Shown in pieces: positions 1-64,000 of a DNA stretch of 64,000 nt (positions are counted from its first letter, which is position 1; each line of letters opens with the position of its first letter). This DNA comes from Gnetum montanum. Its lineage: Eukaryota > Plantae > Gnetophyta. The position numbers were made by a program, and so were the translations under genes. A model generated the notes under the pieces. It saw only the letters and a list, made by a program, of their open reading frames with translations. It searched no databases and was not told where the DNA came from. The stretch is from the NCBI GenBank assembly GCA_015680685.1, contig MNCI01001024.1, positions 149,577 through 213,576 on the forward strand, read 5' to 3'.

Positions 1-405
1 TTGGAAGATGAACCTAATTGCAAAAAGATGTTTCTATCAAAGAAACATGAAATTCCATTAGCTAGTGTATATTTTGCTTACTTTGAATCTTCAATAAATA
101 AATCAGATTCTAAATTCAAAAACAAATGATGTTGATGGATAGTAGTCATTAAGAATCATAGTTTACTAATTACTTTTCTATGATTAATGAGGATAGATCA
201 AGAACATTTTTCATTGAGGATTTAGATTATATTTGGTACAATGTCCAATTCTTCCAAGTTATCAGTTACTAGAGTTGATTTCTAAAGAAGAAGTGGAGAA
301 TAATCAAGATCAAGCTTTATATCTTGAACAAGAGCATCTAATCATATACCACTTATGGTAGAATTGCAGTTACTTCCATCAATTCATAAGGTTGATCAAG
401 ATTAG
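1..405 (+). pseudogene. CCR4/CNOT6-like EEP nuclease ORF, C-terminal part (copy A), cargo of a non-autonomous LTR element
   Basis: Manual translation gives ...FTNYFSMINEDRSRTFFIEDLDYIWYNVQFFQVISLLELISKEEVENNQDQAL...SNHIPLMVELQLLP...DQD*. This matches the CCR4 C-terminus (EPxFTN...F.gtLDYI.Y...LLEL....ALPS...SDHI.L.AE). Contains stops and frameshifts, and is homologous to 61400-61795. Confidence 0.85.
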
Positions 406-843
406 GAAGTATCTCACACTTACTTTTATTTATAATCTTATTATTTTCTTCATTGTTTATTTTATATCTTAATTAGATATGTAAAATATCCAAGTTAATG
501 GAAATTAGAAATAAAGAATTTACCATGCCTTCACTTAGGTAACTAGATATGAGTTGCACTTTGTGTGATCCTAATTAAGACTGGTGATTGGTGGTTGGTA
601 GATCTTTAATTCACTTCTTGTCATTATCTTAGAAAATGAAGTAAATAGTTAAAAAGTAATATTGAATTTTCCATATAATTCTTCTCACATATATCTTGTT
701 TATAAAATAAGTAAGAAACAAGTCCAACTTGAAAGAAGAAATCAAATTATTGGAACACCAGATCATAATAGAGGCATTGGAGTTGGAAAACGATAGTGAA
801 TGTAGATTTGTTCAAGGTTGAATGAAACCTAAAGAGGGTAGAT

Positions 844-1419
844 TATTACATCCCCATTCCCAAATGATGTTTCTTCCTAATAAAGATGGTACCTCTTCAT
901 AACAAGTATTATTGTTATCATAATAGGACTTGAAAGGGTAGTTGTAATTAAGATCTAAAGAGGCATGTTATAATAATAGATGCATATCTTGAGGTAATCA
1001 TTGGGGATTTGATCTAAATCATTTATAATTGGGCTTAGAGGTCATGCTAAGCATGGAGTGGTAAAGCCAATATAGGCAAGTCACAAGAGTTGAGTGAAGC
1101 AGGACAAGAAGTGAATTGGCCACCCCTTCTAGTTGGGTAATAGGCCTAACCATGGTGGTAGTGATAGATTGCCTCTAATGGGATAGATGCCAAAGGAAGA
1201 AAACCCCAAGGAACACTCTCAAAACATGATCTAGATACACTATTCCATATCAATAAAGCATCATTTTCTTCTGCTTTCTACATTTTCCCTATTATTTCCT
1301 TTATACATAATGTTGAATATGACATATAGTTCACATTTGGTATATTTTCTTTGTACACATAATGTCTAATATATTGTATATTTGACATTTACCATGACAT
1401 CTGGGGATGGGATGCCACG
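844..1419 (+). mobile_element. 3' LTR (~576 bp) of CCR4-carrying element copy A
   Basis: Starts TATTACATCCCC after the purine tract AAAGAGGGTAGAT and ends GGGATGCCACG. Collinear with the LTRs at 62235-62809 and 21270-21842 (reverse complement). Confidence 0.85.
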
Positions 1420-3900
1420 TTAAGTATAAATTTTCATATCTCTAGAATGGATGATATTTTTGATGTTTTAGCTAATGTTAAAATATTTTCAAATATTTCT
1501 TAGAAAAGTGGATATCATCAAATTATAATTAGACCAATAGGTGAATGGAAAATAACATTCAACAAACCTAATTATTTGTATGAGTGGGCTAACCAATGAT
1601 CCAAGAACATTCATGAGGCTAACACATAATGTTTTGAGAGGTGTTATTGAAACATGTTAAATTATTTTCTTGATGTTATTCTTATTTATAAATCTAATGA
1701 ATATGATCATGCATAATACTTAAGGATGATGTGTTCAAACTTTCATGGAGTATGATTGGTAATTTATGTTAAGAAATGTCATTTTATAAGGAAAGAAATT
1801 GTCTACTTATATCATGTTGTTTCCAAGAATTAAGTTAGGATGAAGTCAAGCAAGAGCAAGATAATCAAGAAGTGGTATTCATGTATAAAGATTTGGATGA
1901 GGTGGGATATTTCTTTGGTTTATTTTATTTTTATAGAAAATTTATTAGAAATTTTAGTTCTATTAAATGACCTATGTTATCTTGTTTGAATAAGAATTCA
2001 ACTTTTGTATGGGATGATGCAAAAGAGAGTTTTTTTCAAGCATTAAAGAAAATAATTTGTACTACACCAATTTTGGTAATTCCATACATCTTAAAACATT
2101 TTTAAGTGAAGGTTGATGCAAGTGGACTTGCTATTATAGGTGGTCTTTCTTCTAAGGATAAGTCCATTGTATTCTTTTCTAAGAAATTCTATGAATCTAG
2201 ATAAATTTATACTATACATGAGAAGGAATTATATGTTATATTTTAAGCCATAAAGCATTGAAGATATTACATGCTAGGATCTGAGTTTATTTTATTGAAT
2301 GATTTAGTTTTTAAATTTTTAAAATAAATGAGTATAAAAATTGCAAGAGGTTTATTTTATAGAAAAAACATAGAAGTGACAAGTAAAATATTATTGTTGA
2401 TGCTTTGTCTAGAATTCATGCTATTGATTCTAATATCAAAGTTAAAGGTTTTGAGTCCTTTACATAATTTTATTCTAATGATGCTATATTTTATGACATA
2501 TGAAAAGATTTAAATTCTCTATTATTAGGAAGGATTGATAAATAGAAAGAATATTATATCAAGAATAATATTCTTTTCAAAGATGGTAAAATTTAAGTTT
2601 CCAAATATGATTATAAATTCAAGATTTTTGAAGAAAAGCATAATAGTGACTTGGGTGCATATATGGATAAAAAAAATTTGAAATTAGTAAGTAAAAACTA
2701 TTTTTGGCCAAGAATCTATAATGATGTTGTTAAACTTATGAAAGAGTATTATGTTTATCAAAAGTTAAAAGAAGGAAAGGATATTAATGATCTTTAATTA
2801 TCTTTCCAATTCAAAATGCTCCTTGGAAAAGTGTTTCTTTAGACTTGGTTTGTGGCATTCCAAAGATAAGATTTGGTTATGATTCTATAATAGTTGTGAT
2901 TGATATATTTAATAAAATGGATCACTTAATTCCATTTAAGAGTAGTGATGCTTCCCATGTTACTCATTTATTCTTTTAGCATGTTATAAAGTTACATGAT
3001 ATTTCCTTGAATATTGTGAGTGATAGGGATGTAAAATTTACCAATCATTTTGGGAGATTACTTTGAAAATTATTGGGGATAAATCATTTTCCACTGCTTA
3101 TCATCCTCAAATTGATGGATGCACTAAATAGGTAAATAGATCTTTGCTAAAGATATTAAGATGTTTATGTGAGAATTACCCTCAAAGATGGGAGAATATG
3201 GTAGCTCATGTTAAATTTCTATATAACAATGCTTTTTACACCAACATTGGTAAAAGTTCTTTTCTTACTAAATATGATTTTTCATCAAATATGGTTGATG
3301 AAATGAAGAAATTTGATGATTCTGTCACTTTGAGTTTTAATTTTGTTTAGAAAATATAGTAATTATATTAGCAAGTTAAGTATCAATTAAAGAAGAAGGC
3401 AAAGAATGTATCTTTCAAGGCCAATGAGGGCAAGAAGATACTTGAATTTTAGATTGAAGTCTATGTGTAGATTTATTTGAGAAAAGAAAGGTAGAGAAAT
3501 GTGCATTTCTATAAGCTCAAGTTAAGGAAAATTAGTTCATTCAAAATTAGGGTTGAGATCAATCCCAATGCATATGAGATCAATTTATCTAATGATTTTC
3601 CTATTGTTTGTCTTTAATGTTTTATATTTAAGTTCATATCATGGAAATGTTCTTGAATTAGACTTGGAGGATAGTCTTAAAGTCCTTAAGGATGTAACTG
3701 AAGGCTAAAATCCATTGAGGTCATGAAGAAATCAAATTCTATTATAAGAAAGAGAGGTTAAAAGCACATGAGATAGGAAAATGAAAGAATAATTGATGCA
3801 TTAGAATGATGAAGATCTTGAGAAAGTCATATGGACTCATCAAAATAGTTTGGATTTGTCGAGATTGAATGTTATCTCAAGAGTAGCACCTAAATTAAGA
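1420..3900 (+). pseudogene. Degenerate Ty3/gypsy chromovirus pol (RT-RNase H-integrase-chromodomain), CRM-like
   Basis: RT: KSGYHQIIIRPIGEWKITF. RH: VDASGLAI...FFSKK...YTIHEKELY. INT: WKSVSLDLVCGIPKIRFGYDSIIVVID...HLIP, SDRDVKF and TAYHPQIDG. A chromodomain-like remnant lies at ~3730-3850. Many stops. Interrupted at its left end by element copy A. Confidence 0.85.
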
Positions 3901-3930
3901 CAACCATCTTTTGAAGGATTAAGAAGATAA

Positions 3931-4800
3931 TGACAACATTAAACCACTCTCAAAGCTAATTCTTATCTTCATGATATCTTAGAAGTAGAATGAGTCATTT
4001 ATTTGTATTTTTTCTTTGTTTGATGTTAATTAAGTATTTTTTGCAGTATGGTTAGGCAACGATGAGGCCACTATAGGTCACACTGAGACATAATCTAATC
4101 TTGTGGATAGCTAGAAGTCACAATCTACTATAATATGTCCAAGTTATGTATTTTGTATATATTCTAAGTTATGTGACAAGTTACAAGTTATTTTGAGTTG
4201 AAGTAAGGTACAGTTTGGAAGGATTGCAACTAGTTGAGAAATAGTTGTAAAAATAATTAAGATTTATTAGTGTATCTAAGTGTGAGTTTTAATCTAGTCA
4301 CAAGATATATATTGTGAGGGAACTGCGAGTTGTACTTACTCCTAATCATGATGAAAATGAATATTTTAAAAAGGTGTGATATCCATAGTTGTCCAATAGT
4401 TAAGAAAGATTAAGAAACATTAGAAAAATTATATAAAAGGTTGGCTAAACTCAAAGAAAGAACCTAATATTATCCTAAGGTTATTATTGTGTTTGAGAGA
4501 CACATAAAGAGATCTACTTCATCATTTTATACATTGTTTGCCATCATCTATTGATGATTCTACTTATATTATGAAAGGGTATAAGGATTTAATTGATTGA
4601 TTATCTATCCTTGAAATGGGTTTGCTTTCTTTTTGTAGTATAATCTATTTTTTAGTAAGAATAAATTCTTCTTTTTCTTCTCTTATTTAATTGAGGAATT
4701 ATGTTGGTTTTTTCTAGTTTATTGAGCTTGGATTATGCAACCCAAGGGAGCTTCTCACCACCAAATATTCTTTTCTCTATTATAGGTATCATTGTTATCA
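3931..4800 (+). mobile_element. Probable 3' LTR of the chromovirus element
   Basis: Purine tract GAAGGATTAAGAAGATAA, then TGACAAC at 3931. Non-coding with a TATA-like TATATAAAA near 4430, ending ...GTTATCA at 4800. No second copy is available to confirm it. Confidence 0.45.
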
Positions 4801-4804
4801 TAAT

Positions 4805-6310
4805 TCCAAGCTCTACCAACTATGGCATCAATACTTTCTATGGGAATACTTTCACATAGCACTCAATCTTTAAAATAACCTAACTTAAAAGATAAAATAA
4901 ACCTTTCCTTTACCTTTTTCAAATGATTTTTGGAGTGCCAATACACTCTATAGAGCTTAGAATAACAAAACTTATTCCATCCAAATCTATCAACAACATT
5001 AGAAGAAAGAACATTCTCTTGTTCACCCTTATATATTATGATGTGAAGCCATTTACCACTAGAGAGACACCTAGTCCCACTTCTAAATAGAATTTTCATT
5101 AAAGAATCTTCAACATTAACATTTTCATAAATGAGTTATATTCTATGACATATTTAATCAAAGAGGCATGAAGACTCTTTTTACTTCAAAGTTTGAATTT
5201 CCTTGTTTTGGATGACTAAGGTTTCTTTTACTTTTATTATTTATGTTCCATATTTTCATAATTAAAGCATGTTAGCTTGGAAGTATTATCATTCTTTTGG
5301 TTTTTTACTTCTTGAAATTATCTCTTTTGGAATCTTATTATTTAATACTCTTATCTTACTTTTCTTGTAATTCTTCTTTAGCATGATCCTTCTCCTTTAC
5401 TTCTTCATCACTTTTAGAAGCCTTAGAGTCTTTATATTTATAAGTCTTATGATATTTGTTAAGGTCATGAAGTTTCTTCTTAGATTTGAAAGCCAAATCA
5501 AAAGACTTATTCAAGGTTTAAGATTTATAAAAGGTAAGCTCTTACTATAGTCCCTTCTTCAATCCACCTTGAAATTTAGTAGCTTTTCCACGTTCATATC
5601 AATAAAACCTAGTTTATTAAAAATCATTTCAAATTTCCATGTAATATTCCTTAATAAATTTATTATCTTAACTTATATATTTTAGCCTTTAAACTGATTC
5701 TTATCTATGATTATTTTTATCAAATATTTTCTTTAGAATAAGTTGCATAAGAGACCAATATTTAATAAGAGTACAATTGCTTATCTCATATGAATGAATT
5801 TCTTTATTCCGCCAAACTAGTGTCATTCCTTCAAGCTTAGTTTTAGTATATGACATATTTTGATGGTCTTCAACATTTTCAAGCTTAAAATATTTGTTCA
5901 TTATATTGATCCAAGAGAAAAACATTTACTACTATCCATCCTGTTAATGGATTTGACTTTGACATAATACAATCTAGAAGCATGTTTGAAAGCTATAACA
6001 AGAGTAATCTTAATTGATTTACTTGGATTTCTTTAAGGCTTTGAATAAAGTTCCTTTCTTTTGTTTCTTGGAAGTTGAAAACTTTAGGATCTATTCTCAA
6101 TACTTCAAACATGAAGAGGTTCATTATCTTGTTCTTCATAGTCTTCAATGTCTTGATTCTCAAACGAAATGTCATCTTCAAGAGAGGGAATGGATGAATG
6201 TCTTGAATAAGCCCTTGGTAAAGAAGCTCTCAATTTTTTCTCTTACCTAGACACCTTTGGTGATGAAGTATGTTCTTTATTATGTTATAGTTTTTTATTT
6301 TTTTCCATAA
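4805..6310 (-). pseudogene. Degenerate CRM-like gag and protease
   Basis: The ORF-track fragment KYFKLENVEDHQNMSYTKTKLEGMTLVWRN resembles retrotransposon gag. LFRSGTRCLSSGKWLHIIIYKGEQENVLS resembles the CRM protease LFHTRCLV.GKVC.LIIDGGSC.NVAS. Confidence 0.7.
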
Positions 6311-7180
6311 TGCACCTAAACATATTTGTAACACCCTCATTCCTATGTCTTAGGTTGGAGAGTATTATGTTGGGTAGAACGCCTAACAAAATGATTAGTC
6401 ATAGAAAGACACATGAAGGAATGTACTAAGAAGTGAAAGGAACAAAGGAACCTTGCATGAGGCCATGACTCGAAAGAGAAGAAAAGAGAAAACTAATAGT
6501 GGAAGAAAGGAAATAGATGAATATAGAATTTTATAAATATAAAAAAGGCTAGAAAAGTAATAAAATAACATAAATTGTAAAACTAAATCTCATAATATAT
6601 ATGAATAATATAATGTCCCAAAACTAAATCACATATGATCCAAAAATTCATAAATTGGAAAAGAGAAATAATTTCTAATACACCACTAAAATGCTAACAC
6701 ATAATATCCAAAGATCTAAACTAATATATAATTATTAACCAACTTAAATCATCATAGTAATTCCTTCAAAAATTTTGTTCCCTTTTCAAACTAATCAACC
6801 TGAAAATAAAATGGGTTATTAGTATAAAACTGAGTGATAATCTTTGGCAACATCTCTAATCATAAAATGGAATGATTTCATGGGGATTAGGAGAATCATG
6901 GCTAACCTAAAACACATGTTAACTTAACAAGCATACAAGAAAATCATCCAAAACATCCAAAAATACATACAACATACAGCCATAACATCCATCCATCATA
7001 TAATGTCAAAACCAAGGTTTGTCCATTCCAACCCTCATCACAAATAAGGAGGATAGCATGCACCACACCTTGTGTTAAATGTGTATTATTTTGTAACGTG
7101 TACTTTCCCAAAGACAAAATAATATATATGAGAGCCAAATATCAAATTATCTTGCTTATGGATTTATTATTAGCCTTAAT

Positions 7181-7530
7181 TGGAACATGAAGCATCACCC
7201 ATGGCATCACTTCAAATGTTACCCAAACATATTGATGTTAAAGATGTCACCTAGGACATCAGCTCTCCTCAAACATGAAGCATCATCTAGGACATCATTT
7301 CCAATGTTTCTCAAACATGTTGATGCTAAAGGCATAACCCAAGACATCACATCTACTAGAACATGAAATGTCACCCTGGATATCACTTCTAATGTTCCCC
7401 AAATATACTTGTTGTGAAGGTGTCACCTAGGACATCACCTCTATTGGAATGTGAAGCATCACCTAGGACATCACTTTCAACATTCCCCAAATATACTGGT
7501 GCTAGAGGCATTTCCCAAGACATCACCTCT
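7181..7530. repeat. 88-bp tandem repeat, 4 units
   Basis: Units beginning (t)GGAACATGAAGCATCACC-like at ~7181, 7269, 7357 and 7445, with an internal duplicated CACCTAGGACATCAC motif. Lies in a probable LTR-element non-coding region that starts TGTAACACCC at 6327. Confidence 0.8.
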
Positions 7531-8336
7531 AATGTTATGGAGGCATAAACTAAAAACAAATGGATCAATAAGCTATGAAATCACCCTCTCTTGTAGGTTG
7601 AAGCTTTCATCAAGAGTCATACTAGTGCACTTTATAGTGGAGGTCAATCATCAAAACCATCTCCATGAACCTCATCTCTAGTTGATCACATAAACTTGGT
7701 GCTAGCTCCATCATTCAAACAATCAACAACATACAACCATGATAACCAAATTAATGGTGGAGGAAAAAACCAAAACAAAAGAATCCATCTTATCAAAGAA
7801 ATTCATCAAACTAAGAGATCCTCACAAGGATACCAATTTAATGCATAACATGAAATCATCAAATCCAAATCAATCTCATGAAATTTCATCATTAAAAAAG
7901 AAATCAAAACATCATTCAAAGGAATCTTACAAATACTAAACAATAATCCAAGGTGCCAACTAATCCAAGTAGAGGAATCCTTGACCATAACTTCCAAAGA
8001 AGTCAATTGAGACTTAATAAGAAGAAGATTTAAGACCAATAGCTAATAATCATATATGGATCAATACTTAACCCATGAATTAATCACTTTACTAAGAAGG
8101 TCAAAATCAAGTGTAGAGTTGGATCATCACCTAATTATATAAAAATGGGTAAAATTATTATACCTTCATCATTTCTATAGATTTCATAATATTTCTAGAT
8201 GTATAAAAGAGTAAATATCTGTATGTATGATCTTCTATACATTTATGAAGTCATTTATAAAAAATATAAAGTTATAGAACCATGAATCTAGGGTTAGAGA
8301 ATCAAGCTAAATAAATGGAAAAAATAGTTGATAGGA

Positions 8337-8960
8337 AAAACATCATAACTCCATGATGGAAAACTATTTTTTAGTGATTCTAAAAATTTTTGAAAGATAG
8401 AAGAGTAATGTTTCTGTAGGTAAAGTTACAAAGGATTATATGTGAGATCTAAGAGATATGGGGTTTTTATTAGGCACAATTAGAAATAGTAAAATTATGG
8501 AGAACATAAAAAGAAAAATCATAACTCTATGATTGAAAACTATTTTTTATTAATTCTAATATGGTTTAAAAGTTAGAAGAGAAACCTATTTATAGATAAA
8601 GTTTTAGAGGAATATCTAGTAAATCTAGGAGATATGTGATTTTTATTATCCATCATCAAAAGCCATAAAATTATAAATAGTATCAAAGGAAAATTTATAA
8701 CTCTATGATGGAAAACTATTTCTTAGTAATTCCAAAATGGTTGTAAAGATATAATCTCAATACAAGTAAATTTTTAGAGGATTATCTAATAATATCTAGG
8801 AGATATATAGTTCTTATTACACACTATCAAAAATAGTAATGTAGAAAGAAAATTCATAACTTCCTCAAAAAATATTTTTTTAATTTCTTTTTATGGGATA
8901 TGGAAGCTAAAACATATAAAAATATTTAAGTAAATTTTCAAAGTTTTATCCCTAGTTGTG
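8337..8960. repeat. ~177-bp degenerate tandem repeat, ~3.5 units
   Basis: CATAACTCYATGATKGAAAACTATTT...GAGATATG recurs at ~8340, 8518, 8695 and 8853. Confidence 0.7.
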
Positions 8961-10049
8961 CTCAAGATATAGCCTTATTAATTCACATCTTATAAATTTT
9001 CAACATTATCACAAAGATACTATGCTTTTAATTTTCAAAAGCTTTTACAATTTTTTTTTTCAAATTTATAAAAGTCAATATACATGAGAGGATTTCATTA
9101 TAAGTGATGATAAAAATGATAAAATTTTAGAAGACAAAGGTAACTTTATAGAGAAAAAAAAATATGATCCTAGTAATTTAGGTGATGACTACCTTAGCAA
9201 GCTGTTATCATCAATTGTAAATCTTGTTAGTGATTAATTCACTATTGAGAAACTATTAAGTTCTAATAATTATCTTTTAAATATAATTGAATATATATAT
9301 TTCCAAATATAAAAAGTGTATTTCATTTTGGAAAAACTATAATTAACGTTAACTATAATTCTTATTTTTGACTGGTTGATGAATGCAAAACTTTTCGCAT
9401 CCACTTACAAATCTAATAGTTATTAATATTTACTTACCTTAAAATGAGTTTGATTATTAAAAAAAATCCATATAATCTTTAGATAAAGAATGTTGTACAT
9501 TAGCATAACATAGTTCTCAATTCAATTATAATCTTTATTTAATATATTGCTCTTTCATTCTAATGATCTTGGAAACTCATTAACATTATCCTCACATACA
9601 TGAAAATAAGTTAACTAAGTTAAGTTTTGTTTAGACATAAAATAATTAATTAATACATGATTACATGTTTAATAATACATTAGAATTATTAACACATAAT
9701 AAAATAATGGACAAATAACTAAAAAAATTTACTAATCAAATAAAAAACTAAAGATGAATGATATTCATTACACCATAATAGAATGTACCAACTATAATAT
9801 TAAGAGTAACTATTTTAAGTAAATTTTATAGCCTTAGAATCAAAATATTCCAAATATATTGAAAAACTATCTTGAAAGACTATTAGCCTTTTCATTTTTT
9901 TTTACCTTTTAGTAAGTTCTACTTCTATTTCTTTAGGGGCTAGACATTCATGATTACCATATTATCATTCATTAAGAATACATAATCCAGTAATTCTAGT
10001 AGTATTTTATGTTTAAGAGGATCTAGTTTCTATGTCTCTATAATCTCCA

Positions 10050-10760
10050 AATTTTTCCAATCCATATCTACTTCTTGAAAATTTTTTACATTAGAGAGTT
10101 AGCATTTGAGCTACTTTATTTCATCCATTCTATCAATGTAGATACTTGTAAGGACTTCTTGGGATTCCATGCACATAGTGGAACTACAACTATTATTTGA
10201 AATTAATCACTAGGTACCATCATATTTTGTGACTACTATGTATAGGTGTTTTTTCATACTCTATATTTCTCAAATATTTTTCATGTAGTTACCCTTTGTA
10301 TCACTATGCATGATGCATGGAACTGTCTTCTTCTCTACAAGTCTATGGTCATTTTTGTTGAAGATATTCAAGGATAGCTTCTTGATTCTAAAATTTTCAT
10401 TAAAATTACTTATCCAAGGCCTTTTCATAATGATGAAAATTTTTCCTTTGCAATTGTCTACATGGATTACTAAAACATTACTGAGATATAACCAACCACT
10501 AATGGCATTTATAGTATCTTCCACCAATCCCAAGAGAATATTGATAGAGTAGTTCTAAAGCTCTAATATGATATTGCAATTTTTAAGTGATGTAAAGTTT
10601 TAGGCTTTGTACATCTCCTATGAAATCAAATTGAATCTAGTAGAGCTTTGCAAGGTGCATTTCCTATAATCTACAAGTAAATTAAGGAACTTCATAGGTT
10701 AGTTTTCTTCCTCGAAATGTTTCTTATATTAATCTAATTAGAAACTATAGAAATCATCAT
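10050..10760 (-). pseudogene. Athila-like aspartic protease region (continuation of the split gag at 14736-15786 and 21848-22230)
   Basis: Reverse translation gives IGNAPCKALLDS and GLVEDTINAISGWLYLSNVLVIHVDN...IFIIMKRPWI, similar to Athila/Ogre PR GIVEDVLVKV...FVVLD...IILGRPFL. Confidence 0.6.
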
Positions 10761-10879
10761 GATAGTTTATACATTAGAGGAACTTTGGTTTAAAGGTTTT
10801 TTCATAAATTATCTAGAAGGTTGTTTATGTGGGGGTTACAACCACAAGTTCCTATGCAGGTTTAGATGGGCTATAAGGT

Positions 10880-13800
10880 TGGTGTAAGGGTTGTACCTTG
10901 ATAGATCCCAATAGGACCCAATCCAAAACTTCCACATACATATAGCTTAGAAAAAAATAATAACACAAGAAAATTGAGAAAATATCTTTTATATTAAGAT
11001 AATTCTCAAAATACATAGGAAATACATCAAAGATGAGAAGAAAAGCTTAACTCAAAAATCTCCAAAGGATCTTAGAGGCCACACTTGTCCTCTCTTAATC
11101 ATCAATTTCTCACAATGGAGCTCAAGCTCAAGACAAGACACTTATAAGAGATTCTCCTAACCTCTCTCAAGTGCTCTCTCTTTCCCCTCACTCAACTTCC
11201 TTGCACTAGCTCTCTTCTTGCACAAGATCTTCTTCCTTGCATAGGCTCTCATCTTGCATAAGCTCTCTTTCCTCAAGAGCACTCTCTTGTTCCCTATGGG
11301 ATGTTTGGCCTTCAACATTTGCACTTTAGCTCTTGGCACTTCAGCACTTGGCACTACAATCCTTGCCACTATGGAGCTTGTCACTTTGGCACTTGGCACT
11401 ATAACACTTTGACACTTGCAATGATGAATTACATCAATATGTATAAGCAACTGGAAGGTAAAAACCCTAGAAACCTTTTATCAACTTAACTTGAGATTCT
11501 TTAGGTGTTTCTCAAATCTTCTCACCTTATACCTAGTTGTTTCCATCCTACTTCAGCTATTTGCATCTTATTTTGGCAATTTTTTGAATTGGAATAGATG
11601 TTTTTGAAAGTTTCCCCATGCATATGGGTCATCTATGGCTTCATGTAGATGGTTGTTGTGAACACCCTACTCTTGGGAGAGACGTTTACTATTTTTGATA
11701 GATATATTTTATGGACTTGATATCTCTTTACTTCAAGGGAGATGTCTCTGGAAAGATGTGTATCTTTGTAAGAAGATGACTATCCTAAAGGTGGCAAAAA
11801 TGAAAATGCTTGTTTTAATGCCAAATGCCTCCCAAAAAGTTTCCATAAATCCTGGAACCTTATAAACTCATCAAAATGAGCTCAAAACACCTTAAAACAT
11901 ACCAAAACATCCAAGAATTATCCCCAACAAAATCACTCAAAAAGACACATAGTATGTAGGGTAGAATAAGGGGATTGAAAGAGGTGTTGCTACACTAGCT
12001 CTCCCATCCTTGAAAATGTCATGCTTCATAACCTTTCAAAAGTTGGAAGACTCCGTGACACCATGACTTAAGGCCATCACAATAACATGAATCAATGCAT
12101 TATAAACATGAGAATAAATATCATTGGAGGTTTTGGTTTTGAGCTTCCCTTGTTCATGATGGGTCATCCTTATATCCAATCATGCTTCATTCATCTAATC
12201 ATCTCCTTGGAATGCTTCCCTTGCATCCTCATGATGACTCAAACATGAAACAAATAATGATTAAGAAAAATAAAAAATATTAGTCTTTCTTAATTCAACA
12301 TCCTTTTTCTCTTCTTTTTCTTCTTCTTCACCTTCTTCTTCTTGGTGTTTGGAAGACTACCAGTTAGCTTCCTTTCATCACCACGATGTAGATTGCCTTC
12401 ATGTTGCACTTCCATTTTATAGCAATGATAATAAAATCCATCATCACACTTCATAAATTTATCATTGCTATAATCAATATCAAACATCTCCAAATTCTAG
12501 AAAATCATATCATTGTCAATGACTATCTGAATGGGCATCATCATTAAACAAGTCACCATTATTAGTCTTTTTCTCACTAACAATGGCATCAAAATTTACA
12601 ACATGACTCTTAATCCCATCATAATCATCAAAATGATCATGATTCTCATCATTACCATTGAACAAACCACTACCAACCTGAAGTGAAAAACTAGCATCCA
12701 TCACACTAGCTTTAATATAAAAGACATTACTACCATCAACAAGATCAAGCTCACTATTACTTACCTTTTCCTAACTTCTCCCATCCATCTTAGGTTCAAC
12801 TTGATCTTCAATATGTGGCTGCCCAATCTCATCAAAGGTTAAAGGTTTAAGATTCAAACATAAGTTCCCAATTCCAATGGCTTCTCCTCTTCAAAGGAAT
12901 CATCAACAAGCTCTTCATGCCACTTTGGAGGCACCAACTCAAAAGGTAAATTCTCCCCCATAGTTTTAACATTATTTTCATCCAAAATATCATTAAGGAA
13001 ATTATTCTTCCACGTACTTTGACTAACATTGATCCTCCTTGAAGAAGTCCCTTGATCTTTGCCACTCTCTTAGCTTTGATCCTTTACGTCCCATGACTCA
13101 CAAGGTAGGAATTCTCCTTTAATAGTAACATTTACCATCTTGGAATTTGAAGATCTATTGGCCCCTTTTATGAAGCTCTTGGTTTCCTTCCTTAAAACCC
13201 TTGAGTATTGAGCACTCCTTTGCTCAATAAGAGATACTTGAGAACTCCTTTTCTCATTGATCTCGACTTCATCAAACGCTTCATCTTGCTTTCATTTTTG
13301 ATGGCTAGAAGATATTCTATTAATTATCCTCAAAATATTTTCCATGTTGGTCTTGAATTTATCCATATCCCTTTTTGAAGTTTCTACATAATCTTGGTGC
13401 TTGAGGATCTTTACTTTGGGAAGAAATTCATGCATTTCAGCCACAAAAGCTTTAAAGGAGTTCTTAAACTCTTGAAGTTCTTTATATGTCTTCCTTTTTA
13501 GAATCATACTTAAAGAAACAAGAATGACATCCAAAATAAAATACAAAAATATCCACAAAAATGTTCCTTTCATTCATAGAAGCTTCCACATAAAAGTGTA
13601 AAAACCTCTAAACCTTTGCTCTGATACCAATCTAGTGTAAGGTTTGCATCTTGATAAACCTCAATAGGAGCCAATCCATAACTTCCAAGTAGATCTAGCT
13701 TAGAAAATAAGAATAACATAATAAAATGGAGAAAATATTCCTTATATTAAGATAATTCTTAAAATACATAGGAAATACATTGAACATAAGTAGCCAAGCT

Positions 13801-14730
13801 TAACTCACAAATCTCCCAAGGATCTTATAAGCCACACTTGTCCTCTCTTAATCCTTAATTGCTCACAATAGAGCCCATGCTCAAGAAAGGACATTTATAA
13901 GAGATTCTCCTAACCTCTCTCAAGTACTCTACCTTCCCTCTCATTCAACTTCATTGTACAAGCTCTCTTCTTGGACAAGCTCTCCTCCCTTGAACAAGCT
14001 CTCTTCCATCAAGAGATGTCTCTCTTGCCATCTATTTGGATGTTTGGTCTTCAACATTTTCATTTTAGTGCTTGATACCTCGGCACTTGGCACTATAGTC
14101 CTTGGCACTATGGCACTTGACATTGTGACACTTCAACACTTGCAATGGTGAATTACATCAATATTTATAAGCAATAGGAAGGTAAAAATCCTAGAAATTT
14201 TTCCTCAACTAAACTTGAGGTTATTTAGATGTTTCCCAAGTCTTCTCACCTTCTTCCTAGCTATTTCCATCTTCATTCAACTGTCTCCATCTTGTTTTGG
14301 CTATTTCATGAATTAGAACAAGCATTTTTGGAAGTTTCCCTATATGTCTAGGTTATCTCTAGCTTCATGTAGATGTATACTATGAAAGAATTGCTTTTGG
14401 AAGAGATGTCTACTCTTTTTGGTAGACATCTTCTATGGACTTAAGATGTCTTTATGTTAAGGGAGACATCTTTGAAAGACATATATCTTTTTGGAAAGAT
14501 TTCTATCCTAAAGGTGCCAAAGAAAAATGCTTATTTTGATGCTGGAAGCCTCCAGATGCCTCCCAATAAGTCCCCATAGGTCTTGGAACCTTATAAACTC
14601 ATCAAAATGAGCCCAAAATACCCTGGAAGATGCCAAAAAAATCCAAGAATCATTTGTAATAATATCACTCAGAAAAGACACATTGTATGTAGGGTAGAAC
14701 AAGGGGATCAAAAGAGGTGTCCCTATACTA
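10880..14730 (-). mobile_element. Complete 3.85-kb non-autonomous LTR element (LTRs 10880-11997 and 13633-14730)
   Basis: ~1.1-kb direct repeats and a perfect TSD AAGGT (10875-10879 and 14731-14735). The iMet PBS is GCTCTGATACCA at ~13618-13629 and the PPT reads AGGATGGGAGAG (rc) next to 11997. No pol domains inside. Confidence 0.9.
12290..13510 (-). pseudogene. Broken internal ORF of the 3.85-kb element (coiled-coil start, acidic middle, Lys-rich end)
   Basis: Collinear minus-strand ORF fragments 13292-13573, 12516-12704 and 12290-12493 begin just after the PBS. No recognisable domain. Confidence 0.45.
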
Positions 14731-14735
14731 AAGGT

Positions 14736-15786
14736 CAAAAGAATGGACAATTCCAAGACTTGGACTTCGAACCACTAAATTTTCCATACATCTACTTTTT
14801 TACTACTATTATAACATTCTATTGTTGTGGGTGGAGTAGGTGGCAATGGATTGGAAGCATGTGGTTGAGAATAATGGTAAGGATGAGAGGCATAAAAAGA
14901 ATATTTTTCCTATGGAGAAGTAGCTCTGTGGTACTTGGAAGTATAATAGTGATAAGCAAAAACATGCATGGTAGAGCCAATTGGGGATATAGCATATTAG
15001 AAATATTATCCATAAGGATCAAGTTTTTTATAATGGATTACTATGTTGATGATGATATTTCCCATGACTATGGCTTTTTTCACTATTGATAGTACTCTTG
15101 AGGTTGAGGTGGAGCCTCCCTTGCTTAATATTATTACTAGTGATAGGCTTATCTGTAGTTTCCTTGAGGATAAGGTAACCTATTGGGTATTTACCTCTTG
15201 ATGAACTTTTTATTTAATATATAAATCTTGGAGTCCTGAAGATATAATATTATATGGTAATAATCCTTAGGATATTCATATTGATATATTCTACTTGTAT
15301 CATCTTCTAATTCTAGGTTTGCAAACTCTTCAATTGAAGTTTCTTTTCATTTTTACTAGTAGTAGTTCATTTCTATATCCATTTTCTTTCTCTTATCCTT
15401 TTATTGGACTCTACATTGTTTTGCTATCTCCTCAACAATCTTTGATTTTTTAAAAAACTTTTTATCAATTGAGTTTTACATCTTGTTAACCTTTTGAAAG
15501 ATTTTAGTGACTAATTTTTAAATTAGCAAGATTTTTCTTTGTACCACTTCCTCTAACTATGCCCCATCATTTGGCATACAAATATAAATTTTTTTTCTTT
15601 TTTTTTGTGGATGGAGGAATCTCCATTATACTCTTATACAATCTCTATTTTGTTAATTGTTTCTTCCTACTTTGCAAGTTAATCAATTAATCTTTGAATA
15701 TGATGTGCTCTTATTTCTAATAATCTTGCTTGTGCATAGACCCTAAGAGTTTTCCTTGTCATGTTTCTAAATCTATCTATGACATA
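14736..15786 (-). pseudogene. C-terminal gag remnant with zinc-knuckle-like motif (host of two insertions)
   Basis: Reverse translation near 15550-15590 gives ..VCQMMGHS.., followed by a Pro/Gln/Asn-rich stretch. Flanked on both sides by TSD-bounded insertions. Confidence 0.5.
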
Positions 15787-16785
15787 GTATATGTGACATC
15801 CTATTCCTAGATGTCATGGCAAACATAAAATATACATTATATTAGGTATTAGGCATAAGAAGCTAATGCACTAAAATTCCAATATGTGTAACATTTAACA
15901 TTACATGTAAAGAAAATAATAGAAAAAATGTAGAAGGAAAGAGGAAAAAAAAAGATTTATTGATGTGGAATTATGTATCTAATCATGCTTTTGGTGTTCC
16001 ATAAGGTTTCATTCCTTTAGATTCTATCTATTAGAAGCAATCTAACACTACCACCATTGTTAGGCTTATCATGCACCAAAAGGGATGGCCAATCCCTCTC
16101 CTATCCTACTTTTAGTTGGCTCTCATTACTCGCCTTTATCAGGTTCACCACTCCATGTTGATATGACCTCTAATTTCCAAGTATAAATACCTTAAGTTAA
16201 ATCTGAAAGGTCACCTTAAGAGATATGTTTTTTATTTTAATATGTAATTTTGGATCTTAATTTAGGTCTTGTTATGATAATCATGACACTTGTTATAAGG
16301 AGACACCATCTTCAGTATGTAGTGACATCATTTAGGAATGGGGACATTAGAATCTATTCCATTAGGTTTCATTCATCCTTTAACAAGTCCAAGTTCACTA
16401 TATTTATCTAGCTCAAATGCTCTTTTTATGATTGTATGTTTTAATAATTTGATTTGTGCTTTGGGCTTGAAGTTGTCTCTTGCTTAGTTTATAAACAAAA
16501 TATAAGTAGGAAGAATTTATATAACTATTAAATATTACTTTATCAACACTTACCTCATTTTCTAAAATAGTGACAAGACGTGAATTAAGGATATATCAAC
16601 TACCAATTATCAATCCTAGCTAGGGTCACAAATAATGTAACTCATATGTGGTTACCCAACTAAATGTAGGGCAAAACCTCTTTCTCAACAAGCATTGCCT
16701 TAGATATTTTACTTATCCAATTAAAATATAAATTAAATAATGAAGAGAATTATAAGATTATAAAATATAATTAAGATAAAGATAC

Positions 16786-18032
16786 TCAATCTTGATCAAC
16801 CTTAGGGATTAATGAAAGTAGTTGTAATTCTACCATAAGTTTTATTTGATTAGATGATCCCATTAAGGATGGAAGGACTTGATCTTGCTCTTTCTCAAAC
16901 TCTTCTTTAGAAATTAGCTCTAGTAACTTGGTAATTTGGAAGAATTGAACATTGTTCCAAATATAATTTAGGGTCTTAATAAAAAATGATATTAACTCAT
17001 CTTCATTAATCATGGTAGAGTAATTTCTGAACTGTGGTTCTTGATGAGTACTAGCCATCAACATCATTTGTTCTTGAATTTTAGGATTTGATTTATCAAT
17101 TGAAGATTTGAAGTAAGTAGAATATGCACTAGCCAATAGAATTGTATGTTAAATTGATGGGAACATCTTCTTCAAATTGGGTTTTTCTTCCAAGGATTCT
17201 TTTACACATCCATATTTTAATAATTAATAAACACTACTTCCAACTTTCACATTAAAGTTTTCATAAATAACAAATGACATTGGATTGATATGGCTTAGGA
17301 ATAATTTACTCTTCAAAATTTCCTCTGTTTTCTTAATCAAGTATGCTCCTTGACATAGTCTAACATTTGGACATTTTGATTTGACAATTAAATGTGTGTT
17401 AACCATACATACATAACTTCCTAATAACTAGATTTTTAGTATCAATGCTAAGGATATGTGGCTTTTATGAAAACTTGTTTTTTCTTTATTTTCCATAATT
17501 TGAAGTTCTAATATTTCAAAAATCATATCTTCTAAACTTCATTTAAATCATTGTACTAATTTATACTTGGTTTTTTTATAAAAGATCATGTGACCATCCA
17601 TGTGGTAATTTTTGCAATAGGCTAATTTGTATGGTTTCAAAGAATAATTTTCACAAGAACCTTTTCACTTGAAAATACCTTTGCATCCCATCCTTTTAAA
17701 GTTAGGTTGAAATTGGTATAGGAATTTCATTGAATGAATTCTTATAGGCATATGAAATCAACATCCAAATCTTTTGATTATGCTAAGATGTGTGGATATT
17801 GATACTCATGCTAGTATTAGGCCCATGGTGGACATACAAGATGTTTATCAACACTATCTATTGATCCTGCCAACACATTATATGTTACTACTTTAATTTT
17901 CATTCTTGGATTCTCTACTAGATTATTTCTCTTCATGGGTATCATACACCTTGTCAAAATAAGATTATGACTCTTTATGTTCTACAATATGATTTGGTTG
18001 TAAGATGGATTGATATATATCTTCTTAACCAT
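16786..18032 (-). pseudogene. CCR4/CNOT6-like EEP nuclease ORF (copy B)
   Basis: MVKKIYINPSY...KIKVVTYNVLAGS...HLVCPPWA...DFICL*EF...HMDGHMIF...MVNTHLIVKSKCPNVRLCQ...FVIYENFN...ASAYSTYF...EPQFRNYST...FIKTLNYIWN...LLELISKE...LPS...SNQIKLMVEL. Intronless, with stops. Confidence 0.88.
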
Positions 18033-18640
18033 TCTAGTTTATTTATTGATTAAGTGCTTTTAGGTCAATAACATGTGGCTATATTACCTAGATTCCTAAT
18101 GACCTTTCTATCTTCATTTAATACACTAACTCCAACAGTGCAAGTAATGACATAGTAGGGGTTAGTAATCTAAGACTATCTATTTATAGAGGTTCAGCCC
18201 TTAGTATTAAGGCTCAAAATGGCCTAAGAGGTTAAATGTTTTAGTCCCAAAAATTAAATTACTAGGCATGCTCTATTCTTATAAGCCATGAACCTTTAAA
18301 GCATAGTTTATGATATCATTGAATTTATCAAATACTCGGATGATAAATCTAACCTTACCATTTAGTTCAAAAATTTGAAAAATGTTATGAGTAACTATTT
18401 ATATTTTAGAAATGGACATCGTAGGCCCAAGTTCTGTTAAAATTTAGTATCTAAGAGTCTTGAGCCATCATGTTGAACAAGGACTAAAAAGGCAATTTTT
18501 GAAGCTCCATGGGATAGATTGACTTCACCATTATGTCTAGAAGGTTGAAATCTATAGGAAATTATTCTTTGTTTATAAAAAAAGGCTTTTAGAATCAAAA
18601 TTTATGGCTTATAGATTATAAGATTTAAGGCATGAAAAAT

Positions 18641-18677
18641 GAAACTTCCTGAAAGGTCACCCATACCAGTTGCTACC
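18641..18677 (-). ncRNA. 5S rRNA-derived fragment (IE/C-box part) in copy B
   Basis: rc GGTAGCAACTGGTATGGGTGACCTTTCAGGAAGTTTC versus plant 5S GTAGTACTAGGATGGGTGACCTCCTGGGAAGTCC. Same position relative to the CCR4 ORF as in copies C and D. Confidence 0.6.
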
Positions 18678-18849
18678 AAAAATGTCAATTTTAATTAATT
18701 ATCATATTTTCTCCTCTTTTCATATTTAAAATTTTTTCACCTAAATTTCAACTTAAAATTTTTCCATTATTTTATGGTTTAAAATTTTTTGGCAATTTCT
18801 AGAAAAATTTTCATCAACTAACAACAATTTTCTAGTTGCCAAAAACTAC

Positions 18850-19210
18850 TAAAGGATGCAGGCTTTCATAGCACCAATGATATTTACGATGTGCTATGGA
18901 GGTATCTTTTCTTAGTGTCTATAGTTTCTACAATATATGGGGAAAGGTAGCTTTCCTCAATAGTAGCAGAATCCATGGTGTGCTTGGGAGGTAGCTTTCC
19001 TCAATACTGGCAATGTCCACAACATGTTGAGAAAGGTAGCTTTTCCTGATGCTAGTGTTATCTATGGTGCATTGAGGGAGGAAGCTTTACTCGATGCTAG
19101 TGATGTCCACTATGCAACAGGGGAGGGATCTTTCTTCAACATTGATCGTATTCATGGTGGTGCACTAGTGAAGGTAGCTTTTCCTAGGACCAATGTTATC
19201 CATGGTCATC
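18850..19210. repeat. ~45-bp degenerate tandem repeat in copy B internal region
   Basis: GAAGGTAGCTTTCCTCAAT...RTCCAYGGTG recurs about 7-8 times. Confidence 0.7.
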
Positions 19211-19983
19211 ATGGTTAATTGAAAATTCTATTGGGTTTTTTTGGAAATAGTAGTAGTGATGATAGTAGTAGTAGTAGTAGTGATGGCAATGTTGATGGTG
19301 GTGTAAATGGACCACATAGGACACAAGAAAAAAATGTATAGAAGTTTGAAAATGTAAAGAATGGTACATAGGATAGTGAATAGTGGTAGAAGGGTTTCTG
19401 TAGCATACAATAGGTAGATGCTTTGATGGTTGTAGGTTGTTACAAACCCTACATGATCCTAGGCTACCTAATGAGGTTTTTTTTTTTGGGCTACGACCCC
19501 AATGGATTTTCATGAAATGTAGGTAGCACAATGACGACAATGGAGGGTTGCAAGGGATGCCACTAGGAGGAGTGTAAGCATAGTAGGTGAGATGTGGTAG
19601 GCCTAGCCAAATGTAAGGTTTCATGATAAGTGTAGTGGCACAAGGATTTGGGCAATGGACAATGGTGCAAGATTTTGGGTAGTGGACAGCAAGGATGAGC
19701 ATAAAAAGGCATAGCAAAGGTATAGAGTGTAGGGCAGGTGGCAACAAAGGTGTGAAGATAGGTACTGGTAGGAACTATAGTGAACAATGTAGCGGGAGGT
19801 AGTGGTAGGCCAAGAGGGCTTTGGGGAGGAAAAGGTAGTGGTAGAAAATCATGTGGTAGAATGACAATAGGTGTCATTAGAGTGACGAGTAGCATTGTAG
19901 CATGTTGCAGCATTTGTAGCCCTAAATGATCCTACACAAGACTATGCAGCCCTGTGTGGCCCCTTGCAAGGCTTTGTAGTATG

Positions 19984-19984
19984 T

Positions 19985-20032
<48 letters not shown>

Positions 20033-20040
20033 TGTATATA
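19984..20040. repeat. (TA)n(TATG)n compound microsatellite
   Basis: Directly visible in the sequence. Confidence 0.95.
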
Positions 20041-20100
20041 ATTTAATAATTATTATTTAAATATTTAAAAATTAGCTCATATTTTTACTAAACTTGCAAA

Positions 20101-20177
20101 GTTGCCTGATGGTTAGTTAGAGGTTGTGTAAGACTTTCATTTGATAACCTAGAGGTCATGAGTTCAATCTCAATCCC
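20101..20177 (+). other. tRNA-like A-box/B-box module in copy B (antisense to the element)
   Basis: TTGCCTGATGGTTAG ... ACCTAGAGGTCATGAGTTCAATCTC. Homologous to 29404-29480 (rc). No complete cloverleaf. Confidence 0.5.
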
Positions 20178-21847
20178 AAAATGTTTGATTGAAAGTTAAA
20201 TAGTAATAAAAATTGAATTGAATTGTTGTTATTATTAAAGTTAAAAATTATTAAATTTTAATGATCACATGGATGTTGAGAAAATAATATATCTTCTAAG
20301 TGTAGAAAAACCAATATATCTCCCAAAGTGTAAGGTAGATCAAGATGAAATTTAGATCATTAGAACCATCCCAACAAGTACTACACATTGGACATGATTT
20401 CCAAGTCTAAAATCTAACTTTCATTTTCATACATTAGAAGAACTAAAATGGCTTAATTTATTGAATTGGCATTCCAAGGCTAATGGATAGGCAACATGAT
20501 AACTTCTAGATGACTTAGATTTGAATTATAAATTATATATTGATCATTAGATAGGAATATAATACTTTGATTTTATAAATTATTAAGGATTATATAGGCT
20601 TATTTTCTCATATCATGGTTATACCCTAGCATGGTACTAAGGAAAATATTATGACAACATCACTCATTGACTATTGGTTTTCCTATGAGCCTCATGATCA
20701 TAACCATTATTGGTTGAGTAGGATGGAGCATTCTTATGACTAGTTTTACCTTCCTTAAACTTACCAATACACTTCTTTAAACATACCAATACATAGGTCC
20801 TAGGTAATATGATTTTTGCCAAGTTATAGGATGTTTTAGAAATAGTAAGTTGACTTATGCCATGATTACTAATCTTTTGGGAGGAACTTAATAATGGCCT
20901 TAATCAATTAACTTTTCTAGCATCAATACAATATGGAAAAGAGCTACCTAGATTGGTATATCTTTGTATTAATAATGTCTCTTGCAATTGATGAATCTTG
21001 ATGAGGCATAATCAAATCTCCTAATTGATGATATCCTTGAAATAATCTTGTTGGTTGGTGGGTTTATGTCTCTTGTAGATGCCTAATCCATTGTCCATGA
21101 AAATAAATGAAAAGATATCTTTTAGCTAACAAGGATCATCCTAGACATATGACACATATGGTGATGACCCATTACTCTCTATAGGTTATGGTTCCATGGA
21201 TCATCATCAGGCTATAGTTGACCCATGGTTTTGAATGACCCTTAGGTCATTGTTTACTTTGATACCAAATGTGATATCTCATTCTCAAATGTCATGGAAA
21301 ACATAAAATTTAGATTATATTAGATATTATATGTAAGAATATAATATAAAAAATGCCAAATATCTCTAGCATTTGACATTAACCATAAAGAAAATAATAG
21401 GAAAAACGTAGAAGAAAAAAGGAAAAGAAAACATTGTTGATGTAGAATAGTGTATCTAGATCATGCTCTGTGTATTCCTTGGGATGTTATTCCTTCAACA
21501 TCTATCCCTTAGAGGTAATCCAACATTAACACTATGGTTAGGCCTATCACAAACAAGAGGAAATGACTAGTTCTCTTCCTATCCTACTTCACTTGGCTCT
21601 TGTTAATTACCTTTATTGGCTCTACCACTCCATGCTAATACAACGTTTAATATCTGGGTACAAATAACTTAGGTCAAACCTTCAAAGATTACCTGAAGAT
21701 ACATGTCTATTATTATAACACATCTTTTTGGGTCTTAATTACAACTCTCATTTTAGGTGTTGTTACAATAATCATGACACTTGTTATAAGAAGTCATCAT
21801 CTTCATTATGCAATGACATCATTTGGGAATGAGGATGTTACAATATA

Positions 21848-22230
21848 GTTGTTTCCTCTTAGAGAAGTCATGGCCTAAGCATTTTTGTAGCAAAGATTAA
21901 TATTTATCCAAGACTATATTAAGGGATTTATGTTTATTTTATTTCTATTATTATATTTGTTTCTTTAATTTGGATACTCTGAAGTATGTTTTTTACTTAT
22001 CATTGAATAGTTTTGAATCATACTATATCACTTACTAGATTCTAGTTCCAAAGACTAGTACCAACTTTTAGCTTCTTTGATTAGTATCTTAGGAAATTTC
22101 TTCATCTTTTGCTACTTATTCTCTATGCTTTTTAGGGAATAAGCATCATTGAAGATGTGCAAATGATGTTGAGGATTTACATTATAGCCTCCTCCAAACT
22201 TAAGGATGTTATTAATATCTAGCCACTTTA
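21848..22230 (-). pseudogene. Retrotransposon gag core (Athila-like host element)
   Basis: Reverse translation LKFGGGYNVNPQHHLHIF...KMKKFPKILIKEAKSWY*SL matches the gag motif PKF.G...P..HL..F...LFP.TL...AK.W..SL. Confidence 0.7.
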
Positions 22231-22256
22231 TTTAGCTATCCCTTTGATGCCTTGTT

Positions 22257-23218
22257 TGTATGTAGACTACCTTCTTGATCTTGGTTTACTCCAATATTAA
22301 GATCAAGTTTCAACACTAAATCTAGATATTATGAAAAGAAAATTTATTTTCTAGAAAGCATGAAAACTAGCTACTTCAATTATTCAAAAGAGAAAATTAC
22401 AATAGATTTTCATAACCCACAAAACATCCAAAACTCTCTAATCACTCAAATGATGCTATAGAGTAGGAGGCTCTACAACCACACAATGGTTTTCCTTAAT
22501 GAAAGACATTATCTATAGAGAATCTCTTCCCAAATATAAAACTAAGCTTTTCACTCACAAGTAAGACTAGACTAGATATCCCTACAAAATTAACCTTGAA
22601 GCTTTAACCTCTATGCATTTAGTCAATATGCTCTCCCTTCTCTTACATAAGTTAATACATGAACTTCATGATATCTCCTCTTTCAACTCTCTATTGTACA
22701 AGCATGAAACACCATAGATTTATTAAGACAACATGATAAGAAAACCATAGGAAACCTTCCTTAAGCTTCACATGAAGATTATACATTATTTTCCATCTTT
22801 TCATGCTTTCTCTTGCTATTTTCCAAATTGAAATGACCAATTCTAAAAGTTTCATAATTGTATGGGTCATCTTTGATATCCTTAGGTTGTCACCTATAAA
22901 ATTCCAATAATTGGAAGAGATGTCTACTATTTTTGGAAGTTGTCTCCTCCATGGGTGAGATGTCTCTTCTATCATGAAACATCTCCCTTGAGATGTCTTC
23001 TCTATTGGAGAGACAACTTCTTTGAGATGTCTATTTTTTAAGAAAGATGTCTCCTCTAAGTTCATGACATCTCTTGTTAGGCTTAAGATATCTTTTGTAA
23101 AAACTTAACTCCTAGGCAAGATGTCTCATTATTCTCTAAGATATATCAACGAAAATTGAAATATGCAAACACAAGCATAGGGAAGAAGTAGGAAATTAGA
23201 AGAGGTTTCCATATACTA
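22257..23218 (-). mobile_element. 3' LTR of a chromovirus element
   Basis: Adjacent PPT reads GAAGGATGGGAGGG (rc). The terminus ...GAGGTTTCCATATACTA resembles the LTR ends at 11997 and 14730. Contains clustered GAGATGTCT motifs. Confidence 0.65.
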
Positions 23219-23299
23219 ACCCTCCCATCCTTCAAAAAGTGAACTTATGTGAACAAGGGAGTAAGGGTTGAAGTTATTTCTCACTAATGGAATTTGGTC

Positions 23300-24600
23300 T
23301 CATAGAACCATAAAACATCATTAGTATATTGATCCTACCAATGGATCAAATATTCATATATCTTGACTTCCTGAGTGTAAGAAGATTCTTTCCACTTAAG
23401 TATAATTGTCTTCTTCTTCATTGAAATCTTGGAATAATCAACAGTCCCCTTCAACTCATAAATGCTACCTTAAATGATTTCATCATCAACTAGTCCATGA
23501 TAGTGCAAGAGGTTCAAAATATTAAGCATAATAGACATACTAACATTGTTTGGTTATTCTATCTGAAAATCTTTATGAATTAATCTTATCCTTAATTTTA
23601 AAAGGCCACATCTTCTTGGCTTTCAACTTGGAGAAGTTAAAAACTCTCAATTTCTTCCTCTTCAAGTGGATATAAACCAAGTCAACAATAACAAAATTGG
23701 ACTCCTATTTTTTCTCATTCTTTTTTAGGACTCATTCTTTAGCCTTCTTCTCAAGATTTCATTTTACATGTGCATGGAGATCTCTCATATCTTACATAAA
23801 ATTAGCATGAAAGTTAAGCTTCACCATTTAAGCTCTTCAAAGTGTCCACCATCTTTGGCTAAAATCCATAGTTTACCTCGAATGGACTTTTTCCAATAGC
23901 AACATGAAAAGCATTATTATATGAAAACTCAACATGACACAATAATTTTTCCCATGTATTTGGCTATCCATCACATAATGATCTTCATATTTTTAGCAAG
24001 GATTTATTTACCACCTTCATTTGGTCATTAGATTATGAATGATATGTACTAGAAAAATTCAACTTTATCCCTAAAATTTTTTAGAGGAAACTCACAAAGT
24101 AACTTGTAAATATGAAATATCTATTACTAACAATATTCAAAGGAACTCCATGCTACTTCATAATATTTTGGAGAAACAAATTTGCAACATGAGAAGCAAC
24201 ACTCACTTTCTTACATGAAATGAAATGTGTCATCTTGGACAACCTATTAATAATAACAAAAATTGAAATTTGGAATATCACTTACAAAATACATAGACAT
24301 ACCTTTTCATGGACACTTATGATTTTTCAATGGCATATAATTTCTATCCACTTATTTTCTTCCTTTGAATTTTTGATACATCAAACACTCTTTCAAAAAT
24401 TTTGAAATTTTAGTTGCCATATCAGGCCAAATATAGTGCCTAACCACAAGTTCCAATATTTTATCCTTGGCCATGTGACCTACCATGTCACTACTATGGT
24501 TTCTAAAAAAAATCATTTTCCTAAAATAATAATTAGAAATACGTATCTTTTTACTTTTAAATAATAGTTCATCTTGAATATGATTGTTCCTTCTCAGATG
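23300..24600 (-). pseudogene. Degenerate chromovirus integrase plus chromodomain
   Basis: rc motifs SKMTHFISCKK.S.ASHVANLF...HGVPLNIVS, FSSTYHS, VEFSYNNA, and a chromodomain-like VERIF....YEYLIHW*DQ...VLW. Confidence 0.8.
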
Positions 24601-25029
24601 CTTACATTATGTTTTAAATTTTATGGTGAAGTGATCCTATGCCAGAATGAACATTGATTGATTAAACCTATCCTAATTATAGAGGAATCTCAAGAATCAT
24701 CATCATCTTCTTTTGCCATCTTGGAAGAAATGTCCAAGATGATTTGGGTCTACGTTGATTGCCAACAAGCTTTCTCTAAAATGTGTGTTGTACATAATGT
24801 CATGTTAAAGATACTTTAGTTCTATCTATGTCATGTTGTTTCATGGATGTTGTAAATTCCTCACCTTAATCTTTCCACATAATAGTATTCCCACATGATA
24901 GTTTATATCAGGATATATATAGGTAGTAATTCTTTGGTTTGTATCATTCTAGTTTGCTAAATGAAATTGAAGCTTATGGGTGTTTCTAAGCTTTGCTTAT
25001 TCAATATCCTATTTGATGATTAGGTGAGT

Positions 25030-26520
25030 TCATCAAAGCAATAAATATTCAACATATCTTGGCTAGAAGACTCACCTTTTTCCCATAAAATAATCTTAAC
25101 TTGGCAAAGAATCTCCTTGTTGGAACTTACTCCTAAACCTAACATCAAAAAAATCATTGAAACAAAATGAGTGTTTAGAAATAAGATAGAAGTAAATGGA
25201 AACATAATTAAAATAAATCTCATTTAGTTACTAAGTGGTACAATCAACAAGAGGCTATTGATTTCAATGAAACATTTTTTCTTGTAGTTAGGCTAGAATC
25301 CATTAGACTCCTTCTAGCCTATGCCTATATCAAAATAATCAAATTATATGAAATGGATATCAAAAGTGCTTTCTTGAATGGAAATTTTTAAGAGAAATTT
25401 TTTGTTAACTTGAAGGATTTATAGATCACATTTACCTTTATTATATCTTTAAATTAAAAAAATCTATCTATAGGCTCAAAGAAGCTCCTAGGGCATGGTA
25501 TGAAAGACTCTCTCAACATCTCTTGGACAATGGCTTTGAAAGTAGAGATTATGTAACTCTATTTCTAAAATAGGCTGATAAGAATTTACTTATTTTGAAA
25601 ATAAATGATAATGATATTATTTTTGATTCTACTAACAAAAAACTATGCAAGAAGTTTTCAAAACTAATGCAAAAGGAATTTGAGATGAGCATGATGATGG
25701 AACTAAACAACTTCCTTAGATTCCAAGTTACTCAAACCAAGAAAGGAACCTTTTTTTACCAAAAAAAATTATATCAAAATCTTATTTGAAAGATTCAATC
25801 TAGATAAAACTAATCCTAATACAATACCAATGGCTATAAACCTAAAGCTTAACAAAGGCAAACAATGTAAATCAATCGATCATAAAATTTATAGAGGTAT
25901 GATAGGTAGCCTACTTTATCTAACTACTAGTAGACCTAATATTACTTTAAGTATTGGCATATGTGCTATATATCAAGCTAATCCTGAGTAATATTGAAAA
26001 ACTATATAAAAAAATTTTCCATTATCTAAAAGGTACCACTGACTTGGGACTTTGATGTTCAAAGGACTCCACACTTGGTCTTACTAGGTATTATGATGCA
26101 AATTGGGTAGGATGCACAAATGAATGTGGAACCACAAGTGGTAGATGTTTCTTCCTACAGAAAATTCTTGTCTCTTGGGAATCCAAAGAGTAAAATTCCA
26201 TAGCTTTTTATATAATCAAAGAAAAACATGTTTCCTTAAGAAGCGACTCTACATTAATACTTTGAATGAAAGAAACACTCAAAGATCTCGGGATCAAATT
26301 TGATAATACACCCATATTTTGTGACAATAATAGTGCTATTAACATGACCAAAACTCCTATCCAACATTCAAGAAAAAAACATATTGAAATAGTACATAAT
26401 ATTATAAGAAAACATGATCAACTTGGACATACTAAGCTAGAGTACATTTTAATAGAAGCTTAACTTGCAAAAGTCTTCACCAAACCCCTTGGTGAATGAA
26501 AACTCACATCATTATGAAGA
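25030..26520 (+). pseudogene. Degenerate Ty1/copia RT-RNase H, SIRE-like
   Basis: IIETK*VFRNK...YNQQEAIDFNETF...RLESIRLLLAYA...YEMDIKSAFLNG, EFEMSMMMEL..FL.FQV.Q, YRGMIGSLLYLTTSRPNI, IFCDNNSAINMTKTPIQHSRKKHIEI, FTKPL. Confidence 0.9.
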
Positions 26521-26979
26521 TATAAGTGGATAGAATAATTTCCTATTAGGTAAGTAAGTTATGTATCTCACTATTATTTATTAAGATAGTTAATATTTAT
26601 CAAAAAAAGAGGAAAAATACATATGCAAGAGGATTTTCCATGGAGACCTCCTTTTGGATGATATTCAAAAGGTGAAGAGATTCTTGCAAATTGAGAGCTG
26701 ACCTTGGAGACTAATGATAATTTTTGGTATGTTCATATGAATTTTGGTTAAGACATGATAGTATAATGCTTGTGGAAACAATTTATATTTGGCTACTTCC
26801 TCTATTTAACATGATTACTATTATATATATGAAAACATATTTTTTTGAAATTATATATTTATATTTTTATTTATGTTTAGTTCATATGATCTATGATATT
26901 TGGATATTTTTATGGACATCATGATTATAGTAGTTCTAGATCTAAAGACTTGTGTAGTCTAGAATATTTTTTGAGATCA

Positions 26980-28265
26980 TTAATTGTTTGGTAGCATCTT
27001 TTACATACATAATGGTTGTGAATGATATAGAGATAATATGTGTTTTATCCTTCTTTTGGTAGTCTTGGTAATTATTGCTAATGGATGTGTGACTATCATC
27101 CTTCAATCTACTCTCCTTTCCTCTTCATGCTACATAGATAATTTAATGTCTTATCTAAGAATGATTAATTTTTATGTCTATTATTACATTCAAGCTAACC
27201 CATTGTTCAAGTTCTGGATATTACTTAAAAGGAAGCAATTTTTGACTTTTTTGTTCTATCAAAACCTTGAAAATGGAAAATTTTTCAATGTATTTTATGA
27301 GATGCTTTGTGCCTAATGAATATAAATTTAATGCATCAAGAAGACCAAGAAGAAAGAAAAATTGACAATCTAGAATGTTAGATTCTAAGAGAATATGCAA
27401 AGAAGTAGGGAAGATCATAAGAATAGTAGACATCCCAACCTCAAGAGAAGACATCTTGTAAACTACCAAGACATATCCTACTAACTAAACATGTCTCTGA
27501 TGAGAAGATGTAGTTTCAAACAATATGTCTTCTAGAAATAGGAGACATCTTCTTTAGAAACAAGACATCTTATTCCAAGACAAACTATGTTCACCAAGAC
27601 ATCTTGCCTTCCAAAGAGACATCTCTAACCTCACCAAGATGTCTTACTCCTAGACAAGAAATCTTTCATACAAATTTCCAAATACAACAAGATGTCTCAA
27701 GCCATGAAGAACATGTGTTGACTATCCATTTCTAATCATTTCATGGATTCCAACTAGTAAATGAAGGGGAATAAGGCTATAAAGGAATGACATACTCAAG
27801 TGGTAAAAGCAAGTCATGGAAAAGTAATTGAGAAATAACTATGTATATCTTAGTGAATTCAAGATTCTCTATCGTCTATATTTTGTTGTAATATGTATTG
27901 AGATTCAAATAAAGAAATCTAAAGTGTTAGTTTAATTCTTCCTTGATTTTCATTTTCTTGTTGAAAGCCTTGTGAGGTTAGATGTGCTTGTTGAGGAAAG
28001 ACATCTTTTGTAACACTTTATAGCTTGTTGGAACCTTGAAGAGTTGGATATATTTCTTAAGAGAAAATATCCATTATGAAACTAGAGAGTTTAACTTATA
28101 AAGTTTGTGGTGTCCTTGAAGCCACATCTTTTATGGAACAAAGTCTAGAGGTTTGTATAGATTCCACCCTTTGAGTGTGGGTGTATCCAATTTATGAAAT
28201 CATTAAAATAATCTATTCAAAAATTAGGTATTATTAGCTTAAACTTATTCACCTTCCTCTAAGTT
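26980..28265 (+). mobile_element. Probable SIRE-type LTR sequence
   Basis: Follows purine-rich PPT-like tracts (~26600-26680). Has AGACATCT-rich repeats, a TATAAA at ~27778, and an end TTATTCACCTTCCTCTAAG resembling the SIRE U5 motif ATTCACCCCCCTCTAG. Boundaries are approximate. Confidence 0.5.
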
Positions 28266-29256
28266 CTTGAAATTTATTACCTCTTGGAGATAGATGCCAA
28301 AGGAAACTAACCTCAAGGACACCTTAAACCATGACCTATATACACTATTCCACATTAATAAATCATTCATTTCATTTTCTTCTATGTTATTTCTATTATT
28401 TTCTTTATTCATAATATCAAATGTCATATATATTTGATATTTTTCATAACATATAGGAATGAGATGTCATATTTTATATCAACGAAAACCATGATTTAAG
28501 GGCTAATCAAAACCAAGGACCAACTACAATCCCATGATGAACCATTAAGCCACAATCTAAGGAGAAGAATGAACATGGATCATGTTCAACTTGAATCACA
28601 CTAATCAAGATGATGCCTTCTCTAGTAAATTCCATTAATATTAGTAACCAAGAGATTCAACTATGCTTCGACAAGGTAAAACAACTATAAGAGGCTATGG
28701 TAAGATAAGGATAACATCAGTCTAGATAACTCTCATCCTTCATTATAAATAATAGACATGTCCTTGGTACCCTAAGGTAATCTTTATGTCCCTTCCTTAA
28801 GCAAATAGTTAGAACTAGGTTCTTTGGAATATTACTATGCTACTAAGTTCTATCCCTAGAACACCTAAACCCTAGTAACTCAATATTAACTGACCCTATA
28901 TATGGCCCATATAAAAATAAGTTAGTGGATTTAACCTAGCCATACAATTTATGATTTTTTCTAAAGTCAATTTTTCATTAATAATCAAAATCAAGTCGCT
29001 CAAAATTCATCATGTTACTCATACATCAACTTGCTAATGTCAGTTTGATAAAATAGATTAAGTTAGTCTTTCAAGATCACAAAAATTCAGCTCATTTTTA
29101 ACCTCAAAATTAATCCAATGTGTAGCACTCATCAAGATGATTCCAATGGCACAAATTTTGTGCTAATTAGGCTTATAGTATGGAACATATTATCATTACA
29201 AATTTCTTATTATTCATGGCTTAATTAATTTTTTAAATAAGGTAAAATTTTTTAAG

Positions 29257-29480
29257 CTAGGAATTATACCCGTGACTTTGCCTCTACTAAGTCCAACTCT
29301 TAAATCCATCTTCCCTAATCACTGAGTCAAGGTTTGAGGTTATGTTGATTATTTTAATATTAAAAAGTTAAAAATAATACACAAAACATAAATTTAAAAT
29401 TTTGAGACTTCAAATCAAATCTAAGACCTCTTAATCATAAAACTCCAATCCTACCCCTCTTTGTCTAACCACTTGAGCAA
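29257..29480 (-). other. Two tandem tRNA-like A/B-box modules in copy C (29257-29330, 29404-29480)
   Basis: rc TTGACTCAGTGATTAG...GTCACGGGTATAATTCCT and TTGCTCAAGTGGTTAG...AAGAGGTCTTAGATTTGATT. Confidence 0.5.
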
Positions 29481-30149
29481 CTTTCTAGGTTGTTGTACAT
29501 AAGATTCATTTATGTATATGAATATTAATAAGACATTAAAAATAAAATAAAATAGAATACATCTTAACCCCTTCATGTTAGGGCTATGTCTTGCACCATT
29601 CCTCACTATGACTAGTGATGGCATTGGCCTACTATATCATGTTCCATCCTACTATGCTATAGTTGCATCACAACTAGCTAGGTTGTGGTGTAGGCCTCCC
29701 ACACCATTACATGGAAGGACTAAAGTGCCTCAAATTGTCATGTTGTTGAAAGTTAGGCAAAAACCACAAGCCTACTACATCATTATCATTATTTCCTACC
29801 ACCTCTTCCATCATTCTTGCCTATCACCTCCCTCATCATTCTCATCACATTGTTTGCTACCTTTACCATTTCCTCATAGCCAGCACCTACCTTCAAAAAT
29901 ATTGCATCCTTAATACATGCACCAAGACCACCATGCACTCCAACCCTTAACACCATCATTTCCAACCTCTTGAAGAGCTCTTAGTGCTAAAAAAGAAGTT
30001 TGTTAATTCGTAAAAAAATTCAAAAATCTATTAATTTAAGGAAAATTTTGATTTTTTAATTTTATGGTGAAATGGATAAATTTAATATGTGTTTTATAGT
30101 TAAATTTCATTAATTAGTCAAACTAATGGATTTCCAATAGTTGAGATAA

Positions 30150-30212
30150 AATTCCATAATTAAGCATGCTCATCCTCGAGGAGTACTAGGATGGATGACC
30201 TCTCAAGAAGCT
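30150..30212 (+). ncRNA. 5S rRNA-derived internal promoter segment in copy C
   Basis: AATTCCATAATTAAGCATGCT...GAGTACTAGGATGGATGACCTCTCAAGAAG versus 5S AACTCCGCAGTTAAGCGTGCT...GTAGTACTAGGATGGGTGACCTCCTGGGAAG. Confidence 0.75.
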
Positions 30213-30814
30213 CTTAAGAAGTCTTGAAATTCATGTCTAAACTTTTCAGCTTTGAAAGAAATAAAGTTTGATTTTGAAAGCATTTTTCAACACATGAAGA
30301 GTTATTTTTAGTATATTTTAATCTCTCAAATGCAATGGTAAAGTTGGATTTACCCTACAAATCTCCAAAAGATAGTTTTTAATCCTTTCCCCAAAACTAT
30401 GTCTCAAAATTCTTTGAAGCACAATTTAGCATAACTTGGACATATATTATCCATTTCTAACATATAAATAGTTTTTTCTTATATTTTTTAGTTTTTTGAA
30501 CTCAATGATAAGGTTAGATTAATAATCCAAATAGCTAATAATAAGGTTTTACCTTAAATCATGTCTTACCAAGCTATAACTTAATCTAACTAATCATACT
30601 TGATAATTTAATTATTTGGACTAATAAATTTAACTCTTTAGGATCTCAAGATTACATGATTATAATATGTAAATAGATAGATCTCAGCCACTAACATCTA
30701 GTATGTCATTACTGATACTATTGAAGTTAGTATGGTAAGAATGGTAGAAATGTCATTTAGAGTCTAGGAAGCATAGCCAAGTTAGTATTTGAGAGAATAA
30801 TTTGGTAAACTAGA

Positions 30815-32055
30815 ATGATAATGAAGATGTATACTAGTTCAACTAGAAACCAAATCATTTATAACAAACATTTACCATCATGAAGATTCATAATCTTGTT
30901 TTTACAATATGTATGATATCCATGAGAAGAAATAAGTCAAGAGAAAATCCAAGATTGAAATTTATAATGTAAAATATGCTAAGGACCCTAGCCAATGAAA
31001 GATAACATTCACTATGTCTATCTTGGGCCTTGGATTAGCATGAGTACTAATAATCATTCATTCTTGTAGAATTACAAGATTTAAATGCTAATGTCTTATG
31101 CCTACAAGAAATCCTATCATGTGAATTTATGTATCAACTTTAATCCAATTTAAGAAAATCAGGATATGAAGACATTTACAAGAAAAAGATTCATGTTATG
31201 GTTCTTCCTATGAGTTGTACTGATTAGCCTATTATATGAACCAAATATGGATGGTTGTTCGATCTTTTACAAAGAAGAAAAATTTGAGTTGGTAGAAATA
31301 TTTGAATTAATATTAGAGAACATGATTTTTTAAATTCTAGAACTTCAAGTCATGGAAAAGAAAGAATTATTGAGATTCCAAAGAAGCCACATAGCCTTAG
31401 CATTGCTACTTAAAATCTAGTCATCAAGGAGATGTGTATGTGTGATTAATACACATTTAATTCCAAATCCAACATGCATATATGTAAAACATTTTTCAAC
31501 TATCTTACATAGCTAATCCAATTCAAGAATGTTTGAAATATAAGTTATTCCTAACCCAGACTAGTCTTGACCTAGTCTCATTTATCCTTTGTGAAGAATT
31601 CAATGTAAATGTTGGAAATGTGTTTCATAAATTCTTAAACTATAAAAGAGTAAAAGACTTGTTGAAAGAGGAATTGATTTGAAAAATATTCTTTCATCAA
31701 TTAATCATATCATCCCTTTGGCCAATGCATACTCTACATATTGTAGTCTACAATAGACAAGTTAAATTCCATAATTCAAAAATAGATGATGTTGATGAGT
31801 AGTATTTATTAAGAATCAGAATTCATGAATTATGCTACCATGACTACTAAACATGAATAATATCCTTCTTCAAGACTATAGATTACATGGTATAATGCTC
31901 AAGTCTTCAAAGTTATTAAGTTGTTAGAGTTAATTTGTAACAAATAAGTTGAAGAATAACATCAAGTACTACCATCATAAATAAAGTTATCTAATCATGT
32001 ACTCTTATGGTAGAACTACAACTACATCCCTTGATCCTTAATATTGATAACAATC
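30815..32055 (+). pseudogene. CCR4/CNOT6-like EEP nuclease ORF (copy C)
   Basis: CLSWALD, ANVLCLQE, MDGCSIF, HIALALLL, INTHL, FILCEEFNVNVG, NAYSTF, IDYMV, LLELI, SNHVL. Collinear with the other copies and more decayed. Confidence 0.8.
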
Positions 32056-32999
32056 AAGAATTTCTTAACTTACTTTTATTTCTATTTTATTCTTATTTAT
32101 TTATTAAATTTATATTTATAAATTAGGTAAGCAGAATGCTTTTTAAATAATATAAGTAGGAAAAAATAATTCTACCTATCTTCACTTGAATAACTAGCTA
32201 TGAGTTTTACATTGTATGATCCTAGTTACAACTGGTGATTGATGATTGATTGACCTTTAATTCACCCCTTGTTATTACCTAGATATAAAGGTAAGAATTA
32301 ATAAAATAAGATTTATTATTCTAAATTTTTTTCTTACTTATATTTTTAATTGTAAAATAAGTGGAATAATATTAAAATATTCAACCTCATTCCAAAAGAA
32401 CAAATCAAAGTATTCAAGTATGGAGAAAGCACTAAAGCTAGAGAAAGATGATTAAAATGAACTTGTTCAAGGACAAACAGAAAATAAGAAGGATAGTTTA
32501 TCATGTCCCTATTTTCAAATTGAGCTATTTTCTAACAAAGATGGTGTCACTTCATAATAAAGGTTTTAATTATTATAATAAGATTTGAAAGAGTGAAGTT
32601 ATAATAACAGGCACATCTTTTAAGATGACCTTTGGTAATTTGATCTAACATGTTTATACCTAGACATTAGAGGTCATGTCAATATTAAGTTGTGGAGCAA
32701 GTAATGATGAGTAACAAATGTTGAATAAAGTGAAATAGAAAAGTGACTTGCCATTCCTTTTTAATGGTTACATGCCTAACCATGGTGGTCATCCTGAATT
32801 GCCTCTAAGGGATAGATGCTAAATAAGGATAATCCCAAAAAATCCTTTGATCATAATCCAAATATACTATTCCACATTAATAAATAATTATTTTCATTTC
32901 CCTTTTTATTTTCTTTACACAATGTCAAATGTTATAGATGAATTGAATTTTGGACCATTTCTACAATTTTCATCATAAGAAGTAAGAACAATTGCAAGT

Positions 33000-35350
33000 T
33001 TCTTCACTTTGAATAACAATATTGACAAATCATGAATGGTATCTAAGAAAAACATACCAATTTTGGCACAAAAAATAGTAGGTTTCTATAGTGAAAATAA
33101 AAGATATCTAAGTCTCCTACTCATTTGAAGCTATTGCTACAATGTTAGGATAGCCCAATATTAATACAAAAACAACTATGGTATCTATCCAGTTTGATAT
33201 AAAATGAAGAAATTTATGGATAGATAGAGATTATGGAAATAAGAACAAGAAGTTTGAAGAATTTTCATTAGCTAAGAAAATATAGTTTAAGATAGAAACA
33301 TATCACATGCAGCCTATGAAGTGCATGAACAAGATATTAACATATGTCACCTAAAGAACCATCATTCTTAGCAGAAGATATCTAGTAAATATGCCTCATC
33401 TCCTCTTCTTTGAGATAGAAAGAAGATTTCAAGAAACATAATCAAGTAAGCCTACATTGCCATTTCCTTACCTAATAAGAAATCTATGTAGATGAGTAGG
33501 TATCGAGAAATATATCAATAATATAGTCAAAAGAGCTTAAAATACATCCCATATACATATAGTTAAGCTTGCGCCCACTAAGAAAGATTAAGTAGAAACA
33601 TCATCAACCACAAAAGTCGTAGGCACATCAGCACTAGAAAAAACCATACTAATAATAGAAACTAGTAGTAGGTTGTAGTACACCTATTCCTATAGCAAAT
33701 CCATGCACTTAGAGACTAGTTATAAGTTATTTACAAGAATTATTAGAATCTAGAAACTAAAGAACAAAATACTTAACAAGAATGCTTAAAGCCATGCAAG
33801 ATCAACTAGATGTCTCATTAGATCTTGCAACTGGATAGATCTTAGTTAATGTTACAAGAAATGAGAGTATTGCCAAAATCTCTAGAAATACCACTACATT
33901 TCAAATGATACTTAAACTAGGAGAAGAAGCTATAAACTTGAACATGTTACATGAAGGAAAGAAAAAGCTTAAGAACTCATTGTTGATCATATTAGAGATA
34001 CTTTCAATATATTTATAGTACCATAAAAAATTTCTCCTAAATTACAAGATGTGTAAGTAGTAATGAGTACTAGGAAAAAATAAAAAATAATGAATATTGA
34101 TTAACATAAAGATGCCTTAGAAAGACTATCTAGGATGTTTTTGGCATTCCTAAAACCATAACAATCATTTAGTCTAAACTCATTTTCACAAAAGGTAATC
34201 TAGTCAATTTAGAATTTCGTTTATAATATGATAAGTTGGAAATAAAAAAAATATAGAATAAGATAGTCCAATTTAAAATCCAAATTCAGGTTCCTAAAAG
34301 GAAAAAAGATTTTAAAAAATTTAGAATAAAATATGTGAATAACATTTTGGCTAACTAACATTAGTTAGAAATAAAGAGAGAAGAAGTAACATGAGACACA
34401 TTATTAGCAAAAGCTAGACATATGTTCATCAAAAAACCAGTGCTACATTAAAATAATAAATTATGAATCTCACTGTAGACAATAGAAGATTGATCAAATT
34501 TGAAGGAAATAAAACTCCATTTGAGAAAAGGCTCAATAATCTTTGTAGGTAGTTTATACGAGTCAACCAAGACATTAATAAATAGGCTAGAGAAAATAAG
34601 AAATTTTCAATGGAAGAAATCTATGCAATCATTAAGAAATATTTAATTGAAATTAAAATGTAGTAAAATAAGATCAACAAACATGAGAATCTCAAAGAGC
34701 ATTTTCAAGACTAAGTTCACATGTAAAGTTAGGTGGATGAGAATGAAATCAAATTAGCAAAAGCCAAGGTCAATGCTTCATTTCAACAAATTCTCAAGTA
34801 TTAGCCCATACTTAATAGAATCACAATGATTAATCAGATATAGCTAAAAATGAAATAATTTTATATTGAGAACATGAATCTATACTTAGATTTTACTAAT
34901 ATTTTATATGCAAGCTTAGTAATGTTAATAGTAGGTAGACAAAGAAATGAGCTTGAGAAGCAACTGAACACCATGTATTCACTATACAAGAATGAGCATA
35001 AACATTGTAATAAGATACAATAGAAACTACTTATTGCAAATATAGAATTAGAGGTCCTAAAACAAATTATACTAATCAGAGGAATGTAGCTAAGGACTTG
35101 ACAAAATACATAACAAATTATCAAGATCTGCAACCATAAGTTAATAGATTCAACATAAAAAAATAAAAGTCAACATTTCCAATTTGGCATGGATAGGAAA
35201 TGATCATAGGATAAATGAAAAGAATCTTAGAGCATTGATAAGATACTTTTACATGGAAAGGATGGTAACTATAGGTAAGCAATCACAATAGAAACCAATG
35301 TAGTAAGGACCATCACCTCTAGGAATAATAGGAAGACCTACACTGTCTAT
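33000..35350 (+). pseudogene. Degenerate Athila-like extra ('env-like' / plant transposon protein) ORF with long coiled-coil tail
   Basis: YSFEAIATMLG*P and LVNMPHLLFFEIERR....KPTLPFPYLIRNLCR*VGI resemble the Athila extra-ORF motif (INVG.II..EI.....LPFPSLIT.LC...GV). The downstream ~1.6 kb reads as K/E/Q-rich heptad-like coding sequence with many stops. Confidence 0.55.
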
Positions 35351-36439
35351 TTTATGAAGATCAAATAATTTTTATGATTTTTTGAACAAAAATATCTATA
35401 TTTTTTCTCATTTTTTTATTTTGTAATCCACTTAGATAAATGATATAATGTAGCACTCAAGTCAAGTTTGTTAGTCTATTTGTTTATTTATTTATCACTT
35501 AATTGTTTAATTTTATTACCTCCACAATTTTGTAACAAACTCTATTTAACTTTTATGTATCTTAAGGATGCGCTTTTAGTCATCCATGAGAATATTATGA
35601 ACAATAGATAATTTGATTCCAACATTGCACCTATGATATTATGCCTATTATATATTGGCTATGATATCGTATGCTTTCATACAATATTATAGATGTGATA
35701 TATTTTAGGATTTTAATGCCTATAAATACCTTTCAATCACTAAACATAGTACATCTTTTTGATTCATGCTTAGCTATTTTCTTATAGTTTATTTTCTTAA
35801 ACTAAGAGTTAGTCCATAAGTTTCCATAGTATGATCGAAAGTGATTGTAGGAACTCTTTATTTAACTAAGATATAACTAGAAATATTTCATGATCGAAAG
35901 TAAAGATCGCAATTATTTCTAATCATTATAGCATTTACTTGGCTTAGAATTTACTTTTCATTATTATTTATATTTCCAATGTCCTTTATGTTTCTTTCAC
36001 ACATTAGTAATATAGTAAAATAAGTATAACCAATCTCAATTGTAACATATAATTGGTAACCTAGAAGTGATATCACATGGTACACCTAGTACTAATATTT
36101 CTTGGTAATTTCAATGATAGTTATATGAGATCATAACATGTAGGGAAGGTTAGAAGTGGATAATTATTGCCACTGGGTTAATATAGAATTCACTTTCATT
36201 GTTCCTTACATTAATTATTTTAAACAACTAATTAATATGTTTTCTTTAAATTTATTATAACCAAATAATATCATTACATCATATACCTCACTATGAGTTA
36301 AGCCATACACCTTGACCATAACTAACTCCAATGAAAAGACAATCATCTATGATCTATACATTAACTCTCTAAAGATTACATCAACCCATCTATTTATTAC
36401 AATCATATTACATGTAGCACTTATGTAATTTGTATAAAT

Positions 36440-36833
36440 AGGCATTGGGACTACTTGTCACTCATTAGTTATAAATGAATTAATAAAGGAAAGGAAGAGT
36501 GAAATTCATTGATATATGTTATTTGTAGATGATATTATGTTGGTAGATATAGATATAGAAAATAGTGCTTCTAAAATTGTGAAGTAAAAACATACTCTAA
36601 AATCAAAAGGCTTAAAAATTAGAAGTAAGACAACATATGTTGAATGTAATTTTAGTAACATCATAAATAGTGATGTAATAGAAGTAGTAATTCAATTCCA
36701 AAAAATTCCTTATTATAAATAATTTTACTACCTAAGATTAATATTCCAATCAAATGATCAAACAAATAAACATATAAAAAATAGTATTGAGGTAGGATGA
36801 TTAAGATGGAGGCACGCTAGTGGTATTCTATGA
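36440..36833 (+). pseudogene. RTE-clade LINE reverse transcriptase fragment
   Basis: YMLFVDDIMLVD...HTLKSKGLKIRSKTTYVECNFS...FYYLRLIFQSN....IKNSIEVG*LRWRHASGIL matches plant RTE CMLFADDIVL...LESKGFRLSRTKTEYMEC.FS...RI.AGWMKWR.ASGVL. Confidence 0.8.
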
Positions 36834-37439
36834 TCAAGATTCAAGAGGATGTGATTAGGAATTATTACAATAATCAAATCACTTTCTTTATTAATCACAT
36901 ACAACTTTAGATAGCCTTAAGAATAATTAATAACAATGAGGACTGGTCTATAGGCATACACACATGATCTATAGATTGATACTTATCCTTTAGTGATGAT
37001 AAAATTTGAAGGGTAGAGACTAGGTTATCTTATAGGCTCTATAGAGATGGGTTCAATGGATCCTTTACCTATGAGCAATTGTGAATCTAAAATCTATGAC
37101 CTACCATAACAAGATTATCTTTAACATTAACTCTAATGTTCTTCTTTCTATGTAATTCATTTCTGCCACTATCTACAGTTTTTCCATATGCTTATTTGCA
37201 TCTGCTTCCTTTTCCCATCTACTATCTAGACTTTGGTTTATATTGAAATGCCACTACACATAGTTGTAGATCTATTGGAGGATTTTAGATTCTTATCAAA
37301 AAAATTTTGGGATTTTTAAGACATTTTAATATCCATTATTCTAATAGGGCTTCACTTCCTACCATTCATGTTTCTTGAAAAAGGTCTTCTATGAGTTCAT
37401 TGGCATTAATGATGGCTAGAGCCTCTTCCTTTTTCTTTA

Positions 37440-38054
37440 AAGGAATCTCCTATGCAAGATCATGAGTGAGGATGCAAGTGCTAGAAAGATTGGTAGGGCT
37501 TAGCACAACTCCAATAAGAATTTTCATTGGCAATTACAATTGAGAATGGATTTGAGGAAATCAAAACCTCTACCCAAACTTTAAAGAGGTTTTTACAACA
37601 TCTATGAGAGCCAAAGGCATTAAGAAAGACATAGTTAGCTCCTTCACCAGTGATAATAATGGATATCAAGATGGATTAGTGTCTAAGCCTTCATCCACAA
37701 GTTCAAAAACGTGAAAGAAGAAGGACAACCTCAAATAATAAAGGTTTACAAGTTAAGCCACTTCATCATGGATCAATGCCAAAGAGCTTTCAAGAAAAAT
37801 CTTAAGTGATTCACTAGAATCTAATCAACAAGATTCCTAGAAATCATGGTTACTCCTAGGATCATGATAGTGTTAATATAGATAAAGCGCTTGGTGCATA
37901 ACTACAATCCTTGGACGTACTACTTTCACAAAACCTAATGGACATTAAGTGCACTATCTCCCCATGTCTATTGAGACATACTTTTGACCTAAAAGAAGAT
38001 GAAGTAATGCATGTAAGTAATACATTTAGTAGTATTCCATATAAAGATGAGGTT
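37440..38054 (+). pseudogene. Unassigned retroelement accessory ORF remnant, split by copy D and resuming at 62815-~63300
   Basis: The reading frame ...PYKDEVLA continues across the CTAGC TSD into LLGSEFAS...VLNGDISMNYLDILCNHL. Weak resemblance to LTR-element extra ORFs. Confidence 0.35.
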
Positions 38055-38943
38055 CTAGCTATCACATCCCAATTTCCAAATGATGCTACTACCTAATGAA
38101 GATGGTGTCTCTTCATAACAAGGGATATTGTTTTCATATATTTGACATTTTCCATGAAATCCAAGGATGGGATGTCACAATTGGTATCAAAGCAAACCAC
38201 AACCCAAGGCCCATTCAGAATCATGGGCCAACTAAAACATGAACTTAATGATGAATCGTGAAGCCACAACATAGGGAAGGAAATTGATCATCATTGAATG
38301 CACCATATGTCTATTATGTAAGGAAGAAGATACCATTCAATTGATTTCATGAATAATGGATTAGATATCTACAAAAAGAAATAGATGCCACTGACAAAAT
38401 TCTTTCATGGATATCATTAATCAATGAATATTTGATCACACCTCATCAAAATTCATCAATTACAAGAGATGTTGGTAAGAAAATGATACACTAATCTAGG
38501 TAACTCATACCCATATTAATATTATAAATAGTAATTGATTAAGGTCATTGTTAAGTTTCTCCTAAAACATTAGTAACCATGACCTGAATTGATTTTTGGT
38601 TTTGTTGAAATTCACTATTCAAGTAATCCACAAGATTTCAAGTTACCATATGTCAGCCTAGAAATGTCAATTCAACAAAATAGGCTAATTTTGTGCTTTT
38701 AATTACTAAAAATTCAACTATATTTTTGAAACCTAAGACAATGTGCAATACATAGTACTTGTTAAGACAATCTGAATAGTACAAATTTTGTCTCGATCTG
38801 ACTTATGGTTTTAGAGATATTGATGTTTAAAGTTTCTCATTGTATGTGCATTAAAATAATATTAAGTTATTAATTTATTATTTGAACAAAAAATAATCAA
38901 AATTTTAGGGTTGAAAATCAACAAGAATTGTCGTTTACACATA

Positions 38944-39185
38944 TTGAATCCCTAACTTGTCATTGGTCGAACCACCACATCAATTATTGAGGCAAGGTGG
39001 AATAAAATAATAATAATAAGGTTTAAAAAAATCTCTAAAATACTTATTGACCAAGAGGTCATAGGTTTGATCCCTCACTCCAAAATACTTTTAATTATAT
39101 AAAAATAAAAATAATAATATAAATAAAATAAACATATTATTATTTATTAAAAAATGATTTGGAGGTCATGCATTCGACCCCATGA
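38944..39185. other. Cluster of tRNA-like modules in copy D (38944-38995 minus; B-box-like 39047-39081 and 39155-39185 plus)
   Basis: CCAAGAGGTCATAGGTTTGATCCC and TTGGAGGTCATGCATTCGACCCC resemble the tRNA variable loop plus T-arm (GAGGTC...GGTTCGANCCC). Confidence 0.5.
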
Positions 39186-41389
39186 CTCAACTTAGTTTTA
39201 TTTCTTTAAAAAATAAAATAAAACATAATAAAATTTAAAATATTTTAAAATTAATATTAATAAAAATTAAAATAAAATAAAAATTGTAGGTCATGTTGCC
39301 CTAGAAGGGCCACACAAACCTAGAAAGAGCCACACAGGCCTTGCAAGTCATATAGGACCTACAAAGGTTGCACTAACCTTGTAGGCCACACTAACCAGAC
39401 ACAACTGCCATAGGATGTTGGCCACCATGATGCTCCACCCTGCCATTGCCAATCATGTCATTGGTGCCTCAACTGATGTTGACATCAGCTCATGAATGTT
39501 GTTGTGTTCTCCACCTTGTGACATCTAGCATGCATGCCCCTGCAATAATTTCCCTAGAGCACTCCCACTATATCATGCCCTAGATCATGCTCTATTGCTT
39601 GCTACAAAAACCCGCACCTAAAATCCAAAGAAATCCTCATCACATTTTTTGCAACCACCATTGACTAAGCTATTGTTTCCTATCAATGTTTCCATAAACT
39701 AAAACACTATCAAATTTGGGCTCCTGGATCTCGATTGCAAATTTGGATAAGTATCAAAACTTGACAAATTTTTTCTAAGTGTTAAGACTACACTCCCACT
39801 ACTAGGACTATGCTCTAGAGCATAGTCAAAGTAGTTGACATAGACAGCTGAGATTTGCAAAATTTTCTAAGTGTCAATAGCAACTGGAAAATTTTCTAAG
39901 CATCCTAACTACACTCACCCTACCAAGACTATGATCTAGAGCATAATCAACCCTAGAATAACTAGTTTTGCAAATTTTCCTAAGTGTAAAGCTAGATGCT
40001 ACTGAGCATGGTTGGCATGAAAGAAATAGTTTGACAAAAGTTATAACTTTTAGCACTATGCTCCAAAGCATAGTTAGCATATTCAGCACTAAGAACATCA
40101 ACTTTGCAGGACTTCTCTAAGTGTTTATGTTATGCTTTCCCTACCAGGACTACACTTCAAAGCGTAGCTAGTGTAGTCTATACTAAACCTCACTTTTTGC
40201 AGAATTTTCCTAACTCCCTAGACTATGATTTATAGCATAGTTAGTGTAACCATGTAGGAATACCTCCAGAAGCCTCCAAAACTCAACACTGACTAGCATC
40301 TTAGCTCCAACATTCCCTGAGTAAGGAAGATTAGCAATTTGCATTTCATTTGTAACCCCCATTTGCCCCGAAATTTTACCTATGCTCAACACCACTTGGA
40401 AAAGTGGGCAGCATAGTCCCAGAGCGTAGTCTCCAAATTGCACTATTTTGCATTATTTTCAACTACTTTTTGATTTTTTTGGAACTTTACACGTAGTCTT
40501 GTAGCATAGTCATAGTTTGGCAATCTCACAAGGTCCATTGGAGCACAACAATACAACACCATTTGCTTTAGTGAAATCATAGTTGGAGCTAGCATAGTCC
40601 AAACTACCCCTCTATCACGTGGCACCTGATCCACAACTCATGCTAACCCTAGGCCTATAAATACCCCAGTGCTCTACATTTTAAGCGTTGGCATTTTGGC
40701 ATTCCCTTTGGCATTTGAAGTAATCAATTTGCATTCTAGCATTTGGCAAATTCAAAGTGCACTTAGCATTTTTGGGCAAACACCATTACACATCACCACA
40801 ACATCAGTGTACATCACCCAACATACCATTCACCACCATAGCTTGTAGGACACCATGGTTACTAACCTAGTAGGTTCAAACTCCATGATGGATGTTAGTT
40901 CTTCATATCTAGACACCATGAGACTATGACTCTGCTTGCCTACTATGCCTATTATACACCACATATGTCCTAAACTTTCCTTCATAATTGACTACGCTCC
41001 CCCCCCCTCCCCATTTAGGGTGGTTCCACCTTCTCTCTAGCTCACATTTGATGCATTTTTTTCATTTTCTCCTACATTTTAGCATTCTACATGCATTTTT
41101 CATTATTCTTCTCACAAATATGTGTGTTCAAATCTTTGTTTTTTTGCTTGAAAGTTTCACTATTCTCACCCCTATGAGTAGGATGAACATCAAAAATATT
41201 TTCCAAATCCCTTAATATTTTGTTTCCTCATAACGCCTGTAAGTCCCAGTTCGATTAACAAGACTGTTCTAGGCACCCTGCCTTTGCTTTCAAGTAGGCC
41301 CTCATGTAGAAGTGGGATCAAGACTATGTGACCATGGACCTCTTCATGTTCCATTCCAACCTCTAACATTTTTGGTCACTACAATTTTC

Positions 41390-41406
41390 TAGTGCTAGAA
41401 GGAGGG
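41390..41406 (+). promoter_or_regulatory. Primer binding site, tRNA-Asn-like
   Basis: TAGTGCTAGAAGGAGGG versus the expected TGGCGCTAGAAGGAGGG (two transitions), located 6 nt after the LTR end. Confidence 0.7.
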
Positions 41407-41799
41407 CCTTTACCATTTTCTTCTTCAGCCATCCCTTGGTTATTGCCTTGCTTACTCTCTGCATCATCGGTGTAGACTAGACCCTATTGTCGATACCCGT
41501 AGAACACCACTAAAGAACACCAAAGCATATAACTTGCACTTGACCAAATTCTAGGTTCTCAATAGAGCACAGCTAGCTCTAGCATAGTGAGTGTAGTAAG
41601 CTCTGACCATAGTCCCAAAGTTAGCATCTTTTTCAGTATTTTCTAGTTTGTCATTTTTCTACATTTTTACGATTAGCCATTTTTTTAGCAATTTTATACC
41701 TAGCCATTTTTCCTGGTTCTCACACTTAGTCAATTTTCAGCTTTTGCAAATAACAACTCATTGCATATTTTTCTTTTGCATCGTGAACCCTGAGTAGCC

Positions 41800-44230
41800 T
41801 TCAACCTCCACTTCAAGCATGGTTGTTTCCTAGTTCGTTTAGTGGAAAATCCCAATAAACCTTCCTAGGTTTGGGAGCCATATCCTAGCATAGAGGCAAT
41901 CTCTTCAGTAGCGTAACTTACCTCCCAAAGTTATGGTGCTCAATGATGAGCAATACAACTTCATTTTCACAAATCTCTAGGTTGGTTTGCCCTTAGAATG
42001 CTAAGAAATGGATGCCAAATGTAGTTATGATATCATGCATTGCAAAGGGAGGGAATGGTTCCTTTCTGATTTTGACTTTGTTCCACTCACAAAAGACTAC
42101 CAATGGATGTTGTATAACCTCATTCGCAACATGAGCTATGAGGCAAGGATGGACTACGAGAAGCTAGATGAGTTTGAGGCTAAATTTGAGCATGATGATT
42201 CACTTCATTCCTCACTCTAGTAGATAGCCTCTACCTTTTCTCCTCCATCATCCCACATCCCTATGTCACTACCTAAGTGAATGCCTGTGGTGGCAACTCA
42301 CCAAACACAACAAGTGCACCAGGAGGTTACCCTTCCTTTTAGCATCCCCTTTAGCATGCCTTTCACCATTTCATTATGGCCAATTCAACCTATTTAGCCT
42401 ATGTATCCTATGTAGCCTATTTAGCCTTTTGTACCTTTAACTATTGTGCCTACACATCCTTATGTGCACACTGTGCATGTTTCTTAATTGCATATGGCTC
42501 AAGCATCATTCATCCTACCGCCTGTCATGCCTCCACCCTTTGCAATGGCCTAACCCAAAAACACATGGTGGGGGTTGGGTGTTATGTTTGTGACATAGCC
42601 TACATAACAAGCATCACATGTGGTCACATAACCCGAAGTTGGGTTGTGGGCCATCCAAATAGCACAATGGGTGGCACAACTAATGCATCCTACCACAACC
42701 TCACTAGGCTTGGTTTAAGCATTCTAGCTAATCCAAAGCCTCATTGAAGAGGTTAAGTGGCTTATGGTCTCCTCCTTTGAAACCATCCATGTGATGGAAT
42801 TTTACTAGAATGATTCGATTAGCCCTATGGTTCCACCACTAGCACTACCCATTGGGGTCCCATTACCCCAATTTACCAAATACAACAGTGAAGGGGACCC
42901 TAACACCCATCTAGTGAGCTTTTGGTGAGAATTCCTTTGCTACAAGCGTGGCTAAATGCCATCATCTACATGTTTTCCATGTCCTTGATCAACAAGACAC
43001 TAGATTGGTATTGTGTGCTCCCTAGGGCCTTCATCACCTATCTAGAGGAGTTGCTTATCCAATTTGTCACTCACTTCAAGTACAATTTGAAGCCTAAGGT
43101 GACCCTGGATCAACTAATGCAAGTGAAGTAAGGTCACTTAGACCAATGCAAAAACTCATTTAGCTATGGAGCACATCTCTTAACAAGATCTACAAGCCCA
43201 TTGTAGAAACACACATGCTAGTCATTTTCAAAGGTGTAATGAATGATTTTATCAAGTTGAAACTATATTACCTTGCCCCGTAGTCCTTAAGGCAAGAATT
43301 TGCTTAAACTAAGAGCATCTAGAATACAGTGAAGGCCAGCAAGGATCCAACCTACATGGCCTAAAAAAACTTGCATGTAATGAGAGAAAAGGACAAGGAC
43401 AAAGGCAAACAAGCAACTACAACCATTGCAACGATGGCCAACAAGGCTAAGATGGCCAATGGCAAACCAATGGCTAAGCCACCCAAGGACCCAACCCACA
43501 ATAAGATGGCTAGCTCTAGCATAGCTACAAACAACCAGCTCATGTCATTGATAGCCATAACACCAACTACCACAAGGTCTAACTTTAAGTGCAAGGATCA
43601 GTTGAAGTACAAATTGTTGCCTATCAAGTAGTTGAAGATCTTGGACTAACTACTTCATGTTAAATGCATCTAGTATAAAAAAATGTTTGAGGATGCTTGC
43701 AATTAGAATGACTGATATTGTGAGCTCCTCAAGAACCCTTTGGCTGTATTACCTAATGAGCTTTCAGTCCCTAAGCATTTTAAGTTGGACCAATTTTGCC
43801 AATATCACCAATTTCAAGGTCACAATATATACTTTTCCATGATATTATAGGACAACATACAATGCATGATTGACAAGGATGAGTTGGTCCTTGACACCAC
43901 CAATCTAGTATGCCCCCAAAACCAATCAATGGGGGCTTACAAGTATCCACTTAATGCAAGTGGTATAGGGAACATCATCAATGCTATTAGCATTGATAAA
44001 AATTCAGAACTAGAGGAATTCATTATCAAATCACCATCTCAGGCACCCATAACACCCTTTGTGGTTAGGGCCCTACAACACATTGCAAATACAACAACTC
44101 AAGCACCCTTCATCATAAGGGAACTACAACGTGCGAACTCTCCACTTGTTCAGAGTCTGGTGGTAGGGAATGCTTTAGTTCCTATTCACCCAAGATCCCA
44201 TCCTATAGCCAACAACAACAAGAAAGTGAG
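41800..44230 (+). pseudogene. Tat/Ogre gag
   Basis: LPQFTKYNSEGDPNTHL, MFSMSLINKTLDWY..LP..FITYLEELL.QFVTHF, and the Ogre-type FCQYHQFQGH motif at ~43795. Confidence 0.85.
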
Positions 44231-44779
44231 ATGACAACCTATGAGGTCCAACAAGCACTTGATTAATCAAATGCTTAGGCAAACTAGGAGCAAAGGGCAC
44301 TAGGCCCACCAAAGCCTATCACCTTATCTTCCATCCTAATGGCCTAACCAACTAAAGAGGCCACTACAATAAGTAACCAACAATGGAGCATGAAGGCTCC
44401 AAAGCAAAAAATGTAAGCAAAGTCTAAATCCCCTCCACAAGAGATTCATCTCTTGGGTCACATGGAGGAGATGAAGGCAAGTAACAACAAAATAGCAGAT
44501 AGTAAAAAAGACTTCCTTGAAACATTGGCATAAGTCAAACAAGATCTAAAGTAAAAACTATATAATATTAAGCCTATATGACCTAATAATGACCTCCTCC
44601 ACCCACTGTGAGTCACTAGTGTACATGTTGACCTCCATTCCTATCACGGAGGACAACCCAGTAGATGAGTAGTCCATCCATGTTGTGATGTTGCCTATGC
44701 CCTTGTATGAATTGAGTTTAATATCCCTAGCATTTCATGATGAGGTGATCAAGGTGAACCCTAAGAAGGGTCAAGTAAT

Positions 44780-45200
44780 TACCATGTCGAGGTTCATTAC
44801 CATCTACATTAGACAATGTAAAATCTATAGATGCACATCAATGGTATGGCGATGATCAATGTCATCCCATACATAGTCATCGACAAGATTGATCTCACTA
44901 AATAAATCAAACAAACAAAGAGAACATGCCTTAAATCATTTAATGGATCACACATCATCATAAGGGAAACTATTGTGATAGCCTTTGTTGCAGGGGAGTA
45001 TTTTTCCACCACTACTAAGTTCATAATGATTGAGGAGATGCCAAGTTTCAACATTATCTTAGGTAGGCCCTAGTTAGCTTAGCTATGGGTCATCTCCTCC
45101 CCTATCCATTAGTAAATCCATCTTCCATATGAAGGTGGAGAGGTTATCATATATGGTGAAAACATAGCCCCTTTGACCATCAACAAAATTAACACTAAAC
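44780..45200 (+). pseudogene. Tat/Ogre aspartic protease
   Basis: INGMAMINVIP...LKSFNGS...FIMIEEMPSFNIILGRP*L...SPIH..IHLPYEGGEVIIYGE. Confidence 0.8.
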
Positions 45201-45659
45201 AAGGGTGAGTGGTGGATTTCCCTAATGACACATCTCTTATGAAGGACAAAGACAAAAAATGTGAGGCAAACCATCCTGAGGAGTGAACAAGAGCCCTTGA
45301 CCTCCTAGAGGAAGCTTTGTGGATGAAATTATCCTTTGACATAGCTATCAAAGATCAAGGTGAGTATTGTATCATACCATCTAGGCCCTACATGCCACCT
45401 AACCCACACTAGATTAGGAAGTAGCTACGCGACTAAAGCACCCCATTGGTTCAAATAGGCATTGGGTGCTTACTTGCCCCACTTCTACATGCTTTTATTT
45501 TTTTCTTTTTGTTTGCATTTTCATGTTAACAACTTCCTCTATTTGTACATTTTCACTTAGTTTACACTTTCACTTCTTTTCTTTTTAGTAGTTAGCTTAC
45601 ACATAAAAACTTCAAAGTACATAAACATCATAAAATGAAAAAGTTACAAAAGATACATA

Positions 45660-46020
45660 GTCTGCCATGGCCTTAAAATGGCATTCCATGGCTCAGAAAG
45701 GCCTTAAACTATTGCATGACCTATCGAGACCTGAAATTGGTAACCTTTCTTATGTCGCTTAGCCCAAAATGGCTTAAAACTACTAGCATGGCCCGACATG
45801 GCCTAAAACTAGCAATGTATCTCATGTCACATGGCCCGGAAAGGCCTTAATTATCACATGGCCCACCAAGGCCTAAAACTAGTAATCTTTTCCCCTTTAT
45901 CACCATGGCCTAGAATGGCCTAAAACTATCAAAACATTTCCTACATGCATGGCTTGAAATGGCCTAAAACTATCAAAACTTTGCCTACACGCATGGCCTG
46001 AAATGGCCTAAAACTAGCAA
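45660..46020. repeat. Array of CATGGCC...GGCCTAAAACTAGC repeats (~40-45-bp units)
   Basis: GGCCTAAAACTA recurs about 9 times. Related motifs occur at 51600-51740 and 55410-55830. Confidence 0.75.
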
Positions 46021-46234
46021 TCACTACAACCTAGTCACATCAACTCATCATATCATTAACATCAAACACACAACAACTAAGTACAAAAGTCTACTCATCA
46101 TACACTTCACATAACAAAAAATCCATACCATCTCATAAAAAAATAACACTACATCACATGCTCATCCACATTACATGGAAAAATATATGCAAAAATAAAA
46201 ATATGTCCAATGATAGAGCTACATCAGGATCTAC

Positions 46235-49200
46235 TTAACCGGTGGTGCTAGATGTGGGTGGAGGTTTGTCCTCATCCACCACTCCATTGGGGCCTATATC
46301 ATCACTTGGTACCTATTAATGACAACAACAACAAAAACCTATAAGAAAATGTATAATATACAAACTAAAACAAAAAGCATGAAAATAATACAAAAACTAA
46401 CCTGAGAAGATCCTACATCAATCATGTATGGGAATAAGCTATTAAGGCCCTCCTCTAAATGTCAATGGATCTCAACCTATTATAGCCACATCTAACCCTC
46501 TTGGCTGAAGTTAAAACCAGAAAGGATCTTATCTTTGTCCATGGTGGTCAATGTGAGCGACTACATAGAAAAGGTGGCAAATGAAGTCTCCCTTTAAGGC
46601 ATGGCAATCTCCTGTTCTAGAGAACCACTAAGCACTATGTGATGAGTGAATATTTCAAAGGCCCAACTCCCACCAATCACCTCAATGAATAACTCAAGGC
46701 ACCAAGATTTGACAAACTCTTCTTTCAGTTGCTGCAGATATGCATCTTGCTCATGCTTATAGTGGCATTTATGATCCTTCTACATGTGCCCCAATTTGTA
46801 AACCTTTGCACTCTTGTCCCTTCCAAGTAAGTAGGTCCATCTGTAGCCTCTACTTGATGACCTCTTAGGTAGCCTAATTCTTGCCTTGAATCATCAACCA
46901 ATACCTGGCATGATCAATCTCTACATTTCAATAGGTACTATCTCCCCTTGCTCAAGTTTCCAAGAAATTATATCAAGACTAGAGATTCCCAATATTCTTA
47001 ACCTAGCTTTCCATCATTTCTTTAAGCTCATGCATGTGTTTCCACAAGTGCTCATTCAAGTGCCTATAGCTCCATAATGCTTTTGCACTAGAAAACTTGC
47101 ACTTGCTAGCTACTTCGTATGCACGACAAGGTACTTGCTCCACTTTAGGAGGGTACTGGAGAACAACATCTACCTTAGCCACCTAATTTATATCAAATAA
47201 AAGCTTGAAACTTATTGGAATGCAACAATCAATCAGCATTAGCCATAGACCAAGCATACAATTAGTAAAGCAACACAAGCAAAACAACATGAATATCAAG
47301 CTCAGGGTCCACCTACTATATGCAATCCACCATGTCTTCAACTATACATTTCATGAAGGTAAATTTATCTAATGTCTCTACCCACAACTTCATGTGGTGG
47401 GTAGGTATAGGTGGTGGATCGCTAGTAGGAACATTTGATCGCTAGTAGGAACATGGTGCAACATTCAGTAACAATTAAATATTCAAAGATGTGAAAGCAT
47501 AAGAGTAAAATAGTTGGCAACTTAATGTTCTTACCAAGCAAGCCCTCAAGTGTGAGAGCAAGGGGATCTCCCAGCTATACACCATCAAATAGGATGGTAA
47601 AATCACCCTCATTAGGGTGAAATAGCCCACTTACATCAAACTACTAGAGGGCCTCTATAGATTTTTGTAGCTCCCCCTAGGTGCCCCTTCCTTCTTAACC
47701 TAAGAAGGGATCGTCTCTATTGCTTCCACTACTATTACTTTGGTAGCCCTCTTCTCTAACTTACAAACATAGCATGATTAGCATTAGCATGATATGACAT
47801 GAAAACATAAAAACATAAACATAGAAAAAATAAAACAAATGCATCTACATGTGTAGTAACTTGTGACATTTGCACACAGATTTGGTATCTTGAGGTGGAT
47901 CATTTTGATGCCTACCTATTCAACTGCAAGGGTAAGGCCTCTTAATCTTCACCTTGAATGGCCCCACCATTTCCACAATATATAAGTTGGCCTTGCTTGC
48001 ATCCCCAATAATAGTTGTAGGACACTCACCTGTGCTGTCATAGGAATAGTGTGACCATGACAACCCTAGATGACCTTTGGTTGTAACTGAGTATGACTCA
48101 TTGATCTTCTTTGGGGGCTCCTACATGTAAGTTGTGGTGAACAAGTGCTTGATCCAAGGCTTGGATAGTTTCTCATAATCCTGAATCACCTAGTGCCTAT
48201 TATCTTGGACCACTAGGAACTCCATGAACCTTCATAGATATGCTGCGAAGAATGTGAAGTGCACGTGAGACCTTTCTTGGAGGTTGTAGCAAAGTCTAGT
48301 GATCTCTGCTTGTAGTCTAGCAACGAGGAAGGAGGCCCAATTAAACCTTGTGCCCTCCTCTAGTACCTCCCTCATCACCCATGCTTGCTCTACCCAAAGG
48401 ATTTTTCCTTAGAAGAGCAACTTTAGAAAGGCATGAGCATGAAAAAGAAAGTAGAGCTCCCAAACCTTAACTACAAGCACATCTTTAACTATGATGCCTT
48501 TGTGAGCTTGAGTGCTTCTCAACTACTTCTCAATCTCTTCTTTACTATCCACCTCTCTGCTAGCCTTATTAATGACCAACAGGCCCTCAAAGGAGAGGCC
48601 AAAGAGGTCAGTAAACAAAGCATTACTGAGGTTCAAGACTACCCTAACTCTATGCATGCTGGTGATGAAGCGACAGGTGTCATTACTGAAGGAGTCAATA
48701 ATGGTGATTATTTTGGCCACTAAAATGCTTCCGCTAAGGGCCAAGAAAAGGTTCATCAACCTAGCATGTGTGAGCTAGTTGGTCAATGCCTTTGAGGCCT
48801 AATGACATAACCAATGTTATGCCCCCTCTACATCATCATATTTCGTGATGAGGGTGTCCTCACTGCAACCTATGATGACCACCATTAACTATCTCGAAGT
48901 AATTGTAGTTGTAACATAGGAAAAAAAAATGTTAGCATCAAGCAAGGGAAAATCAAAAGTGCATGTGAGAAAGGACAAGAGCCAAACAACAAGTGCTCAC
49001 TCATAACAAATAATGTGCTAGGTGTAGGTGGTGGTGCAACTAACTCCTTGAAGTTTAGTATACCACAAGCCCACCTCTCATCAAGCCAATCATAGGTCTT
49101 ACACCACTTGAATGCCTTCAAGTACAAAGTGGAGTATTTATTTAAATCTTCTCCCACTTGCTCAATTATGGCCTCCTAAAAGTTTGGACTAGAGGAGAAC

Positions 49201-49969
49201 ACCTCTAGGGTGGTGTGGGTCAAAGCAAGGGCCTCTTCCTCATCATGGAGCCCCTAATCATCAACTTTGAATCTAACATTAGGAATGAGCACTTAGCATG
49301 GGAAAATAGCAAGCAATACAACACAAAATCATAATAGCACTTCCCCTCTCATGCAATGTAAGGTTGTAGGTGGATTTTGGAACACTATATGTACATGCAG
49401 GGCAACAAAGAGGGTGCTTCTCCTACTATAACAAGAAAAATCTATCATTTCCTAGATCTTGGATAAGGGACAAGTGCTACTAGTGCCTCACCTTAAACTA
49501 CCTACTTTGTCATCACTATTCATGGGCTTATCAGACATAAATCATATTATGTCCTAGTTCGCCTTGGGTAGCAATGTCTTAGTGATGATGCTCACAACCA
49601 TCACTACTAAGTGTGACCACATGATCATACTAAATTGCTGTAGTAGGAAGGATATGAACTTGGAAGTTCCAGGTTGAAACCATACCACCAAATGATCCAT
49701 CTTCATATCCAATGCAAGTGTGTTGGTCATAGGCTCACTCATGTAGCAAAGAATGCCAACAACCTCCAAAACAACTAGGAAAGGCTTTAGCAATACTCTG
49801 CAATTGCATGGATGAGAAATGTAGTGTTAGTATACATTAGATGAATTTTGGCAAAAAAGAAAGCAAAAAATTAACATGAAATAGAATAAGTTAGAAAGAT
49901 ATCCTAGGGCCCACTAGGCCCTAGAGGTATAGGACGTCAACACACACACTTAGTGCACCTAGTATCCAT
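46235..49969 (-). pseudogene. Multi-exon antisense accessory gene between PR and RT (plant-mobile-domain-like N-half, coiled-coil C-half)
   Basis: Coding-like minus-strand blocks are separated by short T-rich introns. 46313-46401 is GT..AG, phase 0, joining ...VGSSQ to VPSDD...TTG*. Others lie at 47183-47312, ~47457-47537, ~48910-49000, ~49274-49340 and ~49798-49902. Motifs DHLVVWFQPGTSKF and RFNWASFLVARLQAEI resemble PMD ALVERWRPETHTF and YSWGSAVLA.LYRQL. Confidence 0.6.
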
Positions 49970-52129
49970 AAGGGAAAAGCATGTTTTAGCATTTTATTTT
50001 GCATGACTGCATGTCTGGCATTACATTTTACAAATTTATCAATTTAACACTAGCATTTTTCATCTTACAAGTTTAACACTTTTACATCAAAAATTTTAAA
50101 AAATTTTCTAACTCTAGACTATCTCTAGGAGCATAGTCCAAAAAATGTGAAAAATTTTCTAATTGCTAGCTACACTTCCCAATAAATTTGATAAAATTTC
50201 ATAAAATTTTTCAATTGTTGGCTACACAACTGAGGAGAGTAAACTCAAAATAAAATTCAAATTTTTTGCTAAGAAAGAACTAATTGTCTAAGCATAATGC
50301 ATCATGCACCCTACACTTCTTCCTAGCTTGAACCCCCTACCACTGTGGTTGTGTCCCTAGTAGCTATAACTGCATCACTAGGTATTCTCCTTGCACTACC
50401 ATACCCTATGCTCTACTACAGCCTCTACTGCATGCTCTATCTTATAGTTGGTGATGACTACCCAAACCCTTGTCCTTGTCATGCTCTAATCAGAAAAAAA
50501 ATTAGGGGACAACCCCTACCATGACCCATCTCTACTGCATGCCATCTTGGCTGCCACTCCTCACCCCTACTCCTACCCCACATTTAGCATAAGAAAAATG
50601 TTACAACTCTCAACCATGTTCCCCATCTTGTAAGTGGTGGCCCTAAGGTTGCAACCAAACCCCCATCCTTACCCCATGTAGAGGGCCAAAATGAAAAAGA
50701 ATTAGAGACTACAGTAGCACTCACTGCACCCATACCCTACAAGTGGTGACCCTAGGATGCTATCAAAAATCTAATCCCTTACCCTATGTGCCATTAGAAA
50801 GAAAAAACTTTTCATGAGCTCATGACCCTATTTTTTCCTATATGCACTCTGATCACCACTGCAACCATGGCCACTATAATACAAATCCCTTCCTCATCAC
50901 CCCACACGTTGATCACAAAAACCCTTGCCTTACGTGAACCTCAAGAAAAAAATTGAATGAAACTCTTCTAACATGAATGCACTTTCTTCACAGTCATAGT
51001 AGCCCTAGGTGGCCATGGTGATGGTGGCCCTTGCTAGCATAGGATTCTACGAAAAAAATCAAACCCCAAGCCCCAATGCCTAAGTGCTAGAAACCAAAAA
51101 ATGCAAAAAGAGAACACAAAGGGGGTGAGCATAGTCAGAGATACTTGGGGGTTAGTGGTTCCCTCTACTCCTCTATGCATGCCTATAGTAGATGTCCAAG
51201 GACTTACTCTCCCTCATCCACATTAGCTAGGTTGAGGTGCTAATGTCCACTTTGGTGCAAACTTCTAGCAACTACGTTCTTGTAATCATGCCATGCTTTG
51301 AAAAGTTTGGTTTTACCTTTGAAAATGACAAATTTATCAAGGGTAAAATGCACTTTTATATCCCTAGGGACCACTTAAATTTTTACCTACCTAGGGCTAT
51401 GCTAAACAGTGTCAAGCATAGGCAAGTGTGAGCATGGTTACTAGAGTTAGAAAATTTTTTGATTTTTTTGGCAATCTTTGGACTTAGAAAAATTTTGAAT
51501 TTTTCTTGTCACTCGATGGGAACCTAAGCCTATTTTGGTTTCTTGACATGCCAAACCTCACTCTAATGATGCATTTAGTGCATATCACTATCTACTATGA
51601 TGTTAAAATGGCATCTGATCATCTGCTATGAAGTTAAACTAACATCTGACAATTTTCCAAGGCCTTAAACTAGCACATCATAATCTGCTAAGACCTTAAA
51701 ATAGCAACCCCATGGCCTACAAAGGCCTAAAACTAGCTCACACATCCTTTGCCTTTACAATCACATCTACATACTTGGGAAAAATTTTATCTCATTTATT
51801 TCTTTAACTATGCATGTTGCTCTCCTTAAGTCAAGTGTTACTTGACATTTTCTTGGTTGTTTTTGCAATATTATTGTAGAATTTACAACATGTCTAAGTA
51901 CGACCATCTCTATGCATCACTAGCCCTCACTAGGCTAGACAATGATCTCACATAATGTATTGATCTATAGTGCCTAGACCTTGAGCCCATATCCTATGAT
52001 GAATACATAACGTCTATAGGAGCACCCCTAAACTAGCCAAACCATCTCTAGTTAGGTCTGTAAACCTAGAGGTAGGTGACATAACCGAGGATCCCCTTAT
52101 TGAAGTCCCTATAGCAACATCTAATGGCA

Positions 52130-53560
52130 AGGAAAAAACATTAATACTTGGTTCTCTGTTAGAGCCTCAACATGCCTAAAGCATTGCAAGAGTACTCAAT
52201 GAAAACATCAAGGCATTTGCATGGTCTTATGAAGACATGCCAAGCCTAGATCCTTGTGTAGTGCAACATAACATAATCCTTGATCCTAGTATAAAACCAA
52301 TGAAAAAAAAGGCTCACAAGGTTAGTACTAAGGTGGCATTGGTAGTCCACAATGAAATCACTAAGCTCTAAAAAGGTTGGTTTCATCTTAGCAGTTGACT
52401 ATGTAGACTGGGTCTCCAACATCATGGTTGTACCCAAGAAAAATGAAAGGATATGCATTTTCATAGACTTCTAGGACCTAAACAAGGTAATCATTAAAGA
52501 TAATTTTCTATTGTATAGTATTAATTAATGGATCAATACTACGGCTAGTCATGCCTTTTTTTCCTTCATGGATTGGTTCTCAAGGTAGAACCAAATTTGG
52601 ATCAAGCTAGAGAACCAACTCAACACTACCTGCATGACCCCTTGGGATACCTTTTGCTACACCATGATGCCCTTTGGGCTTAAGAACAGAAAATCAACCT
52701 ATCAATGAGCCATGATGTACATCTTTAGTGATTATTTTTTAGGTCTACTTAATAATTACATTGATGATATAGTGGTTAAATTCAAGTCATCACACAACCA
52801 TGTAGGTGACCTAGGCCTTGTGCTCAAATGTTGCCTCAAACACAAACCTAGGCTAAATCCTAAGAAATTTGTCTTTGGTGTTAAGATGAACCACATGCTA
52901 GGTTTTGTAGTATTTGAAGTAGGCATACGTGTAGATCTAGATAAGGTCAAGGCCATTGTCAACTTAGAACCACTAGCTAACCTTAAGAAGCTACAAGGGC
53001 TACAAGGTAGATTGCAATTCATACACCAATTTATAGCATGATTGACCAACAATTTGTAGTCTATGTAACACTTGCTCAAAAAAGGAGTCCACTTTGAGTG
53101 GACAACTCAATGCCAAAAGGCATTTGAAAACCTTAAATAGGAGCTGGCTCAACTTCCAATGATCTACTCTTTGGAAGGAGATTAACCATGTTACATCTAC
53201 CTTATTGCCTAAAATATATCCATTGTTTCTTTACTTTACCAAAAGTAAGATGATGGCATTGAGGTCCCGGTATACTACCTAAGACATGCATTAGTTTCCT
53301 ATGAAGTAAAGTATAATGATGTGAAAAAGAATTTTCTTGCCTTAGTCTTCGCACTCAAGAAGTGGAGGCATTATCTTTTCTGTAGCCAAGTCAACATCAT
53401 TTGCAAGAGTAATGTACTCTAAGTAATCACAATGAACATCTATGAGAGTAGTCGCATTACATGTTGGAAAGTAATAACTATGGAGTTTGACTTGCATTAC
53501 AGTACACAAGCATCAACTAAAAGTCAATAAATAGCTACACAACATACAACTTCCCCAATT
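52130..53560 (+). pseudogene. Tat RT and RNase H
   Basis: FAWSYEDMPSLDP, WVSNIMVVPKKNERICIFIDF*DLNK, SFMDWFSR*NQI, YTMMPFGLKN, YIDDIVVK, LNPKKFVFGV, VYYLRHAL...Y..VKKNFLALVFALKKWRHYL. Confidence 0.92.
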
Positions 53561-53634
53561 AACAATCAAGCAACAATAGATTCAAAATTTTTGGATGAGC
53601 ATGTCACTACATAAGTTAAGTGCTTGATAACTTT

Positions 53635-54015
53635 AAGGCACTATTACACTTCAATGATGCTTCAAACTCTCAAAGGGGTAGTGCCATTACAATAATCACA
53701 TTCCCCTCTAGGGAGATCCAACCCTTCACATATTGTTTTGCATTCCCATGCTCTAACAACATGGCTAAGTATGAGGGCCTCCTCTAAGGCATTTTAGTAG
53801 CTTGCGACCTAGGAATAAAAAACCTAGTAGTCCAAGATGACTTGTAACTATTTGTCAACCAATTTACATAGGTTTATTCTTGTAAATCCCAACACTTGAA
53901 ACCTTACTATGACTTGGCAAAGTACTCTCTCAAGTAATTTGCAACTATTGATGTTCAACATATCCCTCACAACGAAAAATTCATCGTCAATGCCTTAGTG
54001 ATGTTAGCCTTAAGC
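53635..54015 (+). pseudogene. Additional (archaeal-type) RNase H domain, aRH
   Basis: FAFPCSNNMAKYEGLL*GILVACDLGIKNLVVQDDL*LFVNQ...HIPHNEKFIVNALVMLA matches the aRH consensus F.CTNN.AEYEAL..GL..A..LGI..L.V.GDS.LVVNQ...HVPR..N..ADALA.LA. Confidence 0.88.
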
Positions 54016-54129
54016 ATTGCACTTGATATGTTTAATGCATTTTTCCACCTTCATGATGGATTGCACTATGACTATCACATAAACAACCAACATTGCATCC
54101 ATAGCCATAGTTAGCACAACCCATGCACT

Positions 54130-55375
54130 AGAGTGGTACAATGAAATTAAGATGTACATTATACAGGGTGAACCTCCACAACACCTAACCACTACCCAAA
54201 AGCATGTAGTGTGAAAGTGGTTGTGGTAGTAAGTCATCGTGGGTGAGAGCACCTTATGCCACAGATCCTACAATGGCATACTATTGACCTATGTTACCAA
54301 TAGCAAAGCATAGAAGATCATTGACCAAGTCCATGAGGGACTCTAGCAAGGCCACATAGCACCTAGGACAATGGTAGTGAAGATAAAATACTTAGGCTAC
54401 TATTGGCCTTATATGGAGCATGATTGTGTCTCTAAGGTCAAGACATGTGAGACATGTTAACGACATGGTAACTTAATGCACATGCCACCTACTGAGCTAT
54501 ACACAACATAGATCATGTGGTCATTCCAATGTTGGGGATTGGATATCATAGGGCCTATAACACCTACATCCTCCATAGGGCATAGTTTCATCATAACTGC
54601 CATCAAGTATTTTACAAAGTGGGTTGAGGACATTCCCCTTAGGAAGACTACATCACAACAAGTTTGCAAATTCATCCTCGACAACATAGTATACCATTTC
54701 AATTTACCCATAACCATAGTCACAGATAAGGAGCCATAGTTTAGTAGTGCTAAGACCAAAGCCTTTTGCAAGTGCTTCAGGATCAAACATTCATTCTTAT
54801 CATCTTACTACCTATAGGAAAATGGCCAAGTAGAGGCCACCAACAAATTCATCATTGAAGTTTTAATGAAGATGCTCAACTATAGCAAATGGTAATGGCA
54901 TGAGAAACTGACCTATAAACTCAAGGCCTACTATAGAACACAAAGAACTATAACACATAAGATGCCATATAGTTTAGCTTATGTATCTAAAGCCATCTTG
55001 CCTCTTGAACTTCAGGTTCCATCACTCCATGTAATTCTCTCAAGCTTCATCAATGAGGCTCAAAATGATGAGTTGAGAACCATGGATTTTAACTCTATAT
55101 AGGAAGAGTGCATGTTGACACTTTCTCACATTAGGTGGTACTAACAAATGCAATAGCAAAAGCATCATCTCAATCAACATCAATGCTTGATCAAGAAAGG
55201 GAACCTAGTCCTCAAGGCTATTTTTGAACCTATGGATAAATTCTTAGCCAACTTGGAAGGGCCTTTCTTGGTCACTAAGGCCTATGAAAATAGAGCATTC
55301 AATCTTGTTAACCATGATGGCAATGAATTTGCCAATTTGGTGAATCACTTGTATCTGAAGCCATACTACACCTAG
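54130..55375 (+). pseudogene. Tat integrase with GPY/F domain
   Basis: VHEGL..GH, GYYWPYMEHDC...VKTCETC, WSFQCWGLDIIGPI, KYFTKWVE, NGQVEATNK, DKFLANLEGPFLV, HLYLKPYY. Confidence 0.92.
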
Positions 55376-55409
55376 TATGTAGCACCTCATCAATGCAAAG
55401 CAAGGTAAG

Positions 55410-55650
55410 CCATAGTCCACTAAAACTATAAACTAGCATAGATAGTCCACTATGACTATGAATTGGCATAGATAGTCTTCTATGACTATAAACTAGCATA
55501 GATAGTCTGCTATGACTATAAACTAGCACAGATAGTCCATTATGACTATAAACTAGGATAGATAGTCTACTATGACTATAAAATGGCATAGATAGTCTTC
55601 TATGACTATAAACTAGTACAACTAGTCCATTATGACTATAAACTTGCACA
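55410..55650. repeat. 30-bp tandem repeat (8 units) in the Tat 3' region
   Basis: Unit GATAGTCYRYTATGACTATAAACTAGCATA. Each unit contains the inverted pair ATAGTC/GACTAT. Confidence 0.92.
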
Positions 55651-58600
55651 AACTATCCCTGGCCTATGACGCTAAACTTGGCACCCACAACATTCATCCA
55701 CCATGATGCTTAAACTAGCACAGCTTATCTTTGGGCCATGATGTTAAACTAACACAGTAGCACATTTGCTACAACATTAAAATAATTCCTAGTAGTTTTT
55801 TAGGAATATAAACTAGCACATCATGGTTTTATAGCAGCCTAAATTAGGTTTTTAGTTCAACACACATAGTTCTAAAGACAAGCAAGCGACAATACTTCTA
55901 ACTACACACCATCAAGCATTTTGTTGATCCTCCAAAAATGCCCTTGGGCATTTTCCTAACCTTTTGAAGCTCTTTCCATGATCATCAATGCTACCAGCCC
56001 TAGGCTACACCAACAACATTATCAGCCTTAGGTATTTCATTATTCCTTAAAGCTCCTATCGTTGGCACAACCTGTTGGAGTACTAGTAGTACTATGGCCT
56101 AGTCATTTTGCTACCATTCTCTAGCCCTCACCATTGTTTGGGCTTGGAAGTATTCATAGCATACTACCTATCCTTGGTATGGAGTCTTAAGCACCTACAT
56201 CACCATCACCCTTGGCCATTTTACTATCCTCTTAGGATGCTCAACAGTAGTATGGTTGCTAGAGCCTTTGTAGCCTTCTCGCTTTGGCACCTACACTGGT
56301 TCTCCAAGCTCTTGTAACTAGTCTAGCACTCGTAGCACTTGTAGCACCCTTGCATCTAGTAGTTTACTTAGATCTCATGTTATGTGATTGTCTTCTTTTT
56401 TTCTCTTCATTTTTTTTTGTAGGATGAAGCCCTATAGGTAGTCATGTAGAGATGCATCTCATTACAGTAGTAAGTTACCACATTGCTTCGATGTGCATCA
56501 TCAAACTAGCTAAGCTACTCAATAGTGCACACCCCTATTTACCCCACTATAGCCTACATGAATTTTCCCCTTTTACCTTGCATTTCCCTCCATTCCACTA
56601 CATCATCAAGCTTGCAACCCTTCCGATGTGCATGGCACTGTTTAAGTCTACCATATTACCCATAGTGGATGTAACTCAACTCACCCCATGAGGAGCCTCT
56701 ATCAGCTAATTAAATCCCAAGTAGATATAACACAACTCATCATGGAGAGAAAAAACCTATCCTATAGATGTGACATGATTTTACTAAAGCAAAGCTAATT
56801 AGGTGGCACATAGTCCACTTGACAAAAAACATACTGTAGCTAGCATCTCACAATGTGCAAAACCCAAAGTAGATTCACCTTGTAGGTAAAAAAAGGTAAA
56901 AGAATAGGGCAAAACATGTTCCTAATCATTTTGCAAAGTTGTAATTTCATAACTAGTCCAACCCTAAATCCACATCAACCTTCTCATAAGCACTTTGATA
57001 AGAGGTCATAGTTTTAGGGGCAAGCCATTTATGTTCTATGGGTGTTGACTTTCTCACAAGCATTTCAATGAGAGGTAATCATTTTGGCAATAAGCCATCC
57101 TTGGTGCCACATCTTGCAATTTCATACTATTTTCATTTCATTCCTTTATTATCCTTCATCACATTCCCTACATCCTATACCTCTAGCATATAATCATCCT
57201 TAGCACTCTTAATCATGGTGAAGCCACATTTGATCAGGCATTGATAACTGATGTTGGTGTTAGGTTTGCTATGGTGTTCTGCATTCTTTGTTGATGTCTT
57301 TTGGGTTACTCCTCTAGACATCAACAATGAGGGGCCAATGAAACACCACCAAATTTCAGCCCTAGAGTCTCAACTGCAAAGTGGAAGTCTTGACTACACT
57401 CCCACTACTAGGACTATGCTCCAGAGCATAGTCAATGTAGTTGACATAGACAACCTAGATTTGCAAAATTTTCTAAGTTTCAATAGTAGCTACAAATTTT
57501 TCTAAGTGTCTTGACTACACTCACCCTACCAAGACTATTCTCTAGAGTGTAGTTAGCCTTGGAAAGGCTAGTTTTGCAAATTTTCTTGAGCAGTAAGCTA
57601 GAGGCTACTTAGCATGGTTGGCATGGAAGAAATAGTTTGGCAAAAGTTCTAACTTTCAACACTACACTTCCTACTACACTCTAGAGCATAGTTAGTGTAG
57701 TCATCACTAAGAACATAAACTTTGTAGGATTTTTCTAAGTGTTTGTTCTATGCTCTTCTTGTCGAGACTATGCTTCAGATCATAGCTAGCATAATCTACA
57801 TTGAACCTTACTTTTTATTGAATTTTCCTAACTCCCTAGACTATGCTCTAGAGTGTAGTTAGCATAGCCATGTAGGATTGCCTTTAGAAGCCTTCAAAAC
57901 CCAACACCAACTAGCATCTCAAATCCAACATTCCCTTGGGAAGCAATATCAGCAATTTGCATTGCATTTGCATCCCCCATTTACCCCAAAATTGTACCTA
58001 TGCTCAACACCACTCAGAAGAGTGAGCAACATAGTCCCAAAGCGTAGTCTTAAAATTGCACCATTTTGAATTATTTTCAAATACTTTGTAGTTTGTTTGG
58101 AACTTCACATGTAGTCTTGGAAATGTAGTCATAGTATGGTAGTCTCACAAGGTCCATTGGAGCATACTAGTAGAACACCATTTGTTTAGGTGGGAGCATA
58201 GTCGGGGCTAGTGTAGTCCCAACTACCCCTCTACCATGTGGCACCTAATCCACAACTCATGCTAACCCTAGGCCTATAAATGCCCTAGTGCTTTGTGTTT
58301 TAAGGGTTGGAATTTTGGCATTCCTATTGGCATTTGAAGTAATGAATTGGCATTCTAGCATTTGGCAAATTCAGAGCGCACTTAGCATTTTCGAGTAGAC
58401 ATCATTAGACATCAACACAGTAGTGTTGTACACCTCCTAGCATACCATTCACCACCATAGCTTTCAAGACACCATGGTAACCAACATGGCAATTTCAAAC
58501 TCCATGATGGACATTAGTTCTTTGTATCTAGACACCATGAGACTATGACTATGCTTGCCTATTATGCCTGTTGTAAACCATGTACCTCTTAAACTTTCCT

Positions 58601-59000
58601 TTACAATTAACTACACTCCTCCCATTTTGGATGGATCTACATTCTCTCCTACTCATATTCTATGATTTTTTTACATTTTCTTCTACATTTTAACATTCTA
58701 CACACATCTTTCATTATTCTTCACACACATTCGCACATTTGCATCTTCGTTTTTGTGCTTAAAACTATCACTACGCTCACTCCCATGAGCACCATAGACA
58801 TCAAAAATATTGTGTAAAACCTCTTAACATTTCATTTTTTTGTAACACCCATAAGTCCCAGTTTGATCAATAAGACCATTCTAGGCACCCCACCTCCATT
58901 TTTCATCAAGCCCTCATGTGGAAACAAGATCAAGACAATGTGATTGTGGAGATCTCAATGTCTCATTGCATCCTCTGATGTTTTTAGTTGCTACATAAAC

Positions 59001-59395
59001 TACCTTCTACACTATCACAAACTAACTTTTTTGCTGCCACAAACTTCCTCCCATGCTACCATAAATCGCCTCCTATGCTACCACAAATTTGCTCCCATGC
59101 TATCATAAACTACCTTGTGCATTGCCACAAACTACTTCTTGTGCCATCATAAACTAATAAACTACCTCCTGCATTTCCAAAAATTGCCTCTCTAGATGTT
59201 GCTAGAAATCACATCTCCAAACACATAGAAGTTTCGTAGACCCGATCAAGGGGTTTTGTAGACCTTGAGATGGGTTGCACAAGCCCAAAGGAGGGCCACA
59301 AAGGCCTAAAGGAGGATCATGTAGGGCCCAAAAAGGGATTGTGTGAGCCCTTAAAAGCGTAATGTAGGTCCATGAAAGGGTTGCATAGCCCTAAA
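59001..59395. repeat. Two ~21-22-bp degenerate tandem arrays in copy D internal region
   Basis: AAACTACCTYCYATGCTACCAC-like units at 59001-59190 and GTAGRCCC...AAGGG-like units at 59235-59395. Confidence 0.6.
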
Positions 59396-59838
59396 ACTAC
59401 CTTATGTGCCACCACTTTGCACTCTCCCACCCATCGCTCTACTCTATGTGTTTGCAACCAACACTACTTTCACTGCCCTTGTTACTACTACTGGTGCAAC
59501 TACTCCTCCCCCATGGCTGCCCATCATCAAGAGTAGGTCTTCAATGCATGTTGCCATCTACTGTCCTAGCCACAAATCTACTCTTAATGTCACCCAACAA
59601 CCATCCAAGCCATTGTTGGTGCACCACTATGGCCATTGCTACCTTCAACATGAAATGGAAAAATTTTTGTTACCTAATAGGAAATTTTGAATTGCTCATT
59701 AATTGATGAAAAAATTGAAATTTTTGTCAATTAATGGAAAATTCAAAATTCCATCATCAAACAATGAATTTTACAAAAATACATGCAAAAATAGTTTCCA
59801 AAATTAGAATTTGGTGTGCTAGTAGCACCAGAGACAAA

Positions 59839-59915
59839 AATTCCACAATTAAGTGTGCTTAAGGTCAAGTAGAACTAGGATGGGTGATCTCTTGGGAAGT
59901 CTCATTTTTTGCACC
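59839..59915 (+). ncRNA. 5S rRNA-derived segment (approx. 5S nt 42-117: box A, IE, box C) in copy D
   Basis: AATTCCACAATTAAGTGTGCTTAAGGTCAAGTAGAACTAGGATGGGTGATCTCTTGGGAAGTCTCATTTTTTGCACC versus plant 5S AACTCCGCAGTTAAGCGTGCTTGGGCGAGAGTAGTACTAGGATGGGTGACCTCCTGGGAAGTCCTCGTGTTGCACC. Confidence 0.85.
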
Positions 59916-60549
59916 AAAGTTTTTTAGACTCCATAAGCTATAGCTTTTGGTTTTTGAAGCCTATTTCAGAAAATGAAGAGTCATTTCTTATAGTTTTCAA
60001 CCTTCCAAACACAATGGTGAAGTCAAATCTATCCTACGAAATCTTGAAAATTAGTTTTTACTGCTTGCCCAATATAGTGCCTCAAGATCCTCAAAAGTGT
60101 AATTTTCACATAACTCGAGCATATGATGTCCATTTTCAACATATGAATAGTCCTTTCTCAACATTTTTCACCATTCTAAACTCAATGGTAAGGTCATATT
60201 TATGATCTGGGCACCCAAAAATTCAATGGTATCATAAACATGACCTTTTAGGCTTTACGATTTAATGCATAACCTTTACAGATAGTCTTAAGATTACTAT
60301 GACATGTCATTAATTACACTACTAGAGTCAGTGTCCTTAAGTGGGGTAGAGAGTTCATTAACAATTAGATAATATATCATATGATGTCTTTAAATATTAC
60401 TATAATTAGCTAAGGTAATTATAAAATTAGATAATGTAGTTAAATTAGTTGGAGAATCAATTATTGTATTAGTATCAGTTGATTATTAGTTAATGAATCA
60501 GTTGATGTATTAGTTGGAGAATTAATTGAAGAAATAGAAAAATCTTCAA

Positions 60550-61795
60550 CCATCAAGAAAAGGGTATATTAATCCATCTTGCAATCAAAACACAGAGCAA
60601 AAATAACATGGAGACTCAAAATCTCATTTCAATAAGAAGTATGACACTCATGAAGAGAAATGATCCAGACATGAATCCAAGAGTAGGAATGAAAGTTACA
60701 ACATACAATGTGCTTGCAAGATCCCTAGTGAGTGAGAAACAACATCTACTATGTCCATCATGGGCCTTGGATTGACATGAATATTGATATCCATGCATCA
60801 TAGTAGAATTAGAAGATTTTCATGCTGATGTCTTGTGCATACAAGAATTTTTTCCATGGGAATTTATATAGCAAGTGTAAAAAAAAACTTGGAAAAAATG
60901 GGATACATAGGTATTTATAAGCAAAAATGTTCTTATCAGAGTTCTTCTTTTGAGCCATATAGATTAGCATATTGCAAAAATCACAACATGGATGGTTGTA
61001 TGATCTTTTATAAAGAAGCCAAATTTGAATTGGTATAAAGATTTGAATGGAGTTTAGAAAATATGATTTTTTAAATTCCAGAACTTCAAGAGATGGACAA
61101 GAAGGAACAGTTAAGATTTTGGAAAAATCACATAGCCCTAGCTGTGATTCTAAAAGTTCATCTATCATGAAAATGTGTATGCATGGTTAACTCACATTTG
61201 ATTATCAAACCAATATGTTTAGATGTTAGACTATGTCAAGGAGCACATTTGATTAAGAAAATAGAAAAAAGTTTGAAGAATAAGTTATCACTAAGTTATA
61301 CTGATCCAATTCCATTTATTCTTTGTGGAGAATTCAATGCAAAAGTTGGAAGTAGTGTCTATCAATTCTTAAAATATGGATCTGTTTCAAAAGATGACCC
61401 TAACTTGAAGAAGATGTTTTCATAAATTAAGCATGCAATTCCATTGAGCAGTGCATATTCTACTTATTTTGAATCTTCAGTAGATAAATTAGATTCTAGA
61501 ATTGAAGAACAGATGAAATTGATGAATAACACTCATCAAGAACCACAATTTACCAATTACTCTACTATGATTAATGAGGATGGATCAACAACATTATTCA
61601 TTGAGAATTTAGATTATATTTTGTATGATGTCCTATTTTTTCAAGCTACCAAGTTACTAGAGTTGATTTCTAAAAAAGGAAGTTGAGAAGAATTAAGATC
61701 AAGCCTTGCCATCTTGAACAAGAACATCTGATTACATATCACTAATGGTAGAATTACAATTGCTTCCATCAACTCATAAGGTTGATCTAGATCAA
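60550..61795 (+). pseudogene. CCR4/CNOT6-like EEP nuclease ORF (copy D, best preserved)
   Basis: KVTTYNVLARSL...LCPSWALD*...DFHADVLCIQE...LEKMGYIGIYKQK...MDGCMIFYKEAKFELV...KNHIALAVIL...CMVNSHL...DVRLCQ...IPFILCGEFNAKVGSSVY...IPLSSAYS...EPQFTNYS...FIENLDYILY...LLEL...ALPS...SDYISLMVEL. All CCR4 nuclease-domain motifs occur in order, with no introns. Confidence 0.9.
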
Positions 61796-62234
61796 AAAGT
61801 ATCTCACTCTTACTTTTATTTGATTAATCTTATTATTGTATTAATTCTTCAATTTATATTTCAATTAGATAAGTAAAATATATATGATAATAAAAATTAG
61901 GGTTAAAGAATCTACCCTACCTTCACTTGGGTAATTAGATCCAAGTTGCACTTTGTGTGACCTTGGTTAGGACTGATGATTGGTAGTTGATAAATATTTA
62001 ATTCACCTTTTTTCATTATCTTAGAAAATGAAGTAAGTATCAAGAAAGTAATATTTAATTTTTCATATATTTTTCTCATATATACTTAGTTTACAGAATA
62101 AGAAAAAAAAACTTCAAGTTCAATCAAGAAATCAAATTTTTGGAGCATAGAATCATGAAAGAAAGCATTGGAGATGGAAAAAGATAGAGAACATGGACTC
62201 ATTCAAGGATGAATGAAACCTAAGTATGGTAGAT

Positions 62235-62809
62235 TATCACATCCCTATTCTCAAATGATTCTACTACCTAATGAAGATGGTGTCTTTTCATAACAAGTGT
62301 TATTATTATCTTAACAAGACCCAAAAGGGTAGTTGTAATTGAGACTTGAAAGGACATGTTGTAACAACAAATGTGCCTCTTAAGGTAACCTTTGGAGGTT
62401 TGACATAAGGCATTTATACCCAGGGTTAGAGGTCATGCAAGCACAAAGTGGTGGAGCTAATAGAGCCAAGTCACAGGAAGCTAGGTGAAGTAGGATAGGA
62501 AGTGCACTGACCATTCCTTCTAGCTAGGTTATAGGCCTAACCATGGTGGCAGTGCTGGATTGCCTCTAAGAAATAGAAGAAAAAGGAAGAAAACCCCATG
62601 GAACACTCTCAAAGCATGATCCAAATACACTATTCCATATCAATAAAGCATCCTTTTCCTTCTATTTCTACATTTTTCCCATTATTTCCTTTATACATAA
62701 TGTCAAATATCACATATATTTCACATTTGGTATATTTTATTTATACACATAATGTCTAATATATCATATATTTGACATTTTCCATGACATCCAAGGACGG
62801 GATGTCACA
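62235..62809 (+). mobile_element. 3' LTR (575 bp) of copy D
   Basis: TATCACATCCC...GGGATGTCACA followed by the TSD CTAGC. Confidence 0.92.
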
Positions 62810-64000
62810 CTAGCCTTCTAGGAAGTGAATTCGCTAGTTGACTTGATATCTATAAGGACCTCTTCTACTCTAAAGTAGGAATTATAGTATCTGTTATGGA
62901 TATAATTATAGGATACAATCTTTTCTCATGAGATCAAATAGTTTACTAGGTTCTATGAGATTTGTATGATGTTCTTAATGGTGACATTTCTATGAACTAT
63001 CTAGATATTCTTTGTAACCATCTTTATAAGTAGGCCACTAATGCATGGAAGAAGGATTATGTATGAGTTTTTATTTGGGTGGTATATCAAGTACCTTTGG
63101 CTATTCATAAATTGATCTAGTATTTGAAATTCCTCTAGTGCTTTGCACCTCTATGCTAAAAAGGAAATTCTTTGGTGAAAGTATTATTTGACCCTATCTT
63201 CTAATAATATTTTTGATAAGGATGATGACTTGAAACATTAAAAGGAAGAAACCTCTAGCATGAAGCATCTATAGTGCTTTGTGAGTGAAAAAATCATATC
63301 AAATTCATCCCTACCTATTGAATTTCAAGAAAACAAGAACATGGAGGTTGATTCAGAAAGCTAAATTTAATTCTTTTTCCATAGGAGGGTGGGATATTGG
63401 TAATTATTTTTATTGTGATATTCAAGAAGGTTCTATTTTACTTTTATATTCTACTAATAAAATAGTAGGCTCATAATGTATTTATTACATCATTAGATAG
63501 CATCAACAAAAAGTTAGACTTGCCAAAATTTTGGAAGTTCTCTTTTATTGATGGGCATCAAAAGTTATGATTTTTTATTGTTCATTCTTTACTCTTCTGT
63601 ATAAACTTGGAATCAATAGATTGCTCAAATGGTTGGCTTAATTGATGATCTCAAGGAATTACATATAAAAATAGCAAGTGTAGTGTTAAACCTCTTACAT
63701 CACACTCTTATTTTCCTTTCTTTCTTTCTTTCTTTTAACAATCATTATATCTCCTTTTTATCACATCAAGAGTTCCTGGCTATTGATTTATCATCATCAT
63801 TATTTTCATCTCCTCTAAATTTATCTAACTACCAGTGGTAAATTATTTAACTTATCAAGGTAAAAAAATTGATTAAGGCTAAGAAGGTTGATGATGTGTT
63901 GAGGACCTTGGATGCACTTCATAGTAAACTAAGCTAATTTTTCTATGATTTTCATTCTATAAATACATAAATGTGAGATGTATTAACATAACATTTTATT

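What the first reader, a model, noticed from the sequence alone, without database searches (positions are those of the whole stretch)
15792..21842. Non-autonomous LTR retrotransposon family whose only cargo is an intronless CCR4-type deadenylase-like gene
Seen: four copies (1-1419, 15792-21842, ~28275-32935, 38060-62809) share one layout. It runs LTR (~575 bp), iMet PBS, tRNA-like modules, variable repeats, 5S-derived segment, ~1.25-kb ORF, ~440 bp, PPT, LTR. Two copies are bounded by different TSDs (GTATA/ATATA and CTAGC/CTAGC) and the copies sit in different host elements and orientations, so they are independent insertions. I found no gag, PR, RT or INT motif inside. Established: the ORF motifs (YNxL, CPSWAL, DxxCxQE, DGC.IF, NxHL, LCGxFN, SAYS, EPxFTN, LDYI, SDH) are those of the CCR4/CNOT6 EEP nuclease domain of the CCR4-NOT deadenylase, not the APE endonuclease of LINEs. 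Inference: a processed host CCR4 mRNA was captured and kept as a fixed module of a mobile family. It may act on poly(A) tails of host or helper-element RNA, or as a decoy against CCR4-NOT-dependent transposon silencing. I am not aware of a described LTR family with this cargo.
Basis: partly seen in the sequence, partly recalled or inferred. Interest (0 to 1): 0.9.

Follow-up and report, generated by a model that had tools for sequence, protein, structure and literature searches.

The report
Dead LTR retrotransposon carrying CCR4 nuclease domain
An old, now dead family of helper-dependent plant LTR retrotransposons carries, instead of gag-pol, an intronless and strongly diverged copy of the nuclease domain of the plant CCR4 deadenylase, an enzyme shown in Arabidopsis to restrain such elements.

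Summary
The structure is real. Four copies lie in the window: A 1-1419, B 15792-21842 on the minus strand, C about 28276-33051, and D 38060-62809, which is split by a roughly 19-kb nested element. All share about 570-bp LTRs with inverted termini, an initiator-Met-type primer-binding site, a 5S-rRNA-derived piece, a CCR4-family EEP reading frame and a purine-rich tract. B and D are bounded by 5-bp target duplications. Flanks are unrelated.

No gag or pol remnant was found. No tRNA-like module was found.

No copy has an open frame: each near-full copy has 10-15 stops plus private frameshifts. Almost every break is private or has a sense codon in another copy, so the master copy was probably intact. 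Decay is ancient and driven by deamination.

The frame resembles land-plant CCR4 homolog 1/2. It shares two motifs with them, and one is plant-only in my set. It is intronless and lacks the plant N-terminal 234 residues. Identity is only about 30%, and trees cannot place it. Core residues are preferentially kept. No copy keeps the catalytic Asp of GDFN.

Whether the gene served the element is untested.

The scan noted this family about 76 times on other DNA of this genome. I found no published description.

The parts
15792..21842 (-). Copy B (the focal element), complete, about 6.05 kb, non-autonomous LTR element
   Evidence: Collinear with copies A, C and D. LTR pair is 75% identical, K2P 0.31.
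21270..21842 (-). B 5' LTR (573 bp), TGTAACATCC...ATCACA
21256..21267 (-). B primer-binding site, TGGTATCAAAGT. Initiator-Met type with 2 mismatches, 2 nt after the LTR.
18830..20207 (-). B variable internal region: pyrimidine-rich on the sense strand, with microsatellites. It does not align between copies and has no Pfam domain.
18625..18745 (-). B 5S-rRNA-derived segment (approximate limits). Degraded, and not detected by Rfam in this copy.
   Evidence: Aligns to D's 5S-like segment with a conserved box-C-like core. Rfam negative.
16786..17978 (-). B remnant of the CCR4-family EEP frame: 14 in-frame stops and a private 1-nt frameshift. The longest open piece is 16789-17148.
16352..16380 (-). 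B purine-rich tract (putative PPT) next to the 3' LTR
15792..16351 (-). B 3' LTR (about 560 bp), ends GGATGTCACA
15787..15791 (.). B target-site duplication, low-coordinate copy (GTATA). Its partner is ATATA at 21843-21847.
38060..62809 (+). Copy D, interrupted by a roughly 19-kb nested LTR element (about 39786-58821). Flanked by CTAGC at 38055-38059 and 62810-62814.
38060..38179 (+). D 5' LTR, internally deleted to 120 bp. The PBS TGGTATCAAAGC follows at 38182-38193.
59812..59917 (+). D 5S-rRNA-derived segment in sense orientation, followed by a T-run
   Evidence: Rfam RF00001, 25.8 bits, E 0.011, below gathering score 38. Alignment.
60608..61795 (+). D remnant of the CCR4-family EEP frame, the best preserved copy. 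It has 10 in-frame stops, a private +2 insertion near 60878 and a private +1 near 61675.
62235..62809 (+). D 3' LTR (575 bp)
28276..33051 (+). Copy C, the most diverged (about 66% identical to B). Its 5' LTR is truncated. The EEP remnant lies at about 30930-32060.
1..1419 (+). Copy A, cut by the window start. It holds the C-terminal end of the EEP frame (1 to about 400) and the 3' LTR (848-1419).

Best explanation
This is an ancient, extinct family of non-autonomous LTR retrotransposons of about 6 kb, of the LARD type.

Shown:
- LTRs, an initiator-Met PBS, a purine tract, 5-bp target duplications and independent insertions.
- No gag or pol.
- In sense orientation, a 5S-rRNA-derived fragment followed by an intronless CCR4-family nuclease-domain frame.

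Inferred:
- The frame derives from a plant CCR4 homolog 1/2 (CCR4a/b-type) message, of which only the nuclease domain was taken up. The likely route is template switching during reverse transcription onto co-packaged cellular RNAs, with the 5S piece acquired in the same way.
- The chimera was then copied in trans by an autonomous element that uses the initiator-Met primer.
- The frame was open in the master copy when these four copies were made.
- It had been kept under purifying selection on its fold during its long divergence from host CCR4, whether in a host paralog or in the element. It therefore encoded a real EEP-fold protein.
- That protein lacked the N-terminal part of plant CCR4 and so probably acted outside the CCR4-NOT complex.
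- After insertion, all copies decayed through deamination of methylated cytosine.

Whether the protein helped the element or was only a passenger is not decided by this window. I lean slightly to passenger or an unknown role.
For: Structure.

No gag-pol:
- The internal region is about 4.9 kb, including the 1.2-kb frame.
- 18 open stretches gave no Pfam hit.
- tblastx against the gypsy and copia remnants of the window found nothing.
- As a control, an RT piece of similar decay was detected.

CCR4 family:
- PDB hits.
- An exhaustive phmmer search gave 47 hits; the ten checked were mostly PF03372, and the named ones were CCR4 or PDE12-like.
- tblastn covers the whole domain in B, C and D.

Plant CCR4a/b affinity:
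- For copy D, land-plant CCR4 homolog 1/2 proteins rank 3-15 of 382, at about 139 bits. PDE12-like and Angel-like proteins rank around 300.
- Against Ginkgo the E-value is 1e-30 and the match is collinear.
- The CPxWAL-W-YR motif is shared.
- LLEL[LI] occurs only in the 47 rows of the plant part of the list, P0323-P0382, many unnamed.
- The tree with the element joined to the plant clade had the highest likelihood found.

Intact master copy:
- Of 28 stop sites, those inside the domain are private or have a sense codon in another copy.
- The one site that is a stop in all three copies has TGA in one and TAG in the others.
- Frameshifts are private.

Past selection:
- 30 of 37 columns that are at least 90% conserved in 31 references are kept, against 93 of 220 other columns.
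- Second codon positions diverge least.

Decay: CpG observed/expected is 0.09 and two thirds of differences are transitions.
Against: - Identity to plant CCR4a/b is only about 30%.
- The element clade sits on a stem of about 2 substitutions per site. AU tests do not reject joining it to PDE12-like proteins either.
- Plant Angel-like and nocturnin-like paralogs were not sampled.
- The best PDB hit of one piece is ANGEL2, not CNOT6L.
- No poly(A) remnant follows the frame.
- No copy keeps the Asp of GDFN: D and C have Glu and B has Asn.
- The selection signal could date from a host paralog before capture.
- No helper, no expression data and no intact copy were seen.
Confidence: 0.72

Rival explanations
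1. Anti-restriction cargo. The element-borne CCR4 domain was kept because it countered host CCR4a-type deadenylation of retrotransposon RNA. It could have worked as a competitor or decoy at the poly(A) tail, or otherwise served the element's RNA metabolism.
For: - In Arabidopsis, CCR4a binds Evade RNA, shortens its tail and suppresses transposition (PMC12501189).
- The cargo resembles that same paralog type.
- It lacks the N-terminal 234 residues.
- It keeps most core residues.
- It has lost the GDFN Asp in all three copies here.
- It is fixed in all four copies, and by unchecked scan notes in many more.
Against: - No functional, expression or selection evidence within the element lineage.
- The ancestral state of the GDFN codon is unresolved: GAA, GAA and AAC.
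- The frame lies 3.2 kb into the RNA, behind many upstream ATGs.
- Non-autonomous elements gain no private benefit from a diffusible protein.
Confidence: 0.12
2. Pure passenger. A fast-evolving host CCR4-like paralog was captured shortly before a single burst and never mattered to the element.
For: - Inter-copy divergence (26-34%) is about the same as the LTR-LTR divergence of B (25%). The copies may therefore stem from nearly identical masters in one burst.
- Gene capture by plant LTR elements is common (PMC13317346).
Against: - It needs an unsampled, highly diverged host paralog.
- The cargo is retained across copies as different as C is from B and D, and reportedly across many loci.
Confidence: 0.3
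3. Deletion derivative of an autonomous element that carries the EEP frame as an extra ORF beside gag-pol.
For: - Extra ORFs occur in plant Ty3/gypsy lineages (general knowledge).
- An unchecked scan note proposes a chromovirus with a related LTR (s1-834346).
Against: - No gag-pol trace in any of the four copies.
- Scan notes on other loci all describe elements of 5.4-6.6 kb without gag-pol.
Confidence: 0.08
4. The EEP frame is the APE-type endonuclease of a LINE nested in an LTR element.
For: Both belong to Pfam PF03372.
Against: - All PDB and library matches are CCR4-family.
- CCR4-specific motifs are present.
- No RT lies downstream.
- The position is the same in all copies.
Confidence: 0.01

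Closest known systems
Bs1 of maize and other gene-capturing plant LTR retrotransposons (PMC13317346; rice and sorghum survey PMC3726574)
   Same: A non-autonomous LTR element that carries transduced, intronless host coding sequence in sense orientation and is mobilised in trans.
   Different: Bs1 holds fragments of three genes fused into a hybrid ORF and is low-copy. Here one whole catalytic domain is the fixed cargo of an amplified family, together with a 5S-derived piece.
LARDs (large retrotransposon derivatives)
   Same: Above 4 kb, with LTR, PBS and PPT, no gag-pol, and dependent on a helper.
   Different: As I recall, classical LARDs have a conserved non-coding interior. This one has a recognisable host-derived protein domain.
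Cassandra, Ajax and other TRIMp3 elements (PMC10886601)
   Same: A 5S-rRNA-derived sequence inside a non-autonomous LTR element.
   Different: In those elements the 5S part sits in the LTR of a miniature element. Here it is internal, in a 6-kb element, and is followed at once by a T-run, so it could not drive the downstream frame.
Plant CCR4 homolog 1/2 (AtCCR4a/b)
   Same: EEP nuclease domain with CPxWAL-W-YR, LQE, NTHL, FN, EPxFTN, LDYI, LLEL and SDH motifs.
   Different: About 30% identity, no zf-C6H2 N-terminal region, no introns, and the GDFN Asp is not kept in any copy here.
Acutely transforming retroviruses with captured cellular genes (recalled, not tested here)
   Same: A replication-defective LTR element in which host cDNA replaces gag-pol and which needs a helper.
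   Different: This is a plant genomic element fixed as an old repeat family, with no evidence of a phenotype.

Membership tests
LTR retrotransposon (structural definition) | Two direct LTRs with short inverted termini | tested here: met
   B 573 and 560 bp, 75% identical. D 120 bp (deleted) and 575 bp. Termini T(G/A)T...ACA.
LTR retrotransposon (structural definition) | tRNA primer-binding site right after the 5' LTR, and a purine tract before the 3' LTR | tested here: met
   Initiator-Met-type PBS in B and D. The purine-rich tract is conserved in 4 copies but interrupted.
LTR retrotransposon (structural definition) | 5-bp target-site duplication and independent insertion sites | tested here: met
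   CTAGC/CTAGC for D and 4 of 5 for B. Flanks are unrelated.
Autonomous Ty1/copia or Ty3/gypsy element | gag and pol (PR, RT, RH, INT) coding capacity | tested here: not met
   No Pfam hit in 18 open stretches. No tblastx match to other elements. The interior is too short.
CCR4-family EEP nucleases (CCR4/CNOT6, Angel, nocturnin, PDE12) | Significant sequence similarity over the EEP domain, and not to the APE or DNase I branches | tested here: met
   PDB hits ANGEL2 3.6e-7, CCR4, PDE12, CNOT6L and nocturnin only. tblastn E down to 1e-30 over about 330 residues.
CCR4-family EEP nucleases (CCR4/CNOT6, Angel, nocturnin, PDE12) | Complete set of catalytic residues (N of YNxL, E of LQE, H of NTHL, D and N of GDFN, D of LDYI, D-H of SDH) | tested here: not met
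   All are recoverable in at least one copy except the Asp of GDFN, which is E, N and E in D, B and C. 182 of 188 fetched relatives have GD[FLIY]N.
Plant CCR4 homolog 1/2 (CCR4a/b) | Lineage-typical motifs CPxWAL-W-YR and LLEL[LI] after DYIFY | tested here: met
   Both are present. LLEL[LI] occurs only in the 47 rows P0323-P0382, the plant part of the list, of 382 proteins; many of those rows are unnamed.
Plant CCR4 homolog 1/2 (CCR4a/b) | N-terminal region with zf-C6H2 (PF15801) | tested here: not met
   Only about 30 codons precede the domain. The match to Ginkgo starts at residue 235.
Plant CCR4 homolog 1/2 (CCR4a/b) | Phylogenetic placement inside the clade | tested here: inconclusive
   Stem of about 2 substitutions per site. 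Element plus plants is the best likelihood (+4.9, p-AU 0.78), but element plus PDE12-like is not rejected. The test of the Angel-like group did not finish.
LINE APE-type endonuclease | Best similarity to APE or L1-EN, with an RT downstream | tested here: not met
   No such hit at E up to 1. No RT in the element.
Cassandra / TRIMp3 | 5S-derived sequence inside the LTR of a miniature element | tested here: not met
   The 5S-like piece is internal (59812-59917 in D) and the element is 6 kb.

The most novel reading that the evidence does not exclude
A plant retrotransposon family acquired and kept a truncated, possibly catalytically altered copy of the host deadenylase that restricts LTR retrotransposons. 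It used this copy as a counter-defence by protecting or remodelling the poly(A) tails of element RNA. That would be a transposon analogue of viral capture of host immune genes.
Probability: 0.12. Interest if true: 0.85.

Novelty: new variant of a known kind. Interest (0 to 1): 0.55.

Why it matters
Capture of gene fragments by plant LTR elements is well known. A whole catalytic domain fixed as the sole cargo of an amplified family is unusual.

The cargo is of the CCR4a/b type. In Arabidopsis, CCR4a shortens the poly(A) tails of retrotransposon RNA and suppresses transposition (PMC12501189).

If the cargo was selected within the element, it would be a first case of a plant retrotransposon carrying a host RNA-decay factor. 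It would also give a handle on the conflict over deadenylation between host and element.

If it is a passenger, it still documents template-switch capture of an mRNA plus a 5S rRNA, and extreme decay by deamination.

Tried and rejected
- **Pfam on single open pieces of the frame:** no PF03372 hit, because the pieces are too short and decayed. Three of the four pieces tried found no CCR4-family match in PDB.
- **tRNA-like modules:** not found.
- **5S in copy B:** not detected by Rfam. It is visible only by alignment to D.
- **Protein Atlas:** only vague EEP leads.
- **Two homologue searches** returned stramenopile CCR4 proteins and no plants. The third gave plant CCR4 homolog 1/2.
- **Trees:** placement unresolved. 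The AU test for the Angel-like group did not finish.
- **Empty-site search with flanks:** nothing in the window.
- **My first reading that all three copies have Glu in GDFN was wrong for B.** Codon-by-codon, B has Asn there and its Glu comes from the Gly codon.
- **No consensus sequence was used.** The majority-consensus lines that DNA alignment prints by itself were not used.
- **Species identity:** the low GC and the gap between decayed and younger elements resemble Welwitschia (PMC8275611). This is only a guess.


Full report
**1. Setting**

The window is about 30% G+C, and CpG observed/expected is about 0.1. It is packed with decayed retroelements of plant type. One is a Ty3/gypsy RT remnant at 52709-53038, which matches RVT_1 at E 7e-5. 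Another is a copia-like stretch at 25707-25988. There is no ORF of 200 aa or more anywhere in the window.

**2. The observation**

A self-comparison shows four collinear copies:
- A: 1-1419, plus strand, cut by the window start.
- B: 15792-21842, minus strand.
- C: about 28276-33051, plus strand.
- D: 38060-62809, plus strand.

D is split by a nested element of about 19 kb, whose own 1.4-kb LTRs lie at about 39786-41210 and 57392-58821.

Details of B, read on the minus strand:
- Its 5' LTR is 21842 down to 21270, running TGTAACATCC...ATCACA.
- Two bases later comes TGGTATCAAAGT.
- Its 3' LTR is about 16351 down to 15792 and ends GGATGTCACA.
- The flanking pentamers are ATATA and GTATA on the plus strand.

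Details of D:
- CTAGC flanks both ends.
- The 5' LTR is reduced to 120 bp, and TGGTATCAAAGC lies 2 nt after it.
- The 3' LTR is 575 bp.

The PBS pattern occurs only three times in the window. Two of these are at exactly these positions. The flanks of the copies share no homology, so the copies are independent insertions.

The two LTRs of B are 75% identical, with K2P 0.31. That corresponds to roughly 12 to 70 million years, depending on the substitution rate assumed.

**3. What else is inside**

- ARAGORN and Rfam find no tRNA-like unit. Box-B-like matches are at chance level.
- A 5S-like segment is detected in D at 59812-59917, at 25.8 bits and E 0.011, below Rfam's threshold. Its core is shared by B and C in the alignment, so it is a feature of the family. 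It is internal, in sense orientation and followed by a T-run. It therefore could not transcribe the frame 0.65-0.8 kb downstream (inference).
- The stretch between the PBS region and the 5S piece does not align between copies and is pyrimidine-rich. That composition explains its long stop-free frames.
- Eighteen open stretches of the interior gave no Pfam family.
- tblastx against the rest of the window found no gag-pol similarity.

**4. The coding remnant**

The listed motifs sit on the plus strand in D (60752-61609) and C, and on the minus strand in B.

Evidence that this is a CCR4-family domain:
- The piece 61171-61422 matches PDB ANGEL2 (3.6e-7), yeast CCR4, PDE12, CNOT6L and nocturnin. 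It matches no APE-type enzyme.
- The same piece was scored against 1.84 billion representative proteins. It found 47 hits, none above 45% identity. The family itself is therefore not among the predicted proteins of that library.
- Nine of the ten hits checked carry PF03372. The named ones are CCR4, PDE12-like or 'Ccr4 deadenylase'.
- tblastn with these proteins covers the whole domain in B, C and D.

Evidence for a plant CCR4a/b origin:
- Land-plant CCR4 homolog 1/2 proteins were fetched. For the best copy D they rank 3-15 of 382, at about 139 bits and 30% identity over about 350 residues. PDE12-like and Angel-like proteins rank near 300.
- Ginkgo residues 235-284 and 298-562 map collinearly onto 60695-61713 at E 1e-30. 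The domain is therefore intronless, and the 234 N-terminal residues, including zf-C6H2, are absent.
- The motif CPxWAL-W-YR is shared with CCR4 orthologues. It is not found in the PDE12-like or Angel-like rows.
- LLEL[LI] after DYIFY occurs only in the 47 rows P0323-P0382, the plant part of the list (many of them unnamed), and in none of the other roughly 335 proteins. All four copies have it.

Limits of that evidence:
- Trees put the three copies on a stem of about 2 substitutions per site, with no resolved neighbour.
- Forcing them to join the plant clade gave the highest likelihood found (p-AU 0.78). Joining them to PDE12-like proteins is not rejected either.

**5. State of the frame**

In a codon register taken from D, 28 of 376 codon sites carry a stop in some copy: D 10, B 14, C 15.
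- Inside the domain, every such site but one has a sense codon in another copy.
- The exception is a conserved Trp position, with TGA in D and TAG in B and C.
- A neighbouring site reads TGA, CAA and TAA in the three copies. This is the pattern expected from independent deamination of one CpG-containing codon.
- Frameshifts are private to single copies.

I infer that the master copy had an open frame of about 385 codons.

Evidence for past purifying selection on the fold:
- 30 of 37 columns that are at least 90% conserved in 31 diverse CCR4-family proteins are kept in at least one copy. Only 93 of 220 other columns are.
- Second codon positions differ least between copies, at 0.19-0.25 against 0.26-0.35. 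This is a weak signal.

This selection may predate the capture. One universally conserved residue, the Asp of GDFN, is not kept: the codons are GAA in D, AAC in B and GAA in C. Its ancestral state cannot be settled from three copies.

**6. Reading**

The best explanation is a helper-dependent LTR family that picked up a 5'-truncated CCR4a/b-type cDNA and a 5S fragment, amplified, and died.

Divergence between copies (26-34%) is about the same as the LTR-LTR divergence of B. One old burst from similar masters is therefore enough to explain the copies.

Whether the protein served the element is open. The context makes that question worth asking. In Arabidopsis, CCR4a binds Evade RNA, shortens its tail and suppresses transposition (PMC12501189).

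**7. Known or new**

- Gene capture by plant LTR elements is established, for example Bs1 and the rice and sorghum surveys.
- 5S-bearing non-autonomous elements are known, but they carry the 5S part in the LTR.
- Full-text searches found no paper describing an LTR family with a CCR4 or deadenylase cargo. The Welwitschia genome paper does not mention one either.
- Scan notes report the same family about 76 times on other pieces of this genome, at 5.4-6.6 kb and always without gag-pol. One note proposes a chromovirus helper. These notes are unchecked leads.

**8. Limits**

- There was no access to the rest of the genome.
- There were no sequencing reads.
Pieces were searched separately by reference, and read-throughs in scripts carried X at each break.

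Noticed in passing
window 39786-58821: A nested LTR element of about 19 kb inside copy D. Its 1.4-kb LTRs are at about 39786-41210 and 57392-58821 and are 76-85% identical. It holds a Ty3/gypsy RT remnant at 52709-53038. Its G+C is about 39% against 30% around it, so it is younger than its host element.
   Followed up: partly
window 10882-14360: Direct repeats about 2.7 kb apart: 10882-11636 against 13635-14360, 77-85% identical. A perfect initiator-Met PBS, TGGTATCAGAGC, lies at 13618-13629 on the minus strand just beside one repeat. This looks like a second small non-autonomous LTR element.
   Followed up: no
whole window: Extreme CpG depletion, with observed/expected 0.09-0.12. Transitions make up about two thirds of differences between copies. 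Stops recur at the same Trp, Arg and Gln codons in different copies. Shared stops in this genome are therefore not proof of common descent.
   Followed up: partly
window 19199-19931 (minus strand); also 29551-29910 and 59376-59703: Stop-free stretches of 100-190 codons in the variable interior of each copy. They have no Pfam match and lie on a pyrimidine-rich strand, so they are probably an effect of composition and not genes.
   Followed up: partly
window 25707-25988: A copia-like open stretch (…YRGMIGSLLYLT…). It gave no Pfam hit at E 0.01.
   Followed up: partly
window 59900-59917 (D); B and C homologues: The 5S-like piece ends in a run of T in D and B. This would act as a Pol III terminator right after the 5S part and argues against the idea that the piece drives the downstream frame.
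   Followed up: no
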